NCBI GenBank assembly: GCA_048938295.1
Contig: JBHLMI010000008.1
Coordinates: 14,082 to 78,081, forward strand
Direction of reading: 5' to 3'
DNA from: Promethearchaeota archaeon
Lineage (GTDB): Archaea; Asgardarchaeota; Hermodarchaeia; Hermodarchaeales; Hermodarchaeaceae
DNA length: 64,000 nucleotides
The notes under the pieces are model-generated. The model made no database searches, had not been told where the DNA came from, and saw nothing but the letters and a program-made list of their open reading frames with translations. Below, piece after piece: positions 1 to 64,000 of this stretch. The position numbers and the translations under genes are program-made. The number at the start of each line of letters is the position of its first letter. Position 1 is the first letter of the stretch.

Positions 1-333
1 AGTCCCAATTAGAGAGTTACCTTGACTAACGATATCAACAAGTCCCGCCAACAGATAACCGACACCGAGAAGAATTCCACCAATGGTAGCAACTTTTCGT
101 GGACCGATACGGTCTTGCCATCGACCAGCAAGAATCATAAAAGCTGCAAATGAGGCTAAACCGGCAGCGAATGGTAGTTGTGTCCAAAGTGAAGGCCAAA
201 CGTATATTCCTCCACGTAAAGCCGTTTGGAATATCGACCAAGCATAGATTGAACCTAAACAAACCTGGATAATGAGTGCGCCTAACACGACGAGGTAGCG
301 TCGTGAGCTTCTGATCTCAATATCTTCTGACAT
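1..333 (-). CDS. MFS transporter, N-terminal part (oxalate/formate antiporter-like); continues beyond the window start
   Basis: Own reverse-strand translation from ATG (complement of 331-333): MSEDIEIRSSRRYLVVLGALIIQVCLGSIYAWSIFQ...GILLGVGYLLAG. The hydrophobic 12-TM-type N-terminus and the YAWSIF motif are typical of the OFA family. The frame is open to position 1, which explains why the ORF track does not list it. Confidence 0.55.
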   Translation of the reverse strand, partial: MSEDIEIRSSRRYLVVLGALIIQVCLGSIYAWSIFQTALRGGIYVWPSLWTQLPFAAGLASFAAFMILAGRWQDRIGPRKVATIGGILLGVGYLLAGLVDIVSQGNSLIGT

Positions 334-460
334 TGCAAATCACACTGAGATTCACTATAATGGTGTATGAAGGTAGCTCAGCAAAATTGTAAGACTCAAA
401 TAAGTGTTAGGCACCATCCAGAAAAAACTGAGTAAAAAGCACCTCAATGTGTCCAATGGG

Positions 461-3226
461 CTAACGCTTCGAGTTTAATGAGCTGACAGGAATAATCAGA
501 TGCTTTTCCCGGAGTTGAAAAATCCCATTCAATAATTCAACTGGATTTTCATTCACTGTTTCTATGTATTTGTTCACTATCTCTGAGAGGTAAATATACT
601 CGCGCTGTTTGCTTATCTCAAGAGCAATGAAATGTAATCTACTTTCCAAATTGGTCAATCGGATATCACCGGTTTTTGTTACAACCTCATGAGGAAAGAG
701 AAGTGAAATGTGAAAGATTTCTTCAAGGAGCTCATTAGCATTTTGGAATCGTCTTGGCTCATATCCGTGATTCAGCAATTCATTTTGATAGTCAGTTTCG
801 AATCTTTTTGTGAACAATTCTAGTTTTTGTCGGAGTGTCTCGCTGGGAGTTCCACGATAAACGATGGCGGTTCGGACATGCTGTCCATCATTAATCAATA
901 CGCGGAAACCTTCGTACGTAATTTCAGAGAGCGGAGGATGGTCTTTCGGTCGTTTTTCTTCATTTACGTCAATCGCAAAAGCTTGGATGGCTTGGAGAAA
1001 ACCGCCAATCAATGAACCATCACGGCCTCTCTCTCCCATGGAATCAAAAATGGCTATGCCTGAGCCTCGGTGGAGAACGAGAAATCGCGAGATATTAGTT
1101 ACATCGTTATAAATGGCCAAGACCTCTTCTAGCTTTTTCTCGTGGGCTTCTCGTTTGGGAATGACATACCGTTTACGATAGCCTTTGCTATACGCAAGCC
1201 ATATAGCAATAAGTATAATCAAGAACATAATTCCGTAGATTATGAGTGCGAACTCGGGTCGAAGGCCTGTATTTACTATGACACTGAACTGGATCTCTGA
1301 TCCATCTGCAATAGATGCATTTGCATATCCCCACTTTTGGAACTCGAGTCCAAAGGTGATTTCACTATCTGGATCAAAGGATCCTGGTGAGAAAAGGGTC
1401 TCATATTCACCTCTAGAATTTTGTGTCATCTGAACGATCTGGTTCTGTCCTTGAGGGTTTGAGTAATGTAACTGGACCTGTGCATCAGTAACCGATTCTG
1501 CAGAATGAGTATTTTGGATACTGACCCTGATGTAAAACGAACCCCATCCAACGGCGCTATTCGGAGTAGGATATACGATGGTGATTTGGGCTTGGTTCAC
1601 TATTGTCACTGCTTGTGATGCTAAGCCACATTGGGTCCCTGAAGCATAAGACACAAGCATAGTGGTTTCTTCGCCGGCGACTTCTTCACATTGCACAGGA
1701 ACCTGCCACACCGCACTGGTAACGCGGTTAGAAAGCGGGTCGAATGTTGGAGTATCATCACGGTGACAAATGGTTCCGTTAGGTAACATTATCGAAATTG
1801 ACCCCTGATTTCCGGTCAATGAGATTGTCTCTAAGACTCCGATAACGCGGATATACTCTTCTACGAGGAGATACTCATTGGAGGTTACATTATCCCACGG
1901 GCCAGTTGATGCAACGCTTTTTTGAAGATACACCTCATTTACGTAATTCGTGCTTCTTGCAGAGATTGTGAACCGATCACCTGATAAGGCAATATTTTCA
2001 TCCAAAAGAAAGAAGCTGAACGACTCATTATATGAATAATCATTCACTGTGAAGCCTGCCGTATCATAAACACGTATCAGCTGCCATCCTTCCGGTAAAT
2101 AAAGCCCAAATTGATAACTGGAGATTCCAGGAGGAGGACGTCCGCTAGGAATTGTATAATTTACATTCCATGTAGGGGGTGAATTAACATCGACAGTATA
2201 GCCGGATTGGGCTTCATAGGGGCTCTCACTCTTCATCTTCATCGTGTAATCAAAATCAAATGATATTGAAAATGTGGAGTTGAAAGAAAAGAGTAGGGTT
2301 TTATTCCAGGTATTAAGGAAATCCACTTTTTCTTCTAACACTGGATCAGCAAATATGTCTACTTCACCATTATTGGTAGTTGTGTCTCTAATTGCTGTTC
2401 CATTCAGAGTAAGCGCCACGTCACTGGGAGCTACATCTGATCCAATTTGGTAGTTGAAGTTGTCAAAAAAGATGTGTCCGTCAACATCGAAGTTATTTAT
2501 GGTGGTTTTGAAGATATCGACACTAAGTATTAATGATCCATTAACAGGGACTGAGGGAACGTTCAGCGTAGTCCAGCTAGTGGGATGAAAATCAAGAGTT
2601 GAAGAGATCCAGTTCGTAGCCGTTGAGCCGAGGTTTGTTTTTATACTTACTTCAATAAATAGCCAACTTGCAGCAGTAATGTCCGGCGAAAATCGTATAT
2701 CAAAAAATAGTGTGAGGGAATCTGGTACTAAAGATGACGTATAGTCAAAGGGATTTTCTATCCACGCGTGTCTTTCTAAAAGCAGTTTGCCATAGGCTAA
2801 TTCAATATCCAGACAAGATCCTGGGTTTCCTCCTGATGTGTTAGCAAGTGAACTAATTAGTCCTCCTCCGCTATCAGCCAGGGTCCAATTAGTACCAGGT
2901 TCAGTATATTGTTCGAAATCTCCGTTGGGAACAGGATTAATGGTTGTCCGGACATTCTGAATGTCGGTGTGTAAATGATAACCTCGATAAGAGGTTGGAT
3001 ACCACTCAGAAAGATATGAAAAGGCCGAATCATTGTGGGCATTGAAAAAGTTCGAGCTGTGATTTTGGCCAAATTCATAGACAGTGAGGTTCGTGCCTGC
3101 TCCGATTAATTGAGTCGGTGAAGCAGGAGATGAAATTTGAGCAGAATCAATAGGCGATGTGGGAGTGATGACTAACACACTCACTAGGAGTAGCAAAATG
3201 GCTGAAAGGGTTAGTTTTAGTTTCAA
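461..3226 (-). CDS. large surface protein: signal peptide, ~640-aa N/S/T-rich ectodomain, single TM helix, ~250-aa cytoplasmic tail with a roadblock/LC7/MglB-like domain
   Basis: 921-aa ORF with a TTG start. N-terminus MKLKLTLSAILLLLVSVLVITPTSP is a signal peptide. A TM helix (ALIIYGIMFLIILIAIWLAY) is followed by positively charged residues. The cytoplasmic segment FLVLHRGSGIAIFDS..GSLIGGFLQAIQAFAIDV..ITYEGFRVLINDGQHVRTAIVYRG fits the beta-alpha-beta-beta pattern of the roadblock fold. Confidence 0.6.
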   Translation of the reverse strand: MKLKLTLSAILLLLVSVLVITPTSPIDSAQISSPASPTQLIGAGTNLTVYEFGQNHSSNFFNAHNDSAFSYLSEWYPTSYRGYHLHTDIQNVRTTINPVPNGDFEQYTEPGTNWTLADSGGGLISSLANTSGGNPGSCLDIELAYGKLLLERHAWIENPFDYTSSLVPDSLTLFFDIRFSPDITAASWLFIEVSIKTNLGSTATNWISSTLDFHPTSWTTLNVPSVPVNGSLILSVDIFKTTINNFDVDGHIFFDNFNYQIGSDVAPSDVALTLNGTAIRDTTTNNGEVDIFADPVLEEKVDFLNTWNKTLLFSFNSTFSISFDFDYTMKMKSESPYEAQSGYTVDVNSPPTWNVNYTIPSGRPPPGISSYQFGLYLPEGWQLIRVYDTAGFTVNDYSYNESFSFFLLDENIALSGDRFTISARSTNYVNEVYLQKSVASTGPWDNVTSNEYLLVEEYIRVIGVLETISLTGNQGSISIMLPNGTICHRDDTPTFDPLSNRVTSAVWQVPVQCEEVAGEETTMLVSYASGTQCGLASQAVTIVNQAQITIVYPTPNSAVGWGSFYIRVSIQNTHSAESVTDAQVQLHYSNPQGQNQIVQMTQNSRGEYETLFSPGSFDPDSEITFGLEFQKWGYANASIADGSEIQFSVIVNTGLRPEFALIIYGIMFLIILIAIWLAYSKGYRKRYVIPKREAHEKKLEEVLAIYNDVTNISRFLVLHRGSGIAIFDSMGERGRDGSLIGGFLQAIQAFAIDVNEEKRPKDHPPLSEITYEGFRVLINDGQHVRTAIVYRGTPSETLRQKLELFTKRFETDYQNELLNHGYEPRRFQNANELLEEIFHISLLFPHEVVTKTGDIRLTNLESRLHFIALEISKQREYIYLSEIVNKYIETVNENPVELLNGIFQLREKHLIIPVSSLNSKR

Positions 3227-3416
3227 TGCTCACCCTCGATTTATTGAAAGCCCGCGTCTGTTAGAATTCGATTGCTCCTTTAAATTACTTTGGACTTATT
3301 ACTCGAATCTGTCTGGTACTTAAGAACTTCATAACTGCTTAATTACACTATATGAGGGTGTTGAATTCAAGTGTTTGGATGAATGATTAAATATTATCAA
3401 TACACTGGTAGACGGG

Positions 3417-3818
3417 GTGTTAGTCATTTTGAGTGAAGAAGCCTATATTCTCGAGTTCTGTCGCCGGTGGCTCCCTGCCTGGACCGGCAATCAACCTGAA
3501 TTATTGTTACAGTTTTACACAGAAAATGCATTTTACGCAGATCCTGCACATCCTGAGGGAATACAAGGGCAAGACAAGTTAAGAGAGTATTTCACGAAGC
3601 TATTGAAATCCAACCCAAATTGGGTGTGGGAGCCTGTTGAGGTGTTTCCTACTCGGTATGGTTTCACTCTGAAGTGGCGGGCTTTGATTCCGGTGGGAAA
3701 GAAGAAGATAGTTGAGCATGGTATGGATATTGTGGAACTCGATGACGGGAAAATCAGCCGCAATGAGGTATATTTCGACCGGAGTCGTTGGCTTGAGGCA
3801 CTTCCAAAGAAGAAGTAA
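3417..3818 (+). CDS. SnoaL/NTF2-like (ketosteroid-isomerase-like) small protein
   Basis: 133-aa ORF with a GTG start preceded by GACGGGG. Residue pattern (..FYTENAFYADPAHPEG..WVWEPVEVF..) resembles SnoaL-like polyketide cyclase / NTF2-fold proteins. Confidence 0.4.
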   Translation: MLVILSEEAYILEFCRRWLPAWTGNQPELLLQFYTENAFYADPAHPEGIQGQDKLREYFTKLLKSNPNWVWEPVEVFPTRYGFTLKWRALIPVGKKKIVEHGMDIVELDDGKISRNEVYFDRSRWLEALPKKK

Positions 3819-4003
3819 GAGGTGTGCTAGTCTTACAATCTATTTTTTGGTTTTCTCATCTACTCTCATCGAATGTTTTTAGGAAGCAAACATTCTTAAC
3901 GGTTTTATCAAGCAGTTAGTTAATTATAGAGGAGTATGGGTTCAGTTACGAATAGGCACTGAATTCCATAATGATTAAAGACACAACAGTGAGGTAATAA
4001 TTC

Positions 4004-4537
4004 GTGGCGGACATATCCTCACCAAAACGATGGATATTCAAAGTTATTCTCATGGGTGATTATGCTGTCGGTAAAACTTGCATTATTCGACGGTATGTAT
4101 CAGACACCTTCATCGAGGATTACAAGGCAAGTATTGGTGTGGATATTACATCTCAAGAACTCGACTATAAAGACGATCTTGTGCAATTACAACTTTGGGA
4201 CATGAGTGGACAAACAGATTTCAAACTTGTCCGTAAACAATTCATGAGTGGCACAGACATTGGTATCATTGTCTTTGATTTGACGCGGCCAAGCAGTCTG
4301 TTAAACGTGGAAAGATGGATTAACGAAATTCATGTGATGCTACCTGAGCTACCTCTTGTGCTGGTGGGTAACAAATCTGATCTCTCCAATGAACGGCAAA
4401 TTTCCCGAGAAACGGCTGAGAAGACAGTGAAAAAGTTTGATATGCTTTTTTATTCTGAAACTTCAGCAAAATCTGGGGACAATATTACGCAGCTATTCAA
4501 GGATGTGACCAAGCGGTTAATGGCGGATATGAAATAG
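4004..4537 (+). CDS. Ras/Rab-family small GTPase
   Basis: GTG start with GAGGT 9 nt upstream. All G-box motifs are present: G1 GDYAVGKT, G3 WDMSGQ, G4 GNKSDL, G5 ETSAK. Length is 177 aa. Confidence 0.85.
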   Translation: MADISSPKRWIFKVILMGDYAVGKTCIIRRYVSDTFIEDYKASIGVDITSQELDYKDDLVQLQLWDMSGQTDFKLVRKQFMSGTDIGIIVFDLTRPSSLLNVERWINEIHVMLPELPLVLVGNKSDLSNERQISRETAEKTVKKFDMLFYSETSAKSGDNITQLFKDVTKRLMADMK

Positions 4538-4569
4538 GAAAGGGAATGTAAACAAGGGGGGAATAGGCA

Positions 4570-5487
4570 ATGCCCCAAGGGGCAGCGTTATTAGAATTCG
4601 ACCAGAAAATGGGACCTATCTTCAAAGTTGCTATTCCTAACACACTTGAAGTTACCCAGGATGAAACGATTGTTCTCTTCACCACGCGAACTAAGATGGA
4701 CGAAGGATTTACCAGTTTGAAGGTTAAAGACCGAAACTGGGTAACTTATCTGAATCCTCCTTATCTTTACTGTATCTTGCTTACACCCGCTGAACATCAA
4801 AACGACTTCGAAATACCCATGACAGAAGTACTCAATAATTTCCAACCAAATAATAGGGTTTCCACAGAGGTTCTTAATGAACTGTATGATGATATCGTTT
4901 CCCGTATTGGTGATGGTTTACGAAGACGTTTATCAGAACAACTAATAGTTCAAAAGCTTCTCGCATTCATTCGGGAATCACAAGAAGCGTTGCGACCTTC
5001 CTGGTCAATAAAGACTGGGTATCATTACCCCAGGGCTGAAAGCATCACCGGTGAATCACCTGAAGATACAAACGCGCTGCTTGGTGTTATGATGACAGCG
5101 GGATTACTCTATGGGCGAATCTGTGGAAATATTGCAATCTGCCCCCAATGCTCAAATCCTAAAATCGGACTGCACGCAAGTTGTCCGAAATGTGGGTTAC
5201 CAACTCTTGAAGCAGGCATAGCTATTGAGCATTTTACTTGTGAATATACGGCGTTCATCGAGAAGTTTTCGACATCCCAGGGTCTCGTCTGTCCTCAATG
5301 TCATGCTTTGTTATCGACTGGCACTTATCGATCTTTAGGTCGCGTCTACCATTGTGTCACTTGCAAAAGCTATCCTCCTTCTGTAGAGCCTATGTTCGGC
5401 TGTCTGACATGTCAATTTACTTTTACAGCAAATGAGGCGAAATATTTACCTGTATATTGTTTCACCATAGCTGAAGAGACAGAATAG
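4570..5487 (+). CDS. GTPase-associated protein: N-terminal alpha/beta (possibly roadblock/longin-like) domain plus four CxxC zinc-ribbon pairs
   Basis: 305-aa ORF starting 33 nt after the GTPase stop (operon). C-terminal half carries CPQC..CPKC, CPQC..CVTC, CLTC Cys pairs. N-terminal ~120 aa shows alternating beta/alpha propensity. Confidence 0.6.
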   Translation: MPQGAALLEFDQKMGPIFKVAIPNTLEVTQDETIVLFTTRTKMDEGFTSLKVKDRNWVTYLNPPYLYCILLTPAEHQNDFEIPMTEVLNNFQPNNRVSTEVLNELYDDIVSRIGDGLRRRLSEQLIVQKLLAFIRESQEALRPSWSIKTGYHYPRAESITGESPEDTNALLGVMMTAGLLYGRICGNIAICPQCSNPKIGLHASCPKCGLPTLEAGIAIEHFTCEYTAFIEKFSTSQGLVCPQCHALLSTGTYRSLGRVYHCVTCKSYPPSVEPMFGCLTCQFTFTANEAKYLPVYCFTIAEETE

Positions 5488-5564
5488 TAGCGAAATTCTA
5501 CTTTACTAGTTTTAAATACCAGAAGTAAGAAACCGGTACATCTCACTTCACCGAAGACTGTAAG

Positions 5565-6410
5565 GTGTCAGATATGGTTAACTTACTCATCGGGTTCGGT
5601 ATACCCAACTGGGCTTGGGACATCATAGCCCTTGTGATAACATTTCTTGTTATCCTTATCCTGATTCGTGTCAACGACATTCTTAGGAAGCGAGAGATTA
5701 TACCAATCTATATCTCACGAAAAGTCATCCATATTTTCGCGGCGCCAATCTTTCTTGTATGCTGGTTGCTCTTCTCTGGAGACTACTATAGCCGCTATTT
5801 TGCGATGATGGTTCCTCTCCTCTTCGTTCTGTTGTTCATTGGCATTGGAACTGGCATGATAAAGAATGAAGAATTCGTCAATACAATGTCTCGTGAAGGG
5901 AAACCTAGCGAACTGCTCAAGGGGACACTGTTCTATGCGGTTATCATGGTGCTTTCAAGTATCTTCTTCTGGTATGTTCCTGTTGATGGCACGTTGCAAC
6001 CGAGATGGATAGTGTTTATCCCAACAGCGGTTCTGATCTTCGGTCCGCTAGCAGGTGGCGATGGCTTTGCTGATTTGATTGGTCGACGGTTTGGAAAATG
6101 GAAGTTCCATATTTTTGCTGAAAAGAGCTTACTCGGTACGCTGTCAATGTTTATATTCAGTCTCCTTGGAACTTTAGGCCTTCTATTCGTTTTCTGGTTA
6201 GTCCTTGACCCTATTTGGGCATCAGTCAATGTAACCGTACTACTCATCCCAATCATCGTAGTATCCCTAGTATGTACAATCATCGAAGTCTTTAGTCCAC
6301 AGAATATGGATAACCTTTTGATACCATTGTTTGCAGTGATTACCCTCTTCGTCCTAGCCCTCGTTGGCTTGTATCCATACCCCATTTGGCATACCGGACC
6401 CCTACCTTAG
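5565..6410 (+). CDS. CTP-dependent polyprenol kinase family membrane protein (phytol/dolichol kinase-like, CdsA superfamily)
   Basis: 281 aa, about 7 TM segments. C-terminal motif GDGFADLIGRRFGKWKFHIFAEKSLLGTLSMF matches the VTE5/dolichol-kinase signature GDGxADxxGRRFG...KSxxGS. Confidence 0.55.
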   Translation: MSDMVNLLIGFGIPNWAWDIIALVITFLVILILIRVNDILRKREIIPIYISRKVIHIFAAPIFLVCWLLFSGDYYSRYFAMMVPLLFVLLFIGIGTGMIKNEEFVNTMSREGKPSELLKGTLFYAVIMVLSSIFFWYVPVDGTLQPRWIVFIPTAVLIFGPLAGGDGFADLIGRRFGKWKFHIFAEKSLLGTLSMFIFSLLGTLGLLFVFWLVLDPIWASVNVTVLLIPIIVVSLVCTIIEVFSPQNMDNLLIPLFAVITLFVLALVGLYPYPIWHTGPLP

Positions 6411-6474
6411 GTCCATTCAGAAGACCTTTTCAGGTAGGGCGTCCATTAACTACCTGTTCTGCCTTGCGGGTAGG

Positions 6475-7326
6475 ATGCGGGAGTCCAAATACCATCAATT
6501 GAGAAAGGAGCTGCAAGATTCATTGCCAAGACGTCTTACCATTATCAAACTCGGTGGGTCTCTCATCACTGATAAGAGTAAGCCCTATACTCTGCGAGAG
6601 GAGCAGCTGAAACGCATTACCCAAGAAATCGCGGAAGTACTCGGTCCCTGTGTCATAGTTCATGGTGTTGGAAGCTTTGGTCATGTCCCAGTGATTGAGA
6701 GGAAATTATACGAGGGTTATAAGGGCCCTGAACAGCTTCCTGGTTTATCTCAAACCATGGTTGAAGTATTTGAACTCAGGATGGCTGTAACCAAAGCTGT
6801 GACGGATGCCGGACTAGCTCCAATCGTGTTTTTACCGAGTAATATCTTCTTCATGACCGAAGGAGAAATTACAGGTCACTTCAGTGGGGGCCTTCGTCAG
6901 TATCTGGATTTGGGTATGACCCTACTCATGGGTGGTGATATGTGTGCTGACTCCCAACGTGGTTTTAGCGTTTGCTCCGGGGATAAGGTCGTCCAGCTGC
7001 TCTCGCGTCTTCTTGGACCCCGGGATGTTATCTTCGCTACAGATGTTGCTGGAATTTATACTGCAGATCCTAAACTAGATCCAAAGGCAGAACTCATTCC
7101 TCGTATCTCACTCGCCAAAATTGAAGAGTATGAAAAGCTTGCCGATGAAGCGGCGACCCCTGATATAACCAAAGGGATGCGGGGGAAGTTGGAAGAAATC
7201 AAACGATTTGAATCCATTCTAAAGAGTGGGGCTGAAGTGGCTATTTTAGGCATGACAGAGCCAGGAATATTACGCCGATATATGAATGGTGATCCGGATG
7301 TCCCTTGTACGAGAATCACCCTCTAA
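6475..7326 (+). CDS. ipk: isopentenyl phosphate kinase (amino-acid-kinase fold)
   Basis: Motifs IIKLGGSLIT and VHGVGSFGH plus an overall amino-acid-kinase pattern. Start moved to the internal ATG at 6475 to avoid overlap with the upstream gene; the ORF track starts it at 6364. Confidence 0.7.
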   Translation: MRESKYHQLRKELQDSLPRRLTIIKLGGSLITDKSKPYTLREEQLKRITQEIAEVLGPCVIVHGVGSFGHVPVIERKLYEGYKGPEQLPGLSQTMVEVFELRMAVTKAVTDAGLAPIVFLPSNIFFMTEGEITGHFSGGLRQYLDLGMTLLMGGDMCADSQRGFSVCSGDKVVQLLSRLLGPRDVIFATDVAGIYTADPKLDPKAELIPRISLAKIEEYEKLADEAATPDITKGMRGKLEEIKRFESILKSGAEVAILGMTEPGILRRYMNGDPDVPCTRITL

Positions 7327-7652
7327 ATTAAATCTAACCTCCATCAATTTCGCTTGAACATTCGACGAATCTAGGATTTAATCGAATCATGCAGAAGATC
7401 ATGTTGCCTAATCCAGCGATGGCACGAAAAGGCTACGTCGTGGATTCTCAAAATAAATGAATTGAATACCTAGACACAGTGTATCTGACTAACGCTGTTA
7501 TACGAATTTTCACGTCATATGTCCTTTTAGAGGGCAAAAAGGACCTGTAGAAGCATATGATGGATTTTTCTGAAAAGTACTAATTCTTTTTACGGCACTA
7601 GTGTATACTGTTAGAGTATCCCCACGGACTCGATACAACAGGATGGAGCATT

Positions 7653-8891
7653 TTGCCAATTAATATCATCGCATTTTTTTCCCCTTCCTCTATGAAACGC
7701 CGGGTTTCAGGAATCTTGGACAAACTCAAAACTGCAGAGGCACAAGTGTTTACCCCTGACACCTATGTGAGCGAGGGTATGAGGCGCGATAAAACCATTC
7801 GTAATCAACATAACTACATCTTTGTTGGATCAGGAGGAACTGAAGCGGATATTGTGAAATTCATAGGCAAAGTCAAACTACCTCCACCGATTCTCCTCCT
7901 TTCGTTTGACGAAGATAATTCTCTACCAGCGGCGATGGAGGTTCGTAAATATTTGGATCAAGAAGGCATTGAGTCACGGATTGTGCATGAGTCATTGGAT
8001 CGGTTGATTGACCGAATTTCTGAATGGGGTCACTTTGATACAGTTCTGACACGGTTGCAGAATAGTCGAATTGGCATCTTTGGGAAACCATCCGCTTGGT
8101 TAATTGCCTCGAGCATAGATAGACAGTCAGTGCATTCAAAGTGGGGAGTTGAATTCAAAGAATACCCCATGAAAACATTAGTAGAGCGAACAGATGATGA
8201 GCTTTGGGCCGAATTTGCCCCCAACCTTGAGAAATTCCTAAACGAGGCAACAACAATTGAATGTAACAACGAGGACCTACAGAAAGTTGCCATTGTCGCC
8301 CAAGCTCTGGTAGCTTCAGCAAAAAATCATGATCTCAATGCAGTTACCCTTGAATGCTTCAGACTCCTTGAGGAGACTAATACTTCAGGATGCTATGCAG
8401 TTTCTCACATTAACTCATTAGATGATCTTGTGGCAGGATGTGAAGGGGATTTACCTACGGTCTTTAGCATGCTCCTAGCGAAATACCTCACAAATCAATC
8501 TGTTTTCATGGCTAATGTGGTGGATGTGAATTTAGATAATAACTCAGTGGTATTTGCCCACTGCACCGTTCCAACGAATATCCTCGAATCCTATGATATA
8601 ACCACACATTTTGAATCGAACAAAAGTGTCGCCATTCGTGGTCGATTCCCCTTCCGTGATATTACAGTGTTCAAATTGTTCGGAAAAGATCTCACTGACT
8701 TCTGGGTATCAGAGGGTGTCATTACTAAAAACCTAACAAGGGAACATGCCTGTCGTACGCAAATCCGGACAACCCTCACTGAATCAGTGGCTTATTTCCT
8801 CGAAAATTCCCTTGCAAACCATCATGTCATTATTCCTGGGAAGCACAAACAGCGAATTGTCGACTTCTTTAACTTCATTCACCGACGCTAA
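7653..8891 (+). CDS. L-fucose/L-arabinose isomerase-like protein (COG2407-like)
   Basis: 412-aa ORF with a TTG start (internal ATG at 7692). C-terminal region ..GCEGDLPTVFS..FAHCT.. resembles the fucose-isomerase C-terminal domain. Assignment is tentative. Confidence 0.35.
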   Translation: MPINIIAFFSPSSMKRRVSGILDKLKTAEAQVFTPDTYVSEGMRRDKTIRNQHNYIFVGSGGTEADIVKFIGKVKLPPPILLLSFDEDNSLPAAMEVRKYLDQEGIESRIVHESLDRLIDRISEWGHFDTVLTRLQNSRIGIFGKPSAWLIASSIDRQSVHSKWGVEFKEYPMKTLVERTDDELWAEFAPNLEKFLNEATTIECNNEDLQKVAIVAQALVASAKNHDLNAVTLECFRLLEETNTSGCYAVSHINSLDDLVAGCEGDLPTVFSMLLAKYLTNQSVFMANVVDVNLDNNSVVFAHCTVPTNILESYDITTHFESNKSVAIRGRFPFRDITVFKLFGKDLTDFWVSEGVITKNLTREHACRTQIRTTLTESVAYFLENSLANHHVIIPGKHKQRIVDFFNFIHRR

Positions 8892-8906
8892 TCGGCTTCC
8901 CTTCGC

Positions 8907-9305
8907 TTAGATATTGTTAAAATTTCTTGTTATAATCCATCCGATCACAAACAGGGCGAGAATCACACATTGGATGGCTAATGTGGTGGCAAACTGCATC
9001 AGACCGAGGATTTGAAAAGTAAATCCTGCAACATTGGCAGACATCAACCCAATCACCACAAATATTGTGAGTACGGCGACAAAACGTCTTTCAAGGGGTT
9101 TCTGGTAAGCCCAAACTAATAGAAGGGTCCAGCCTAGCATCAAAGCCGCCCCGAACCACATCGCGAAGAGGTATTCACCGGTGATGTTAGTAAAACCCCA
9201 GATTATGGTTGCAACTAAGGGGAAAAGCAGGGGAATAAGAGTGATCGCATCCATTATGGCTCCTGCGAGAAACGCGATTTTCAACCAGATAACTCGGTGA
9301 ATCAT
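8907..9305 (-). CDS. hypothetical 4-TM membrane protein
   Basis: 132-aa ORF, strongly hydrophobic with four predicted helices. Confidence 0.45.
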   Translation of the reverse strand: MIHRVIWLKIAFLAGAIMDAITLIPLLFPLVATIIWGFTNITGEYLFAMWFGAALMLGWTLLLVWAYQKPLERRFVAVLTIFVVIGLMSANVAGFTFQILGLMQFATTLAIQCVILALFVIGWIITRNFNNI

Positions 9306-9380
9306 CTCGAAGAACCTCTAACCATTTTATTAAGTTAGAGAGACTTAGCAGTTGCTGCTTAATAAAAATACATTGATTAG

Positions 9381-9533
9381 TTATTCAGTGGGTTTGGTGG
9401 CTACAAGTACGCCTATGATGACAAGGAGACCAGCAAGGAATCCGGTCACAAAGAGTGTAATAAGCCCTGTGATGATTAGTAACACTCGGTATTGATACCA
9501 TATTTCACCGTCAGCACCTGAGTATCCAAGCAT
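9381..9533 (-). CDS. hypothetical small membrane protein (50 aa)
   Basis: Own translation: MLGYSGADGEIWYQYRVLLIITGLITLFVTGFLAGLLVIIGVLVATKPTE. Single or double TM. Not in the ORF track (below its size cutoff). Confidence 0.3.
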   Translation of the reverse strand: MLGYSGADGEIWYQYRVLLIITGLITLFVTGFLAGLLVIIGVLVATKPTE

Positions 9534-9553
9534 GCGGTGATAGTTATAAGAAG

Positions 9554-11257
9554 CTAGGGGCGCATCTCATAGAGGTCTTTGTGCTTCAGGACGACTTCCC
9601 ATGACCGTTTATAGCGGTCAGGATCATGGTTGGGTTTGCGAAGCATCTGCATGCAGTATTCGGCTTGGGCCAGAGTCGTACTGGATTTCCCATGAAGTTG
9701 TAAAGCATAGCGAGAGCAATCGCGAACCATGAAGTCAAAGATTTGATCAACGATATCGGCACTCTGCTCATAGAGCTGTGCGTTCTCCAAAATAAGTTGG
9801 CCATACACAATCAGAGCAAATAACTCTGTGATAGCCATGGAAAAGTCAGTATCCTTTTGCTGGTCTACAGTGGGCGTAGCATTCGAAAGGAGCTCCTTGA
9901 ATACATCGATTTGATCATGGAAGATTCGTACATTGGGGAGATCCACTTGGCTGAATATCGTGTTATAATCATGGAATTGGATTTTCCCCAGTCCGCGAGT
10001 GGGGCCTTGGTCAAAGAGGAACGTGTCGTGTGCAGGCTGGTCTTGACGTGAAACAGATGCGTAGTCTTTGTGGTTGAAAAAGTAGTTGAAGATAAATTTG
10101 GCAACCAACGCAAGATTAACGTGGACCGTGCCTTCGAGTTTGGGAAGCGCTCGAATGTCACGAGCCGCCATTTCAAAATAGGTATCCTTCTCAAAGCCTT
10201 TGGCTGCAATGACGTCCCACAAAAGGTTGATGACCTCTTCCCCTTGGAGGGTTACCTTCATTTTCACCATGGTATTGTAGAGGAGGTACCGCCGATCATC
10301 AGGAGAAGCAATCCGCATGTAATCTACTGCTCGCAGTGCGAAAAGCTTCATTGCGACTAGCCTAGTGTAAGCATCGACGAACATCTGTTTGACATGGGGG
10401 AAGTCGGTGACCATCATCCCATAGAGTTGGCGGTTGGCAGCATGGTTGATGGACTCATAGAAGGCATGGGTGCATATACCAATAGATGCCACGCCGAGAT
10501 TGTATTTACCAACATTGACTGTATTAAGAGCAGAATCCCATGCATCTTGTCCTTGGGAGAGAATCTCGTCTGGGGTGATTTTGTAGTTGTGGAGGCTAAA
10601 TTCGGCGACGAAGTTTTGGCTGTTACATATGTTCTTTACCAAGTCATAATTTTGATTACGATAATCAGCGACGAAGAAGACGTAATCACCAGAATCTGTC
10701 ATTTTACCGAAGCTTGAGACCATGGGTGCTGTATTAGCATTACCGATGTAGTACTTGGCTCCGTTAGCCAGGTAACTGCCATCTGCCTGAGGGCTCAATG
10801 ACATTTCGGTTGAATAGATATCTGCACCGTGCACCTTTTCCGATAGCCCAAACGCGAAGACTGCACCATCCTTGAGGTGCTCTGCGGCTCGCTTCTTGAG
10901 CTTCTCGTTCTTACTCATCCAAATCGGACCTAATCCGAGGATACTCACCTGCCAAGTATACCAGTATGCCAGACCATAGAAGGCTAGAATTTCGTTGAAG
11001 GCATAGTTTCGCCACATATCCCATCGAGTGTCTTTATCTCCATATTCAGAGGGCGTAAGCAGGGTCAAAAAGATTCGTTCCTTCTTCTGAAAGGCAATGA
11101 AGTCCTCATAGAAGATGCGGTTGTGGTCGTCTTCTTTGAGTTTCTGTTTCCCTTTATTCTCAAAGAATTCGATGGTCTTGAGCATTATCTCTTTTGATTT
11201 CTTGTCAGGAAATTGGTGTTGGTAATCTCGTGGATTTAGCAGAAGCATTTGTGTCAC
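9554..11257 (-). CDS. acyl-CoA dehydrogenase family protein (long form)
   Basis: 567 aa. Middle-domain pattern GLSEKVHGADIYSTEM..DGSYLANGAKYYIGNA parallels ACAD xTEPxAGSD...DG.YxLNGxKxFITN. Confidence 0.55.
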   Translation of the reverse strand: MTQMLLLNPRDYQHQFPDKKSKEIMLKTIEFFENKGKQKLKEDDHNRIFYEDFIAFQKKERIFLTLLTPSEYGDKDTRWDMWRNYAFNEILAFYGLAYWYTWQVSILGLGPIWMSKNEKLKKRAAEHLKDGAVFAFGLSEKVHGADIYSTEMSLSPQADGSYLANGAKYYIGNANTAPMVSSFGKMTDSGDYVFFVADYRNQNYDLVKNICNSQNFVAEFSLHNYKITPDEILSQGQDAWDSALNTVNVGKYNLGVASIGICTHAFYESINHAANRQLYGMMVTDFPHVKQMFVDAYTRLVAMKLFALRAVDYMRIASPDDRRYLLYNTMVKMKVTLQGEEVINLLWDVIAAKGFEKDTYFEMAARDIRALPKLEGTVHVNLALVAKFIFNYFFNHKDYASVSRQDQPAHDTFLFDQGPTRGLGKIQFHDYNTIFSQVDLPNVRIFHDQIDVFKELLSNATPTVDQQKDTDFSMAITELFALIVYGQLILENAQLYEQSADIVDQIFDFMVRDCSRYALQLHGKSSTTLAQAEYCMQMLRKPNHDPDRYKRSWEVVLKHKDLYEMRP

Positions 11258-11340
11258 TCTCTACAGTAGTTCTTCTGTGGTTGTATCTATGGTAGCTGAA
11301 GCATCATATAGATTCTTCAGGTTCAACAAGAACTATTTTT

Positions 11341-12825
11341 CTAGCGTTTCCAGATTTTAATGGTTGCAAGGATTACTATAACAGCAATGAAGAAACTGGA
11401 AAAAAACACTAACAATATTGGAGTATAGAGTATGATATTGACCTGGAACTGCAACTCGTCTCCCGCAGCTTTCCATGAGCTAGCAATACCATTCATATGC
11501 GCTTGGATTTCTACCAGGTTGTTAGAAAAGCGTTGAACGGATTCGTAGATGTCCCCTGTTTCGCCATAGGCTTCGGCTATACCCCACATGGTATCCTTTA
11601 TTAGTGAAGAATAGGATGTGTGATCAAAGGTTGTTAATGAAGCATTGGTGCTTAGCGCTTCGAAGTGGGGAAAGGCAGCTTGGCCAAGGGCAATCATGGC
11701 TGAGAGATCACGGTGTGGTATGAACTTCTGGATTTGGTGTAACGCTGTTCGATAGGAATGGTATTGCAGTGTAAGCATTTGTTCTAATTGAATTCCTTGT
11801 TCGATGAGGGTTTGGATGATGAGCTCTTCTTGGATCAGATGGGCGAGGTAGTTTGCTAGGTTTTGTGGTGACAGGTCGATACTAAGCTTCTGAAAAGCTC
11901 GCGCTCCACAGCTTACGATTGAAGGATGAATGCTATCTAGCTCGTAAGCAATGGGCAATCCGAGAAGCCGTTGGTAAATGAATTCGGGATAGCCTGCGGA
12001 AGGAATGCTGTGAATGGTTTCTTGGGTGGCTAATTGGATAGCGCCGAAAGCGAGTGGCTCACGCGCGAGGGCTAGATCATCGTAGCTAATGTTGTAATGC
12101 CATCGTCCATCGCTGGGATAGGCAACATTATCACCGAGAGCACCCACTCCTGGATCCATTATCCAGACGTGCTGTGAGGTATCGTTATATCCAATAGCAA
12201 GAACAGCATGTCCTGACCCAGTATCAGCAGAATGGATGTTATATTGTCGGAGGATATCATAATCGTGAACGGGGAGGTAATAAGGATCCACCCAGAGGAG
12301 AAGTGGATAACCTGAATCAAGTGAATGGCACAAGGTTGTTTGTGCTTCAGTAGCTCCAGTAATCACTTCATAATCTAGATTCCAGACATTCATGCTGAAG
12401 GATAGTAATTCGCCGATTTCTGTGGTGTTATCAAGCATCACTAAGTAGTCTATGCCAAGGAATGATTCGAGATAGTGGGCTTGGTAGAGTTGACGATAAT
12501 TGGAGCCAGGTACAAAGATTCTGGTGTTTCCTAAGTGTATGTATACTGCTGAGAAACCAACTCCTGTGGTGGCGAAGACATCATAGAGGTTCAAAGGAAG
12601 ACCAAGGTGTTGGAGCGCCATTGATAGGCAGGACCAGTGGCAGAATCCGTTCACCTCTTGCCAGACATAAGGGATGTCTTCAATGTAGGTCGCATCTTTG
12701 GGAGAAGAGGGGGTCAGGAACTGCTCTGGAGTTCCTGACGATACACTGGGAATTAGGTTGGGAAGGAATGATAGGAGTAGTAATGTAACGAATACTATTC
12801 CGAGGAGTGTCACTTTGCTTTGCAT
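11341..12825 (-). CDS. secreted papain-fold (C39-like) cysteine peptidase with C-terminal TM anchor
   Basis: Signal peptide MQSKVTLLGIVFVTLLLLSF. Putative catalytic Cys in VNGFCHWSCLSMAL and His in GHAVLAIGY. C-terminal TM ILYTPILLVFFSSFFIAVIVILA. Confidence 0.5.
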   Translation of the reverse strand: MQSKVTLLGIVFVTLLLLSFLPNLIPSVSSGTPEQFLTPSSPKDATYIEDIPYVWQEVNGFCHWSCLSMALQHLGLPLNLYDVFATTGVGFSAVYIHLGNTRIFVPGSNYRQLYQAHYLESFLGIDYLVMLDNTTEIGELLSFSMNVWNLDYEVITGATEAQTTLCHSLDSGYPLLLWVDPYYLPVHDYDILRQYNIHSADTGSGHAVLAIGYNDTSQHVWIMDPGVGALGDNVAYPSDGRWHYNISYDDLALAREPLAFGAIQLATQETIHSIPSAGYPEFIYQRLLGLPIAYELDSIHPSIVSCGARAFQKLSIDLSPQNLANYLAHLIQEELIIQTLIEQGIQLEQMLTLQYHSYRTALHQIQKFIPHRDLSAMIALGQAAFPHFEALSTNASLTTFDHTSYSSLIKDTMWGIAEAYGETGDIYESVQRFSNNLVEIQAHMNGIASSWKAAGDELQFQVNIILYTPILLVFFSSFFIAVIVILATIKIWKR

Positions 12826-12848
12826 GTGTGTCTCACCCCCGTCTTCTT

Positions 12849-14540
12849 CTAGCGTTCAGGCTGAGCGAGTGTTCGAGTCCCTGTTACCAAGGTTATACTA
12901 CCAATACTGAATAGTGTGACAAGGCCGATGAGGGCGAATGCAAAGGGTAAGCCAGTTCTTCCAACGGTTGAGATGATCAGGTCCCAGAAGGGTAATCCAA
13001 GGATATCACCGATCATTGAAATCAGGATGGGGGCAAAGAGGATTATCTGGACGCCCATCATTGTGATAATAACGTTCATCTGGTGTTCGGGTGATTTGGT
13101 ATTTTCATAGTTAGGATTCCATGCGGTGACGCCAGTCGCAAAGATGATTGAGCCACAGATTATAGCATACCCATACGCGAGGAGGAAGAGAAATAGCTCA
13201 ATGCCTCCTGCTGCTACGACGGTGAGAACCACTGCAGGGATAATACAGAGTGGGATGGCGATGATGAAGGCTGAGACGAGTCGTGCCTTGACGAAGCGTG
13301 ATGTTCCAGTTGGAGTGGTTTGAATAATCCAGAGTTGATCTTTGCTTTCCATAAAGGATGTGCCGCTGAAGGTGAAGGTGCCGATGACAGCTAATCCGAT
13401 TCCTCCGACCATGATAAGTCCCATCATATCAAAGCCCCCAGTGTCTCCGAGACTTGTCATCAAATGCGCCATCACGATAGGGAGAATGACCGCTAGAATC
13501 AGCCCATAAGCAATTTTGGATAGGTTTGAAGCCTTTCGAAAGAAGTCTTTCATACAAGTGACAACCAGTGCCCCAAAGGAACCCGATGCTAGTTTTCGAA
13601 TACCTCGATAGAACGTATTATCGCCTTTCACGGTTGTGATTTGCTCTGTTCGTGCACCTATGTTGTAGGTGAATATTCTGTCAGCAGTGAATAATCCGAG
13701 ACCAACACAGGCTAGCCCAAAGACCCCAGATAGCACTGTACTGATGAGAAGATTGAATTGTAGGACTTGATGAAAGAGGAGGATTTGTTCAAGTGAGAAG
13801 TTCAATGTGCTGAATAGAATTGCGAGCCAACTGATGGTATCTGCTGGCCAAGTGAATGGGAATAGAAGGAAGATGTTCATGCCCAGCAGAAGGCTCATTT
13901 GTTGACTATAGAACATGATCCCGTAGATGGGGATGATGGACACTATGGCAAAGAGGATGGCAAGGCCATTCGCAATATCCTTTCCTCGTGCTGATTCACC
14001 AAGCTTTGCTTGAATCGCTGCAGTGATCAGGTTGGAAAGCCAGATGGTAGCCAGAATCATAGCGATGAGAACGAGATAGATAAGGAGTTGACCCACTAAA
14101 ACGACTTCAAAGGCTAGGAATAAGACCGTTAGAAATGGTGGTGCAATATACAGAACAAGGAGTATATAGAGGGGAACTTTCCCGAGGAAGGACCCGATAA
14201 GTATGTCTCGGGTTTTAACGTTGTGTGAGAGGAAGATTTCCCACTGACCGATTTTAAGTTCTTGTAGGGCGCGTGAGAGTGGGATGACTAATAGGATGAT
14301 CCATATGAAAAACATCACTGAGCGCATCAATCCGGGTATAAAACTAATCAGTAAGAATTGGAGGGCTCCGATGGGTATCATCAACCCAACCAGGGTTCCT
14401 ACGAGGTAGGGTGCAATTAGAATAGCCCAGATGAATCCGAATACGAATAAGATTCCCATGTTTCTCGTTCGGTGTTCTCGGAGAGAGATTGTGCTGACGA
14501 GGTATTCGGCTTTGGCAATGCTGAACCACTTTCGTGCCAT
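12849..14540 (-). CDS. ABC transporter permease (ABC-2-like, polytopic)
   Basis: Start moved to internal ATG (MARKWF...) 4 nt downstream of the ATPase stop, preceded by GGTGAGAGG. More than 12 predicted TM helices. Confidence 0.6.
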   Translation of the reverse strand: MARKWFSIAKAEYLVSTISLREHRTRNMGILFVFGFIWAILIAPYLVGTLVGLMIPIGALQFLLISFIPGLMRSVMFFIWIILLVIPLSRALQELKIGQWEIFLSHNVKTRDILIGSFLGKVPLYILLVLYIAPPFLTVLFLAFEVVLVGQLLIYLVLIAMILATIWLSNLITAAIQAKLGESARGKDIANGLAILFAIVSIIPIYGIMFYSQQMSLLLGMNIFLLFPFTWPADTISWLAILFSTLNFSLEQILLFHQVLQFNLLISTVLSGVFGLACVGLGLFTADRIFTYNIGARTEQITTVKGDNTFYRGIRKLASGSFGALVVTCMKDFFRKASNLSKIAYGLILAVILPIVMAHLMTSLGDTGGFDMMGLIMVGGIGLAVIGTFTFSGTSFMESKDQLWIIQTTPTGTSRFVKARLVSAFIIAIPLCIIPAVVLTVVAAGGIELFLFLLAYGYAIICGSIIFATGVTAWNPNYENTKSPEHQMNVIITMMGVQIILFAPILISMIGDILGLPFWDLIISTVGRTGLPFAFALIGLVTLFSIGSITLVTGTRTLAQPER

Positions 14541-14544
14541 CCTC

Positions 14545-15321
14545 TCACCTCCATTGCAAGAGTGTGTTTCGGTCGACTTTGCTTCCAACAATGCGAAGAT
14601 AGGCTTCTTCGAGATTCCTTGCATCTGTGGCGGTTGTGATGTCTTCAAGTGCCCCTTGGATGACAAGGGCCCCATCAATTATGATGCCGATGTGGTCGCA
14701 CACATCTTCTGCAAAGGAGGTTTGGTGTGTGCAAATGAAGAAGGTAGTTGATGTTTCATCAGCAAGGACCTGAATGAGTTCTTTGACAACCATACTTGCA
14801 CTGGGATCCAAACGGGATGTGGGTTCATCAAGAAACACAAGTTTCGGATCATGTAAGAGGGTTGATGCGATGAGGACCTTCTGTTTCATCCCTGAAGAGT
14901 AGGATTCAATCAAATCGTTTTGGCGCGACTCTAGACCAAGTAGTCCAAGGAGACTATCAATGCGATGCATCAACTCTGAACCATTCTTTCCATTCAGAGC
15001 CCCGATGAATTCAAGAAATTCAACTGCCGAAAGTTTTGAGTACAATCCAGGCGTTTCAGGCAGCAATCCTGTGATTTCTTTTATTGCATTTCGTTTCTTA
15101 TCAAGGGGTAGTCCGCAGACGGTTGCTGTGCCACTTGATTGTTTCATGAGACCCGAGAGAATACGCACAGTTGTGGTTTTCCCTGCGCCGTTTGGACCCA
15201 GGAAACCGAAGCGGCTTCCTTGTTTGACTTCTAAGTCAAGATCACGAACAGCGTGGATGAGCCCGAAATGCTTGTTAAGTTTGTCTGTTTTGATGGTAAC
15301 GCTGTTGTTCACGCGTTTCAC
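14545..15321 (-). CDS. ABC transporter ATP-binding protein
   Basis: Walker A GPNGAGKTT, ABC signature YSSGMKQK, Walker B LVFLDEPTSRLD, H-loop. Confidence 0.85.
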   Translation of the reverse strand: MKRVNNSVTIKTDKLNKHFGLIHAVRDLDLEVKQGSRFGFLGPNGAGKTTTVRILSGLMKQSSGTATVCGLPLDKKRNAIKEITGLLPETPGLYSKLSAVEFLEFIGALNGKNGSELMHRIDSLLGLLGLESRQNDLIESYSSGMKQKVLIASTLLHDPKLVFLDEPTSRLDPSASMVVKELIQVLADETSTTFFICTHQTSFAEDVCDHIGIIIDGALVIQGALEDITTATDARNLEEAYLRIVGSKVDRNTLLQWR

Positions 15322-15396
15322 CTCGTGGATGGATGGTGAGTTCTAGCTTATTAACTTTGCCATACAAAGTACTTTATTAGCACAAAGTATTTAAGT

Positions 15397-16074
15397 GTGG
15401 CAAAGCATTATTTCTTCGAGGTAAACGCAATGTCAGAACGAATCGACCTCAAAGCCTTGGAACGTAAAGCATACACATCCTATCATCAAGATGGCATCTT
15501 CGACATTATTCTTGGTTTAGCGATCATATTCTTTGGGCTAACATTACTCCCCCTGTTGGAAGAGAGCATGACCTACCTATGGGGAGGCACCTTCATTGTT
15601 TGGTTCATCAGCTATGGCGTTGCGAAGAAATCAATCACTGTACCACGGATGGGCTATGTGGAGTTTAGTCCAAGCAGACGTTATCGCCTCGTGTTCCTGT
15701 TCTCTCTCCTAGTGATCGTGAATGTTGTCATTTTTGCATTTATGATGTTTGGATTATCGGTCGCAGCTGTACTCTTTTTAAACCAGTACGGTCTGTTGGT
15801 TGTTGCAACAGTGGGCGGAGGATTGTTTGCAGTATTTGGGTGGGCCACTCAAATATACCGCCTTTTCGGTTATGGCGCTATAACGTTTCTCGCCTTCTCA
15901 GCAGCTCATGTGTTCGTGTTGCCCATCACTTACCCCATCATCGCTATAGGGATAGCTCTAGCCGGATTGGGTTTTGTATTGCTATACCAGTTTTTGAGGA
16001 AGTATCCCAAAACGAGAGAGAGTGAAGAGTTGTTTGAGGAATGGAATAATGAATTAGAGGGTGATCCAAAATGA
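15397..16074 (+). CDS. membrane protein, tandem paralog 1 (SYHQDG family)
   Basis: 225 aa. N-terminus LERKAYTSYHQDGIFDIILGL is followed by about 6 TM helices. About 40% identical to the next gene. Confidence 0.55.
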   Translation: MAKHYFFEVNAMSERIDLKALERKAYTSYHQDGIFDIILGLAIIFFGLTLLPLLEESMTYLWGGTFIVWFISYGVAKKSITVPRMGYVEFSPSRRYRLVFLFSLLVIVNVVIFAFMMFGLSVAAVLFLNQYGLLVVATVGGGLFAVFGWATQIYRLFGYGAITFLAFSAAHVFVLPITYPIIAIGIALAGLGFVLLYQFLRKYPKTRESEELFEEWNNELEGDPK

Positions 16075-16685
16075 GTAAGACCACTGATCTAAAGTCAATA
16101 GAACGACAGGCCTATCTTTCCTACCATCAAGACGGATTAATCGACATCTTCGTTGGCATATTACTCATATTACTGGGGCTAACGATTTGGTTTTTACCGG
16201 AATTCTGGTTCTTCCTTGTTGGCGGATTTTTTGCCCTCTTCTCATCATACGCTGCTGCAAAGAATAGAATCACAATTCCTCGGATGGGGTATGTCGAGTT
16301 CTCGTCAGCTCGACGACTAAGGATCAAATACATCTTCTTGGTCTTAGTTTTACTCCTTGTGTTTGGTAATGTTTTGGGAATCATTGCGATGCTATATCCG
16401 CCATTAGGGGTGTTGATTTTTGAGTCCGCTTTTACTATCCTAATAGTTGGTGTGGTTGGGAGCATCATTTTCGCTGTCATTGGCTTAGCTTCCAATATCC
16501 AACGATTCTATCTGTATGCTGTTATCTTTCTTGGATCGGCAGTGTTCACCTTCTACTTCCCGATAATCACAGTCTTACCTTTGGTGGCTGTTGGGTTGAT
16601 CATGACCGTGCTTGGGTCAGTGCTGTTGTACCAATTCATTCGAAAATATCCGAAAGAATCGCTTGGAGAGATGGAGGGTGCCTGA
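16071..16685 (+). CDS. membrane protein, tandem paralog 2
   Basis: 204 aa. N-terminus IERQAYLSYHQDGLIDIFVGI. 4-nt ATGA overlap with paralog 1. Confidence 0.55.
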   Translation: MSKTTDLKSIERQAYLSYHQDGLIDIFVGILLILLGLTIWFLPEFWFFLVGGFFALFSSYAAAKNRITIPRMGYVEFSSARRLRIKYIFLVLVLLLVFGNVLGIIAMLYPPLGVLIFESAFTILIVGVVGSIIFAVIGLASNIQRFYLYAVIFLGSAVFTFYFPIITVLPLVAVGLIMTVLGSVLLYQFIRKYPKESLGEMEGA

Positions 16686-17007
16686 AGAGTCAGTTGACGC
16701 GAATTTCTCAATCATCGATGATATTGATCGGGTGATTCACGAACCTGCTCGATTAGCTATTATGTCCCATCTTTATGTCTTAGACCGTGCTGACTTCCTT
16801 TTTCTCAAACAACAGACAGGGATGACGTGGGGGAACCTTTCGTCCCATATTACCAAACTCGAGAATGCCGGATATGTGGAAGTAATCAAGAAATTCGTTG
16901 ACCGAAAACCGTACACGCTAATTCAATTGACGAAAGCAGGACGTCAAGCTTTCGAACAATATCAACGACAAATGCGGCATATGTTTGAAGGAATTAAAGA
17001 GAAATAG
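16678..17007 (+). CDS. winged-helix transcriptional regulator (ArsR-like HTH)
   Basis: Residue pattern IHEPARLAIMSHL...LSSHITKLENAGYVEV. Start is uncertain: GTG at 16678 overlaps the upstream stop (GTGCCTGA), or TTG at 16663. The ORF track gives 16612. Confidence 0.5.
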   Translation: MPEESVDANFSIIDDIDRVIHEPARLAIMSHLYVLDRADFLFLKQQTGMTWGNLSSHITKLENAGYVEVIKKFVDRKPYTLIQLTKAGRQAFEQYQRQMRHMFEGIKEK

Positions 17008-17060
17008 CATACGTTGTGATTTACTGACCAGAATAATACTTTGTCAGTTACAGTTGCTGG

Positions 17061-17420
17061 TCAAGCTTTTTCTGTTGGTGTAATAGCCCCAGCTACTAGG
17101 ACGATGATTCCTGGGATGAATCCAGCAAAGAGCAGACCCAAGATACCTGTGATGATGAGTCCTGTGCGATGAGGTAGTGGATCGCTTCGCCAGAAGAGCC
17201 AAATAATCGCTAGGATGAAACCAATTATGATGAAGACCGCGAAGATGCCATAGTAAATTGGCATCAATATGTTGATCAGCCATTCGTATCCTGGCGGGAT
17301 AATTAATGGGAGGAGCCTTGGAATCCAAAAAAGAATGAGATAGAGATAATAGACAATCATGAGGAATTGGAGAATTGTGCCAACAAGAACAAATGCCCGA
17401 ATTGTCCCTTCTTCTACCAT
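17061..17420 (-). CDS. hypothetical small membrane protein (3-4 TM)
   Basis: 119-aa hydrophobic ORF; the overlapping alternative frame (17044..17448) is not hydrophobic or coherent. Confidence 0.4.
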   Translation of the reverse strand: MVEEGTIRAFVLVGTILQFLMIVYYLYLILFWIPRLLPLIIPPGYEWLINILMPIYYGIFAVFIIIGFILAIIWLFWRSDPLPHRTGLIITGILGLLFAGFIPGIIVLVAGAITPTEKA

Positions 17421-17473
17421 AGCGTTTACACTCCACTCTCAACGTCATATCCTCTTCGATTAAAGTGTTTCAA

Positions 17474-17728
17474 TTATGAGTGGGGTTGGGCTTCAGGTTC
17501 ATCTAGGATTGTGAAATGTCGATACCCCCATGGTATCCATGACCAGATTCTTTCGTGTAGGAAGTATTCGATGAATTTAATGATGGTGTCAAGGCTACCC
17601 AGGATACCGGCGAATACGATGTTGCCTGTCAAGATGAAGGTTACAATTATTGTGCTAAGAGAGGCAAGCAGTCGCCAGGTTATGCCTTTGATGATTGATC
17701 GAGTGCGTGTCTCTTCGGCTTTCCTCAT
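17474..17728 (-). CDS. DUF2061-like small membrane protein
   Basis: From the internal ATG: MRKAEETRTRSIIKGITWRLLASLSTIIVTF..., matching the DUF2061 KxITWR signature. Confidence 0.45.
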   Translation of the reverse strand: MRKAEETRTRSIIKGITWRLLASLSTIIVTFILTGNIVFAGILGSLDTIIKFIEYFLHERIWSWIPWGYRHFTILDEPEAQPHS

Positions 17729-18065
17729 AAGGGATCCTCCTAAAATCCTTAGAGGAGCATAGCATTTATGCAAGGTTCTAATAAACAGATTGGTGGAGCC
17801 TGAGTTTTATTTCTCATATTTGCTTTGATAAAAGAGGGGATGGCCCGGGTCTCTGTACCCGTGTATTGGCCCCCGGACTCCGCAGCGACACCGGGCAGAT
17901 TGGCGACGCTGGCACGTCATTTCTGTGCTTGTAGATTCTGATATAAACTCCATACTTGCGCAGGATGAAAGGAAGAAGAAAGAGTCAATAGGTAATATAT
18001 TCATCCTGTTTAGGCTGGTTTGTCACAGGCAAAAAGAAGCATGTAATAGAATGAATTCTGGCATT

Positions 18066-18833
18066 TTAGAAGTTAAGGATTATTGTGTTTTGGATTCGAG
18101 TGAGTCGTACGCCCTTGGTCTCTTGGGATTCGATTTCTGCATTCTTATCGACGAGCATTGTCAGGCTAACAGGCTTGCTCTCTCCCTTCTCTTTATCAAC
18201 TTCGACGCTGACTTCAAATACGTCAAAGGAGGGATTCATCAATCGGAGTACAGCTTTTTGTTTCCCGATACTATGATCACCGGGTATCCATTGGTATCGT
18301 TCTCGAAGCAACTCGATTTGGAGCCTAGGAACTTTTACCCGCATGGCTTTGAATTCTTGGACTGAAAATTTGTCTATTGACGGAGGTTTTTTCTGATGCT
18401 GGTAGGGGCGGTGGCGGCGAAGGTTGTGGTATTCCATTGCCCATAGCAGTACGCCTTGACGTTCCGCCTCTTCGATGGGTACTTGTCCATAATAAGTGTA
18501 CCAGGGTTTATTATCTGAATCCTTGATTTGGTGTTTGTGCCATTGGAGTTGCGGATGTTGGGAAGGGAGGTTTTTGACTGTTTCTTGACCAGGTGACAAA
18601 CAACTCATTGATAAGGCAAATAGGGGTGGTGTATGCTCAGATTGTTTTAACATTTCGAAATAGCTACCATCGCGAGCAAACAGGTATACCCCTTCGTAAC
18701 TGCCATCCGGTCGAGTGATTGCTCGAGTTTCACAACTTTTCAGGACTCCACACAGGGCTGTGAGCCGTTTAATGGCCTGTGGGGGAAATGAATACATGAA
18801 GTGATCCAGGATTAACAAATCCTGTAATGCCAT
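18066..18833 (-). CDS. hypothetical protein
   Basis: 255-aa ORF with no recognisable motif. Preferred over the shorter overlapping plus-strand ORF. Confidence 0.35.
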   Translation of the reverse strand: MALQDLLILDHFMYSFPPQAIKRLTALCGVLKSCETRAITRPDGSYEGVYLFARDGSYFEMLKQSEHTPPLFALSMSCLSPGQETVKNLPSQHPQLQWHKHQIKDSDNKPWYTYYGQVPIEEAERQGVLLWAMEYHNLRRHRPYQHQKKPPSIDKFSVQEFKAMRVKVPRLQIELLRERYQWIPGDHSIGKQKAVLRLMNPSFDVFEVSVEVDKEKGESKPVSLTMLVDKNAEIESQETKGVRLTRIQNTIILNF

Positions 18834-18932
18834 AACTATCGCCTACGCTAGAATACCAATATCTCTGTGTGAAATACTATAAATCGCACTACTAGAGAGA
18901 ATTGAATTCAGCTTTGCTGCCTTGAGTCGTTC

Positions 18933-20627
18933 CTAGCTTAGTGTCTTATCAATTAGAGGAACTTCATCTTTGAGAAGCACAGATAACGGGGGAAGGTCTA
19001 AAGTAAGTAAGAGGGGCTGGGCGATATACACATTCATTCGGGATTCATCGCAGGTGACAGTATATCCGTGTTGGATTAGTTCAGCTTCGGAGAGTCGGAG
19101 CCAGACTCCAAAGGCCTCGGTAAGGGATCCACGTATGTCGCTGTCAGGATCCAATGTATATAGATCATTGTAGCCAATCAATTCAGCTGCTTGCATTAGC
19201 ACATGTTTTGCCGCCCAATAATCTAATGCGATTGGATCAGTGCTTGCCATGAGGACATTGACGCGAGTGGCTTCATTATATGAGGTACTAGGTCCACAAT
19301 TCGGTGAAGGATAGGGATTTGCATTAATCCAGATTGCGTCCATAATATTGAGGACCGGATAGCGCGTTTCAGAAAGAAGGGTACCCATTCCGCCATCAGC
19401 GATGGAATAATGGCCGTTACCTAGTCCACCCGGATTGGCTTGTCCTTCCGATTGAACGCCCATGTAATGTTTCGTAGCTCCTGTAACCCCATAGCGCATG
19501 TGGGATTTGAGAATGGGGAAGTTAATCACTTTAAGGTGGTCATCGTAGGCGGTACCGTTCCAGATTCCATGTTTAAAGCTGATATAGGTTCCATCCGTTG
19601 TTTGGAATTTCGGATAGGTCACTCGGATGCCGGTATCGACGTCCATCATGGATGCTCGGATGTACCCATCGCCCATATCTCCTGTGGAGTACTCCTCGAC
19701 TTCGGTGGGGCGAATTGATTGCCAGTCGTATACGTTGACGGCATAGTCAGTGGCAAAACTAGCAACGACATCGGTAAAGGATTGACTTCGGTCTTCTGCA
19801 TTGTTTTCAGCCCAATCCATGTTGCCGAATCCTTGACCATTATCCGCGACCACTATTTCGCCTTCGAATCCGTCAGGGTGATCAATGATGGCTTGGATGA
19901 GTTGTCGTAGTAAATCAGTATTTGTACCACCTCGGTATTCCCATTGACTATTGACTTTGATAAGCACAACATCATTGAATGCAATGAGCCCTGTAGGTCC
20001 TTGGTTGGCACCCGTTGTACTCGACTGATAGAAATCCAGATCTTGGGTTCCCATGAGGTTAATGAGGTTTGGGATGGTCGCAAAGGTCCGTCCTTGAAGC
20101 ACATAAACATCTGAGGCAGGTGATGAGGTGGCCACCTGAGGGGTCAAGGTGAGAAAGGCATCATTCCCCGATGCTTGCATAGTACACCAAAGGAAGACAA
20201 TGCCAAAGCCAACAGTTGGTAATATGATCAGAAGAGCCAGGATGGGCTTCCAATATCGTTTAATGCCCGCTTTCATCTTTGCTATGGAGGGTTTCACTGA
20301 TCGAAAGGAAAATCCAACAAAAAGTGATGTTATTGTAGCTGGCAAAATCACTTGTGCTGACATCGATACAGTCTCGATCGCCGCACGTTGGCAGGGATAC
20401 AGGACTCGTGTTGGTTTAGTTCCTGTACGAAAGAGAAACCACAACAGGCTCGTTAAACCCAAGAGGAGGAGACCAGAATTGCGATTCCTTTTTTCCTTTT
20501 TGCCCCAGCCATTGATGGATAATAGCCAAAGCACTGCTTGGCTTTTTAAGACCGTATAGAATATTTCAGTGCTGCTTTCAAAATGACACTCGTGTTCTAG
20601 CATATCGCTTGCCAAGAAAACCACCAA
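18933..20627 (-). CDS. DUF362-like domain protein with N-terminal membrane segments
   Basis: 564 aa. Segments ..LIKVNSQWEYRGGTNTDLL..IVVADNGQG.. and ..ILKSHMRYGVTGATKHYMGV.. resemble DUF362 conserved blocks. Start is uncertain. Confidence 0.4.
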   Translation of the reverse strand: MVVFLASDMLEHECHFESSTEIFYTVLKSQAVLWLLSINGWGKKEKRNRNSGLLLLGLTSLLWFLFRTGTKPTRVLYPCQRAAIETVSMSAQVILPATITSLFVGFSFRSVKPSIAKMKAGIKRYWKPILALLIILPTVGFGIVFLWCTMQASGNDAFLTLTPQVATSSPASDVYVLQGRTFATIPNLINLMGTQDLDFYQSSTTGANQGPTGLIAFNDVVLIKVNSQWEYRGGTNTDLLRQLIQAIIDHPDGFEGEIVVADNGQGFGNMDWAENNAEDRSQSFTDVVASFATDYAVNVYDWQSIRPTEVEEYSTGDMGDGYIRASMMDVDTGIRVTYPKFQTTDGTYISFKHGIWNGTAYDDHLKVINFPILKSHMRYGVTGATKHYMGVQSEGQANPGGLGNGHYSIADGGMGTLLSETRYPVLNIMDAIWINANPYPSPNCGPSTSYNEATRVNVLMASTDPIALDYWAAKHVLMQAAELIGYNDLYTLDPDSDIRGSLTEAFGVWLRLSEAELIQHGYTVTCDESRMNVYIAQPLLLTLDLPPLSVLLKDEVPLIDKTLS

Positions 20628-20830
20628 TTGAAGCTCCTGTTTTAGTTTCCTAGGATTCTTTAAGGAAGGTGTTTTCAGATTTCTTTAAACACATTACTGA
20701 GCCATTCTAGCGAAGACCGCTATAACCTCTTAGGAACCGGCAGGTTCAGAAAAAAGTATACTGAGTGCCAATTTAACCTGGTAGGCTTCCGCATTTAAAT
20801 ACCTGATTTCCACTTGTTGAGCTGTCGAGT

Positions 20831-20868
20831 AAAAGAGGAAAGAGTCGGAGACTATTGGCTGTCTCCGA
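20831..20868 (-). terminator. putative terminator of acs: hairpin plus U-tract
   Basis: On the minus-strand transcript, directly after the acs stop: an 8-bp stem (TCGGAGAC / GTCTCCGA, plus-strand positions 20845-20852 and 20861-20868) with an 8-nt loop, then CUCUUUCCUCUUUU. Confidence 0.35.
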
Positions 20869-20875
20869 TGACTTA

Positions 20876-22840
20876 CTAAACTCGTTCGTTGATGAGTTTT
20901 TCCACGACTGACGGGTCTGCCAGGGTTGTCGTGTCACCCAGATCCTTTATTTCGCCCGCTGCGATTTTCTTCAAGATGCGGCGCATGATTTTGCCGCTTC
21001 GGGTTTTGGGTAGTGCATCGGCGAACTGGATCTTGTCGGGTGTGGCGATGGGACCGATTTCTTTGCGGACATGTTCACGGAGTTCAGTTCGGAGCTCTTC
21101 GGTCTTCTCATACCCCATCTTGAGGGTGACGAAGCAGTAGAGTGCTTGGCCTTTGATGTCGTGTGGAAACCCAACTACGGCCGCTTCAGCAACGGAGGGA
21201 TGTGAAACGAGTGCAGATTCGATTTCCGCAGTACCCATCCGATGTCCGGATACATTGACAACGTCATCAATTCGGCCAACGACCCAGAAGTAACCATCTT
21301 CGTCTTTTCGTGCTCCATCGCCTGTCATATAGTATGGCGGGAAGGTTTTGAAATAGGTGTCTACGAATCGTTGATGATCACCATAGACCGTACGCATTAG
21401 ACCTGGCCAAGGTTTCTTGATGACAAGGTAGCCCCCCTCGTTTATACCGACTTCTTGGCCGGATTCATCAACGATAATAGCTTCGATGCCTAAGAAGGGT
21501 AGGGTTGTTGATCCAGGTTTGAGTTCAACTGCCCCGGGTATAGGTGTGATGACCACTCCACCGGTTTCGGTTTGCCAGTAGGTGTCAACAATGGGGGCTT
21601 TCCCTTTGCCAACGACTTTGTAGTACCAAAGCCATGCTTCAGGGTTAATCGGTTCGCCAACACTCCCCAATAGTTTAAGGCTGCTCAGGTCGTGCTTGTT
21701 CACCCATTCGTCGCCCTGGCGCATGATAGCCCGGATTGCTGTTGGGGCGGTATAAAATTGATTAATTTTGTATTTTTCGACTATGGCCCAGAAACGGTCA
21801 GGTTCGGGGTAGGTGGGGATTCCTTCAAACATGACGGAAGTGGCACCAGCCGCTAGCGGTCCATAGACGATGTAGCTGTGGCCAGTAATCCAGCCAATGT
21901 CAGCGGTGCACCAGTAGATGTCTGTTGGGTGGTAATCGAAGATGTACTTGAAAGTGGTCATGGTGTAGGTTAGGTAGCCACCTGTGGTGTGGAGCACCCC
22001 TTTGGGTTTACCCGTTGATCCGCTAGTGTAGAGAATAAATAGGGGATCTTCTGCGTCCATGGGTACTGCAGGGCATTCACCTTGTACAGCAGGATCTTCC
22101 ATCAGTTCATGCCACCATAGGTCGCGTTTCTTCTTCATCTCAACATCGATGCCAGTTCGTTTAACCACGATACTGTATTTGACCTTGGGGCACTTTTTGA
22201 GGGCTTCATCAGCATTTGTTTTCAAAGGGATGGTCTTTCCACCCCGATAGCTGCCATCACTTGTAACGAGTCCTGTGCAATCAGCATCTAGAATACGATC
22301 TTTCAGGCTATCAGCACTGAATCCACCAAATACGATGCTGTGAATGATTCCTAATCGGGCACAGGCCAACATGGCAATTGTGAGCTCCGGGATCATGGGC
22401 ATGTAAATAGCCAAACGGTCGCCTTTCTTGTATCCGAGTTTTTTGAGGACATTCGCGAATTTACTCACTTCTTCATGTAACTGCTGATAGGTGTAAGTTT
22501 TGCTCTGGTTCGGATCATCACCTTCCCAGATAATTGCGATTTTGTCCTTTAGCTCTGTTTTCACATGGCGGTCCAGGCAGTTGTAAGCAGCGTTGAGTTT
22601 CCCGCCCTTGAACCAAGTATGTTGGGCTTCAGTGGGATCCCAGGTATGCACGGGACCTGGCCATTTTTCGAACCAGTCAAGGTTTTCAGCTTGTTTGGCC
22701 CAAAATGCTGGAGGGTTCTTGATGGATTCTTGATAAAGTTCTCGTAATTCCTCCATACTTTTAATGAAGGCCTGTTTACTGAAAGCCTTCGATGGGGGGA
22801 ATTTCCGAGCTTCTGTTGATGTAATCTCGATTTTACTCAA
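20876..22840 (-). CDS. acs: acetyl-CoA synthetase (AMP-forming)
   Basis: 654 aa. Motifs [12 protein letters not shown] (AMP-binding P-loop), ..WWHEL.., ..YWQTETGG.., C-terminal lysine motif [11 protein letters not shown]. Collinear with Acs throughout. Confidence 0.93.
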
Positions 22841-23110
22841 GGCTTGTCACCGGCTTTTAGACTAGCAAGCATATTGCTTTCAAGTCTTCAGATCTCTGTC
22901 CCCTCAGTACTTCGAACTCTGGTCTTTGCAGGGGAACGCGTTCCGGTCACGGAAAGCGCTATTTAAAACTTTGGGAGATTTAGGTGTGATTCACGCAGCT
23001 TTCAACGTTTATTTCTCCGAAACCCGAAACAGATATGTACTGTTTTTTGTCAGAGTTTTCTTTAGTCACTTGACTTAGGGGACCAACGAAAGACTTCTGC
23101 GTGCTCAACC

Positions 23111-26100
23111 ATGTCTTCATACGAGCGAGACCCAAATACCGTCAACGGTGACGACGAGCCACGGTTTCGACTCTTTTTTGAAAATGCGCCCCTCTATTGT
23201 TATATGGTTTCACCTCAGGGAATCATTCTGGACATTAACAAAGCTGCTCTCAAGGTGTTAGGTTACACACGAACAGAACTAATTGGCAAACACATTCGCT
23301 CTATCTACGCACCAGAATGTGAGGATAAGGCTAAAGATCTGTTTATTTCGTGGGAGAATGAGGGTACAATTACTGATGAAGAGCTCATTATCCAAACTAA
23401 AACTGGTGAACAGCGTATCGTTCTCTTAAATGCGAACGCGATTCACGAATCTGATGGATCCTTAGCCTATTCGATTTCGATTCAGCAAGATATCACTGAG
23501 TTAAGACAAAAGAAAGATGAGCTCAAGGAAAGCCAAAATGCTTTGAAAAAATCTGAAAAGGAAAAATCTGTGATTCTGGATAATATTTCAGAACACGTTA
23601 TCTTTCAAGATTTGGAGAACCACATCATTTGGGCTAACCGTGCTGCTGCTGAATCGGTGAACAGCAGTGTAGAGGAACTTGTTGGTAAAAACTGCTATGA
23701 AGTGTGGAACCAGCGAGATACACCCTGTATTGAGTGCCCTATCGTCATGGCTAGGGAAACCGGTGTTATTCAAGAACATGAGATGCGTACACCTAACGGT
23801 CGTGTATGGCATGTGCGTGGGTATCCACTTTATGATGAGAGTGACACTTTAATCGGTTGTGTTGAGGTCACTCGTGACATCACAGAGCGAACGAGGGTTG
23901 AAGAAGCGTATCACAAACTTGTTGATCAATCAATTCAAGGTCTATTAATTATCCAAAATGGAAAGGTCGCCTTCGCGAATCCAGCGTTTCTCCGAATAAG
24001 TGGCTATACAGAGGAAGAAGTCTTAGCCTTTAGTCCCTGGCAGATATTTGATATCATTCATCCGGATGATCGGAATGTTCCCTGGGAACAGCTGCAGAAA
24101 ATCATACAGGGCGAACCGGTTTCAACTACCATGGAGTTGCGTGGAATTCTAAAGGATGGTACCGAACGCTGGTTTGAACTTTCATTAGCTGTTATCGAAT
24201 ACCAAGGTCAACTGTCAACGCAAGTAACGATTATGGATATCGACGAGCGTAAAATGATTGAAGAAGCAATCCGACTCGAAAGGGATTGGGCTCAACGGTA
24301 TTTGGACATGGCAGGGGTCATGTTCATTGCTGTTGATACAAAAGGGAATATCACTTTAGTTAATCAAAAGGCCCTCGAGATTTTTGGATACTCAGAAGAG
24401 GAAATGATAGAACAGAACTACTTCGATTTGTGTATACCTGAGTCATTACGTGCTGAAATGAAAGGGAAATTCCGCGCTAACATGGCTGGAGAAATTGAAC
24501 CACGTGCTTTTGTTGAGAACCCAATCATTACCAAAGACGGCGCAGAAAGACTCGTATCATGGCACACCACTATGTTCTATGATCCCTCCGGAAATCCGAT
24601 TGGTGCCCTAACAGCAGGAGAAGACATAACTGAACGCAGATTTGCAGAGAATCTACTACGAAAAGAAAGGGATCGAGCTCAACAATACTTGGATATGGCA
24701 GGCGCTGCATTTATCGGAGTGGATAGGAATCAAAATATTTTTCTCGTTAATAGAAAAGGCTGCGAGATTTTTAGCTACTCAGAAGCTGAACTTTATGGTC
24801 AGAATTACTTCGACTTATGCATCCCTGAAAGACTTCGTGAGGAAATGAAAGACCGATTTGAACGGGCCATGGTAGGAACATTTCAGTTAAGCGAATATGT
24901 TGAAAATCCTATTAAGACTAAACAAGGCACCGAGCGGATGATTCTTTGGCATACTACTGTACTTGAAGATGAGGAAGGAAATAAAACAGGGATCCTGAGT
25001 TCTGGAGAAGACATTACGGAAAGAAAATTTGCAGAAGAAGCTCTGCGCGCCTCAGAGGAAAAATTCCGTTCTCTTGTAGAGGACACCACGGATTGGGTAT
25101 GGGAAATTAACCGTGAAGGAAGACTTGTCTATTCAAACAGTGCAGTTGAAGACATACTCGGCTATACTGCTGGACAAATCATTGGGAGATCCTTCTTCGA
25201 TTATATGGATTCTACAAGTGTAGAAAATGGTGAAGTTATGTTCACTGAAACGGTTGAAAAGCAGAAACCGTTTAAGAATCTCGTGGATCGCTTCATTCAC
25301 CGAGATGGTAACATTGTGATTCTGGAAGGCAGTGGTCGACCAGTCTTTGATGAGCAGCAACATTTAATCGGTTATCGAGGGGTATGCCGTGACATCACGG
25401 AACGTATGCGGGCTGACCAAATCCTCCGAGAATCCGAATCTCGGTATCGCTCCTTAGTTGAGACATCTCCTGACGCTATTACGCTTACGAATCCAGATGG
25501 AATGATTGTCTTAGTCAATGAACGCGCTGTTCAATTGTTGGGCTTTAATAATCCTGGTGAACTGAGAGGCAGGAATTGCTTTGATTTCATCGTCCCCGAA
25601 GAGCGAAACCGGGCCATTGAAACTTTGAAAAGCACCAAAGAGCATGGACCGTCAGTTCCCCTTCTCTTCAATCTCATTCAAAAAGATGGTAAGATTTTTC
25701 CAGCGGAGATCAGTGCCTCACTTCTCATTGGAGCAGCGGGTAAGGCATCAGGATATATTATTGTTGCTCGTAACATCACTGAACGCAAACAAGCCGAACA
25801 AGCCTTGAGAGAGGCTAAAGCGCGGTCAGAGTTCTTCACAGACCTGATGGCCCACGACCTCAACAATATCAACCAGGCTATCCTCTCTGGAATAGAGTTA
25901 CAGCTGATGAATCCAGAGCTCCCAGAAGAGCTACGTACACAACTTCAGTTATCCTTAGAGCAAGTGGAACGAAGTGCGGCTTTAATTGGACGTGTCAAGA
26001 AATTCTCAGGGATGGATGAAGTTCAAACCCTTATGGACATTCGCGACATAGAACCTGACTTTCGTTCTGCCTTAGAAGCAGTCAAGCAGGCTTTTCCCAA

Positions 26101-26503
26101 GAAGACTATCCTCGTTGATACCAACATTCATCCTGAAGAATTCAAAGTCTTAGCAGATGACTTCCTTGTGGATTTATTTTACAATCTCCTACACAACGCG
26201 GTGAAATTTGATCACAATGAAAAAGTCGACCTTGAAGTGAAAATCTATCCTGACACGAATAAACGTTTCCTCCGTGTAGAAATCAGCGATCATGGTCCAG
26301 GAATCCCGGGTGACTTGAAAGAGCGGATTTTTGCCCGGTACACACAAAAGGTGGGTGAGAAAGCTCAGGGATCCGGTATCGGCTTAACACTTGTTCAACG
26401 CATCATCGATCGATTTGGAGGTCAAATCTGGGTCGAAGATCGGGTCAAGGATACCTATACCCAAGGTGCAAAATTCATTTTTCTCCTCCCAATGTGGACG
26501 TGA
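23111..26503 (+). CDS. soluble multi-PAS (about 7 PAS) sensor histidine kinase
   Basis: 1130 aa with no TM segment. Repeated PAS/PAC blocks. H-box LMAHDLNNINQAI. ATPase G-boxes ..DHGPGIP.. and GSGIGLTLVQRIID. Confidence 0.9.
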   Translation: MSSYERDPNTVNGDDEPRFRLFFENAPLYCYMVSPQGIILDINKAALKVLGYTRTELIGKHIRSIYAPECEDKAKDLFISWENEGTITDEELIIQTKTGEQRIVLLNANAIHESDGSLAYSISIQQDITELRQKKDELKESQNALKKSEKEKSVILDNISEHVIFQDLENHIIWANRAAAESVNSSVEELVGKNCYEVWNQRDTPCIECPIVMARETGVIQEHEMRTPNGRVWHVRGYPLYDESDTLIGCVEVTRDITERTRVEEAYHKLVDQSIQGLLIIQNGKVAFANPAFLRISGYTEEEVLAFSPWQIFDIIHPDDRNVPWEQLQKIIQGEPVSTTMELRGILKDGTERWFELSLAVIEYQGQLSTQVTIMDIDERKMIEEAIRLERDWAQRYLDMAGVMFIAVDTKGNITLVNQKALEIFGYSEEEMIEQNYFDLCIPESLRAEMKGKFRANMAGEIEPRAFVENPIITKDGAERLVSWHTTMFYDPSGNPIGALTAGEDITERRFAENLLRKERDRAQQYLDMAGAAFIGVDRNQNIFLVNRKGCEIFSYSEAELYGQNYFDLCIPERLREEMKDRFERAMVGTFQLSEYVENPIKTKQGTERMILWHTTVLEDEEGNKTGILSSGEDITERKFAEEALRASEEKFRSLVEDTTDWVWEINREGRLVYSNSAVEDILGYTAGQIIGRSFFDYMDSTSVENGEVMFTETVEKQKPFKNLVDRFIHRDGNIVILEGSGRPVFDEQQHLIGYRGVCRDITERMRADQILRESESRYRSLVETSPDAITLTNPDGMIVLVNERAVQLLGFNNPGELRGRNCFDFIVPEERNRAIETLKSTKEHGPSVPLLFNLIQKDGKIFPAEISASLLIGAAGKASGYIIVARNITERKQAEQALREAKARSEFFTDLMAHDLNNINQAILSGIELQLMNPELPEELRTQLQLSLEQVERSAALIGRVKKFSGMDEVQTLMDIRDIEPDFRSALEAVKQAFPKKTILVDTNIHPEEFKVLADDFLVDLFYNLLHNAVKFDHNEKVDLEVKIYPDTNKRFLRVEISDHGPGIPGDLKERIFARYTQKVGEKAQGSGIGLTLVQRIIDRFGGQIWVEDRVKDTYTQGAKFIFLLPMWT
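24275..25051 (+). repeat. tandem duplication of a ~129-aa PAS module inside the histidine kinase
   Basis: Residues 389-517 (ERDWAQRYLDMAGVMFIAVD...GEDITERRFAENLLRK) and 519-647 (ERDRAQQYLDMAGAAFIGVD...GEDITERKFAEEALRA) are about 50% identical and directly adjacent. Confidence 0.6.
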
Positions 26504-26580
26504 TCCCAAGTTTACAATTTGGGATGAGAGATTAAGATGGTGTAAAACGAAGCGTAATAAGGAACTGGTGTGTAACACGC

Positions 26581-26796
26581 TTATTGTTTCCAGCGCCGCC
26601 GTGCTGCTAGCCAGCAAATCAAGGTAAAAGCAAACAGAAAGACTCCAGTAAGCACTAACACCTCACCAAGAAACTGCAGGTTCAACAGAAAGGCTACGCC
26701 TCCTGCAACAAGGATGGTGAACCCAATCACAACAGAAAACCCGATCGCTAATCGAGATGAACCAGAAAAGGGTGTTGAGGACTCATCAGAAGACAT
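26581..26796 (-). CDS. hypothetical small 2-TM membrane protein
   Basis: From the internal ATG: MSSDESSTPFSGSSRLAIGFSVVIGFTILVAGGVAFLL.... Its 5' end abuts or overlaps the divergent archaeosortase-like start, so the call is uncertain. Confidence 0.3.
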   Translation of the reverse strand: MSSDESSTPFSGSSRLAIGFSVVIGFTILVAGGVAFLLNLQFLGEVLVLTGVFLFAFTLICWLAARRRWKQ

Positions 26797-27454
26797 GGAA
26801 CGACCGACTCCAAGGGCCTTAATCTTATACTTGATAATTGCTGTCACTATAACCCTTTTAGTCTATTTCCTGCCCCAACCCTTCTTCCTTGCTATTCCAA
26901 CTGCTATCGTCTCTGCTGGCTTACTCAGCTGGATGGGTATTCCATCCGTGGCTCTGGTCGATTGGATATCGGGAGTAGTTTATGTTTACGTGATTGGATT
27001 CCAATATTACCAAATTGTACGGGAATGTACAGGCATCCAAGTAATTGCAGTGTTCATGGGTCTGATTCTTCCGCTGCCCCGTGGAACCTGGTCCAGGAAA
27101 ATCCTTGCTGTTGTTGTTGTAACTATTCTTCTGTTTGTAGCCAACGTCTTACGAGTCGTTTTTGAAATCTGGCTCGTCTACATGGGGATTCTCCCCTGGG
27201 AACTTGCTCACTATCCCATGAGTTTCGTTTTAGGAGTAGTAGGGGTCTTTGTCCTTTGTATCGTGGCCATTTTTCTGGTACCAGGCTTTATCGAAACCTT
27301 TGAAGATATGATTTACTACCTTTTTCCACCAAAACCCAAGAACAGCGATGCAGTCGAATCATCAAACACAGAAAAGTCTCCTAGCAATTTTAAAAAACCA
27401 AGCCCAAACCCGATGAGACTAAAAATCAGTAGAGGGTTCGGTTTATACTTCTAA
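26795..27454 (+). CDS. archaeosortase/exosortase-family protein (short form)
   Basis: About 7 TM helices. Candidate catalytic Cys in QIVRECTGIQVIAVF and conserved Arg in ANVLRVVFEI, as in exosortase/archaeosortase. Start taken at internal ATG (MERPTPRALILYLII); the ORF track starts at 26714. Confidence 0.5.
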   Translation: MERPTPRALILYLIIAVTITLLVYFLPQPFFLAIPTAIVSAGLLSWMGIPSVALVDWISGVVYVYVIGFQYYQIVRECTGIQVIAVFMGLILPLPRGTWSRKILAVVVVTILLFVANVLRVVFEIWLVYMGILPWELAHYPMSFVLGVVGVFVLCIVAIFLVPGFIETFEDMIYYLFPPKPKNSDAVESSNTEKSPSNFKKPSPNPMRLKISRGFGLYF

Positions 27455-27466
27455 AGGCGCATTGGC

Positions 27467-28150
27467 TTATTTTTCAGCCCATTGCAATGGCTTGGTTTCA
27501 TTATAGATTAACCATCGAGTATCCACCCGAGTACCTCGAAGATGATGTAACCGAATTTTGTGTCTGAGCTGGCTTTTGTCTTCTTCATCACAGATTTCTA
27601 TAACACCATCCACGGAGAATCGCAAAGTTGCTACTACATCGTTTGTATGAACTCCTTCCTCAAGAAGGTAGATTCCAGTTACGCCACGATCCTTCACCCG
27701 AGCACAGAGGACTTGGAGGAATTTTATAACGGATAGTGGTGCTGAATAAGTCATCAAAGTTGTCAAGTTATCAAGGCAGAGGTGACCATTCTCAAGGTCA
27801 GCAATCGCTTGAAGAAGGAGTAAACTAATTGTATTCAGGTCATAGAGATTCTGAAATGAATACGGTTCTTTAGAGGGTTGAGCTGTAACACAAGAAACCC
27901 CATCAGCTATCCGAAGCTGGGAGGCTACTGGCTTTCCTCCGATTTGGCTAAGAGTCTGGCGTATTTGGGCAGGGGACCAGAGAGTCGTAGCAAAAACGGC
28001 GGGTTCTTTTACCTTTAGCCGATCAGCTAAATAGCGTAGAGCAAGGGTAGTTTTCACCACACCAGGAGGTCCAATGAGAAGTAGTTGTGATCCCCTTGGA
28101 AGCTCAAAAGCACCCTGGGGAACAAATGTTGGACTAATAAGGTCAATCAC
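27467..28150 (-). CDS. KaiC-like RecA-superfamily ATPase (single domain)
   Basis: Walker A GPPGVVKTT, Walker B-like hydrophobic strand ending in D/E. 8-nt overlap with the upstream KaiC-like gene. Confidence 0.7.
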   Translation of the reverse strand: MIDLISPTFVPQGAFELPRGSQLLLIGPPGVVKTTLALRYLADRLKVKEPAVFATTLWSPAQIRQTLSQIGGKPVASQLRIADGVSCVTAQPSKEPYSFQNLYDLNTISLLLLQAIADLENGHLCLDNLTTLMTYSAPLSVIKFLQVLCARVKDRGVTGIYLLEEGVHTNDVVATLRFSVDGVIEICDEEDKSQLRHKIRLHHLRGTRVDTRWLIYNETKPLQWAEK

Positions 28151-28850
28151 TATCGATTCCTCCTTGCAGGTATAGTCCTTCTTTCCCGACCTTCATTTCG
28201 TACCATTTTGTCTCATGCTGCACTCCAATTAGACTATATATACGGAGAAACCAGTCAAGTGAGCCCTTTGGTTCAGCAACAGTCTTGGTATGAATTGACC
28301 CTTGAACCAAGGATCGAAGATTTGTGGTCAGTTTGGCATCATGGGCTTGGTCTTCTAAGACGAGGATGAGAATTTTGTTGAGAGTAATGATGCGCTGTGC
28401 GATACTGTGAACAAAAGTCCGGATGCGTTGTTCATCAGGAGCAGACAGACTAAGTCCTGAAACCGAATCGATGATGATAACCGAACCCGGTTTCAAAAGC
28501 TTTGCTTGATCAATCATTATTAGATTGACTTCGTTCAGATTTCCGGGATTATTAATTCGATTAAAGGCAAAGGGATCAGTGTGCATTCCAATTCTCCAGC
28601 TATAAGCGTCCACAAAATAGATGGGGAGTTTCCCCGGCTGAGCGGGGAACGGAATTCCAAAACCACGAGCTTGCTGGACAAGTGTGGAAGGTGTGTTTTC
28701 TGTGGAAAGATACAGGACATCAAGTCCATTATTCGCTGTATCCAATGCAAATTGGAGACTAAAACATGTTTTACCCGACCCTGGTTGTCCAACTAGGACG
28801 ATACTCGTTCCTTTTGGGAGCCCACCCTGTAGGATTGGGTCGAGGATCAC
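28143..28850 (-). CDS. KaiC-like RecA-superfamily ATPase (single domain)
   Basis: GTG start. ILDPILQGGLPKGTSIVLVGQPGSGKT (Walker A), IIIDSVSGL (Walker B). Confidence 0.75.
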   Translation of the reverse strand: MILDPILQGGLPKGTSIVLVGQPGSGKTCFSLQFALDTANNGLDVLYLSTENTPSTLVQQARGFGIPFPAQPGKLPIYFVDAYSWRIGMHTDPFAFNRINNPGNLNEVNLIMIDQAKLLKPGSVIIIDSVSGLSLSAPDEQRIRTFVHSIAQRIITLNKILILVLEDQAHDAKLTTNLRSLVQGSIHTKTVAEPKGSLDWFLRIYSLIGVQHETKWYEMKVGKEGLYLQGGIDSD

Positions 28851-29045
28851 GATAGCCCCCTCTGTTCTCTTATTCGCACCTCAGATTGGCTCTGTAGCCA
28901 AGTTCATAATCTAGCTCTCCTGAATGGGAATAAAGCTTTTGGGAAGTCTGTAGTTGTTCATGGTTATATTGAGGAGAGACGGAAACCTCTTAAGCCATCA
29001 TCTTGGTACTTGAATAGTAGGAGACTTACTAATCGGGGGATTAGT

Positions 29046-29786
29046 GTGGCTGAAAAGACAAAATCAGGTATACCAGGCTTAGATGAAGCATTGCATGGTG
29101 GATTTCCCACAGGCTCAGTGATTCTAATTAGTGGTGGACCGGGTACCGGCAAATCCATTCTACTAAACCAGTTTCTCTTCAATGGTGCGTCACAATTCAA
29201 GGAACCTGGGATCCTCGTCTCTATGGAAGAGTCACTCGCGTCGACGATTAGGAACATGAAACAATTTGGTTGGGATATGCAAGAACTCATGGATAAAGGC
29301 TTAATCGCCTTGGTCGATGCTTCGCCAATGATACAGAATGAACGTATTGTTCTCAAACCTGAGCACCCTGTTCTTGGACGAGAAGAATTTACAATGGAAT
29401 CACTACTGTCCTTGATACATCGTGAAATTCGACGCGTGAAAGCCAAACGTGTGGCCATCGACTCGATTTCGACCCTAACCCTCCAACACAAAGACCTCTT
29501 CCGGATTCGACACGACCTGCTTAACATGGTTCGTTCCCTTCGAATGAGTCAAGCCACCTGCTTGGTGGCAGTGGAAAGCCCCAACGAAGATAGCATCGGA
29601 CGATTTGACGTCGAAGGCTTCCTTATGGACGGAGTCATTATGATGAAACTCATGAGCCAGGGAGCGATCCGCATACGAACTATCGAAATTAACAAAATGC
29701 GTGGAACAAACCATCAAATGAATCCCCTACTCCTCATAATTGGAGAAAAAGGCATTCAAGTCTCCGACCTACCACCCATTCAATAA
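29046..29786 (+). CDS. KaiC-like RecA-superfamily ATPase (single domain)
   Basis: GIPGLDEALHGGFPTGSVILISGGPGTGKS, RVAIDSIS. Start taken at GTG 29046 with GGGGGAT ribosome-binding site; the ORF track gives TTG 29010. Confidence 0.75.
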   Translation: MAEKTKSGIPGLDEALHGGFPTGSVILISGGPGTGKSILLNQFLFNGASQFKEPGILVSMEESLASTIRNMKQFGWDMQELMDKGLIALVDASPMIQNERIVLKPEHPVLGREEFTMESLLSLIHREIRRVKAKRVAIDSISTLTLQHKDLFRIRHDLLNMVRSLRMSQATCLVAVESPNEDSIGRFDVEGFLMDGVIMMKLMSQGAIRIRTIEINKMRGTNHQMNPLLLIIGEKGIQVSDLPPIQ

Positions 29787-29883
29787 CCTCGATGAAAAAT
29801 ACCAGAATGAACCGACTAGCTTAAATCTCAACAAATGAAAGGAAATACCTGAGGGAAAAATCAACTGGGTTTGGTGACAAAAA

Positions 29884-30423
29884 ATGCGCCCCCAAAGCAG
29901 CCGTTACATGTTCAAGGTTTCGGTAATTGGCGATTACGCCGTGGGAAAAACCTCCCTAATTAAACGTTATATGACGGATTCCTTTGATGAAGGGTATAAA
30001 GCAACTCTTGGCGCTGCTATTTCCTCGTTCCAAACCAGCGTAAAGGGATCTGATGTCGCGCTGCAAGTTTGGGATCTAGCAGGCCAAACCTCCTTCCGTA
30101 GAGTTCGGGTACAATATCTATTCGGCACTGATTTCGCGATCGTGGTATTCGATTTAACAAGAAAAGATTCTTTGGACTGTGTTAAAGAATGGGTGAGTGA
30201 TGTAAGGCAGGGTGCGCCTGAAGTACTCCTATTCCTTGTTGGTAATAAGGCAGATTTGAAGGAAGATCGAGTGGTGAACCCTGTGGCTGCTGAGAAAGTC
30301 GGAAAAAGTTTGAATATGCTTGGCTACCTTGAGACCTCCGCAAAGGAAGGAACCAATGTCAAAGAACTCTTTCACATCATTTCCGAATACCTCTTAGAAC
30401 ATACATTCACTGTAATAAAATGA
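29884..30423 (+). CDS. Ras/Rab-family small GTPase
   Basis: G1 GDYAVGKTS, G3 WDLAGQ, G4 GNKADL, G5 ETSAKEG. 179 aa. Its stop overlaps the next start (ATGA). Confidence 0.85.
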   Translation: MRPQSSRYMFKVSVIGDYAVGKTSLIKRYMTDSFDEGYKATLGAAISSFQTSVKGSDVALQVWDLAGQTSFRRVRVQYLFGTDFAIVVFDLTRKDSLDCVKEWVSDVRQGAPEVLLFLVGNKADLKEDRVVNPVAAEKVGKSLNMLGYLETSAKEGTNVKELFHIISEYLLEHTFTVIK

Positions 30424-31898
30424 CAAAAAAGGTGCTCGAACGCGTGACACTCCCAAGGGAAATCACTGAATTCCTGAACGAGGAACAGGGACAAACTCTA
30501 CTCATCAAAGGAAAATCAGGAACTGGAAAATCCACACTAGCCTTATCCTTACTTGGTCATCTAGCCGAGACCCTACCTAAGAAATTCAGTGTTGAAAACT
30601 TTGTGTACCTTTCAACGCGTGTTGCAAGCTCGAGTCTGAAATCCCAATTTCCTTGGGCGTTTCAATTGCTTTCAGAAAATCAAATCATCGATGCGACACC
30701 ATCGCTCATGGGGCTTCCTGAAACCACCTTAGCGTGTGGGGAGTCATCTAACAATCGGATGGTGTACTCCGATGAGTTGACGTTCATTAGCGCAGTAAAT
30801 GATCGATTGCGGAACTTGACCAATCCTGTGTGTGTCATTGACTCATTTGATGCGATTATCGAAGCCGCGCAAGCTGACCCCCAGCGCCTGACAAGCGCAT
30901 TAACGAATCTTGGTCGCATCCTATGCGGTAAAATCATTCTTATTGTCGAAGGTATTGAGGAGTCGACGTTAGATCATATAGTCGATGGTATTGTATGCGT
31001 CACTAAGGAATTCACGGCAGAGCGGATGTGGCGTAGTCTTCGGCTAATCAAGCTCCGTGGTACGCCAATTGATCAAAGTATGCGAGGATTTTCTCTTCGG
31101 GGGAGTCGTTTTACCATTTTGCATTCATTTGATGCAGAACAAGCCAACCGCGTATCAGATTTCGAGGTCATCGCCCACTCTGGTGGTCGATTTTCGTCAG
31201 GAGTCCCAGAACTAGATACGGTTTTTGGCGGTTTCAGACGAGGAAGCACATTCTTCATTGATGTCGCCGAAGGCGTCGCCAACGAAACGGTTCACAGTCT
31301 AATCTTCAGCATGGTGGCGAACTTCCTACGCCAAGACAGCGGTGTTGTCATTGTTCCACCAAACAAACTGAGCTTCCGGCGACTCAAAGCAGCCTCACTT
31401 CGCTACGGATTTGTCGACCAACTCAACACACGCCTCCGCTTCTTCGCAAGTGCAGCGACTAGCCTAGGCGTTTCTAGTGCAACTGGAGAACTTGGTGAAC
31501 CATATTACAAAACCGTGGCATTCCGTGAAAGCTCTGATCTTGAGAATGCTTGGAGTATGGTGGTAGAAGAACTCAGAAATCAAGGGTGCAAAAACTTACT
31601 AAGCGTAGTAGGCTTTGGTTGGTTGCATTCATGGTTAGGCCCAACCGAATTACCACGTTGGGCTACGCGGATTGCCAATGATACCGCTACGGAAAGTAAC
31701 CTAGCAGTCACCATAGGCTATAGCAGTACAAAGGATATAAACCGATATCTGGCAGATTTAGCAGACATTCACGTTCAGTTAGCAGTAAAGGAAGGAGTCA
31801 CAGTCTTTCATGGAATCAATCCCTCGACTCCTCAATACTGCATCTACACACACCTTGTGGAGGGAAACCCACAAATTGGCTTCCAAGAAATCGGATAA
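30420..31898 (+). CDS. tandem KaiC-like protein (active N-domain plus degenerate C-domain)
   Basis: N-domain has Walker A GKSGTGKST. C-domain keeps the KaiC-like loop GVPELDTVFGGFRRGSTFFI but lacks GKT/S, so it is a pseudo-ATPase. Confidence 0.65.
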   Translation: MTKKVLERVTLPREITEFLNEEQGQTLLIKGKSGTGKSTLALSLLGHLAETLPKKFSVENFVYLSTRVASSSLKSQFPWAFQLLSENQIIDATPSLMGLPETTLACGESSNNRMVYSDELTFISAVNDRLRNLTNPVCVIDSFDAIIEAAQADPQRLTSALTNLGRILCGKIILIVEGIEESTLDHIVDGIVCVTKEFTAERMWRSLRLIKLRGTPIDQSMRGFSLRGSRFTILHSFDAEQANRVSDFEVIAHSGGRFSSGVPELDTVFGGFRRGSTFFIDVAEGVANETVHSLIFSMVANFLRQDSGVVIVPPNKLSFRRLKAASLRYGFVDQLNTRLRFFASAATSLGVSSATGELGEPYYKTVAFRESSDLENAWSMVVEELRNQGCKNLLSVVGFGWLHSWLGPTELPRWATRIANDTATESNLAVTIGYSSTKDINRYLADLADIHVQLAVKEGVTVFHGINPSTPQYCIYTHLVEGNPQIGFQEIG

Positions 31899-32256
31899 GA
31901 TTCGCATCCTATTAGCAGATGATTCACCACACTTTCTCCGTTCAGCTCAGCTACTCCTTCGTGACTATGATATTGAAACTGCACTTGATGGGGAAGAGGC
32001 TCTCGCTAAACTTAAGGCTAATCCACCAGACATCTTCTTCGTGGACCTAGTACTGCCAAAAATTCGGGGTACCGACCTCATTCGCCTAGTCTCAAAGGAG
32101 TACCCTGACATTGCCATTGTCGCTTTGACTGCTATCGATGATCATGAAACTGTACAAGAAGTCATGGATTTAGGTGCAAAAGGTTATCTGATTAAGCCTG
32201 TATCATCGGATACCTTCAAGACAGAAATCAAGAAACATACCGAGTCTAGCGATTAA
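31876..32256 (+). CDS. stand-alone CheY-like response-regulator receiver
   Basis: IRILLADDSP (acidic pair), FVDLVLP (phospho-acceptor Asp), ALTA (Thr), KGYLIKP (Lys). Start is uncertain: TTG 31876 overlaps the upstream stop. The ORF track's 31810 start would overlap by 89 nt. Confidence 0.65.
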   Translation: MASKKSDKIRILLADDSPHFLRSAQLLLRDYDIETALDGEEALAKLKANPPDIFFVDLVLPKIRGTDLIRLVSKEYPDIAIVALTAIDDHETVQEVMDLGAKGYLIKPVSSDTFKTEIKKHTESSD

Positions 32257-32267
32257 TCACTTAATAT

Positions 32268-32657
32268 CTACTTGAGGTCCTCGATGGTTCGTCCAGTCTT
32301 TTTGAGATATTCTTCAATGGCTTTATGTAGACCATCTGCAGCCAAGTTAGAGCAGTGCATTTTGATTGGAGGGAGGCCTTCGAGATTATCTGCGACGTCG
32401 CTACGGGTTATCTGGTAGGCTTCTTTTAGAGTCTTGCCCTTTGTGATTTCAGTCACCATGCTCGAAGTGGCGATGGCGGCTGCACATCCAAAGGTCTTGA
32501 AGCTGATATCAGTGATGATATCATCTTTAACTTTGATGTAAATCCAGATGAGGTCTCCACACGTTGGGTTCCCAACTTTTCCTATTGCATCGGCATCTTC
32601 CATTTCTCCCATATTTCGTGGATGGGTGAAATGTTCCATTACTTTTTCACTGTACAT
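32268..32657 (-). CDS. iscU: Fe-S cluster scaffold IscU/NifU-like
   Basis: Motifs GNPTCGDLIWIYIKV, ..FGCAAAIAT.., ..HCSNLA.. (three conserved Cys). Confidence 0.85.
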   Translation of the reverse strand: MYSEKVMEHFTHPRNMGEMEDADAIGKVGNPTCGDLIWIYIKVKDDIITDISFKTFGCAAAIATSSMVTEITKGKTLKEAYQITRSDVADNLEGLPPIKMHCSNLAADGLHKAIEEYLKKTGRTIEDLK

Positions 32658-32683
32658 TTTTGGTTCATCTCCTTTTCTGGTGC

Positions 32684-33895
32684 TTAATGGTGATGTTCAT
32701 GCTCTTCGTCTTCGAAGAGTTCATAGGGTACATCCTTTGAAAGTGGTGACATTGCCCTTAGTTTTTTGACGATTGGCGGAAGCACTTCGACAAATCGATC
32801 GACTTGTACTTGAGTGTTTTCACGTCCAAGCGTGAGTTGGAGAGCGCCATGGGCTTCAGCTTCGGATACACCCATGCTGATTAAGCAATGAGAGGGTGCA
32901 AGTGTCCTAGAGGTACAGGCGGAGCTGGTAGCAACCAGAAAGCCCTGGAAACTCAGATGCAGAGTTATTGACTCGCCCTCAATATAGCTAAACCGGATGT
33001 TAGCGTTATTCGGTAATCGTTTTGTCGGATGTCCATTTAGATAAGCCTCATCAATTTCGTCGAGTACCCCTTTTATCAAGCTATCGCGTAGCTTTGAGAG
33101 GTGCTTAGCATCTTCTGGTTGCTGCTTTGTTGCAATCTCAGCAGCCTGTCCCATTCCAACAATCCCCGGGACATTTTCTGATCCTGATCGGATTCCATAT
33201 TCTTGTCCTCCACCGAGGATGATGGTTTGAACTGCATTGCCTTTCTTTACGAAAAGAGCACCGACGCCTTTGGGACCATAAAGATCATTTGAAGAAAGCG
33301 TCAGTAAGGAAATGTTCTGTTCAGAGACGTTAATGGGAATTTGACCTGCACTAGCGACAGCATCCACGTGTAGTGGAATATCAGCCGTTGAGGCGATTTT
33401 TCCAATTTCAGCTAATGGCTGGATTGTACCAACTTCATTATTGGCGTGTTGAATTGAAATGAGTATGGTATGGTCAGTTATAGCCTCTTTGAGGGCGGTT
33501 GTGTCCACTAACCCATATTTGTCAACAGGCACCAGGGTCGATTCAAAACCCTGTTTGTTAAGAAACTTCATAGTGTTGATGATGCTAAGGTGCTCAACCT
33601 GTGAGATGATGATGTGATTCCCTTTTCGGCGGTGAAGATAAGCATAGCCTTGCAGTGCTAAATTGTTGGCCTCTGTGGCTCCACTGGTGAAGATAATACG
33701 ATCCTTCGCATCCGCACCAATTAGTTGCGCCACTTGAACCCGGGCATTCTCAACAGCCTTTGCTGATTGTTGCCCTACCATATGCACGGAACCCGGATTT
33801 CCATAGTATGTGCGGAAATACGGTTGCATAGCTGCAAGGACTCGTTCATCGACCGGGACTCCAGCACTATGATTGAAGTTGACCTGTTCGACCAT
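32684..33895 (-). CDS. iscS: cysteine desulfurase (IscS/NifS family), with His-rich C-terminal tail
   Basis: PLP-fold aminotransferase class V. Motifs ..FTSGATEANN.., active-site SSACTS. C-terminus ends EDEEHEHHH. Confidence 0.88.
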   Translation of the reverse strand: MVEQVNFNHSAGVPVDERVLAAMQPYFRTYYGNPGSVHMVGQQSAKAVENARVQVAQLIGADAKDRIIFTSGATEANNLALQGYAYLHRRKGNHIIISQVEHLSIINTMKFLNKQGFESTLVPVDKYGLVDTTALKEAITDHTILISIQHANNEVGTIQPLAEIGKIASTADIPLHVDAVASAGQIPINVSEQNISLLTLSSNDLYGPKGVGALFVKKGNAVQTIILGGGQEYGIRSGSENVPGIVGMGQAAEIATKQQPEDAKHLSKLRDSLIKGVLDEIDEAYLNGHPTKRLPNNANIRFSYIEGESITLHLSFQGFLVATSSACTSRTLAPSHCLISMGVSEAEAHGALQLTLGRENTQVQVDRFVEVLPPIVKKLRAMSPLSKDVPYELFEDEEHEHHH

Positions 33896-33929
33896 ATTAC
33901 ATCTCTCCAAATTACTCGTTTATTAACCG

Positions 33930-34301
33930 TTAGAAAGTTAGTATTGCATCAGCTTCTAAAGCAAGGTCATTGAGGGTTGCTGATCCAACAACTCCACATT
34001 CTTTCACGTAACCACCACGTTCAATGCCTAACATTTGTGTGCTTTGGTCACAAGCCATGAGCTTGACACCAGCTTCGATAGCCTGGTCGATAACTTCATT
34101 TAGCGGAGGGAAGTTCCCCATCTTGATTTTTTCAGCTTCCCCTTGCTTCATGACCGTCACGCCTTTTATTAGAAAATAGATAGTGGCATCAATATCCATT
34201 GTTCTAGCTGTGGTGGCTAATACAAACGGAGCATAAAGCCGATGAGGCTCATCTGTTCCGCTTGTTACTACATACAAGATTTTTTTAGGCATTTTTTTCA
34301 C
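33930..34301 (-). CDS. DsrE/DsrF-like sulfur-relay family protein
   Basis: KKILYVVTSGTDEPHR... pattern and conserved Cys in LMACDQS resemble the DsrE/YchN fold. Confidence 0.55.
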   Translation of the reverse strand: MKKMPKKILYVVTSGTDEPHRLYAPFVLATTARTMDIDATIYFLIKGVTVMKQGEAEKIKMGNFPPLNEVIDQAIEAGVKLMACDQSTQMLGIERGGYVKECGVVGSATLNDLALEADAILTF

Positions 34302-34567
34302 CTCTCAGTCTTTTGAACCAGGAACCGGAGATAGTCATCACAATGTTCGATTTTTAAAATCGTGTTACCTGTGCGTTTTGCCCATCTTGAGATGTCTTCT
34401 TCTGAGGCAGGATCGTCAGCTAACACTTCAACAACTTCATCGAGTTTTGCCTCTAGCACTGCCTGCCTGGTCTTATACACAGGAATTGGACAATACAAAC
34501 CCCGTGCGTCAACCGTATGGTGGATTTCGACCTTGTCGCTTGTTGATTTCTTTGATTCGTCCAACAT
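34298..34567 (-). CDS. tusA: TusA-like sulfurtransferase
   Basis: 89 aa. LDARGLYCPIPVYKTRQAV has the CPxP motif. Confidence 0.8.
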   Translation of the reverse strand: MLDESKKSTSDKVEIHHTVDARGLYCPIPVYKTRQAVLEAKLDEVVEVLADDPASEEDISRWAKRTGNTILKIEHCDDYLRFLVQKTER

Positions 34568-34593
34568 TCCAATATGCCTCCGGAATCACTAAG

Positions 34594-34608
34594 CTTAACA
34601 GTGTTAAG
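34594..34608. promoter_or_regulatory. 15-bp perfect palindrome CTTAACAgTGTTAAG in a divergent promoter region; AAGCTT direct repeat 32 bp apart; TATATAAGC TATA-like box at 34617
   Basis: Seen directly in the sequence between tusA start (34567) and the RHH gene start (34737). Confidence 0.25.
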
Positions 34609-34736
34609 TTCAACCCGTATATAAGCTTGCTCCAATCACGAATACCCTATCAAAGTGCAACAATGTAACGCATAAAGAGGGTGAGGCGTAACGCTAAAAT
34701 GCCATGTTTTACTCACCATGAGAATAGGGAAAGCCC

Positions 34737-35138
34737 ATGACCTCCTCATCTAAAAACAAAACGAGGCGAAGAGCTCCTGCAGCCTCAGTCTCAACAGATG
34801 ACCTGGATATGACACCTGCGTTGAAACAGGAAGTAATGGAAGAACTAAAACAGCTCTTTATGAAAGGCGATCTCCCTGAAGCGAAACGTCGTGACAATAT
34901 TGTGATGACCCGACTGTGGGATTCAGATTTGAGAATCGTCGATGCATTAATTGCACTAGAGATTTTCAAGAGCCGAAGTGAAGCTGTGGCGTTTCTAACT
35001 CATGAGGGTATCCAAGCTAAAAGCGAACTAGTAGACACAATTCTCCCAGCCATTGAGCAAATTGAGGAGATTAAACGGCAGACCCGTAAACAAGCTGTAT
35101 CTGCTCTGCATAAGTCCAAACAGCAGAAAGAGATCTGA
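34737..35138 (+). CDS. ribbon-helix-helix (CopG-like) DNA-binding protein
   Basis: TRLWDSDLRIVDALIALEIFKSRSEAVAFL matches the RHH signature (beta-strand, helix, SRSE). Confidence 0.4.
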   Translation: MTSSSKNKTRRRAPAASVSTDDLDMTPALKQEVMEELKQLFMKGDLPEAKRRDNIVMTRLWDSDLRIVDALIALEIFKSRSEAVAFLTHEGIQAKSELVDTILPAIEQIEEIKRQTRKQAVSALHKSKQQKEI

Positions 35139-35200
35139 CCTTTCAGATTGCTAAAATTCTTTTTTCGAGCTTAGCGAAGCACTTTAAAAAGCCGCGTCTT

Positions 35201-36400
35201 ATGTTTGTCGATTTAGCACATACTCGATATGTGATGACGATGACAGAGATTGCATTCCTTTCTGAAGAAGAGATCAAGTTTCAAATGAAAGCTCGTAGCT
35301 TCGTACAGAAGACCTTGGCGCCGGTAGCGGAAGAGATAGAGCAAGGCAAAGTAGAAGCCTGGGATATTATCCGAAAATTTGGCAAAGCCGGCTATTTAGG
35401 ATCCCGGTATCCGCTCGAATATGGCGGAATTGGAAAAGGACTAATGTATGAGGTGTTGGTCACCGAAGAAATCTGTGCAGTTCACGCAGGTTTTGACATG
35501 GCACGAGTCGCGTCATGTATACTCTTTGCACATCCAGTCTATGAATTCGGGACTGAGGCTCAGAAGAAGAAATATCTAACTCCCGTATCAAAGGGTGAGA
35601 AGATCGGTGCATTGGGTATTACAGAACCTAACGTCGGAAGCGATGTTGCTGGGACTGAAACGCGTGCAGAAAAACGTGGGGACAAATACGTTATCAATGG
35701 TGAAAAACGATTTATCACCAACGGACCGGTCGCCGACTATCTACTGTGTTATACAGTCACCAATCCAACGGTGAAAGCCAAACAAGGAATGACTGCCTTT
35801 ATCGTTGAAACCAAGACCAAAGGATTTGAAGTCGTAGAAGAATACGAACTCTTGGGAATGCATGGGGCGCATGTAGGTCGGCTAGCCCTCAATGATGTAA
35901 AAGTTTCAGAGGAACAAATCCTTGGAGACCTTAATGGTGGATTTCGTGTTGTCATGGCTGGACTTGATGCTGAACGCACGATACTCGCAGCTGAAATGAA
36001 TGGGGTTGCTCGTGCGGCGATGGAAGAGGCAGTGAATTACAGCAATCATCGAGTGCAATTCCGACGTAAGATCCGTGAGTTTGAAGGGGTTAGCTTCAAA
36101 ATCGCCGATATGGCTACAAAGCTCGAAGCCGCTCGGTTACTCACTTACAAAGCCGCCCGGTTAATCGATGCTGGGAAACCAGCCACCAAGGATGCAGCCA
36201 TCGCAAAACTCTATGCTTGTGAGAAATCCATCGAAACAGCCACTGATGCCCTACAGGTGCTAGGCGGGATTGGATATACAAAACAGCGCCCAGTAGAGCG
36301 ATTTCTTCGCGATGCCCGCCTGATGACTATTGGTGGAGGTACAGCTGAAATCCTGCGATACCTCATCCAACGTGAAGTCTTCAGGGAATACGACCTGTAA
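35201..36400 (+). CDS. acyl-CoA dehydrogenase
   Basis: GITEPNVGSDVAGTETRAEKRGDKYVINGEKRFITNG. C-terminal ..IGGGTAEI.. 399 aa. Confidence 0.85.
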   Translation: MFVDLAHTRYVMTMTEIAFLSEEEIKFQMKARSFVQKTLAPVAEEIEQGKVEAWDIIRKFGKAGYLGSRYPLEYGGIGKGLMYEVLVTEEICAVHAGFDMARVASCILFAHPVYEFGTEAQKKKYLTPVSKGEKIGALGITEPNVGSDVAGTETRAEKRGDKYVINGEKRFITNGPVADYLLCYTVTNPTVKAKQGMTAFIVETKTKGFEVVEEYELLGMHGAHVGRLALNDVKVSEEQILGDLNGGFRVVMAGLDAERTILAAEMNGVARAAMEEAVNYSNHRVQFRRKIREFEGVSFKIADMATKLEAARLLTYKAARLIDAGKPATKDAAIAKLYACEKSIETATDALQVLGGIGYTKQRPVERFLRDARLMTIGGGTAEILRYLIQREVFREYDL

Positions 36401-36461
36401 ATTTAGATTAATCTCCTAGACAGTAGCTTAAAATAGTCCATCCACCTGGTGCCGTCTCTGC

Positions 36462-37769
36462 TTGAGGAGAACCATTTTGAGTAAGATGTTACGTGAGGAT
36501 GCCATTGGCTATTGGCAACGTATGCGCCAGTTCACACCCAATGCACAAAAGCTGATTCTTAGTAACGTCTTCTCGGCCTTTGGTTGGGGAATCACTCAAA
36601 CCCTGTTCAATCTTTATATCATCAGCTTAGGCTATTCTAACACCTTCGTCGGAAGCCTCATGTCCATCAACGCCTTCACAATGGCCATCTGCTCACTGTT
36701 TATGGGATTCCTTGTCTCACGGTTTGGCACCAAACGTTCACTTATCCTGGCTTCATTCATCACGTTCTTCGCTTCAATAACCCAGGTTCTCTTTCCTATG
36801 CCTCCAATTCTTTATGCAATGGCAATAATCAGCGGACTTGGTCAGGCAATGCGTAATGTGGCTTTTGGTCCCTTCTTAACCAAATGTAGCACCGCTTATG
36901 AACGGACCCATTTGTTTGGCACCTCCCAATCAGCGTTCATTCTGAGCTCCTTTTTCGCCAACACGCTAGCCGGATTTCTCCCAGGTATGTTCGCCTTCTA
37001 TTTTGGATTCCCTTTGGACAGCTCCATCACGTTTCAACTGGCACTTCTCGTCCAAGCGCTCCCATTATCGTTAGGCATTCTTCCACTCCTTCTTGTACGT
37101 GAAAAGAATCAGCCCATACTTCGTGAGATTCTGTACGAAGTTGGAGATATCGAACCTGTCGTCAAACAGGATGTACGAAGACTGCTCCTTCAATTCGGGA
37201 TTGTTAATGCCTTTATTGGCCTTGGGGCTGGATTCGTTATCCCTTACCTAACTATTTTCTTCTGGGACTTCTATAACCTCCCCACCTACATGGTTGGACT
37301 CGTTCAGGGATTTGGATCTCTTTCAGTTGCAGCGGGTGCTTTTCTCTCACCAGTATTATCAACGCGAATCGGAAAGGTGAAAACCGTTCTCGTAACCCAA
37401 AGCCTATCCCTTCCGTTTCTTTTCTTCATCGCCACCATCATCAACCCTTTTGTGGCGATTGTGAGCTACCTGTTTCGTGTAGTTCTCATGAATGCTAGCG
37501 GTCCGGTGGATCAGGCACTCCGAATGGAATTGACTCCAGAAGCCTACCGTCCACAGATGAGTGCGGCATCGTCGTTTGCCTGGAATTTCCCTTGGGCATT
37601 TAGCACTCTTGTGACTGGTCCGCTCTTCGATTTGGGATTATATTTAATTCCGTTCTGGTTCACTCTTGGTAGTTATTCAGCATCCACCCTTCTGTATGCA
37701 GCGTTCTTTTGGAATATCGAGAAAAGACAGAAACATACTCATGGACAAAACACCAACAAGGTGAGCTAA
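36462..37769 (+). CDS. MFS transporter (paralog A)
   Basis: 435 aa, 12 TM. About 45% identical to the ORF at 39008. Confidence 0.7.
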   Translation: MRRTILSKMLREDAIGYWQRMRQFTPNAQKLILSNVFSAFGWGITQTLFNLYIISLGYSNTFVGSLMSINAFTMAICSLFMGFLVSRFGTKRSLILASFITFFASITQVLFPMPPILYAMAIISGLGQAMRNVAFGPFLTKCSTAYERTHLFGTSQSAFILSSFFANTLAGFLPGMFAFYFGFPLDSSITFQLALLVQALPLSLGILPLLLVREKNQPILREILYEVGDIEPVVKQDVRRLLLQFGIVNAFIGLGAGFVIPYLTIFFWDFYNLPTYMVGLVQGFGSLSVAAGAFLSPVLSTRIGKVKTVLVTQSLSLPFLFFIATIINPFVAIVSYLFRVVLMNASGPVDQALRMELTPEAYRPQMSAASSFAWNFPWAFSTLVTGPLFDLGLYLIPFWFTLGSYSASTLLYAAFFWNIEKRQKHTHGQNTNKVS

Positions 37770-38045
37770 CAAGAGAGAACACTGGACCGTGACAGGAATT
37801 TGCCCCATTGGTCCGGTGGATGGTGTGACTTAGAATCGTCGTCGCATCAGTACATAGACAATGATGATGCCAGCAATCATGAAGATGAGGCCAATCATCA
37901 GTCCTAGCTTGAAGGATCCGAGTGTTTTTTTAGAAAAGGTGGTTGGCGATAGCGTTATATTCGATGAGATCGTAGTGTGAGAAGGTTTATATAGGTAGAC
38001 TTCTACATAGCTATGTAGAGCACTACATAACTCGGTGACTACATA

Positions 38046-38618
38046 ATGGCATTCTGTGGTAAAGGACGCATTGAAACTAGTGAAGGCAGCGTCAGCTTCG
38101 TAGAAATTATCATCCTCACCCTCTTGAATCAGGGTCCAGCGCATGGCTATCGTGTGCTGCAAGGTCTGAAGGGCAGACTTGGTGGCTGGAGGCTGAAGAG
38201 CGGTACAGTGTATCCTGCACTCCATAGAATGGCTGAACGAGACCTTATTTCTAGTGAACGGGTAACCCAGGAGGACCGCCCGGATGCCGTAGAGTATCAG
38301 TTGACCGCAAAGGGGAAAAAGGTACTCGACGAAGCGCTTCGTAATCTCAGGTCCGAGTTCAAAGCGCAAGACCATTTTTGGCGGTTCTTAGGAACCAGCA
38401 TGAATGGCAAAGCCCAAGACGAACTTTTAGATTGGAGTGTCCGCGAGCAAAGCCCTGCAGCTTTCATGGCCATGAAGATACAATGTGATTGCGAACCGGG
38501 CCATTGTACCCCACGACACCTCCTATTCATGAAACGCTATCGAGAATACCTGGAACGTGAACTGAAATGGGTTGAAAAACGACTCACCGAGTTGAAAAGC
38601 TCTGACGAATTAGAATAG
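38046..38618 (+). CDS. PadR-family transcriptional regulator
   Basis: EIIILTLLNQGPAHGYRVLQGL...GTVYPALHRMAERDLISSE (PadR winged HTH) plus a C-terminal coiled coil. Confidence 0.75.
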   Translation: MAFCGKGRIETSEGSVSFVEIIILTLLNQGPAHGYRVLQGLKGRLGGWRLKSGTVYPALHRMAERDLISSERVTQEDRPDAVEYQLTAKGKKVLDEALRNLRSEFKAQDHFWRFLGTSMNGKAQDELLDWSVREQSPAAFMAMKIQCDCEPGHCTPRHLLFMKRYREYLERELKWVEKRLTELKSSDELE

Positions 38619-38631
38619 AGGTGAAACAGCT

Positions 38632-38835
38632 ATGTGTGGACCAACAGAACACCGCTTCGGGTTCCGAGGTATGGCTCCGTTCATAGGTCAGATGTGCTGC
38701 AGTCCTGGATATGAACCGAGTAAAGAAGCTCGCATCAAAGGTCTGGAAGCCATGAAAGCCCAGCTTGAAGACTACATCAAGCACATTGATGAACGGATCT
38801 CCGACCTTGAAAAAGAAGAGAAGAAAAGCGCTTAA
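38632..38835 (+). CDS. DUF5320-like small protein (Gly/Pro-rich N-terminus plus coiled coil)
   Basis: ATG with GAGGTGA 8 nt upstream. GPTEHRFGFRGMAPFIGQMC then LEAMKAQLEDYIKHIDERISDLEKEEKK. Confidence 0.45.
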   Translation: MCGPTEHRFGFRGMAPFIGQMCCSPGYEPSKEARIKGLEAMKAQLEDYIKHIDERISDLEKEEKKSA

Positions 38836-39007
38836 GCCATTCTCGCACCCAGGGCCCTGGAATCTTCGCGACGTCGCATTTCCTTTTTTCTTATCCTTTC
38901 ACAAGCTTTTATTATTGTAAGCACGAGGCAAGGACTACCGAATTGCCATACCAAGAACGCGGGGTAGTCGTCCTCGGTTTTTTGCATGGTTTTGGAGGAG
39001 CCATTCG

Positions 39008-40342
39008 TTGCACCTCGCTGAGAGTCTTAGTTCAGAGGCAGCTGCCTATTGGCATCGAGTTCAACGGTTCACTCCAAATGCACGACGAGTCATCATCAGC
39101 CAGGCAATCAGTCGATTAGGTTTTGGAATGTATCAAGCCATCTTCAACCTGTATTTGTTATCAATTGGCTTTTCCACGAGTTTCGTTGCCGGATTGCTCT
39201 CTTTGGGTTTATTCACTATGGCAATTGGTGCCTTAATCGCAGGCCCCTATACCACTCGCGTTGGCGAAAAGACAACCATGATTTTGTCAGGAGTTATCAT
39301 GACTGTCGCCGCCAGCGCATTAATCACACTACCAATTCCTGAAATCCTGATCATGATGATGATCTTGTTCTATTTTGGAAACAGCCTTTCCATTACCTCA
39401 TACAGCCCATTGATGGCCAGGAGTAGTTCCCCGTATGAACGGACTCACCTTTTTGGAACCTCGCAAGCCTCCCGTATAGGCTCCAGTTTCATCGGTAGCT
39501 TGCTAGGCGGGTTTCTACCCGGACTCTTTGCGCTGTGGTTCGTTGTTCCAATCGACAGCCCCCTTACCTTTCAGCTCACACTTATCATCTGGGTCATCGC
39601 AAGTGTTCTCGGAATTACCCCCCTCTTAGGAATGAAAGAGTCACGTCCACCTGCTAAAGCATCAGAGGAGAGCGATCTAATCCTAGATTCCATAACGTCT
39701 CCTGAGCCTAGAGGTCGGATCAGCATTGTTCTTCGGTTTATTATCTGTAATATCCTTATTGGTCTAGGCGCAGGCCTCATTGTTCCATTAATAAATGTCT
39801 TCTTCTGGGAATTCTATAACTTACCTACCTACATGGTGGGGCTTATCATCGGGCTTGGACAAGCGACCATGGCTACTGGAGTCCTCCTCTCCCCTATTCT
39901 GTCAACACACATTGGGAAGGTACCATCCGTGGTATTAACCCAGGCTCTATCGTTACCTTTCATCATCATCCTTGCCTCAGTGGTGAATCCTTTAGTGGCC
40001 ATCATCTGTTACTTGCTTCGAAATGCATTGATGAACGCAACAATGCCCATCGGGCAAACTCTTCGCATGGAATTAGTTCCCAGCTCTTGGCGCCCGAATC
40101 TTCAAGCCCTCAACACCTCCGCCATGAGTTTTGGTCGCGCAACCAGCGTCCAATTCGCCGGACAACTCTTCGACCAAGGACTATACCTAATTCCCTTCTG
40201 GTTAACCCTAATATTCTATGGAACTCAAACTGCGCTATATGCCTTGTTCTTTTGGAATGCAGAAAAGCAACGAGATAAGGACATCAAAGAGCACGAAACC
40301 ATTTTTCCAAGGAATATGATGATAGAAACTGACACCCATTGA
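39008..40342 (+). CDS. MFS transporter (paralog B)
   Basis: 444 aa with a TTG start, 12 TM. Shares the YWxRxxxFTPNA.. and WExYNLPTYMVGL motifs with paralog A. Confidence 0.7.
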   Translation: MHLAESLSSEAAAYWHRVQRFTPNARRVIISQAISRLGFGMYQAIFNLYLLSIGFSTSFVAGLLSLGLFTMAIGALIAGPYTTRVGEKTTMILSGVIMTVAASALITLPIPEILIMMMILFYFGNSLSITSYSPLMARSSSPYERTHLFGTSQASRIGSSFIGSLLGGFLPGLFALWFVVPIDSPLTFQLTLIIWVIASVLGITPLLGMKESRPPAKASEESDLILDSITSPEPRGRISIVLRFIICNILIGLGAGLIVPLINVFFWEFYNLPTYMVGLIIGLGQATMATGVLLSPILSTHIGKVPSVVLTQALSLPFIIILASVVNPLVAIICYLLRNALMNATMPIGQTLRMELVPSSWRPNLQALNTSAMSFGRATSVQFAGQLFDQGLYLIPFWLTLIFYGTQTALYALFFWNAEKQRDKDIKEHETIFPRNMMIETDTH

Positions 40343-40404
40343 GGTTTCAGCTTCATTTAACAATCTGTAAACTTATTAGGAGAGATTACGAATAGGAACC
40401 TTGA

Positions 40405-42318
40405 ATGGCATTTAAGGTGTGGGAGATATTGTCTAATAATCGCGGCTTACTTATCCTAGCATTTGTTTTTGCTTTTCTTTTAATTAATATATCAACACCT
40501 GCTCAAGTACCTGTGTTGGCTGAGAATTTTGAATTGAAACAGCCCGATTTTGGAAACGAACTGATAGCGTTTATTAGCCAAGTGAAAATGCAAAACGGAA
40601 ATGATAACTGGACAGTTCTTGTATATCTTGATGGAGATAACAATCTAGAGGAGTACGCGTTCGATGATTTGAATTCAATGGAGACAATTGGATCAACTCA
40701 AGATGTGAAAATTATTGTACTAGTTGATTTTTGGGATGGAACCTATACACCTTTTACAGGCGCAAAATGCTACGAAGTCAGCCAAGATTTGAATCAAAAC
40801 GTTATTAACTCAATCGAACTTGCTACACCACTACCCACGGAACCGGATATGGGTTCTCCCACTATTCTCCGAGATTTCATCGTGTTTGGTCAATCGTACG
40901 CTCCTGCTGACAATTATCTGCTGATTATTTGGGATCACGGGAGTGGGGCGTTTGGCTTGTGTGAAGATGAAACTAGTCAGTCTCAATTAACGATTGAGGA
41001 GTTGGAGCAAGCGCTCAGTGATTCACAAATTCAACATCTAGATATCGTGGCCTTTGATGCTTGCTTGATGGGGCAACTAGAGGTCGCTTACGAAATCCGT
41101 AATAGTACGGATTTAGTGGTGTTCTCGGAAGAATCAGTACCTGTGACGGGATTTCCATATGAAGATATACTACTTAACCTCACGACGTTTCCAACCTCAA
41201 CACCCAAAACTGTAGCATCCAGTCTTGTCTATTATTATGTAACGGCCTACGATATTGGTGGACGGTACTATGACCCTATGAACCTTGCTGTGTGTCTGTC
41301 CGCGATCGAATGCGATATGCTTGATGCAGTTGCTGAGGCATTGAATGAACTTGCACAGTTACTTTATACTAGTGTCAACGACCCCCAGCTCTATGAGGCG
41401 ATATCTTGGGCACGGGAAAGTACACAAAGTTTCTCATGGACTGAATTCATTGACTTGGACTCCTTCGCTTCAGCGCTTGCCACTCACCTTAATACTAATC
41501 CGTACTTTCAACGAGCCACCAATTTGTCCTCTTTCATCCAAGCAGCCGTTTACGAGGAACTACATCTAAGTGACGTTCCTGGTGCTCATGGGCTAGGCGC
41601 TGTGTTTGGTACTTATGGGTCTCATCAACTCGCTCTTGCCACCGATACAGAATGGGATGAATTCATTGAGGCATATCTGAATATCGGCGCATCATTTACT
41701 GAAGCTTGTCCACTCGTGCAATATCAAGGCCCAGGAGCTATTTTGGGTCTGCACTGTGGATATCTTGAAGGCGCTTATGATTCTGTATATTATATCTACA
41801 CTGCAACAGAAACAGGTCTGCATACCTTTACCATTGATGCAGCCTGGACCCAATTTGAAACTGACTTTGACCTCTACATCTACAATGCCTACCAAGGCCA
41901 ACTAGCTGAGTCGATCAGCAGTGACTCGTCAGAAACCATCACCATTAATCTGAGCGAAGGTAACACCTACTATATTGAGGTGTATTCGTATCCAACGGGC
42001 GATCTTAGTGCCGGTATCTTTCTACTCCAAGTTTTCACCCCCTCAAGTACTGGTCCTGCCTTTCCAATACCTCCCCTAACCATGATCATGTTAATCGCAG
42101 GTATCGTCGTCGGTATCCTTGTTGGCGTTATCACCATCATTATCTACCGACGAAGACAAACCAGCAGTACCGAACCCCCGTCCCGCTACACTGCCACAAC
42201 ATACATGCCCGGTTCAGCACCATCAACCACCGAAAGCACGAAATTCTGCGCCTATTGCGGTGGAGCAATCCCATCCCGTGCCCACTACTGCCCCATTTGC
42301 GGTTCCTCACTGGATTGA
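40405..42318 (+). CDS. secreted clostripain-like (C11) cysteine peptidase with C-terminal TM and cytoplasmic zinc-ribbon tail
   Basis: Signal-anchor at the N-terminus. WTVLVYLDGDNNLE, catalytic His in LIIWDHGSGAFG, catalytic Cys in DIVAFDACLMG. C-terminal TM LTMIMLIAGIVVGILVGVITIII, then CAYCGG..HYCPICG. Confidence 0.6.
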   Translation: MAFKVWEILSNNRGLLILAFVFAFLLINISTPAQVPVLAENFELKQPDFGNELIAFISQVKMQNGNDNWTVLVYLDGDNNLEEYAFDDLNSMETIGSTQDVKIIVLVDFWDGTYTPFTGAKCYEVSQDLNQNVINSIELATPLPTEPDMGSPTILRDFIVFGQSYAPADNYLLIIWDHGSGAFGLCEDETSQSQLTIEELEQALSDSQIQHLDIVAFDACLMGQLEVAYEIRNSTDLVVFSEESVPVTGFPYEDILLNLTTFPTSTPKTVASSLVYYYVTAYDIGGRYYDPMNLAVCLSAIECDMLDAVAEALNELAQLLYTSVNDPQLYEAISWARESTQSFSWTEFIDLDSFASALATHLNTNPYFQRATNLSSFIQAAVYEELHLSDVPGAHGLGAVFGTYGSHQLALATDTEWDEFIEAYLNIGASFTEACPLVQYQGPGAILGLHCGYLEGAYDSVYYIYTATETGLHTFTIDAAWTQFETDFDLYIYNAYQGQLAESISSDSSETITINLSEGNTYYIEVYSYPTGDLSAGIFLLQVFTPSSTGPAFPIPPLTMIMLIAGIVVGILVGVITIIIYRRRQTSSTEPPSRYTATTYMPGSAPSTTESTKFCAYCGGAIPSRAHYCPICGSSLD

Positions 42319-42434
42319 ATCCCACACCCAACCCTCCTTCCCCGAATATCCGTGTCACCTCAGACCACAGTAGGATACAAAAACTTCCCGAAAACTCTGA
42401 CACAAACGCTGTTCTTTTGCATCCCAGTTGCCGA

Positions 42435-42443
42435 CTTTAAGTA
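42435..42443 (+). promoter_or_regulatory. TATA-like box (CTTTAAGTA) about 30 nt upstream of the polB-like ATG
   Basis: Archaeal TATA consensus-like element with the expected spacing for a leaderless transcript. Confidence 0.25.
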
Positions 42444-42472
42444 GGGTGCTGAGAGAGCCGTCCTGACCAACA

Positions 42473-44680
42473 ATGCGTGGCTGGATCCTCGACGTAACTC
42501 CCCGGTCCGACCACTTGGTCCTGTGGTTGCGCACGGCAGCAAAATGCATTCCCTTGGAAATACCTTATCAGCCACAATTCTACTTACACGCACCTGGCGT
42601 CCAATTCGAGAACTATGCGCCGCTGTTCGAGAATCACCCACTGGTATGCGCTGTGACCCCGGCGTTTCGTCGGCTGCAATTGCGAGGCGCGCGACGACCG
42701 GTTCTCGCCGTAACAGTCTCCTCCTGCACCCAACTCTCCCGAGTCGTTCACGAAATCAAAACCCTCGCTGTCCCCCGTTTTCGCGTCTTCAACGGCGATC
42801 TCTCCGCAACCCAGCTCTGGTACCTCGAGCAACGGCGCTTCCCCTTCGAGCAGGTGGAGGTCCACACCGACCAGTCGGGGTCCCGTGTTACCCACATCGA
42901 CTCCTGCGACTCCCGGTGGGCCCTCGACTACGAACTGCCGTCCTTTGATACTGTGGACCTCCACCTAGAAGGAGAAGACCTGTTCTGTGCCACCAGCACC
43001 TCTGGTGAGACGTTGCAGACCACAGAGCCCATGATGCTCCAGGATTGGATTAACATTCAAGATCCGGACATCATCTTCACCGAAGACGGCGACTACCGCA
43101 TCTTTCCTACTCTCATTCGACGCGTCCAAGAGGAGGGGATGTTGCACCAGTTTTCGTTGAGTCGGGACCAGACTCCCCATGTCTTCAGTGACAAGACTCT
43201 GCCTGCAGGTCGTGCTGTCTTCCGGTATGGCGGCCCAGTCTTTTATCGTCCACACCCCTTTCTGCTCCATGGACGTTTGCATCTGGACCGATCACACATG
43301 ACCTTCGGTAACTTCGACGGACTCATCGAATCAAGTCGAATTACCGCCTTTCCGCCCCAGCGTATGGCGCGAAGCAGCCCGGGCACCGGTATCAATATGC
43401 TCCAGATGCAAGAGGCACTCAACCGTGGTGTCCTGATTCCCGAAACCAAAGCCGACCCAGAAGAGTACAAGACCGGGCTTGAACTCCTCAACGCTGACCG
43501 GGGTGGCCACGTCATCACCCCGCGTGTTGGCATCTTCAGTGAAGTCGGCGAACTCGACTTCCTGTCCATGTATCCGTCGCTGATGGTCAAGTATAACATC
43601 TCGCCGGAAGCCTTGTTCTGCGACTGTTGCCCCGAGGACGCCACTGTGGTGCCCGAGATAGGCTATTGGTTATGTCGGCGCCAGCGCGGCATTGTCCCTA
43701 CCTTCCTTGAACCTATTCTCAAGAAACGAATCTACTACAAGCGACACCGCCATGATGACCCTATATACGAGGCGCGGCAAGCCGCGTTGAAATGGCTCCT
43801 CGTCGTCTCCTTTGGTTACCTCGGGTTTCGAGCCTCACGATTTGGTCGCGTCGAAGCCTATGAATGTGTCACAGCCTTCAGTCGACGGGTCCTGCTGCAG
43901 ACCAAAGCCGTCTGTGAACGCAAAGGCTTTGATGTGCTCCATGGCATCGTGGACTGCGTCTGGCTGCAGAAGCCCGGCGCCACTGTCGAAGACTACCTGA
44001 CCGCCGGCGAAGCCGTTGAGGAAGTGACCGGACTACCGATAGAATTTGAAGGCCGCTATCGGTGGATTATGTTCTTGCCTTGTCGCAATCAACCCTACGG
44101 CGCGCTGACACGCTACTGCGGAGTAAAACACGATGGTACCATTAAAGCCCGAGGCATTGAACTGCGACGCCGTGATACTCCACCGTTCATCAAGCAACTC
44201 CAGATGGACCTCCTCACTTGTCTGGCGGGAGCTGAAGACACTGATGAGATGCAGCAACTGCTCCCGCAATTGCTCGATATCGTCAAAGACTATCTTGACC
44301 TTTTGCACAGCGGTGGAATGACAACGGAGGACCTCATCATCACTCAACGCATCAGCCGATCCCCCCACGAATACCAGCAGCAGTGCAGCCAGGCCATTGC
44401 CGCTGAACTCGCCATCCGATACGGGCAAGACATCCAGCCAGGACAAGCCATTAAGTACGTGCACACCGACTCCACGTCTCGTCATCCATTGCGCCGTGTC
44501 GCGCTCCCCCACACCGCAGCAGCAGTCCACTATGACAAGGACAAATACACCGAGCTGCTGCTCCGCGCCGCCGATACCCTCCTGACACCCCTCGGTTGGA
44601 ATTACGAGCGGCTCACACAATACTTCAGCGATAAACCAGTCCAAACCTTGCTGGACTCTCATATTCGAGTGCGAAAGTAG
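42473..44680 (+). CDS. family-B DNA polymerase paralog (GC-rich; degenerate exonuclease motifs and degenerate motif C)
   Basis: N-terminus MRGWILDVTP.. resembles archaeal PolB N-termini. Pol motif A LDFLSMYPSLM, motif B KWLLVVSFGYLGF, KxY-region KARGIELRRRDTP. Motif C position reads VLHGIVDCVWL instead of YxDTDS. Exo I position is HLE instead of DxE; Exo II is DGDYRIFPTL. GC content of the ORF is about 58%, against roughly 40-45% in surrounding genes. Confidence 0.7.
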   Translation: MRGWILDVTPRSDHLVLWLRTAAKCIPLEIPYQPQFYLHAPGVQFENYAPLFENHPLVCAVTPAFRRLQLRGARRPVLAVTVSSCTQLSRVVHEIKTLAVPRFRVFNGDLSATQLWYLEQRRFPFEQVEVHTDQSGSRVTHIDSCDSRWALDYELPSFDTVDLHLEGEDLFCATSTSGETLQTTEPMMLQDWINIQDPDIIFTEDGDYRIFPTLIRRVQEEGMLHQFSLSRDQTPHVFSDKTLPAGRAVFRYGGPVFYRPHPFLLHGRLHLDRSHMTFGNFDGLIESSRITAFPPQRMARSSPGTGINMLQMQEALNRGVLIPETKADPEEYKTGLELLNADRGGHVITPRVGIFSEVGELDFLSMYPSLMVKYNISPEALFCDCCPEDATVVPEIGYWLCRRQRGIVPTFLEPILKKRIYYKRHRHDDPIYEARQAALKWLLVVSFGYLGFRASRFGRVEAYECVTAFSRRVLLQTKAVCERKGFDVLHGIVDCVWLQKPGATVEDYLTAGEAVEEVTGLPIEFEGRYRWIMFLPCRNQPYGALTRYCGVKHDGTIKARGIELRRRDTPPFIKQLQMDLLTCLAGAEDTDEMQQLLPQLLDIVKDYLDLLHSGGMTTEDLIITQRISRSPHEYQQQCSQAIAAELAIRYGQDIQPGQAIKYVHTDSTSRHPLRRVALPHTAAAVHYDKDKYTELLLRAADTLLTPLGWNYERLTQYFSDKPVQTLLDSHIRVRK

Positions 44681-44687
44681 TCTGCAT

Positions 44688-45869
44688 CTACTTGTGTAAA
44701 AATTCTGTTATGCGTGATGCTGCTTCACGTATCCGATTCGGTGGAGCAGAGCCCACACTGATGCGAATGTTATTGGGGTAGGCAGACCCAAATTGATCTC
44801 CAGGAACGACAACCACGCCCTTCTCTTCGAGGAGAGAGACAGCAAATTCAGGTCCTGTCATCCCAGTGTCTTCCACATCGGGAAACAGATAGAAGCCTGC
44901 CACAGGTTCATAGGTGAATGTGAAGCCTTTGATGGGCTTGAAACTTTCAAGGGCCACTTTGCGACGATCGTCTAAGACATTACGATGCTGCTCAATGATT
45001 CCCTTGAAGGCGGTGGGATTTGACAGCGTCTTCATAGCACCTACCTGAATAGGAGTGGGAGCACAGGCGGTATTATATTGGTGCACCTGATAGATCGGAC
45101 GCATCAACTTCACAGGAGCTATGACATAACCAAGGCGTAACCCAGTCATCGCTAATGCCTTGGAAAAACTATTGGCGATAATGACATTATCTCGATCAAA
45201 GTTGGCAGCACAGGTGTGTGGATGACCATCAAAACGTAAGAATTCATAGCATTCATCGGAAATTAGAATACTATCATACTCGCTAGCTAGTTCAACAATT
45301 GTCTTTATACTCTGATCTGAAGCCACTGAGCCAGTTGGATTACACGGTGAATTAATAATGACCATTTGAGGAGGTTTCTTTTCAAATTCAGCACGATACT
45401 TGTTAGCATCTAGGTCAAATGCTGAAGTCATTGGAATCAATTTCACCTCTGCTCCTGCAAGTTTTGCTTGGTTTGCGAAGTAACCAAACGCAGGGTCTTG
45501 AACAAACACCAAATCGCCAGGATTAATTAGAGCCAGCATTGCATCAAGCAGGCCCTCCAAGGCGCCACAAGTTACCAAAATCTCATCAGCCGTATAATCC
45601 AGGTTGTAGGTTTCCTGATACCGGTCGGCAATAGCTTGACGTAATTCAAGAATACCCGCATTAGAGGAATAATGGGTTTGCCCTGTTGCGAATGCGTCGG
45701 CAATGGCATCGCCTAGAAAGGGAGGGAGGGGTAAGTCCAAATCCCCAATGCCTAAGGAGATCACATCCACCCCTTTAGCTGCCAGCCTAGAACCAATTTC
45801 GAAAAACTCTCGAAGCCCGCTAGGTGAAACACCTTGTAAACGTGAAGCAGTTTTGACAGTCTTTGGCAT
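44688..45869 (-). CDS. class I/II PLP-dependent aminotransferase (aspartate aminotransferase-like)
   Basis: PLP-lysine motif NSFSKALAMTGLRLGY. ..SPCNPTG... Start moved to the internal ATG (MPKTVKTAS). Confidence 0.85.
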   Translation of the reverse strand: MPKTVKTASRLQGVSPSGLREFFEIGSRLAAKGVDVISLGIGDLDLPLPPFLGDAIADAFATGQTHYSSNAGILELRQAIADRYQETYNLDYTADEILVTCGALEGLLDAMLALINPGDLVFVQDPAFGYFANQAKLAGAEVKLIPMTSAFDLDANKYRAEFEKKPPQMVIINSPCNPTGSVASDQSIKTIVELASEYDSILISDECYEFLRFDGHPHTCAANFDRDNVIIANSFSKALAMTGLRLGYVIAPVKLMRPIYQVHQYNTACAPTPIQVGAMKTLSNPTAFKGIIEQHRNVLDDRRKVALESFKPIKGFTFTYEPVAGFYLFPDVEDTGMTGPEFAVSLLEEKGVVVVPGDQFGSAYPNNIRISVGSAPPNRIREAASRITEFLHK

Positions 45870-46023
45870 AAATTCAGGCTCCTCTCGATCATCGTCCCCT
45901 TTCCATACTCGTTTCTCCTTGAAAAAGTTCTGTACACACCAAATAATCAATACCTAGACTGATTGGTGAAATAAGATAGAAATTTCTAAAGCTATTTTAA
46001 GGAACAAAAGGCAATCTTGAGTC

Positions 46024-47424
46024 ATGAAAAAATATGATGCTATTGTAATTGGCTCTGGATCTGGTGGAATCATCCTCGATCAAGCTTACCGGGCAGGATT
46101 CAAAGTTGCTTATGTTGATAGAGGACCTCTCGGTGGAACCTGTCTAAACGTTGGATGTATCCCGTCAAAAATGCTCATTTACCCCGCGGATCGAATCGTC
46201 GAAATCCAAGAGGCACACAAACTGGGAATCGATGCGGAGATTAAAAATATCGACTTCAAGGCAATCATGAAACGGATGCGGGAACCAATTGACGAAAGCC
46301 TTTCTCACATGCGGGCAGGCCTCCAACATGCCCAGAACCTTGACTTCTATGAAGCAGAAGGCCAATTTACTGGTAACTACACCATAGAGGTTGCTGGTGA
46401 TGAAATTCGGGGAGAGAAGATCTTCATTGTCGCTGGTGCACGCCCCTCCATTCCCCCCATCAAAGGTTTAGACCAAATCAACTATCTTACGAACGAGACA
46501 CTTCTCGAGCTCACTGAATTACCAAAGAGCGTTATCATTATTGGTGGAGGATATATCGCGGCAGAATACAGCCATTTTTTAGCAGCCATGGGCTCCGAGA
46601 TTACTATACTGCAACGTGCACCCAGATTGGTTCCCCAAAACGAACCCGAAATATCCCTCACATTGCAGAAAGCCCTCTCGAAGAGAATGCGCATCATCAC
46701 AAATACTGCTGCCATTGAAGTGAAACATACAGCCTCGGGTGACACTGTTATTGCTGAAAACAAAACAACCGGAGAAGAGATGGAATTCACCAGCGAACGT
46801 ATCCTTGTTGCAACAGGACGACGATCCAATGCTGATGTATTGAAAGTTGAAAAGACAGGAGTCAAAACCGACGAACGCGGATTCATTGTGGTCAACGATT
46901 ACCTCGAAACGAGTAAAAAGAACATCTGGGCCCTTGGAGATGTCACAGGACGTTACATGTTTAAACATGTCGCCAACCGTGAAGCCCAAATTGCTTGGAA
47001 CAACGCTGTAGGCGATCAGAAACAGAAAATGGAATACCACGCTGTTCCCTACGCCGTGTTTTCCTACCCTCAAATTGCTGGCGTAGGACTCACTGCTGCT
47101 GAAGCAGCTAAGAAATATGACATCCTTCTGGGAACAGCCAAATATTCAGATGTCGCTAAGGGTGAAGCTATGGTCGAAGAAGAAGGATTCGCTAAAGCCA
47201 TCGTCGATAAAAACACCTACAAAATCCACGGATTCCACATCATCGGTCCCTATGCAGCGATGCTTATTCAGGAGGTGGTTGACATCATGGCCATTGGCGG
47301 TAACATGTGGACTCTCGCCCAAGGCATGCATATTCATCCCGCACTGACCGAGTTGGTCGTATCTGCACTTGGGAACCTATATGATCCCACACATATCCAT
47401 CATCATGAACACGAGCAGCATTAG
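46024..47424 (+). CDS. pyridine nucleotide-disulfide oxidoreductase (dihydrolipoamide dehydrogenase-like), with His-rich C-terminal tail
   Basis: FAD-binding GSGSGG, redox-active disulfide GGTCLNVGCIPSK, NAD-binding GGGYIA. C-terminus ends HIHHHEHEQH. Confidence 0.85.
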   Translation: MKKYDAIVIGSGSGGIILDQAYRAGFKVAYVDRGPLGGTCLNVGCIPSKMLIYPADRIVEIQEAHKLGIDAEIKNIDFKAIMKRMREPIDESLSHMRAGLQHAQNLDFYEAEGQFTGNYTIEVAGDEIRGEKIFIVAGARPSIPPIKGLDQINYLTNETLLELTELPKSVIIIGGGYIAAEYSHFLAAMGSEITILQRAPRLVPQNEPEISLTLQKALSKRMRIITNTAAIEVKHTASGDTVIAENKTTGEEMEFTSERILVATGRRSNADVLKVEKTGVKTDERGFIVVNDYLETSKKNIWALGDVTGRYMFKHVANREAQIAWNNAVGDQKQKMEYHAVPYAVFSYPQIAGVGLTAAEAAKKYDILLGTAKYSDVAKGEAMVEEEGFAKAIVDKNTYKIHGFHIIGPYAAMLIQEVVDIMAIGGNMWTLAQGMHIHPALTELVVSALGNLYDPTHIHHHEHEQH

Positions 47425-47435
47425 GAGCCCAACAG

Positions 47436-47768
47436 ATGGCAGATAAAATAATTGTAATCATCACCTCAGGTGATAGAGGTGTTGTAAAAACCGCTTTGAT
47501 GTATGCTCGGAATACTCTGAAGTACAAATGGCTCGAAGATGTCAAAATCATCTTTTTTGGCCCCTCAGAACAATTGGTAGCCAACGACCCAGACCTTGCC
47601 AAGGAAGTTCAAGAAATCTGTATGCAAGGAGATGGTATTGCCTGTAAATTTATCTCGGATAATGAAGGCACCTCTAAATCACTTACTCAGCTTGGGCTCC
47701 AAATCGAATATGTCGGGGCCATCATTGCTGATTTCATTAAAGGCGGGTACATCCCAATGGTATGGTAA
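47436..47768 (+). CDS. DsrE/DsrF/DsrH-like small protein
   Basis: 110 aa. MADKIIVIITSGDRGVVKTALMYARNT.. resembles the DsrE-fold N-terminus; conserved Cys in GIACKF. Confidence 0.45.
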   Translation: MADKIIVIITSGDRGVVKTALMYARNTLKYKWLEDVKIIFFGPSEQLVANDPDLAKEVQEICMQGDGIACKFISDNEGTSKSLTQLGLQIEYVGAIIADFIKGGYIPMVW

Positions 47769-47779
47769 CCAATTTGCTG

Positions 47780-48040
47780 CTATATCGCAATGCAGGTTTC
47801 TGTGCGATTTACTCCATCCACACTATGGATACCTTCCATTACTTCCCTCAAATCCTCTGTAGAGGGAAGTACAGCATAAGCAATCACATCATAAGGTCCT
47901 GTTACGACATTGGATCGGTCGACACCTGAAATTTTCCCAATGGCTTGAGCGACATCCCATACCTTCCCTGCTTCAACCCGTATCAGAATGTATACAACTA
48001 CCGGCACTTCAATCACTACTTCAAAGTATATCTCAACCAA
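47780..48040 (-). CDS. stand-alone Lrp/AsnC C-terminal (RAM) domain protein
   Basis: VVYILIRVEAGKVWDVAQAIGKISGVDRSNVVTGPYDVIAYAVL matches the RAM-domain pattern. There is no HTH. Confidence 0.5.
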   Translation of the reverse strand: MVEIYFEVVIEVPVVVYILIRVEAGKVWDVAQAIGKISGVDRSNVVTGPYDVIAYAVLPSTEDLREVMEGIHSVDGVNRTETCIAI

Positions 48041-48104
48041 GATATTAATCTAATAGATACCATTACAGTCGCCACCATCAAAACCTTTGAGATGTTTATA
48101 AGCA

Positions 48105-48905
48105 ATGAAACTAGCTAAACCGATCTTTAACAACCTCTTCGAGGTGATTCAGAATCGTCGGTCAATGCGCCTATTCCTTGATAAACCGATCCCAAACAAT
48201 GCACTCGAAGTCATCCTCAAAGCAGGTTTTCGTGCCCCCTTCGCAGCCCAATTGTGCAGCCTCATCTACACACGTGATCGAAAGAAAATCGAAGACCTAG
48301 GGTTTCTGGGGGTATATCCGACAACACAGGTACTGATATTTTTTCTCGTTGATTTGAATCGCCACGAGAAGGTCATGAACCAGCGAGGGCACAAATACGA
48401 TTTTGATGATACTCTGGCTCTCTGGCTTGGTTTGCAGGATGTTTCCCTTGTTGTGGAAAACCTCATTCTAGCCGCAGAAGGTTATGGTTTAGGTTCCGTC
48501 TTGCTAGGTGCAACGCCTAATGCTGCTGATGAATTAACTAGGATGTTCAACATCCCTAAACGAGCCTTTCCAGTTGTTGGATTATGCCTAGGATATCCCA
48601 ATCCTGCAGAACACACCGAAATTCGGCCCAGGTATCCGCTTACCTTTAGTGCGTTTGAAGACAGATATCATCAACCATCAAAGGAGGAGTTACTAGAAGC
48701 CATGAAAGTCATGGATGAAGGGTATCTCGCTCAGGATTACTATATTGAGCGACGGGCAAAGATTCCGCTTCGGAAAGGGAAAGACACCATCGATTATGAC
48801 ACCTATTCTTGGTGTGAGCATATCTCCCGAAAATTCATTTCAGGTGGATGGTCGAAAAGATCATTACTTGATACATTGCGAAAACACGGATTCACCTTAG
48901 ACTGA
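48105..48905 (+). CDS. nitroreductase-family protein
   Basis: RRSMRLF..., ..AAEGYGLGSVLLG.. are typical of the nitroreductase fold. 266 aa. Confidence 0.55.
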   Translation: MKLAKPIFNNLFEVIQNRRSMRLFLDKPIPNNALEVILKAGFRAPFAAQLCSLIYTRDRKKIEDLGFLGVYPTTQVLIFFLVDLNRHEKVMNQRGHKYDFDDTLALWLGLQDVSLVVENLILAAEGYGLGSVLLGATPNAADELTRMFNIPKRAFPVVGLCLGYPNPAEHTEIRPRYPLTFSAFEDRYHQPSKEELLEAMKVMDEGYLAQDYYIERRAKIPLRKGKDTIDYDTYSWCEHISRKFISGGWSKRSLLDTLRKHGFTLD

Positions 48906-48913
48906 TGTCGCTG

Positions 48914-49567
48914 CTAGCCTGGGAAGTGTGGACCTGATAAAACTGGGAAATGATCCATTTGGCTCTTCAAGGCATCGAGTTTTTTGAGGAGTTCTTGGTG
49001 CATTGCGGTGATGCTCATAATCACCGTGCCATCTAGACTTTGCTTCTCAGCCAGCATTGCAGCTTCGTCTTGTAAGCGTCCAGCAACCGAGACCATATCC
49101 GCGAGTCGTTGAATCATGCTTTTCATCAGGGTTTCCGTATCGCTGATGACAATGCGATCGGAGCGGAAAATCTGTTTCACATCAAAGCCGTTGAAGCTGA
49201 GTGGCTTATCCTTATATTGGTCAATAACTTCAGCGGTGTACGATTGAAGGAATAAGGAGCTTAACCGGTTCAGCGCATCATTGAGCTCAAACTCATCATG
49301 ATCGTTTGATGACAGAATCACAAAAACGAGACTCTCAAACACGTTAAAAGCCATTTTTACTTGTAACAACCGCAACCGTTCTAAAGCTCCTGCATTCCGC
49401 AACACATTCACAAGAGTGACTGCAAGAGTCGAAAACACGGAGGGATCCATCCCAATCGCCGCCAACCGACTTTTACCGGCAGGAGCCAAGTGGAAGAGTG
49501 GATTCTCAGTTTGCCGATGCACTATGAGGATATCATGGATCATTGTAGCCTTACCTTCCCAACACAA
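48914..49567 (-). CDS. hypothetical protein
   Basis: 217-aa ORF with no clear motif; likely start at internal ATG (MIHDIL...). Confidence 0.35.
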   Translation of the reverse strand: MCWEGKATMIHDILIVHRQTENPLFHLAPAGKSRLAAIGMDPSVFSTLAVTLVNVLRNAGALERLRLLQVKMAFNVFESLVFVILSSNDHDEFELNDALNRLSSLFLQSYTAEVIDQYKDKPLSFNGFDVKQIFRSDRIVISDTETLMKSMIQRLADMVSVAGRLQDEAAMLAEKQSLDGTVIMSITAMHQELLKKLDALKSQMDHFPVLSGPHFPG

Positions 49568-49701
49568 GTGTCTTTCAAAGACCTGTCTAACTAATTTTGT
49601 CAGATACGCTCTTAAATCGATTGCCTAGGTACTGACATTTCCAACTAAAATCCGAGAAAAGATGTAGCCAAAAAACACCTCATGAAAGGTTTCTGTCACC
49701 A

Positions 49702-50973
49702 TTATTCTCTATGGATTCTTCTATTCTGAGTATATTTGTTGATGATTAGCAGAGAAGCTGCTATTCCGAAGATTAAGGCCAAGAAGCCAGCTAGATTTAC
49801 AAAAGCATTTGGTGTTGAAGCTGAGTCTGATAGTGAGGGTAATACGTAGTCTTTGACAAGATTAAGAAACGGAACACCATCAGGTTCTTCAGCTGTAACC
49901 ACAATCACTAAGTCATGTTGGGGAATGACGCAGATCCCCTGACCCCCAGCACCAAACGCAGCGTAAGCACCAATAATGGGATAGATTATCCAATGGTATC
50001 CATAACCATAGCCGGGACAGAACATCGTATGCATTTGTGTTGATTCAACAACCCACTCTTCCGAAATCACCTGTTGCTGTTCCCATCGCCCCTTATGTAA
50101 ATAGAGAAACCCATACTTGGCCATATCTCGTGGTAAGAGACTAAGTCCAAAACCACCATAATTGATTCCCTGACGATCCGACTCCCAATAGTGGCGTGTA
50201 ATCCCTAGGGGTTGAAACAAATGCTCAGCAGCAAAGTGGTGCATACTTTCTCCGCTAGTGACGGTGATGAGTGTTGAGAGCATGGATGAGGCACCCGTGT
50301 TGTAGTACCATTTCCAATTGGGTGCACATTCCATCGGCAAATCAAGGAAGAACTGGACACTATCCTCACTCTGTATCCATTGCACAAAGGAATTTCTTGA
50401 ATCATCATAAGAGTAGGTTCCTTCATCCCATTGAAGGCCTGTTTTCATTGTTAACAAATCCCGAACAGCAATCATATCCTTCAATGGGTTCGGGTTTGCC
50501 ACGGTCCGGTTAGGAAAATATGCGAGAACAGGATCCTGAATATTGCCAATATAGCCTTCATCGACCGCAATCCCAAAGATGCCTGCGGTGACGCTCTTAG
50601 TGACAGAAGCGAGAAAGTGAAGCTGATTCTCATCGTAGGCAGGATTAGGATAGGTTTCGAAGACAATGTATCCATGGTGCACGACCAAGAAAGCGTTATA
50701 GCACAGCTCATAAGAATTTAGCTTCGCATCTAATAGGTCCAAGAGACGTGAATCCATGCCCTGAGATTCCGGAGAAGCGAATAGCCAACCATCAGTGGGC
50801 CAATAATCTGGTTCACTTGGAGTACCATTAAGGTTCGATGAAGGTAGTGCGGCACTCACTGGAATGAGAAAAAACAACACAACCCAGAGAACCTGAAACC
50901 GAACATTCACTTGCCGTACCTCAGGTAGACCAGCCTCCAATCTAGTAGTTAAAAACTCAAATGATACAGGCAA
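49702..50973 (-). CDS. serine beta-lactamase/esterase family protein with N-terminal signal-anchor and C-terminal TM
   Basis: SxxK motif in FLASVTKSVTAG. C-terminal TM LAGFLALIFGIAASLLII. Confidence 0.6.
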   Translation of the reverse strand: MPVSFEFLTTRLEAGLPEVRQVNVRFQVLWVVLFFLIPVSAALPSSNLNGTPSEPDYWPTDGWLFASPESQGMDSRLLDLLDAKLNSYELCYNAFLVVHHGYIVFETYPNPAYDENQLHFLASVTKSVTAGIFGIAVDEGYIGNIQDPVLAYFPNRTVANPNPLKDMIAVRDLLTMKTGLQWDEGTYSYDDSRNSFVQWIQSEDSVQFFLDLPMECAPNWKWYYNTGASSMLSTLITVTSGESMHHFAAEHLFQPLGITRHYWESDRQGINYGGFGLSLLPRDMAKYGFLYLHKGRWEQQQVISEEWVVESTQMHTMFCPGYGYGYHWIIYPIIGAYAAFGAGGQGICVIPQHDLVIVVTAEEPDGVPFLNLVKDYVLPSLSDSASTPNAFVNLAGFLALIFGIAASLLIINKYTQNRRIHRE

Positions 50974-50985
50974 ATCACAAAAGAA

Positions 50986-51315
50986 TCACAATTCGGCTTG
51001 CACCCGTCGCACAAACCCTTGGTAGTTGTGATTAGCAATCGAGCTCGCATGACCTGCCACCGTGGCCAGAGCCAGACGCAACTGTAGCACCTCCTGATAC
51101 AGCCCCAGGATCATAGACATAAACAAGGCTTCAGAGGCACACGGACGAGCCACAGCACTGGCTGCATCCGCATAGGTCCGCGCATAGACAAAGAGGTTAT
51201 CAAAGGCGGGTTGCTCGTCGGCACGCAACGCGGCACGAAAGATTCCCCAACGCCGGCGCTCCTTTTCCAGTTGTAGTCGATAGGTAGGTACTGTACGTCC
51301 CATCAAACACACCAC
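50986..51315 (-). CDS. hypothetical GC-rich small ORF immediately downstream of the RNR gene
   Basis: 109 aa with GC-rich codons. No motif recognised. Confidence 0.3.
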   Translation of the reverse strand: MVCLMGRTVPTYRLQLEKERRRWGIFRAALRADEQPAFDNLFVYARTYADAASAVARPCASEALFMSMILGLYQEVLQLRLALATVAGHASSIANHNYQGFVRRVQAEL

Positions 51316-51409
51316 CGGTGAGACTGGACGTACGGCTAAAAAGGCACCAGCACTGATGCAAGAAATCGCCCATCATTCCCCAGGAATGACCCAGTTCTTG
51401 CTGTCACCC

Positions 51410-54400
51410 CTAGGGGCTGTCCGTGAAGCGGACATCCTCACAAGTCGGGCACCCAGCATACAACACCTGCAGTCCTTCCAGGGATCCATCACGGAACACG
51501 GTGATGCCCTTCAACCCCAACTCATCCGCCAACAAGAATACCCGACGAATATCCTCCGTCGAAGCGTTGTTAGGCACATTAACGGTTTTGCTTACTGCAT
51601 TGTCTGTGTGTTTCTGGAAGGCTGCTTGCACGCGCACATGCCATTCAGGATCGATTTCATGAGCAGTTTTGAACAAGCGCTTGATATCGTCTGGTACACC
51701 TTCCACGTCCTGTACAGATCCCGTCGATGCCACTTCCTGCTCAACAGCTTCACACCAGAAGCCACGTTCTTCAGCAATTTCGACGAAGTATCTGTTTGTA
51801 TCCGTCAAGCGGACACCTTCAGTGAGTACCCGATCATGCACAATAGCAAACAAAGGTTCAATCCCACTACTGGTCCCCGCAATCAAGCTAATACTCCCAG
51901 TAGGGGCAATCGTGATTAGCGTTGCATTCCGCTTCCATTTCCGACGCTGCTTCAATAAATCAATGTGCTCGAAGTTACCCCGCACCTTCGCCAGTTCCGC
52001 TGACGCCCGCTCCGCACGATTCCGAATGAACTCCATCACCTGTTCCGCTAATTCCAAGGCTTTCTCGGAATCGTATGGAATCCGCAGCTGAATGAGCATC
52101 TCCGTCCAGCCCATAATCCCAAGCCCAATCTTCCGCGTGGCTTTGGTCTGAATGGCAATCTCTTCCACCGGATACTTATTCAAATCAATAATATTATCCA
52201 AGAACCGCACCGCCAACGGAATAATTTCACCCAACCGCTTCCAATTCACCTCACCATCCTCCACTAGGCGGGATAAGTTGATGCTACCTAACACGCACGA
52301 CTCGTAAGGCAAAAGTGGTTGCTCACCACAATTTGAAACAATGATTCCTGATAGTTTTTTGTTCCCCTTTTTGCTTTCATACTCTCTAGTTATCGTGGCA
52401 AAATTATGATAGTCATCTACCGTGATGTTATAGACATCGGAGATTCCACAATCTTGAACCGAAGCAACTCGATGATTCAATTCAGCAATGGCAGGTTTGT
52501 TTAATGCCCTATAGGTATTGGAACAACCTCTTGAACAACATACCTGTGGTTTTGATTTGATATACTCAATTCGCGTACCACAAACCGGACACTCGCCTTC
52601 CAAATTACTATCTTTCCACCTTTCTTTCGCAGCTATGCTTATTTTCTCCCGAATTTCTTGATCAGCCATTACTTCATTCATTCTTTCTCGGAAAATCTTG
52701 CTAAACTTCTTGTCAGAGAATCTTCTTCGGGTTGATTCACTAATTTTTACTCTTGTTTCATACGAGTGAATTCTGCCGAACATACCATTGTCTTCACCAG
52801 ATCTCCCAACAGCCAGGTGTTCCTTAATCCAATCCTCTGGCATACGATGATAGGGATTGTTAGATCCAAGCATATCTCGTCGATGAAGCTTTCTGTGCTC
52901 ATGGGATGTCATAATTTGAATATTTGCCCATGAATTATCCAATGTATCATAGTTTATGTGATGAACAACCTCACTTCGCTTTAATTTCCGTCCAAGCATA
53001 AATTCTGCAATTATTTTATGCTCTCCACGATGAAACACATTCTGATTTTGATGAATATGCCAATACTTGCTTTTCTTACCTCGTTGTCTGTATTGAATCT
53101 TGAAAAATGGCATTATTCGATCCCCCTCCTTCAGGCTGCCTGCTTCAACATAAGAACCGTCCCTTAGCATCACTCTATGGTTTTTAGTGAGTTTGAGAGA
53201 ACTATTATCATCAAAAGTAACTTCAACAATTGGAACTTGTTCTCTTGTTTTTCTTGGATTTCGACCCATTCTGACAACCATCCCATCGCCTGACCAACAA
53301 AAGACTGGAACACCTCTACCCTCTCGGGCAAGGTCCTCAATTGACACATAATTTCTCCCATCAGCGACGGCAATAAGCGTATCACCAGAAACACACGGAT
53401 TCGTTGATTCTATTTGTTTGCCTTTGAGGGGGTGTTCGTCGTTAATGCGATCGATGAAGATCATGCCGGGGTCCCCGGTGTTCCAGGCGTTCAGGATCAT
53501 AGAGTCGAAGATCATGCGAGCACTGATGGTTTGCTCGACTTCACCGGTGTGAGGGTTGATCAAGTCGATGTTCCCACCGGTTTTCAAGGCATGCATGAAC
53601 TCGTGGGTGACGGCGACGGAGATGTTGAAGTTACGGAAGGATTTCTTGTCGGCTTTCGCACTAATGAACTCCATGATATCCGGATGATCACACCGCAAGA
53701 TAGCCATGTTCGCACCGCGTCGCTTGCCTCCTTGTTTAATAACATCGGTAGCAGTATCATAGATGCGCATGAAGGAGACTGGACCGCTGGCGACTCCACC
53801 TGTAGATCCGACTGTTGTACCCTTTGGTCGGAGCTGAGAAAAAGAGAATCCCGTATTGTGTACTACCACAAGATGGCCATTTCCTGCTAGATAATTCTGG
53901 TTTATCGGAACAGAGAAGTCATAAAGAGTGGCACTTTCCCCTTTAATTTCTACATCTTTTACCTGAATTCTACGAAAACTGAATGGCTTATGTTTGCTTA
54001 GTCGGGGTTTCCGTTCGGTCGGGAATAAACGTCCATAGCCTGTTGAGAAAGCAATTTCCCATCCTGTGGATCGAATACCAAAACGGGTTCTATCTCGTCT
54101 TCTAACCTTGTAATTTATTCCGATCATTGCGAGGAGGCTGGAGAGAAAGTCCTTTAGTGAGTCTGATGATGTGTAAAGACTTATCACATCTCGACCAAAG
54201 TAGCCATCTCCGTCTAATAGCCCAGCAATAAAAGAAAATGGTGCACCAGGTATGAATTGAGGAGTTAGCTTATCTTCCCCAACGATTTCGTATAAATGAT
54301 AAATGAATGAATCTTTCTTTTTGGTAGTGGTTTTTAGAATATAGCAATTTTCTCTTGGATCTTTTTGTAGCTTCAATCGGCGTGTGTTTCTATACTTTGC

Positions 54401-55543
54401 AATGATTCGATTTGCTCTTTGAAGAATTTCCTGACGTTCATCAAATAGACGTAGTCTAAGGCCATTGACTGTTATATCAAAACATCCATCAGCTATGATA
54501 TATCCAATTAGCCACCAGAGACTGGCTTCCTTCTCAGTGAGTGGAACATCAAAAATCCCATTCTTCAGTAATGAATCACCTGAAACGAGCTCATCTGCAC
54601 GTTTGATTTGGATTTTCTCGCCATTCCATACATAAAAAGGGTGCCAACAACTGGTTTCGATTTGTCCATTTGAACCATACGAGATTCGTACTGTTTTGTC
54701 TAAGGCGAATTTCCATCCCTGACTTACAGGTCGTTCTTCAAAGATTTGCAGTACAGGATTCCATGAATACAAGGTAATTGGAGATATTGTTTGTGGGAAT
54801 CCTGTGATAGTTATATCTTTCATTCCGGGAATCTGCTCTATTTCTACTAGCCCATGTTCTTTTGTTAAGACCTTTGTTCCTTCTTTGACACACCCACCGC
54901 CAGATTTCTGAACTCGGGCCATATGCCAGAGGGTGTTGAAGATGGAGTCGATGTCGTCGCGAATTGGTAGCACAAAGCAAGCGCTGAGTTGTCCGATATC
55001 GGTGCCAGCGTTATAGAGGGTGGGGCTGTTAGGCATGAACTCGAGGTTGGCGATCATATCATAGAAGAGCTGTTCGTAGGTTTTATAGTCGGCACTTTTA
55101 TCGAAGATCTTTTCGGCTTTTGCGACTGCTTTCGCGACGCGATGGAAGAGTTGTGATGGGGTTTCGATGGGAGTACCGTCATCGTCTTTGAGGAGGTAGC
55201 GTTTGGCCACTGTGGCGGCGTTCGGTCCTAATTTCAGATCGTCGACTACCCCTACGGTGCGGAGTAGGCGTCGTGCAACGGCTCGTTTCTCGCGGTATTT
55301 GATGTAGCGCTTTGCTGTCTCAGTATAGCCGTTGACCATTAGTACTTCTTCAACGATATCTTGGATTTCTTCAATGTGAATTGTGTCAACGTTTTTGTTC
55401 TTGATGATTTTGATAACTTTGTCTGTTAGTTTTTTTGCAGGTTTTGAATCTGCTTTATGTGATTCAAAAGCACGTCGAATGGCGTTCTCGATTTTGGTTG
55501 GATCCCAGTCAACAATACGTCCGTCACGTTTCTCAACTTTCAC
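51410..55543 (-). CDS. nrdJ: class II (adenosylcobalamin-type) ribonucleotide reductase with N-terminal ATP-cone and two inteins
   Basis: GTG start. ATP-cone VEKRDGRIVDWDPTKIENAIRRA. RNR blocks PNSPTLYNAGT, KSGGG|TGFSFSQLRP, ESTNP|CGEQPL (active-site Cys), C-terminal Cys pair GCPTCED. 1377-aa precursor; about 676-aa spliced protein. Confidence 0.9.
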   Translation of the reverse strand: MKVEKRDGRIVDWDPTKIENAIRRAFESHKADSKPAKKLTDKVIKIIKNKNVDTIHIEEIQDIVEEVLMVNGYTETAKRYIKYREKRAVARRLLRTVGVVDDLKLGPNAATVAKRYLLKDDDGTPIETPSQLFHRVAKAVAKAEKIFDKSADYKTYEQLFYDMIANLEFMPNSPTLYNAGTDIGQLSACFVLPIRDDIDSIFNTLWHMARVQKSGGGCVKEGTKVLTKEHGLVEIEQIPGMKDITITGFPQTISPITLYSWNPVLQIFEERPVSQGWKFALDKTVRISYGSNGQIETSCWHPFYVWNGEKIQIKRADELVSGDSLLKNGIFDVPLTEKEASLWWLIGYIIADGCFDITVNGLRLRLFDERQEILQRANRIIAKYRNTRRLKLQKDPRENCYILKTTTKKKDSFIYHLYEIVGEDKLTPQFIPGAPFSFIAGLLDGDGYFGRDVISLYTSSDSLKDFLSSLLAMIGINYKVRRRDRTRFGIRSTGWEIAFSTGYGRLFPTERKPRLSKHKPFSFRRIQVKDVEIKGESATLYDFSVPINQNYLAGNGHLVVVHNTGFSFSQLRPKGTTVGSTGGVASGPVSFMRIYDTATDVIKQGGKRRGANMAILRCDHPDIMEFISAKADKKSFRNFNISVAVTHEFMHALKTGGNIDLINPHTGEVEQTISARMIFDSMILNAWNTGDPGMIFIDRINDEHPLKGKQIESTNPCVSGDTLIAVADGRNYVSIEDLAREGRGVPVFCWSGDGMVVRMGRNPRKTREQVPIVEVTFDDNSSLKLTKNHRVMLRDGSYVEAGSLKEGDRIMPFFKIQYRQRGKKSKYWHIHQNQNVFHRGEHKIIAEFMLGRKLKRSEVVHHINYDTLDNSWANIQIMTSHEHRKLHRRDMLGSNNPYHRMPEDWIKEHLAVGRSGEDNGMFGRIHSYETRVKISESTRRRFSDKKFSKIFRERMNEVMADQEIREKISIAAKERWKDSNLEGECPVCGTRIEYIKSKPQVCCSRGCSNTYRALNKPAIAELNHRVASVQDCGISDVYNITVDDYHNFATITREYESKKGNKKLSGIIVSNCGEQPLLPYESCVLGSINLSRLVEDGEVNWKRLGEIIPLAVRFLDNIIDLNKYPVEEIAIQTKATRKIGLGIMGWTEMLIQLRIPYDSEKALELAEQVMEFIRNRAERASAELAKVRGNFEHIDLLKQRRKWKRNATLITIAPTGSISLIAGTSSGIEPLFAIVHDRVLTEGVRLTDTNRYFVEIAEERGFWCEAVEQEVASTGSVQDVEGVPDDIKRLFKTAHEIDPEWHVRVQAAFQKHTDNAVSKTVNVPNNASTEDIRRVFLLADELGLKGITVFRDGSLEGLQVLYAGCPTCEDVRFTDSP
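52331..53395 (-). mobile_element. intein 2 (355 aa) with HNH homing endonuclease, inserted at the active-site NP|CGE cysteine
   Basis: Starts CVSGDTLIAV (block A), ends GIIVSN with +1 Cys (the catalytic Cys of NPCGE). HNH motif EVVHHINYDTLDNSWANIQIMTSHEHRKLH. Additional CPVCG..CCSRGC Zn-finger. Penultimate Ser instead of His. Confidence 0.8.
53855..54892 (-). mobile_element. intein 1 (346 aa) with LAGLIDADG homing endonuclease, inserted in the GGG|TGF motif
   Basis: Starts CVKEGTKVL (block A), ends HLVVVHN with +1 Thr. Two LAGLIDADG motifs: LIGYIIADG and FIAGLLDGDG. Boundary codons checked against the nucleotide sequence. Confidence 0.8.
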
Positions 55544-55586
55544 AGGATAAGCCTCCCATTAACGCCCAATTGCATGGATAGTTTCG

Positions 55587-55650
55587 GCGCACTCAAGCAG
55601 TGTCTCTGCTTAAATGCCTTCAGGTCTTTTGATGGCATTTCTGAGTGCGC
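55587..55650 (-). promoter_or_regulatory. nested hairpin structure in the RNR 5' leader
   Basis: Outer 9-bp stem GCGCACTCA / TGAGTGCGC (55587-55595 and 55642-55650) encloses two small hairpins: AGCAG/CTGCT and AAATGCC/GGCATTT. It starts 44 nt upstream of the RNR start codon. Confidence 0.25.
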
Positions 55651-55763
55651 AAAGTGTTACGGCTAGGCTCTAGCCGAACCAGATATTATACTGCACGCTG
55701 GGATTTAACTCCCAAGATTTTCAAGAGGTTAAGTGAAGTGAACCCAAGACGAAGGTATTGAAA

Positions 55764-56441
55764 CTACAATTCTGTTTTGGCGATAGTTTTGCCTAAATTG
55801 GTCGTGAGATCAACTCGGAACCAAGTTCCGGCAACGATGTTTTCGAATTCAAACAGATCTGCTAATGGGTCGTCTTCGGTGTTCTGGAGGACAAGTTTTC
55901 CATCCCCAGCTAGCCCTTCATGAATGACGAAATCTAATTTGGCTGCAGTGATATGCTGCACGTCATAAGATTCACCGTCAACACTTGGAATGATTTTGAG
56001 GTTAATGGTGTCCCCTGTGTCAATCCATTCTCCAGGTCCTTCAAGGTCTATATCAAACTTCATTATAGGAACCTTATTGCTGAGAACTTGAGCTTTAATT
56101 CGGTTCTCTCTGCGAGAATACTTGAACTTGCCAGGTTTAGAAGGGAAGCCCCAGATTTCTCGATGAGCTACCATTGAAACAATATTATCAGTGTGCATGG
56201 TGACGCAATAGACGCCGAAATACGCTTCATAAAGACATTGTACCACGATCGCTGATTCCCAAATATCCCCCCACGGGGAGTTGCGGAACTGAGCAAGATA
56301 AGCCCCCCCCAATAACCCGGGTGTAAGGGGTTTGGGGAGGATTCGTTCTAGGCAGTTTTTTGTTGGTTGGAAAATTACTTGGATCATTTCTGAATCCGTA
56401 TAGCGAAGTGGCCCTTGAAACCAGGGCTTATAGACTGGCAT
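55764..56441 (-). CDS. acetoacetate-decarboxylase-like (ADC family) protein
   Basis: AQFRNSPWGDIWESAIVV resembles the ADC-family xYRDSPVGPY block. Start at internal ATG (MPVYKPW). Confidence 0.5.
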   Translation of the reverse strand: MPVYKPWFQGPLRYTDSEMIQVIFQPTKNCLERILPKPLTPGLLGGAYLAQFRNSPWGDIWESAIVVQCLYEAYFGVYCVTMHTDNIVSMVAHREIWGFPSKPGKFKYSRRENRIKAQVLSNKVPIMKFDIDLEGPGEWIDTGDTINLKIIPSVDGESYDVQHITAAKLDFVIHEGLAGDGKLVLQNTEDDPLADLFEFENIVAGTWFRVDLTTNLGKTIAKTEL

Positions 56442-56586
56442 GGTCAATTGTTTCGTCAACCTTATTCCACATCCTTCCACAACTCATAATGTGTGACGAA
56501 TTAGCTCATCTATGCAGATTTCACCTTTTAATTCTACGTCTATGAATTGCAAAAGCCACAGAGTTCTAAAATAAAGCATTAAAAGA

Positions 56587-56820
56587 ATGAGAAATTTAGT
56601 TGAAGTGATAATGATGCGAACAATCGATATCGTGTGCCCATTATTATTGCTTGCCATTGCGCTCCTAATCACTTGGATTTTAGTTCTGATGAATCCAGTG
56701 ATCCTTCCCTTTGCCTTGGGCTTCGCGGTCCTCCTTGTTATCTTCATTCTTCTTTCCTTTTGTACAGGACGGTATACTCGAAAGGATGCATCTGACCAAG
56801 TCTTGACCTACAAACGCTAG
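56587..56820 (+). CDS. hypothetical small 2-TM membrane protein
   Basis: 77-aa hydrophobic ORF. Confidence 0.3.
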   Translation: MRNLVEVIMMRTIDIVCPLLLLAIALLITWILVLMNPVILPFALGFAVLLVIFILLSFCTGRYTRKDASDQVLTYKR

Positions 56821-56835
56821 AATCCGTTCCGTGAC

Positions 56836-57240
56836 TTAAGGGAAGAATATGAAAAACATGTAGTCGATGATAAAGTCAATTACGAAGATAAGAATCACTG
56901 CAATAGCTACGATTGTCAAACCACGGACAAACATCGTATCGAAGAAATGCTGTACCAAAACCATCCAAACAATGAAGGTAGCTAGCAGGCCAACCACAGT
57001 CCAAGCAAAGATAACAATCTCATTCAACCCGGGAACAAGAACGTAGCTGATGGTCCAATCAATCCCCAGCTTCAGTAACAACCCCAGCAGCGCGACGAAA
57101 ATTGCATCCGTGACCTTGGCATTAACACCAGAGAGCAGCCGACCTGCTGCAAAGAATGCAATCGTCGCCACAATGAAACTCACTATAAAAGTTACAACAG
57201 CGTCAATCTGAGCAGGTGAAAGGAACAGCACCATTGTCAA
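56836..57240 (-). CDS. hypothetical 4-TM membrane protein
   Basis: 134-aa hydrophobic ORF. Confidence 0.45.
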   Translation of the reverse strand: MTMVLFLSPAQIDAVVTFIVSFIVATIAFFAAGRLLSGVNAKVTDAIFVALLGLLLKLGIDWTISYVLVPGLNEIVIFAWTVVGLLATFIVWMVLVQHFFDTMFVRGLTIVAIAVILIFVIDFIIDYMFFIFFP

Positions 57241-57310
57241 CTCCTATTCGACTAGCGGTAAGATACGAAGCTGCTTCCCTAAATAGCTTCGCCAAAGTGT
57301 TCATTGCAAA

Positions 57311-57805
57311 GTGATTGACATGATTAAGGCTAGGCTTATATCACAGAAGCCACCAAATCCTAAGCCACACGTCCGCATGGAGGATCACACGATGAGCAGT
57401 AAGAAGACCGTCAGCGAACGAATCAAAACCGCGTCCATCGCCCAAATAACCGGCATCGTCCTCATCTGGTACGCAATCAGCATCATCACCTCCCGCCTTA
57501 TCACCGTCATAATCGCCCCTGGCATAAGCATTGAATCCGGTATCTACCATTATCATCACGTATTATGGGGATTGATTCTTATGATGATGGGAGGCTTCAT
57601 AGCCTTGTATTGGGAAAGTCGACGCGCCAAAGTCTTTGGGGCCTTTTTCCTGGGTTTAGGACTGGGGCTAGCGGTAGATGAAGTCGGACTCATTTTAGTC
57701 ACTGCAGATTCTGGGTATTGGGATCCTATCACGTATCCCGTTATGATTATCGTGGCTCAAGTGCTCTTTATTGCATGGATGGTTGCCCGGCAACAAGGAC
57801 GATAA
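57311..57805 (+). CDS. hypothetical membrane protein
   Basis: 164-aa ORF with 4 predicted TM helices; the start may be at the internal ATG (MSSKKTV). Confidence 0.45.
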   Translation: MIDMIKARLISQKPPNPKPHVRMEDHTMSSKKTVSERIKTASIAQITGIVLIWYAISIITSRLITVIIAPGISIESGIYHYHHVLWGLILMMMGGFIALYWESRRAKVFGAFFLGLGLGLAVDEVGLILVTADSGYWDPITYPVMIIVAQVLFIAWMVARQQGR

Positions 57806-57811
57806 TACAAG

Positions 57812-58807
57812 CTAGCGTTCTTCTTGCAAGCTCTCTAGGCTCTCAATTACAACGTCACGCTGTCCCTGTCGGGTGAGGCTCCGCAGAAACGTTCCTAGCA
57901 CACCCACTTCACTGACACCAAGCCGTTGCATGGCATGAATTGTTCGTTTTTCGAAATCATCTAATGAGAGGGCTTGCGGGTCAATTCCAATGAACTCTAC
58001 TAAACTCGATTCCGTCTTGACCTCCACCACCACATCTTCATGAACGGGTTGTGGTTCGCTTGGTGGTGGAATTGGTGTGGTGTCTGGTGCGTTTACTGGT
58101 GGTGGTTCCATCGGGACCACTACTTCAGGTTCAATAGCTGGCTCCGGTTCAGGTTCAGGCGTTACCTCAACCACTGGTTTAGGAATTGGCTCAATGTTCG
58201 GCGTAGGAGCCACAGGTTCCGGTTCTGGAACTGGCGCGGGAGCGGCAGGTTCAGCAGGTGGTGGTGTAGGCGCCTCTTCCACTTGGCCTGGCCACTTGGA
58301 TCCAATAATCGTTTTTGCCATTAGAATAAATGCGTCTCCCACATTTTCGTCCATCTTCGCACTTGTCTCAACATACTGCAACCCCGCTTGCGCCGCAAAG
58401 GCCTCCGCCTCCTCACGTGACACAACACGCTGATCCAGCAAATCCGTCTTATTCCCAATCAGAATCCCTGGAATATTCCCTGCATTCTTCCGCGTCTCTT
58501 CCAGCCAACCAGCAAGGTGCTCAAAGGACGACCGATCAATTACACTTAACACATAAATGACACCGGTTGAGCCCTGATAGAACAAGGGACGCACACCCCC
58601 AAAATGGGGTTGACCTGCCAAGTCCCAAATTTGCAACTTGACAATTACAGTCCCAAGATCAACAGTCTTTACGGCAAAAGATGTACCAATGGTCATTTTG
58701 TATGTGTCGGTAAAGGTCCCCTGTGTATACCGGACAATAAGACTGGTTTTACCCACGGCGCCGTCGCCAGCAACAGGGACTTTGAAGATGTAGGTCGCTT
58801 TACTCAT
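57812..58807 (-). CDS. Ras/Rab-family small GTPase fused to a Pro/Glu-rich linker and a ~75-aa C-terminal domain
   Basis: G1 GDGAVGKTS, G3 WDLAGQ, G4 GNKTDL, G5 ETSAK. Residues 173-255 are PEPEPE/PAP repeats; then ..EFIGIDPQALSLDDFEKRTIHAMQRLGVSEVGVLGTFLRSL.. Confidence 0.8.
   Translation of the reverse strand: MSKATYIFKVPVAGDGAVGKTSLIVRYTQGTFTDTYKMTIGTSFAVKTVDLGTVIVKLQIWDLAGQPHFGGVRPLFYQGSTGVIYVLSVIDRSSFEHLAGWLEETRKNAGNIPGILIGNKTDLLDQRVVSREEAEAFAAQAGLQYVETSAKMDENVGDAFILMAKTIIGSKWPGQVEEAPTPPPAEPAAPAPVPEPEPVAPTPNIEPIPKPVVEVTPEPEPEPAIEPEVVVPMEPPPVNAPDTTPIPPPSEPQPVHEDVVVEVKTESSLVEFIGIDPQALSLDDFEKRTIHAMQRLGVSEVGVLGTFLRSLTRQGQRDVVIESLESLQEER
58043..58291 (-). repeat. low-complexity Pro/Glu/Ala/Val-rich coding repeat (linker of the GTPase)
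   Basis: EPAAPAPVPEPEPVAPTP...TPEPEPEPAIEPE. The nucleotide level shows GGTTC/GGTGG periodicity. Confidence 0.6.
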
Positions 58808-58935
58808 AGACAGTGTCTCCTTTAGGGGGTCAGTAAGGTGCTTAGGTATTTATTTTCTATGTTGGCTTTTAACTCGATTGGTGGTCCTTGCGTTTTACTT
58901 CGTTGGTGAATAGAAACACTACGTATTGAGCGTAG

Positions 58936-59622
58936 TTAATGCTCTTCGTCATCGTTGAAAGTCTCAAGCTGTTCGGGTGTGACGACCAAGATAGTGGTTT
59001 GATGATGAACCTCCTTGGTGTGGACTTGCTTTTTGGAGCGTCGTCGGCTGAAACCCAAACAGCTCACATTACAGACACAAGGAATAACGATGAGGACAAT
59101 GACACCAATAACAAGAATATATACGAAGAGGCTACTGAGTGACTCAACCGGATTTGTCGGAGTTGTTGGAACATTAGTTGACCATTGATAACGTGTGAGG
59201 CGGAGGGTAAAGTAGAGAGTGAGAGATCCTGTGTTGTTAAGGACAAAATACCACTGGCTCTGATGGGGTAGGTCGACGATGGTGTGGAGGCTGTAGTTGA
59301 CGACAGTAGTGTATTGGCAGTGGCTGGAAGAGCCGGTATCTAGCCATTGGTTGTAATCGACTTCGTCACAAACAAGGAGTGTGGTGGGGTGTAAGCCAAA
59401 ACCGCTGATGGTGAAGTTGATGCCCCACCGTTCTGTAGGCCCACGAGAGGCATTGAAAGTCCATTGGCTATTGCCAAGAAGAGGTTCGAAGTAGCCGATG
59501 TAGTCTTGTCCGGTTGCGATCCAATAACCCTCATAGGCGTCAACGGTAGAGATAGTAAAGATCACGAAAAAGAGTAGTAACAACAGCAGATAGGTGCGCA
59601 GATGTTGGGCCCGCATGGGCAT
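58936..59622 (-). CDS. secreted protein with signal peptide, C-terminal TM and Cys-rich tail
   Basis: From internal ATG: MPMRAQHLRTYLLLLLLFFVIFTISTVDA (signal). C-terminal TM LFVYILVIGVIVLIVIPCVCNVSCLGF. Confidence 0.45.
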   Translation of the reverse strand: MPMRAQHLRTYLLLLLLFFVIFTISTVDAYEGYWIATGQDYIGYFEPLLGNSQWTFNASRGPTERWGINFTISGFGLHPTTLLVCDEVDYNQWLDTGSSSHCQYTTVVNYSLHTIVDLPHQSQWYFVLNNTGSLTLYFTLRLTRYQWSTNVPTTPTNPVESLSSLFVYILVIGVIVLIVIPCVCNVSCLGFSRRRSKKQVHTKEVHHQTTILVVTPEQLETFNDDEEH

Positions 59623-59991
59623 TACCTCTGCATTTGCCGCGTGATTTGGTCGCTTTTTATTTGTTTCGGTCCAAGCGAGTGGTTCCCCTCGCTCCCCTCT
59701 CCTCCATGAACCCCCGTGATGGAATAGATTCTGAAGTACGTGGTTAGTTGTCGCAATCGATGACGGTGTCGTCATCTGGTAGATAGGTTATTCGCCATTT
59801 GCGGGGATGCAAATAGGGGCGTTGGGGTTCCACTCGAATGTCACCGGTCATGTTGTTCACCAGTAACCCCTCTAATCAGAAGGTGACTTAAATAGTCTGA
59901 GAGGGTGGCTGCCAACTAATATTCTCTTGGGATTAGTTGGAGAACCGTTCATTTCGTTGGGCAAGAGGTTATAAAGTACAGGTTTCAAAGG

Positions 59992-61113
59992 ATGGTATCG
60001 GTTGATGTTCATAGGTGTATTCAGATGACAATGACTTTAGCTCGTCAAATTATCCGGGATGCTTTGCGAGTGCGTGATCAAGAAAGAGTATGGATTCATT
60101 CGTGGGATCACACTTTGGAGTTAGCGCAGGAAGTGGCGCAGCAAGCATATCTACACGGGGCCTCAGTAACTCTTACTTTAATGACAGAGACTTTGCTTTC
60201 GCATATTCTGAAGAAAGCTCCGCAAGAAGCCGTAACTACGACACCGGCCCATTGGTTAGCAGGAGTGGGAAAGTCCGATGTGTTGATCGTATTAGATGGT
60301 CCCAATGATCCTGCTCCACTTAAAGCTGCAGACAAAGGGAAGGCGCTTTACGCTTCTGGGCAAATCATCCAGCTTCTCAGCACGGCAGTGTCAAATCGAG
60401 TACGGACACTTTTCGTTCGATCAACGGCGTTCACCGAAGCAGCAGCTAAGGCTTATGGGATTTCACATTCAACCCTAATGCAAGAAAATAACCAATGTAT
60501 GTCAGCGACCCAGTCAGCCATAATCAATTTGGGAAACCGTATCACAGCACTTCTTAGTAAGCACAGAGAGATTCATCTCAGTTCCAGTGAAGGAACAGAC
60601 CTGCGATTCCGGACCCGTGGTCGCCCACTCATCGATGATGGTATTATTGATCAAAATGACTTGCAAACCAAAAATGTCCTAGCCCAGATGCCTGCAGGGT
60701 CCGTCTCTATTCCCGTTGACCCGACCAGTGCTGAAGGCACAGTAGTCTTCAAGTGGCCTCGTGCATACCTTGGCGACACAATTGAAAATCTTCGACTGGA
60801 TTTCAAGAAAGGGCAAGTCGTTGGCACCAGGGCGCTAAAAGGTGAAAAGACCATCGAAGAAGCACTACAGGCTGGAAAAGGAACAAAGGACCAACTCACT
60901 CGCTTAACCTTTGGCATTAATGAGAAAGCCACAACCCACCTTGGACAGCCCCTCGACGATTTGATTCCAGGCTCAATCACACTGGGATTGGGAGCGAATA
61001 CATTCTTGGGGGGGAGTAGCCACAGCAACATTGCTTATAGTCATACCCTTAACGATGCCATTGTGAGCATTGGGCCTACAGCTATTATCATGGACGAAAA
61101 ACTCACGATTTAA
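59992..61113 (+). CDS. M29-like aminopeptidase (thermophilic metalloprotease family), tentative
   Basis: 373 aa. ..HLSSSEGTDLRFRTRGRPLIDDG.. resembles the Peptidase_M29 central block. Confidence 0.4.
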   Translation: MVSVDVHRCIQMTMTLARQIIRDALRVRDQERVWIHSWDHTLELAQEVAQQAYLHGASVTLTLMTETLLSHILKKAPQEAVTTTPAHWLAGVGKSDVLIVLDGPNDPAPLKAADKGKALYASGQIIQLLSTAVSNRVRTLFVRSTAFTEAAAKAYGISHSTLMQENNQCMSATQSAIINLGNRITALLSKHREIHLSSSEGTDLRFRTRGRPLIDDGIIDQNDLQTKNVLAQMPAGSVSIPVDPTSAEGTVVFKWPRAYLGDTIENLRLDFKKGQVVGTRALKGEKTIEEALQAGKGTKDQLTRLTFGINEKATTHLGQPLDDLIPGSITLGLGANTFLGGSSHSNIAYSHTLNDAIVSIGPTAIIMDEKLTI

Positions 61114-61127
61114 CACCAAAACAGCAC

Positions 61128-61493
61128 TCACGATGAGCTGGTTTCATCAATAAGAATAAGGATAGCCCCAATCACAAGAAGTAATCCAGCAATCCCCCAC
61201 GCACCAATAGCTACAATAATACCCAAACCTACCAAATACAAAGCAGCGCGCATGGGATCTACTTGAAACCACTGAGGAAATCTATTGAGAATAAAATAGC
61301 AGATGCCTAGTGCGAAGATGCTGATAATCAGCATCAGTATCTCATAGACATTCACTGCAAGATATGGTGGACCAATCCCTAACAACACAGTATAACCCCA
61401 ATATAAGCTCGAAAGAAGACCCAACACCAATCCCAGAATCGCGCCAACGCGAACAAGATACCCCGCGGTCTCAATCAATTCCATCGATATCAC
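61128..61493 (-). CDS. hypothetical 3-4 TM membrane protein
   Basis: 121-aa hydrophobic ORF with architecture similar to the next ORF. Confidence 0.45.
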   Translation of the reverse strand: MISMELIETAGYLVRVGAILGLVLGLLSSLYWGYTVLLGIGPPYLAVNVYEILMLIISIFALGICYFILNRFPQWFQVDPMRAALYLVGLGIIVAIGAWGIAGLLLVIGAILILIDETSSS

Positions 61494-61612
61494 ATGTTTG
61501 ATATTTTCTATTCCTATTCGTTATGGCTTGGTTAATAGGGTTTACGAAGAAAAAAGGAGAGGAGACTAGCGAATAGATCGCTAGCTCCACGATTAATCGC
61601 TTTCGCTGGATT

Positions 61613-61990
61613 TCAAGCCTTTACGTTTTCTTTGTCCAGAACCACAAGGATTCCAGCAATGAAAATGAGAATTCCTCCAACGGCAGCCCAAGAAAGGATA
61701 CCTAAGATAATGAGAGGGATCCAGGTTGCATGGTAGTCAGTTTCAAGCATGGGTACATATCTTCGCCAGACCAAAAAGGCACAGATTAAGGCAATGATAT
61801 CCAGAATGATGTAGATCGTAGCACTTGGAAGGATGAAAATCGCCCATATTCCAGCCAGCATAATAGATACGCCTTGGAAGAGAATCGAAACTATCGCTAA
61901 GATCATAGCGATGATTGCACCCCAAAAGCTCAATAGACGGACATATTGTTCATAAGCCAAAATATACCATCCTCCATAACGAGGTGACAA
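61613..61990 (-). CDS. hypothetical 3-4 TM membrane protein
   Basis: 125-aa hydrophobic ORF. Confidence 0.45.
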   Translation of the reverse strand: MSPRYGGWYILAYEQYVRLLSFWGAIIAMILAIVSILFQGVSIMLAGIWAIFILPSATIYIILDIIALICAFLVWRRYVPMLETDYHATWIPLIILGILSWAAVGGILIFIAGILVVLDKENVKA

Positions 61991-62125
61991 CTCTTGTATT
62001 GTATCCTTAGAAAAGGTTTTCGTGTCAGAAAAAAAAGCCCATAAATTGTCTTCCTAAGCGAAAGCAAACAAATCCGTTACCAAAATAAATTTAACATTTC
62101 ACAGTGCGACTGAAGTGACAAATAG

Positions 62126-62518
62126 GTGAAAAAAGCAATGCCTAATGCTGTCCGATACTATCGTCCACCTAGACGCATCCCACGGGAAGAAGGTGATGAT
62201 TACCCGTCTCGTTCCCGTATTCGAGACCTTATCTTGATCTTAGTTGGGTTAATCATTCTCATTGGCATCCTCTTCGGACTGAGTTATCTTTTTCAATTAT
62301 GGGGACTTTACACCATTTCCCTTGCCCTGCAATTATTCACCATCATCATAGTCTACGTTTGTGTTGGTGTTGGGTTTGCGGTAGGTCTAACCTATTTTGT
62401 TATGCAATCTTTTCTTAAACGTGAATTTAGAAAACGCTTCGAACGGATGGATCAAGCCTATTACGAGCAATATCGCAAACGAATGGGACTTGACAACCCC
62501 GACAACGAGGAGAAGTAA
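62126..62518 (+). CDS. hypothetical 2-TM membrane protein with charged N- and C-termini
   Basis: 130-aa ORF. Confidence 0.4.
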   Translation: MKKAMPNAVRYYRPPRRIPREEGDDYPSRSRIRDLILILVGLIILIGILFGLSYLFQLWGLYTISLALQLFTIIIVYVCVGVGFAVGLTYFVMQSFLKREFRKRFERMDQAYYEQYRKRMGLDNPDNEEK

Positions 62519-62621
62519 CCACCAGACTAATCCTAATTTGCCTCCATCTTCTGAGGTTAGTTACATCGAGTAAGCGGCATTTAAGAGTAAGATGTACGAA
62601 AGCATACAAAGGTGCAGGTTT

Positions 62622-63113
62622 ATGGGAGGCGCAAACGATCTGTTTCAACGTGCAGTCATTGCCTTAAGTGATGAAGATTATGACCGAGCTGAAAAACTCA
62701 CTAAAGAGCTCCTAGAACTCGAACCCAAAAACACAGATGGTTGGAACCTGCTAGCCAACATATACCAGCATAAAAAGCAGCTCGACGAGGCTATTCAGGC
62801 GGCGAGTAAAGCCACCAGCCTCGACCCTGAGAATCTCCAAAACTGGAACAACCTTGGATACCTCTACCTACTCCAAGGTAACTGGAGTGAAGGCGAACGC
62901 TGCTATGCAAAAGCCATCACCCTTCCAGATCCCACGCCAACGATTTTTCTCAACTATGCCTGGGCTCTCATCGAACTCGGAAAAGCAAAAGAAGCCGAAC
63001 AACAACTCCGCAAGGCCTTAGACCGATCCCTCGAGGACACACTCTATGACGATATCGAAACAAATGACCACTATACCAAATTACGACCCATCTTCAAACA
63101 AATACGAAAGTAG
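62622..63113 (+). CDS. TPR-repeat protein
   Basis: Three or four 34-aa TPR-like units (W-LG-Y..A...A..P pattern). Start at internal ATG. Confidence 0.6.
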   Translation: MGGANDLFQRAVIALSDEDYDRAEKLTKELLELEPKNTDGWNLLANIYQHKKQLDEAIQAASKATSLDPENLQNWNNLGYLYLLQGNWSEGERCYAKAITLPDPTPTIFLNYAWALIELGKAKEAEQQLRKALDRSLEDTLYDDIETNDHYTKLRPIFKQIRK

Positions 63114-63125
63114 CTCAAGAGTCCA

Positions 63126-63578
63126 TCATGGCTCTTCCTTTATCTTGAAAAAGCTCCCCGAGGTTACAGTCTGCCCTACCCCACGAATCTGACGCAACTG
63201 ATTAACCACAAGCTCACCAATCTCCTGAAGTGACCCACCCCGTGCTTTTAAAATGATATCCCATTGCCCTGCAACCACGTGCACTTCAACAACGTTTTTC
63301 AGCTTAGCAATGGCGCGAGCTACATCCTGTTGTGAGAGCCCGTCTACTGGATTATAGGTTACCAATACAAAGGCTGTAACTGGCAATCCAATCTGTGGAT
63401 AATCAGGAATCGCGACAATCCGCGAAATGATCTTGTTTGATTTCATTCGGTCAATCCGATGTTGAACCGTTGAGCGTGGCAATCGTAATTTTCTGGCAAT
63501 AGTTAATACCGTTTGACTTGCATCCAGCTGCAGCTCCTCGAGAATTCGCCAATCTTTTTTGTCAATCATAATTAGCAT
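63126..63578 (-). CDS. Lrp/AsnC-family transcriptional regulator (HTH plus RAM domain)
   Basis: DKKDWRILEELQLDASQTVLTIARKLRLPRSTVQHRIDRM (HTH), then a RAM domain. 150 aa. Confidence 0.85.
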   Translation of the reverse strand: MLIMIDKKDWRILEELQLDASQTVLTIARKLRLPRSTVQHRIDRMKSNKIISRIVAIPDYPQIGLPVTAFVLVTYNPVDGLSQQDVARAIAKLKNVVEVHVVAGQWDIILKARGGSLQEIGELVVNQLRQIRGVGQTVTSGSFFKIKEEP

Positions 63579-63685
63579 AATGCCAATAATAGCATATAAT
63601 TCTTGCTATAGATGAGCAAATTACCATTGCCATTAGCAAAAAGCTAATAACAATTGACTAACCTAAAGGCGCTGGGTGCGTTCGA

Positions 63686-64000
63686 ATGGAAATGGAATCA
63701 ACCCCACATCGTCAGCTCTCAAGCGAAGTAACCACAGACATGGGACGTGGTGTTCGATTCCGCTACCGGTCCATCCGATCCGCACGAGCCCAAGCCATCC
63801 TTACCATTCAACATGAGATTTCTCGGGCGTGCCGACACGTCTTGGACAGTAAAGGATTCTTGGAAGTCCTAGCCCCAATCATTGGCCCAGTGACAGACCC
63901 AGGCATCCGAGGCGCAGGAACGATCGAAGTGCCATTCTATGGTGAGATCTATGTGCTGATGACCAGCATGATCTTATATAAACAGATGACAGTGGCGAGT
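63686..64000 (+). CDS. class II aminoacyl-tRNA-synthetase-like catalytic core, N-terminal part (AsnRS/AspRS paralog, possibly AsnA-type); continues beyond the window end
   Basis: Own translation: MEMESTPHRQLSSEVTTDMGRGVRFRYRSIRSARAQAILTIQHEISRACRHVLDSKGFLEVLAPIIGPVTDPGIRGAGTIEVPFYGEIYVLMTSMILYKQ. Matches class IIb motif 1 and the QLYKQ-like block, with no anticodon-binding domain upstream. Confidence 0.5.
   Translation, partial: MEMESTPHRQLSSEVTTDMGRGVRFRYRSIRSARAQAILTIQHEISRACRHVLDSKGFLEVLAPIIGPVTDPGIRGAGTIEVPFYGEIYVLMTSMILYKQMTVAS

Follow-up and report, generated by a model that had tools for sequence, protein, structure and literature searches.

The closest described counterparts of the gene presented here encode the Dpo2 proteins of Sulfolobus islandicus and S. 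solfataricus, which are DNA-damage-inducible translesion 'extender' polymerases (PMC8764526). Robust polymerase activity has been described for the S. islandicus enzyme, whose motif C has Ile at the position of the first Asp (IID); it has no exonuclease and can elongate mismatched as well as lesion-paired termini (PMC8764526, PMC11791011). The change from YxDTD to HxxxD in this motif has been described as the signature of the PolB2 family (PMC8764526, PMC11791011). A PolB2 mutasome of archaea and bacteria, composed of PolB2, a PPB2 trimer and iRadA, was modelled by Timinskas et al. 2025 (PMC11791011); this survey covered only loci in which the genes stand together, and Hermodarchaeota are absent from it. 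Earlier, the name 'inactivated archaeal family B polymerases' had been given by Rogozin 2008, as cited in Makarova 2014 (PMC4104785), and for the PolB2 member that has been characterised this inference of inactivity no longer holds (PMC11791011, PMC8764526).

We have analysed a stretch of 64 kb from a Hermodarchaeota (Asgard) chromosome (the window, to which all coordinates refer) that contains two genes comparable to those of these systems:

42473..44680, + strand: polB2 ORF, 735 aa, PolB2-family (Dpo2-like) family B DNA polymerase (Pfam PF00136, E = 2e-31)
50986..51303, - strand: PPB2 (arCOG07300 / DUF8156) partner gene, 105 aa, N-terminus MGRTVPTYR with the MGRT motif, R3 and R9

Judged by its sequence, the product of the first ORF is a member of the known PolB2 (Dpo2-like) family. 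Its full-length relatives, encoded in iRadA-PPB2-PolB2 operons and in some cases together with lexA and DUF72, score 460-530 bits, as against 144 bits for canonical PolB3 and 105 bits for PolB1. The Hermodarchaeota clade has only 35-40% identity to any other PolB2 and lacks some 13-25 residues after Exo I in an alignment of 23 diverse PolB2 sequences, on which all statements about family invariance are based. The AlphaFold model of the protein (pLDDT 88.3, pTM 0.85) matches archaeal PolB structures end to end (TM 0.60-0.73), in agreement with the collinearity noticed in the initial annotation.

With Sulfolobus Dpo2 the protein shares the family B fold, the lack of an exonuclease active site, the D(K/R) loop, an HxxxD motif C with Ile for the first Asp (IVD here) and a PPB2 partner with an MGRT N-terminus. 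Sulfolobus Dpo2 has been described as the smallest PolB2 known (PMC8764526), whereas the N-terminal/exonuclease region of the Hermodarchaeota protein is structurally fuller. Activity and damage induction of the Hermodarchaeota enzyme are predicted by analogy with Sulfolobus. The canonical PolB3 of Pyrococcus and Thermococcus (e.g. PDB 4flt, 4k8z) has the same domain order and fold and also motifs A and B, but it is an active proofreader in which YxDTD, DxE, FD, YxxxD and KxY are all intact, and its sequence similarity to our protein is essentially confined to the polymerase half. Eukaryotic Pol zeta and E. coli Pol II are likewise family B enzymes in lesion bypass; they form subfamilies distinct from PolB2, both keep the DTD motif, and their partners are Rev7 and Pol31/32 for Pol zeta and none for Pol II. 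Pol zeta is generally regarded as an extender without proofreading (see also PMC11791011).

In the protein we have located the following elements:

43493..43507, + strand: ADRGG, conserved PolB2 D(K/R) loop motif (D342-R343), with D342, G344 and G345 invariant
43556..43579, + strand: Pol motif A DFLSMYPS, residues 362-369, metal-ligand Asp362 and steric-gate Tyr367 kept
43619..43675, + strand: Cys cluster CxCC-N14-C (C383, C385, C386, C401), (near-)invariant columns in the PolB2 alignment
43790..43825, + strand: Pol motif B KWLLVVSFGYLG, residues 440-451, intein site in some orthologs
43940..43957, + strand: Pol motif C HGIVDC, residues 490-495, PolB2 HxxxD signature, second, metal-binding Asp494 kept
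44105..44125, + strand: KxY region, here TRY (residues 546-548), Lys lost according to the alignment

Motifs A and B are intact, as initially annotated, and the reading of motif C as HGIVDC instead of YGDTDS was confirmed by its alignment with YIDTDG of P. abyssi PolB. To call this motif degenerate was mistaken: HGIVDC is found in all 30 proteins of the Hermodarchaeota clade that contain the region, Lokiarchaeota entries of the PMC11791011 data set have HGIVDS / IVD, and H490, I492, V493 and D494 are invariant in the family, as are D342, D362, Y367 and K440. HGIVD[C/S] is not the product of decay. The KxY region had been taken as intact and is not, with Thr at the position of the Lys, where most family members have Asn. 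In published models the D(K/R) loop contacts the N-terminal arm of PPB2, and the loop preceding it is the modelled iRadA-binding element (PMC11791011); in our model, residues 321-350 or so, around this loop, are of low confidence (pLDDT 58-74). The Cys cluster, from the conservation of its columns, could be a metal site.

Two of the exonuclease positions were placed as follows:

42953..42973, + strand: Exo I position VDLHLEG, residues 161-167, with H164-L-E166 at DxE (hydrophobic register and predicted strand 160-166)
43088..43114, + strand: Exo II position GDYRIFPTL, residues 206-214, catalytic Asp replaced by Ile210 (HMMER alignment)

Exo II aligns with NGDNF(D)FPYL of P. abyssi PolB, and most aligned PolB2 relatives have GDSF[LIV]FPYL; the RIF of the initial annotation is confirmed. 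Its HLE for Exo I also stands, although this assignment (strand TVDLHLE) is less certain than those of the other motifs, being based on hydrophobic register and a predicted strand. Since the Exo I position varies across PolB2 (e.g. E/K, V/I), the family has no conserved exonuclease site. The segment that bears Exo III in canonical PolB is mostly absent, with about 15 residues from GRLHLD to SRITAFP, an interval that we take to span about 73 residues in Pfu. The earlier description as proofreading-dead is supported, the exonuclease site being always dead in PolB2.

With substitutions at the first DTD Asp, at the exonuclease carboxylates and at the Lys of KxY, and with the family for years predicted inactive (PMC4104785), the protein might be taken for a catalytically dead PolB paralog retained for a structural or regulatory role. 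It does belong to the family called inactivated, as had been suggested, and has the same substitutions that lay behind that prediction (PMC4104785). Nevertheless, we find catalytic death, or the impairment proposed at first, improbable: the Dpo2 enzymes of S. islandicus and S. solfataricus share the HxxxD/IxD motif and polymerise DNA robustly (PMC8764526), HxxxD and the metal/dNTP-coordinating D362, D494, K440 and Y367 are invariant in the family, and polB2 is under strong purifying selection (dN/dS = 0.074).

A further element lies at the very end of the protein:

44642..44665, + strand: PIP-box-like motif QTLLDSHI, residues 724-731, in a disordered C-terminal tail with a short helix

In the model the tail has pLDDT < 50 (721-735), with the helix at 727-732. 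The pattern Q-x-x-L-D-x-[HY]-[LIF] is kept in most of the closer Hermodarchaeota relatives and suggests that the tail may bind PCNA; the deepest members diverge there (QQTLLQFI, QHSLLDFA, or no clear match). A polymerase with its own PIP-like tail is the rarer arrangement according to PMC11791011. Some orthologs also contain a 531-aa LAGLIDADG intein in motif B, between V445 and S446 (between nt 43807 and 43808); the window holds the intein-free allele. The junctions in one intein-bearing ortholog (L005) are KWLLVV/C...HN/CFGYLG, and GC3 of the intein is at baseline (0.454), versus 0.598 in the exteins.

As in the modelled mutasome, the polymerase is accompanied by a PPB2 with the interaction motifs (MGRT, R3 and R9 in PPB2; ADRGG in the polymerase), the MGRT motif being the one described in PMC11791011. 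A phmmer search with PPB2 matched 48 PPB2-type (MGRT) ORFs in other loci (E = 2e-22 to 3e-9), 43 of them outside Hermodarchaeota and mostly directly upstream of polB2. Similarly, in the 87 loci fetched, a PPB2 gene is found directly 5' of polB2 in about 45-50 non-Hermodarchaeota loci, many of them with iRadA as well. Our PPB2 has 35% identity (E = 2e-13) to the product of a gene that immediately precedes a LexA-linked polB2 in a bacterial locus, the nearest relatives are PPB2 of Bathyarchaeia, and the orthologs have the PF26485 domain. Whereas Sulfolobus has a single operon with iRadA and the loci of the mutasome survey are clustered, here PPB2 is 6.3 kb from polB2 on the opposite strand, and one Loki and one Hel locus are dispersed in the same way, without adjacent iRadA. 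A search for iRadA was negative throughout the window and, in related loci, up to a distance of 10 kb, so the three-protein mutasome is unconfirmed for this locus; iRadA proteins are notoriously divergent and may be located elsewhere (PMC4104785).

The two dispersed genes have promoters of the same architecture:

42376..42443, + strand: polB2 promoter, distal box TACAAAAAC (42376-42384), proximal box TTCTTTTGCA (42412-42421), TATA-like TTTAAGTA (42436-42443)
51335..51401, - strand: PPB2 promoter, distal box GCAAGAAC (51394-51401), proximal box TTTCTTGCA (51357-51365), TATA-like TTTTTAGC (51335-51342)

In both, a spacer of 14 nt separates the proximal box from the TATA-like element, which in polB2 ends 29 nt before the ATG. 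The boxes of polB2 are kept in 10 Hermodarchaeota loci despite saturated synonymous sites, and 15 polB2/PPB2 promoters can be aligned in which the CAA, T.TTGC and TT columns do not vary and the spacer is constant. In the PPB2 promoter of three loci (L003, L004, L009) the distal box is an exact inverted repeat of the proximal one (TGCAAGAAA / TTTCTTGCA). The composite pattern occurs in seven polB2/PPB2 promoters and at only one other site in all Hermodarchaeota loci scanned; the 8-mer by itself shows no enrichment in the window (5 occurrences against 3.45 expected), and the boxes are not visible in the Loki/Hel loci. This common two-box element 14 nt upstream of TATA suggests that polB2 and PPB2 are co-regulated, and likely switched by one regulator.

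The composition of polB2 had been the reason to regard it as a foreign segment. The ORF is indeed GC-rich (0.565, and 0.560 for 42100-44685) compared with its neighbouring genes (0.446-0.469) and the rest of the window (0.451). Sliding-window analysis marks it as an outlier (z = 6.5), the highest value of any 2.2-kb stretch not overlapping it being 0.496, and so does GC3 (0.651 versus a mean of 0.449, sd 0.043, in 35 other window ORFs; z = 4.7). The 3' tail of the upstream C11 peptidase gene (42100-42318) is GC-richer too, as noted before, at 0.543, but the 154-bp intergenic region has 0.506, not the 58% initially given. C3 and G3 are both raised, and amino-acid usage departs from background (Arg 1.7x, Lys 0.63x, Asn 0.38x, Ile 0.66x; R/(R+K) 0.73). 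GC falls at the ends of the ORF and has returned to baseline less than 100 nt past the stop codon, with no consistent gradient in neighbouring genes. In PPB2, GC (0.56) is due chiefly to codon positions 1 and 2, its GC3 offset being small and inconsistent.

Recent acquisition, whether as a foreign island or as a relic of a virus or mobile element, is contradicted by the gene neighbourhood, conserved in eight related Hermodarchaeota loci, by a divergence order of polB2 congruent with that of its neighbours and by the low dN/dS. The GC offset is +0.10 to +0.125 in these eight loci versus +0.016 (sd 0.035) in 51 other PolB2 loci, and a GC3 offset of +0.14 to +0.21 is present in every Hermodarchaeota lineage and follows baseline GC3 (slope 0.80, r = 0.91, p = 0.005). 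Codon identity between deep lineages is that expected from independence (0.336 vs 0.334); because synonymous sites are fully randomised, neutral decay would have erased the offset.

A competing reading is that polB2, perhaps with PPB2, came as an island from a GC-rich donor and that its composition, still ameliorating, is left over from that origin; several observations fit this. GC, GC1 and amino-acid usage are all shifted, the clade is isolated from its nearest relatives and is not grouped with Loki/Hel PolB2 in a NJ tree, GC-rich Nitrospirota sequences are marginally the most similar, and the sharp ORF borders and baseline-GC intein suit a foreign ORF; frequent PolB2 transfer among archaea has been reported (PMC11791011). 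We still consider it rather unlikely, since any transfer must predate the radiation of the clade and the offset has outlived the randomisation of synonymous sites. PPB2 is nearest to Bathyarchaeia and not to bacteria, and the dispersed layout shared with Loki and Hel loci hints at common Asgard ancestry. Acquisition by the Hermodarchaeota ancestor is possible; it would not explain present GC3.

Mobile elements often encode family B polymerases, and weak PHROG matches (phrog_262, 91 bits, PolB2 residues 307-483; phrog_30126 for PPB2) could recall the replication module of a virus, casposon, pipolin or plasmid. That the locus is a remnant of one is very improbable. No integrase or Cas1 domain was found in the window ORFs scanned with Pfam, and no direct or terminal repeats, tRNAs or Rfam matches around polB2, as the initial annotation had partly observed. 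Around polB2, genes of housekeeping type stand in a conserved order, and 2.9 million viral contigs contained no close relatives and only five distant ones (31-40% identity). Protein-primed and casposon PolB groups, moreover, retain DTD and an active exonuclease.

The intein offers another source of GC, through GC-biased gene conversion during repeated homing and loss at motif B. Close relatives are polymorphic for its presence, which implies that the locus has recombined repeatedly; heteroduplex repair would not act on the intein, whose GC is at baseline; and the GC3 rise is uniform and unlinked to residue conservation. We give this little credit: GC3 has its maxima at codons ~90-180 and ~330-390 and no peak near codon 445, the excess does not extend beyond the ORF, and an RNR gene in the window with two inteins is not GC-rich (GC3 0.437). 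Translational selection left no sign either: conserved residues do not have more GC-ending codons than others (odds ratio 0.8-1.0 in 6/7 lineages), and the rise concerns C3 as well as G3. The GC excess is real and unexplained, a modest compositional puzzle. In all likelihood it is a long-maintained, ORF-bound property of the whole Hermodarchaeota clade and not the trace of an un-ameliorated transfer. Nucleotide-level selection on the coding sequence or mRNA, possibly seeded by an ancient GC-rich origin, would be its most likely, if weakly supported, cause.

By analogy with S. islandicus Dpo2, Hermodarchaeota PolB2 would catalyse synthesis via Asp362 and Asp494, with HxxxD replacing YxDTD; the absent exonuclease site and the lost primer-sensing Lys of KxY fit the extension of mismatched or lesion-paired primer ends over proofreading. 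The polymerase probably acts with a trimer of the small helical PPB2, whose MGRT arm would dock on the D(K/R) loop as modelled in the literature, and probably reaches the sliding clamp via its own PIP-like tail, while a putative single regulator of both genes may plausibly respond to DNA damage. We are fairly confident that the ORF is a functional PolB2-type translesion polymerase of the Hermodarchaeota chromosome, neither a dead paralog nor a recent foreign island.

By analogy with the archaeal enzymes to which it is related, we consider the ORF at 42473..44680 to be the gene of a PolB2-family translesion polymerase (polB2), with the gene of its small partner protein PPB2 nearby, on a Hermodarchaeota chromosome.

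polB2, its flanking genes and PPB2
40405..42318 (+), clostripain-type C11 peptidase gene, upstream neighbour of polB2
42473..44680 (+), polB2, 735 aa, a single long ORF
44688..45950 (-), class I/II aminotransferase gene, convergent to polB2
50986..51303 (-), PPB2, 105 aa, N-terminus MGRTVPTYR, 0.56 GC

The polB2 protein matches the Pfam family PF00136 (E = 2e-31), and archaeal PolB crystal structures fit its AlphaFold model (pLDDT 88.3, pTM 0.85) over the full length (TM 0.60-0.73). Pol motifs A (DFLSMYPS) and B (KWLLVVSFGYLG) are both found. The initial annotation had read HLE at Exo I, RIF at Exo II and HGIVDC at motif C, with the first Asp lost, and all three readings were borne out by alignment to the PolB of Pyrococcus abyssi and to 23 family members. 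HMMER places HGIVDC (490-495) on YIDTDG, the second Asp being kept, DFLSMYPS on DFRSLYPS, and the Exo II stretch GDYRIFPTL on NGDNF(D)FPYL, so that the position of the catalytic Asp is Ile210. The Exo I strand TVDLHLE gives H164-x-E166 in the 23-sequence family alignment, with the register taken from the alignment and the predicted strand only. In the same alignment little is left of the segment that bears the canonical Exo III; the exonuclease domain is structurally retained, without its active-site carboxylates. The KxY region, described at first as intact, has its Lys replaced by Thr (TRY).

These substitutions had been taken as signs of an inactivated PolB, a reading that comparison with the family does not support. 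H490, I492, V493 and D494 are invariant across the 23 PolB2 members, and the "degeneracy" of motif C is therefore a conserved signature and not decay. Also invariant are D342 in the D(K/R) loop (a motif described in PMC11791011, here ADRGG, with low pLDDT over the loop), D362 and Y367 in motif A, and K440 in motif B. The change from YxDTD to HxxxD, together with a dead and partly decayed exonuclease domain, is what defines PolB2 (PMC4104785; PMC11791011). The Lokiarchaeota entries in the supplement of Timinskas 2025 (PMC11791011) likewise have HGIVDS / IVD, and PolB2 of another Asgard group, the Thorarchaeota, was already present in the alignment of a 2022 paper (PMC8764526). PolB2 had long been predicted to be inactive (Makarova 2014, PMC4104785; Timinskas 2025, PMC11791011), but Dpo2 of S. 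islandicus, with IID in motif C, is a robust polymerase without exonuclease, is needed for damage-induced mutagenesis and specializes in the extension of mismatched termini and of termini paired with a lesion (PMC8764526). Damage-inducible expression and mismatch-extension activity of PolB2 are known only for Sulfolobales (PMC11791011; PMC8764526); in the window the evidence pointing that way is the promoter element shared by polB2 and PPB2 (below).

Membership in the family is also reflected in the similarity scores. PolB2 proteins with an adjacent PPB2 or iRadA (an inactivated RadA homolog, the third mutasome member) match at 460-530 bits over the full length, against 144 bits for PolB3 and 105 bits for PolB1, both over the polymerase half only; the best NCBIfam matches stay under their cut-offs (384 vs 516). 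The closest relatives, 65-87% identical and of the same length, come from MAGs labelled Hermodarchaeota or Promethearchaeota (Asgard). Beyond a gap, identity drops to 35-40%, with hundreds of proteins belonging to Bathyarchaeia, Hadarchaeota, Thermoplasmatota and Nitrososphaeria-type archaea, and to Nitrospirota and other bacteria. A neighbour-joining tree, which lacks an outgroup root and is vulnerable to compositional artefacts, leaves the Hermodarchaeota clade alone on a long branch between bacterial and archaeal groups. Within the disordered C-terminal tail, the Hermodarchaeota polymerases conserve a PIP-box-like Q-x-x-L-D-x-[HY]-[LIF]; such a clamp motif is usually carried by either PolB2 or iRadA (PMC11791011). 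Between motifs A and B there is a cysteine cluster, CxCC-N14-C (43619-43675, residues 383-401), that PolB2 proteins share with little or no variation and that could bind a metal; two Cys stand at this position in canonical Thermococcales PolB, and we found no discussion of the cluster in the PolB2 literature consulted. Three of the related PolB2 sequences compared (L028, L034 and L054) contain one stop codon each in the translated tblastn match range, which could be a terminal stop, a frameshift or a pseudogene.

PPB2 is characterized by an MGRT arm with Arg3 and Arg9 (PMC11791011). The PPB2 of the window matches 48 PPB2-type (MGRT) ORFs of other loci (E = 2e-22 to 3e-9), 43 of them outside Hermodarchaeota and mostly directly upstream of polB2, with Bathyarchaeia sequences as the nearest of these. 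Its orthologs carry the precomputed annotation label DUF8156, and profile searches of PPB2 against Pfam and NCBIfam gave no match. It also matches phrog_30126 (E = 5e-10), a virus-derived family of unassigned function, from which it follows that PPB2-like genes are present in sequences assigned to viruses or proviruses.

The arrangement of these genes varies among lineages. At non-Hermodarchaeota loci a small gene starting with MGRT almost always precedes the polymerase gene, often together with a gene of about 220 aa that matches the iRadA profile, and one bacterial PolB2 locus additionally has lexA and DUF72 genes. In the window polB2 and PPB2 are on opposite strands, 6.3 kb apart and separated by five unrelated ORFs, and do not form one operon; at other Hermodarchaeota loci, including L001-L004 and L009, the distance is 6-8 kb, again with PPB2 on the other strand. 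In Helarchaeota (L088: PPB2 3195-3467, polB2 10001-12220) and Lokiarchaeota (L089: 1822-2097 and 6526-8760) the genes are 4.4-6.5 kb apart, separated by AFOR, Ras-GTPase and unknown genes, and no iRadA adjoins either gene there. A profile HMM of 36 iRadAs from operons matched 71 ORFs in other loci; the window and 13 Hermodarchaeota loci yielded none, a result to be read with the high divergence of iRadAs in mind (PMC4104785). A tblastn search with a bacterial iRadA as query gave no match, and hhalign of iRadA against five candidate ORFs gave a probability of at most 15%. The five included a 227-aa KaiC-like protein (27467..28150, degenerate Walker A), also unmatched by the iRadA profile, and a 217-aa longin-like protein near PPB2, which showed no similarity. 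The dispersal of mutasome genes in several Asgard lineages goes beyond the literature that we found.

Several other genes of the window deserve mention in their own right. The KaiC-like gene belongs to a cluster of KaiC/RadA-superfamily P-loop genes (27467-31898; products of 227 aa with the Walker A GPPGVVKT, 235 aa, 258 aa and a GvpD-like 492 aa) adjoining a Ras-family GTPase gene. The longin-like gene (48914-49567, -; weak match to Fuz_longin_1, E = 0.002, coiled-coil tail) is kept in all Hermodarchaeota loci and lies directly downstream of PPB2 in L001. A beta-lactamase-fold membrane protein gene (49702-50973, -) starts 12 nt past the PPB2 stop codon, an adjacency kept in L003 and L004 and absent in L001, and its co-transcription with PPB2 is possible. 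Between polB2 and PPB2, the gene at 47780-48040 (-) encodes an AsnC-type ligand-binding (RAM) domain on its own, with no HTH; no other gene of the neighbourhood is as conserved (87-96% identity across Hermodarchaeota loci).

The composition of polB2 is strikingly different from that of its surroundings. The GC-rich segment reported by the initial annotation is real: the ORF has 56.5% GC and the stretch 42100-44685 56.0%, against 45.1% in the remainder of the window, where no other 2.2-kb stretch exceeds 49.6% (z = 6.5 for polB2), and GC3 is 65.1% against a mean of 44.9% (sd 4.3) across 35 other ORFs. The peptidase gene's 3' tail is GC-richer too (54.3%), as had been noted, while the upstream region, put at about 58%, measures 50.6% over the 154 bp of intergenic DNA. 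PPB2 is the only other GC-rich ORF of the window; it shares the GC3 anomaly weakly, its GC-richness lying mainly in codon positions 1 and 2. The sole other DNA-metabolism gene of the window encodes a 1377-aa ribonucleotide reductase (51410-55543, -) with an ATP-cone and two inteins (one with a LAGLIDADG and one with an HNH endonuclease), and its GC is ordinary (0.445).

This segment had been interpreted as foreign and probably horizontally acquired, with a relic of a virus or mobile element as one of two readings. Neither a recent island nor a viral origin agrees with the evidence. Relatives down to 67% identity keep the gene order C11 peptidase, polB2, aminotransferase, pyridine nucleotide-disulfide oxidoreductase, with exceptions limited to one or two inserted genes (L001/L002 and L005/L006) and to TldD/PmbA in place of the C11 peptidase (L004); polB2 and its neighbours rank the genomes identically by amino-acid divergence, and dN/dS of polB2 is 0.074 for the closest pair. 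There are no direct repeats around 41800-45200 and no tRNAs or Rfam families in the flanks, and the earlier observation that integrase, Cas1 and terminal repeats are missing held for these flanks and the window ORFs scanned with Pfam. Mobile-element PolBs are recognized by a linked integrase, Cas1, terminal repeats or terminal protein, and by intact DTD and exonuclease motifs, marks of which none was found here; the motifs of polB2 are substituted. Just five distant relatives are located in viral contigs, and similarity to PHROGs is weak and partial. Genes for small Ras/Arf-family GTPases and a TackOD1-domain protein elsewhere in the window (57812-58807, -; 29884-30423, +; 4570-5487, +) agree with an Asgard chromosomal origin of the window. 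Two bacterial PolB2 genes are strong GC outliers of their contigs and candidates for genuinely recent transfers, one from Anaerolineales (L046, 276-2426; +0.11 GC, GC3 z = 14) and one from Chlorobiaceae (L024, 4607-6802; +0.05, z = 7).

The GC excess of polB2 is present in all eight Hermodarchaeota loci (+0.10 to +0.125). An excess common to the whole PolB2 family is ruled out by the 51 non-Hermodarchaeota loci, with a mean offset of +0.016 (sd 0.035), and +0.03 and +0.05 in Lokiarchaeota and Helarchaeota. Between deep Hermodarchaeota lineages, codon identity at conserved residues equals that of independent draws (e.g. 0.336 observed, 0.334 expected), and therefore synonymous memory is gone; each lineage retains +0.14 to +0.21 GC3 in polB2, and this GC3 follows the local baseline (slope 0.80 +/- 0.16, r = 0.91, p = 0.005). 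Neutral amelioration after one ancient transfer cannot account for the lost synonymous memory and the retained, baseline-tracking offset together. The excess disappears within 100 nt of the stop codon and does not extend to the 531-aa LAGLIDADG intein that some orthologs carry between V445 and S446 of motif B (GC3 0.454 vs 0.598 in the exteins). The persistence, the sharp borders, the exemption of the intein and the tracking by lineage make the composition of polB2 a maintained, ORF-bound property.

Other explanations of the offset were weighed and rejected. Both C3 and G3 are raised in polB2, unlike in the C3-rich/A3-rich genes of the window, and translational selection is rejected given the rise of G3 and the lack of enrichment at conserved residues. 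For avoidance of lesions through fewer template dipyrimidines, the values do not stand out once the GC effect is allowed for (z -1.1 to -1.8). Orthologs do not retain the long antisense ORFs, as they would an overlapping gene, and there is no consistent regional gradient into the adjoining genes. A perfect 15-nt inverted repeat inside polB2 (42852-42866 / 42952-42966, 85 nt apart) probably stems from the peptide repeats VEVH and VDLH; structured RNA was rejected, the repeat being only 8-13/15 complementary in orthologs and without a compensatory pattern. At the protein level Arg, Cys, His, Pro and Gln are up and Asn, Lys and Ile down, a shift that could be an ancestral, possibly foreign, imprint.

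Upstream of polB2 in ten Hermodarchaeota loci, and of PPB2 in five, the same promoter architecture is kept.

Elements of the shared promoter
Distal box, [T/G]CAA[A/G]AA, followed by about 27-28 nt to the proximal box
Proximal box, TTCT[T/C]TTGCA or TTTCTTGCA, exactly 14 nt upstream of the TATA-like element
TATA-like element, about 30 nt before the start codon

In three PPB2 promoters the distal and proximal boxes are perfect inverted repeats. The composite pattern of proximal box, spacer and TATA occurs at seven polB2/PPB2 promoters and one other site in all the Hermodarchaeota sequence compared; the 8-mer alone is not enriched, and TTCTTGCA boxes are not visible at the Helarchaeota L088 or Lokiarchaeota L089 loci. 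With synonymous sites saturated from one genome to the next, conservation of the element implies function, and from the sequence pattern we infer that polB2 and PPB2 may share a common regulator. The tying together of Hermodarchaeota mutasome genes by a conserved promoter element goes beyond the literature that we found.

One could join both sets of observations, in a reading that we regard as improbable: selection would maintain the composition of polB2 (about +0.2 GC3 relative to the genome), and a regulator bound at the TGCAAGAAA/TTTCTTGCA inverted boxes would switch polB2 and PPB2 together. The selection would act on the DNA or the mRNA as such and might serve to curb or condition how an error-prone polymerase is expressed, by way of atypical codons, the stability of the mRNA or chromatin occupancy. 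Were this true, Asgard archaea would have a DNA-damage regulon unlike those of LexA, which is bacterial, or of Orc1-2/TFB3, which belongs to Sulfolobales.

An easy misreading is corrected here, namely to take a family B polymerase for a pseudo-enzyme on account of its HxxxD and dead exonuclease; such an enzyme is an archaeal translesion extender, and it is carried by Asgard archaea. A GC island, likewise, need not mean recent transfer. A vertically inherited gene that keeps a large GC3 offset past synonymous saturation goes beyond the literature that we found; polB2 offers a clean natural case in which amelioration, biased gene conversion and nucleotide-level selection could be told apart in archaea. 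The promoter element, in turn, gives a tangible starting point in the search for an Asgard DNA-damage regulator and its regulon.

Follow-up and report, generated by a model that had tools for sequence, protein, structure and literature searches.

The class II ribonucleotide reductases (RNRs) of Pyrococcus furiosus and P. abyssi, which carry PI-PfuI, PI-PfuII and three Pab RIR1 inteins, provide the closest described examples of an archaeal gene of this type interrupted several times. PI-PfuI-type inteins interrupt the GGG|TG motif and use Thr+1. A different type of intein, with an HNH nuclease, was reportedly recognised in Synechocystis GyrB by Dalgaard and coworkers in 1997, with relatives in NifU/IscU, RtcB and viral genes, and class-1 inteins lacking the penultimate His are said to have been treated by Chen, Benner and Perler in 2000. 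The site just N-terminal to the thiyl-radical cysteine is the most frequent site for contiguous inteins in class I and class II RNRs (Dassa et al. 2009, PMC2677866). LAGLIDADG inteins ending in ...VVHN predominate there, among them the 332-aa inteins found in almost all the Thorarchaeota relatives. The NrdJ-1 split intein lies one residue further downstream (NPC|SE). Splicing can be retained when Gly, Lys or Ser stands in place of the penultimate His, and it has been proposed that a His residue in block F compensates for its loss (Kelley et al. 2016, PMC5050341).

The nrdJ gene described here lies in a 64,000-nucleotide stretch of DNA (hereafter referred to as the window) from an Asgard archaeon closely related to Hermodarchaeota/Thorarchaeota MAGs. 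It contains a LAGLIDADG intein (intein 1) at G217|T218 (site A, mature numbering) and an HNH intein (intein 2) at P370|C371 (site B). The original prediction had proposed a comparison with catalogued RNR insertion sites. Site A is the PI-PfuI site, and site B is the commonest RNR intein site (PMC2677866). The NCBIfam model of the Pyrococcus precursor (NF006207) aligned the middle extein (218–371) as an isolated block, suggesting that the Pyrococcus insertions lie at both these sites. The locus differs from that of Pyrococcus in the nature of its second intein, which is of the HNH rather than the LAGLIDADG type, and in its host, which is a mesophilic-type Asgard archaeon and not one of the Thermococcales. 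Both sites, HNH inteins and His-less inteins were already known, and nothing here is new in kind. We consider it very likely that two selfish class-1 inteins independently invaded a chromosomal Asgard nrdJ gene, and that both would be excised to yield a 676-aa RNR.

The host gene and its predicted product

The nrdJ precursor ORF (51410..55543, including the stop codon; this and all the features below are on the minus strand) begins with a GTG codon and encodes 1377 amino acids, with neither a stop codon nor a frameshift within its 4.1 kb. No copy of the exact precursor protein was found in the public collection. Pfam searches with the precursor identified the ATP-cone, RNR_lgN and RNR_lgC domains, two Intein_splicing matches, LAGLIDADG_3 (in intein 1) and HNH_3 (in intein 2). 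Removal of both inteins in silico gave a 676-aa RNR covering positions 1–522/523 of RNR_lgC as a single unbroken match and scoring 693.7 bits against TIGR02504 NrdJ_Z (cutoff 399.95). The allosteric activity domain, the ATP-cone, occupies residues 1–88 (55280..55543; PF03477, 85–86 bits). The Pfam and NrdJ_Z matches and the in silico splicing therefore agree with the original prediction of a class II RNR of about 676 aa with an N-terminal ATP-cone.

The closest relative of the spliced protein in the PDB is the B12-dependent RNR of Thermotoga maritima (E=2.5e-129). In this alignment, the NPCGE motif corresponds to T. maritima Asn320-Cys322-Glu324 (1xje/1xjk), LSACF to Cys134 and YESCVLGS to Cys333. 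In the T. maritima enzyme, Cys322 is the thiyl-radical cysteine, and Cys134 and Cys333 form the redox-active pair. The family model and the alignment of these cysteines identify the gene product as a class II RNR (NrdJ), predicted to be adenosylcobalamin-dependent.

The N-extein (aa 1–217; 54893..55543) ends in ...VQKSGGG and holds the redox cysteine in LSACF (54974..54988). The middle extein (precursor aa 564–716, mature 218–370; 53396..53854) extends from TGFSFSQLRP to ESTNP, and the C-extein (precursor aa 1072–1377 plus stop; 51410..52330) from CGEQPLLPYESC to a C-terminal CPTC tail. The first codon of the C-extein, TGT (52328..52330), encodes the Cys+1 residue of intein 2, mature Cys371, which aligns with T. 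maritima NrdJ Cys322 and corresponds to the thiyl-radical cysteine of the NPCGE loop, as originally predicted. The lengths of 346 and 355 aa previously given for the inteins, together with their coordinates and junctions, were all reproduced; the second insertion was correctly placed before the thiyl cysteine, but its mature coordinates are P370|C371, not 371|372.

Features of the two inteins

Intein 1 (precursor aa 218–563; 53855..54892; GC 39.3%, GC3 30%) has the junctions GGG|CVK and VHN|TGF, within the GGG/TGFSFS loop. It has Cys1, a block B TSCWH motif and a C-terminal VVHN, with penultimate His345, Asn346 and Thr+1. It is homologous to PI-PfuI (Pfu RIR1-1, PDB 1DQ3; E=2e-20), with which it shares the site, Thr+1, both LAGLIDADG motifs and blocks B, F and G, the TSPWH of PI-PfuI block B aligning with TSCWH. 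Intein 1 is shorter than PI-PfuI (346 versus 454 aa) and lacks its stirrup domain. The catalytic Asp is retained in both LAGLIDADG motifs, LIGYIIADG (54485..54511) and IAGLLDGDG (54203..54229), and both Asp residues are conserved in alleles displaying 70–73% identity. The first motif was aligned with motif 1 of PI-PfuI and is conserved in three homologues (P0001-P0003); the second was supported by Pfam LAGLIDADG_3 (E=8.5e-13 for the intein), the PI-PfuI alignment and the alleles. The prediction of a double-motif LAGLIDADG intein splitting GGG|TGFSFSQLRP was thus borne out. This member of the PI-PfuI lineage would splice with Cys1 and Thr+1 at G217|T218. The GGG|TG site is occupied by an intein in 31 of the 141 proteins compared, and P0001 and P0002 have only the intein 1 allele.

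Intein 2 (precursor aa 717–1071; 52331..53395; GC 39.4%, GC3 32%) has the junctions TNP|CVS and VSN|CGE. It begins with Cys1 and contains a block B TKNH motif, the block F sequence DVYNITVDDYHNF, a 17-aa F–G linker and a block G GIIVSN motif, ending in Ser354 and Asn355 before Cys+1, with no penultimate His. Like the HNH-type inteins of Synechocystis GyrB and others, it has an HNH nuclease inserted within a Hint domain. The nuclease domain (52883..53020; core VVHHINYDTLDNSWANIQIMTSHEHRKLH) matches Pfam HNH_3 at aa 842–884 (30.6 bits, cutoff 24.8), and its VHH ... N(L) ... EH..LH pattern is retained in every family member bearing the domain. It is accompanied by a NUMOD3-like DNA-binding motif, NGMFGRIHSYETRVKISES (52733..52789; weak Pfam NUMOD3 match, E=0.0045), with a conserved ET..I pattern, and by a Cys-rich finger, CPVCG-x13-CCSRGC (52523..52591), presumably a DNA-binding zinc ribbon, the CxxC...CSxxC core of which is conserved among family members. 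The HNH motif and the four-cysteine finger had both been predicted, and both withstood these comparisons. Block B T70 and H73 and block F His330 are invariant in the family. In the AF2 model (pLDDT 81.5, >90 in the Hint parts), which matches many solved inteins with a probability of 1.0, two short strands are present in the finger. The sequence search yielded no match to any solved structure of an HNH-bearing intein. An additional segment between blocks F and G, ATITREYESKKGNKKLS (52349..52399), is predicted to form part of a beta-hairpin. The Pfam Intein_splicing match stops 22 residues short of the C-terminus and, as the penultimate His is also absent, the C-terminal chemistry of intein 2 is less certain. 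Cyclisation of the Asn residue would probably be aided by block F His330, as has been reported in other His-less inteins. In having Ser354 and this His, intein 2 resembles the His-less inteins of mycobacteriophages (PMC5050341), but these are different inteins, inserted in other host proteins.

Intein 2 occupies the same position as the inteins of the thiyl-cysteine site (PMC2677866) and uses the same Cys+1 nucleophile. However, it displays only generic Hint similarity to the LAGLIDADG inteins at NP|C (E=5e-5 to 0.016 over 94 aa), and these comparisons assign it to a separate, HNH lineage. Its N-terminal Hint half, C[VIL]xGDTLxAxADGR, resembles those of a GyrB intein (P0141) and a NifU intein (P0125), the latter displaying 33% identity over 97% of the query, and the intein as a whole matches the NCBIfam model 'RtcB_rel_intein2' (98 bits). 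The RNR homologues contain at least five insertion sites, and the NP|C site is occupied in 86 of the 120 homologues from the first protein search. HNH inteins precede a Cys-Gly-(Glu/Asp) sequence both in RNR (NP|CGE; archaea, bacteria and viruses) and in NifU/IscU (PA|CGD). All 12 aligned members of this clade lack the penultimate His, so the Ser noted in the original prediction, although present, is a clade-wide trait rather than a peculiarity of this gene. In the clade inteins at RNR NP|C and in the NifU PA|CGD intein, Ser, Lys, Arg, Ala, Gln or Leu replaces this His, the terminal residue is sometimes Gln, and an additional 8–16 residues separate blocks F and G. Viral inteins of the HNH type that are inserted in other genes have a canonical GVFVHN end. 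The family also includes two nuclease-free mini-inteins (P0129, 145 aa; P0126, 202 aa). It is conceivable, but we consider it improbable, that the HNH inteins on catalytic Cys-Gly-(Glu/Asp) sites constitute a structurally distinct subfamily, in which the cyclisation of Asn/Gln would depend on the F–G beta-hairpin of the clade and the block F His instead of on a penultimate His, and the pairing of Cys1 with the thiyl Cys+1 could render RNR maturation redox-conditional. If true, this would constitute a new variant of C-terminal splicing chemistry.

Both elements match Pfam Intein_splicing (PF14890; 46.5 and 39.9 bits, cutoff 35.8), and this Hint match, the junction residues and the restoration of the RNR motif by exact removal place both in class 1. 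No sequence similarity was detected between the two. Both are far more AT-rich than any of the 27 other long ORFs of the window, all of which have higher GC3 values (0.37–0.65) than the inteins (0.30–0.32). From their sequences, we infer autocatalytic splicing and nuclease activity for both inteins, and the proposed role of His330. After translation, both would excise themselves, with ligation of the three extein pieces into the 676-aa RNR; Cys371 would serve as the nucleophile for transesterification in intein 2, and later as the thiyl-radical cysteine. Each nuclease would cut intein-free alleles at its own junction, allowing its intein to be copied in (homing).

Occupancy and selection among relatives

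The original prediction suggested looking for empty alleles in relatives, and such alleles exist. A related Asgard MAG (L001) has an uninterrupted nrdJ of exactly 676 aa (84.5% identity). Hermodarchaeota FT1_005 (L013) is collinear with 13 kb of the window (about 87% nucleotide identity); it shares the 355-aa HNH intein, but its site A is empty. Three alleles are therefore found at orthologous, syntenic loci: without inteins (L001), with the HNH intein only (L013) and with both (the window). The absence of intein 1 from L013 corresponds to a precise 1038-bp indel (346 codons), the uninterrupted alleles of L001 and, at site A, of L013 have identical junction peptides, and the L013 site differs from the flanks in the window by four synonymous changes in 48 nt, making it a candidate target for the intein 1 nuclease. 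Thirteen of the 18 closest genome loci (including one partial gene, L081) have no intein insertion, indicating a sporadic distribution, and no close relative carrying both these inteins was found among the 18 loci and the protein homologues.

The presence in L013 of intein 2 without intein 1, through an exact indel, implies that each intein was gained, or lost, independently of the other. The claim of independent invasions is well supported by the occupancy patterns of L001, L013 and P0001/P0002 and by the lack of similarity between the inteins. No co-conversion tract was visible around site A in the comparison of the window with L013, so any recent homing into the window lineage left no trace beyond the indel, which may instead reflect the loss of intein 1 from the L013 lineage. 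In the same comparison, dS was 0.427 and omega 0.068 for the extein, and dS was 0.368 and omega 0.128 for intein 2 (0.147 for the nuclease part, about 0.10–0.12 for the Hint parts). These similar dS values and low omega values suggest vertical co-divergence of intein 2 and the extein, with constraint on both the splicing and nuclease domains. The low omega values of the Hint parts, and of the extein while it has carried intein 2, also lend indirect support to protein splicing.

Alternative explanations and significance

The vertical descent of intein 2 since the split from L013, for which ongoing homing is unnecessary, is consistent with another possibility, that both inteins splice but that one or both nucleases are inactive for homing, the elements having become fixed and lost their mobility at a late stage of the homing cycle. 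The nuclease-free P0129 and P0126 demonstrate that decay occurs in the intein 2 clade, and intein 1 has lost the stirrup domain present in PI-PfuI. However, the omega value of the intein 2 nuclease is close to that of its splicing domain, the conserved residues of the HNH motif (His/Asn/His), the finger (cysteines) and the two LAGLIDADG motifs (Asp) are all intact, and patchy occupancy among close relatives is what active homing and loss would produce. We therefore consider immobility unlikely, although it is the most plausible of the alternatives. A decaying pseudogene, or an intein 1 insertion created by faulty assembly, with another RNR serving the cell, is barely credible. The DNA probably comes from a metagenome assembly, and neither the exact protein nor a close relative with both inteins was found in the collections searched, but the ORF is uninterrupted, the insertion is exactly 346 codons long with a canonical site and junction residues, the extein has remained under strong constraint while bearing intein 2, and the full set of RNR and intein catalytic residues is present.

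The position of Cys1 and Cys+1 on either side of intein 2 raises the further possibility of co-option as a redox-gated switch, in which a disulfide bond formed between the two under oxidising conditions would hold back RNR maturation, with reduction of the cell releasing the block. In other archaeal intein precursors, catalytic cysteines have been reported to become trapped in a disulfide, and intein 2 has been maintained under purifying selection over a dS of about 0.4. Nothing specific to such a switch was found, however: the two cysteines are dictated by a very common insertion site, the predominance of intein-free alleles among the closest loci reveals no apparent host dependence, and the AT-rich composition and intact nuclease fit a selfish element. 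We consider this role very unlikely, and favour independent colonisation by two selfish inteins.

General knowledge of inteins and RNRs is unchanged by this finding. The main value of the locus is as a clean natural example, with three alleles at orthologous, syntenic loci, and its empty and occupied alleles constitute ready target sequences for testing two homing endonucleases. The pair formed by the window and L013 (dS ~0.4) provides a dated case of an HNH intein persisting vertically under purifying selection. The His-less HNH clade, with its additional F–G segment and mini-inteins of 145–202 aa, may be of interest to protein engineers. The locus also adds further evidence for Asgard RNR genes as a hotspot for inteins.

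Structure of the precursor and identity of the host enzyme

The nrdJ gene consists of a 1377-codon ORF with a GTG start, extending without interruption over positions 51410..55543 (-). Intein 1 (precursor aa 218-563, 346 aa; 53855..54892 (-)) lies between ...VQKSGGG and TGFSFSQLRP, and intein 2 (aa 717-1071, 355 aa; 52331..53395 (-)) between ...QIESTNP and CGEQPLLPYESC. At the junctions, the sequence is GGG|TGT GTC AAA ... GTA CAC AAT|ACG for intein 1 and AAT CCG|TGT GTT TCT ... GTT TCA AAT|TGT GGT GAG for intein 2. Removal of both inteins yields a protein of 676 aa, in which the two insertion points correspond to G217|T218 (hereafter referred to as site A) and P370|C371 (hereafter referred to as site B). 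Translation exactly reproduced the ORF, intein and spliced lengths (346, 355 and 676 aa) of the original prediction, and its boundary codons agree with the nucleotide sequence at both junctions. The double-intein nrdJ is real and had been read correctly. ORFs on the opposite strand within nrdJ were short and without support.

In Pfam searches, the precursor displayed an ATP-cone (aa 1-88), an RNR all-alpha domain and a split RNR barrel, and the protein spliced in silico matched positions 1-522 of the 523-position barrel profile in a single stretch. The spliced protein scored 694 bits against the NrdJ_Z equivalog TIGR02504 (cutoff 400), and among solved structures the Thermotoga maritima B12-dependent RNR was its best match (E=2.5e-129). 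STNPCGE aligns with T. maritima residues 318-324, placing the Cys after intein 2 at Cys322, the thiyl-radical cysteine; LSACF and YESC align with Cys134 and Cys333, respectively, the redox pair, these roles being established for the T. maritima structure. From the Pfam domains, TIGR02504 score and T. maritima alignment, the gene is assigned to the class II RNRs, with an ATP-cone as its allosteric domain, as had been proposed, and the +1 residue of intein 2 coincides with the active-site Cys, also as proposed. The NrdJ C-terminal tail (51440..51451 (-)) ends in ...YAGCPTCEDVRFTDSP, with one CxxC pair and not a longer Cys-rich zinc-finger tail. This pair, presumably a shuttle dithiol re-reducing the active site, is kept in locus L001 of Promethearchaeota MAG H2S.129 (CPSC) and in the syntenic locus L013 of Hermodarchaeota FT1_005 (CPTC).

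The neighbors of nrdJ are ordinary chromosomal genes, encoding a beta-lactamase-family hydrolase, an acetoacetate decarboxylase, a Ras-family GTPase, a PAS histidine kinase and others. An Rfam scan of the entire window, including the region upstream of nrdJ for a cobalamin riboswitch, gave no match. The window also encodes, at 57812..58807 (-), a 331-aa Asgard-type eukaryotic signature protein whose N-terminal domain is that of a Ras/Roc small GTPase (E=7e-48), in agreement with the taxonomic placement of the window. This placement is based on the closest relatives, as a look-up of the exact precursor in public assemblies gave no record.

Occupancy and history of the two insertion sites

Intein 1 passes the Pfam Intein_splicing and LAGLIDADG_3 profiles and is homologous to PI-PfuI, the nuclease of the Pyrococcus furiosus RNR intein (PDB 1DQ3, E=2e-20). 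The alignment encompasses block B (TSCWHPF versus TSPWHPF), both LAGLIDADG motifs (LIGYIIADGCFD and IAGLLDGDGYF), which had already been recognized, and the C-terminus (YDFSV..QNYLAGNGHLVVVHN). PI-PfuI contains a stirrup domain, whereas the 346-aa subgroup including intein 1 does not. The homologous protein P0053 carries a PI-PfuI-type intein, a full-length match to 1DQ3 (E=9e-164), inserted at GGG|TG with Thr+1; site A is thus the classical PI-PfuI site.

At least five insertion points were found among the 120 homologous proteins from the initial search, 86 of which contain inteins at NP|C. Dassa et al. 2009 describe the position next to the thiyl-radical Cys as the one most often occupied by contiguous inteins in class I and II RNRs (PMC2677866). 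Inteins at GGG|TG were present in 31 proteins of a larger, later set of 141, and further positions lie near residues 260, 621, 526 and 172-190. LAGLIDADG and HNH inteins likewise occur together in a single RNR in P0041 and P0064. Sites A and B are not special.

Examination of related genomes for empty alleles, as the original prediction had recommended, revealed them at both sites. In a scan for nrdJ based on one genome per species, L001 contained an uninterrupted 676-aa orthologue (84.5% aa identity), with ATGCAAATTGAATCCACCAATCCC|TGTGGCGAAATGCCATTACTTTCC at its empty site B, and about ten Thor/Hermodarchaeota genes (~70% identity) were likewise intein-free. L013 is collinear with positions 47518..61452 of the window (~87% nucleotide identity), and the sole break is a 1038-bp gap corresponding to intein 1. 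The empty site A of L013 reads CGAGTTCAGAAGTCTGGCGGTGGT|ACGGGGTTCTCCTTTTCTCAGCTC; its 1031-aa precursor contains the same 355-aa intein 2, with 90% aa identity. The nearest alleles of intein 1 (70-73% identity) were found in the Asgard metagenome proteins P0001-P0003. Site B is empty in P0001 and P0002, and P0003 has both sites occupied, site B by a LAGLIDADG intein. Sequence comparison detected no similarity between inteins 1 and 2, and the resemblance of intein 2 to the LAGLIDADG intein found at site B in most Thorarchaeota was confined to generic similarity in the N-terminal Hint part. This separate occupancy and lack of mutual similarity indicate that the two inteins are independent acquisitions, consistent with the independent invasions initially proposed, and that site B in Asgard archaea has been colonized by at least two intein lineages. 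We also considered whether intein 2 might be a nuclease-swap derivative of the 332-aa Thorarchaeota intein; the weak and generic nature of the Hint similarity led us to reject this possibility.

A 2.6-kb contig labeled “Candidatus Bathyarchaeota” (L081/P0122, GCA_007050885.1) encodes a protein essentially identical to the L013 NrdJ, with the same acetoacetate decarboxylase gene upstream, an empty site A and an HNH intein at site B. Its label is probably a binning error.

Intein 2 and the HNH clade

Intein 2 passes the Intein_splicing and HNH_3 profiles (30.6 bits for HNH_3, cutoff 24.8), with a weak NUMOD3 match. In an alignment of 12 relatives, Cys1, block B (T70..H73) and block F (VYNxTVDxxH, including His330) are invariant, a CxxC...CSxxC finger is present, and block G ends in x-N or x-Q; both the HNH motif and the Cys4 finger had been anticipated. 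The penultimate His is absent from every clade member, replaced by Ser, Lys, Arg, Ala, Gln or Leu, and every member, two natural mini-inteins of 145 and 202 aa among them, has 8-16 additional residues in the interval from block F to block G. The penultimate Ser reported for intein 2 is borne out by the GTT TCA AAT codons preceding Cys+1. Its interpretation as a degenerative mutation of the window copy was rejected, as it is common to L013 and the homologue P0005 and the His is missing clade-wide; it thus characterizes the clade and does not represent a lesion. Functional inteins without a penultimate His, and compensation by a block-F His, are on record (PMC5050341). Unlike this clade, the more distantly related HNH inteins of GyrB and of viral genes terminate normally in ...VFVHN.

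An AlphaFold2 model of intein 2, obtained with an input alignment from which the L013 translation was left out, had a mean pLDDT of 81.5 (>90 in the splicing parts) and gave dozens of matches to solved inteins with a probability of 1.0. The model puts the F-G segment, aa 334-350 of the intein, within a beta-hairpin. No PDB chain was matched by the sequence of the nuclease part.

The clade also occupies RNR NP|C in other archaea, bacteria and two IMG/VR viral contigs (L082 and L083), in which the class II RNR intein ends in ...IYIVSKQ|CGE, with a terminal Gln. These viral occurrences make viruses possible vectors. In a 549-aa NifU/IscU-like protein (P0125), a 321-aa His-less intein of the clade interrupts GSPA|CGD, where the active-site Cys of this Fe-S scaffold lies. 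The P-x|C-G-acidic context of the extein resembles RNR NP|CGE, suggesting that similar homing sites enabled the intein to move from one host gene to another, unrelated one. In two partial bacterial NrdJ sequences (P0132 and P0133), the family is found at ...NASNPC|CITGDTLIAVADG..., a position shifted downstream by one residue relative to the window site. The catalytic Cys remains in the N-extein; the C-termini are missing, and the +1 residue lies outside the sequence. This position matches the “NrdJ” integration point of Dassa et al. 2009, in RNRs with an NPC-S-E motif (PMC2677866). A single intein family would thus have two points of insertion, separated by one codon.

Selection, mobility and alternative explanations

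Between the window and L013, dS, dN and omega were 0.427, 0.029 and 0.068 for the extein and 0.368, 0.047 and 0.128 for intein 2, with omega values of 0.10, 0.147 and 0.116 for the N-terminal Hint, nuclease and C-terminal Hint regions of the latter. These values indicate that intein 2 was present in the common ancestor, diverging in step with the host gene and constrained throughout, which argues that it splices and that its nuclease domain is still useful. The two inteins (39% GC, GC3 0.30-0.32) are the most AT-rich coding DNA of the window, versus 50% GC and GC3 0.56 for the extein and a mean GC3 of 0.46 (minimum 0.37) for 27 other long ORFs, in line with expectation if an element is mobile or weakly adapted. 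The compositional outlier of the window is an ORF for a family B DNA polymerase of 735 aa (42473..44680 (+); Pfam DNA_pol_B only, residues 309-677), with 56.5% GC and GC3 0.65, whereas the other long ORFs average 46% and 0.46; horizontal acquisition or an origin from a virus or element is possible.

Beyond the observed anatomy, boundaries, homology, empty sites and selection, established intein chemistry would have each intein undergo an N-S acyl shift at Cys1, followed by transesterification to Thr218 (intein 1) or Cys371 (intein 2). The terminal Asn would then cyclize, and a further acyl shift would give the native 676-aa RNR with its radical-bearing Cys371 regenerated. In intein 2, His330 probably stands in for the absent penultimate His. 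On the DNA, intein-free alleles would be cut at site A by the LAGLIDADG nuclease and at site B by the HNH nuclease, with repair copying the inteins in.

A credible but unlikely alternative is that the inteins are immobile passengers, at least one nuclease being inactive. No co-conversion tract, the footprint of recent homing, was detected around site A between the window and L013 (8 differences/90 nt, the gene average); both catalytic Asp residues are kept in the nearest alleles of intein 1, and the nuclease region of intein 2 is constrained. A redox-conditional switch at the radical-bearing Cys is improbable, and a pseudogene or assembly artefact, which would have to accommodate the uninterrupted ORF and the constrained extein, is scarcely plausible.

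It is well known that RNR inteins occur at the PI-PfuI and thiyl-Cys sites, with both nuclease types and a His-less block G; for the second site in Pyrococcus, the basis is NCBIfam profile coordinates and Dassa et al. 2009 (PMC2677866). Of modest interest are the C-terminal architecture that sets this clade of HNH inteins apart and the neat series of three allele states.
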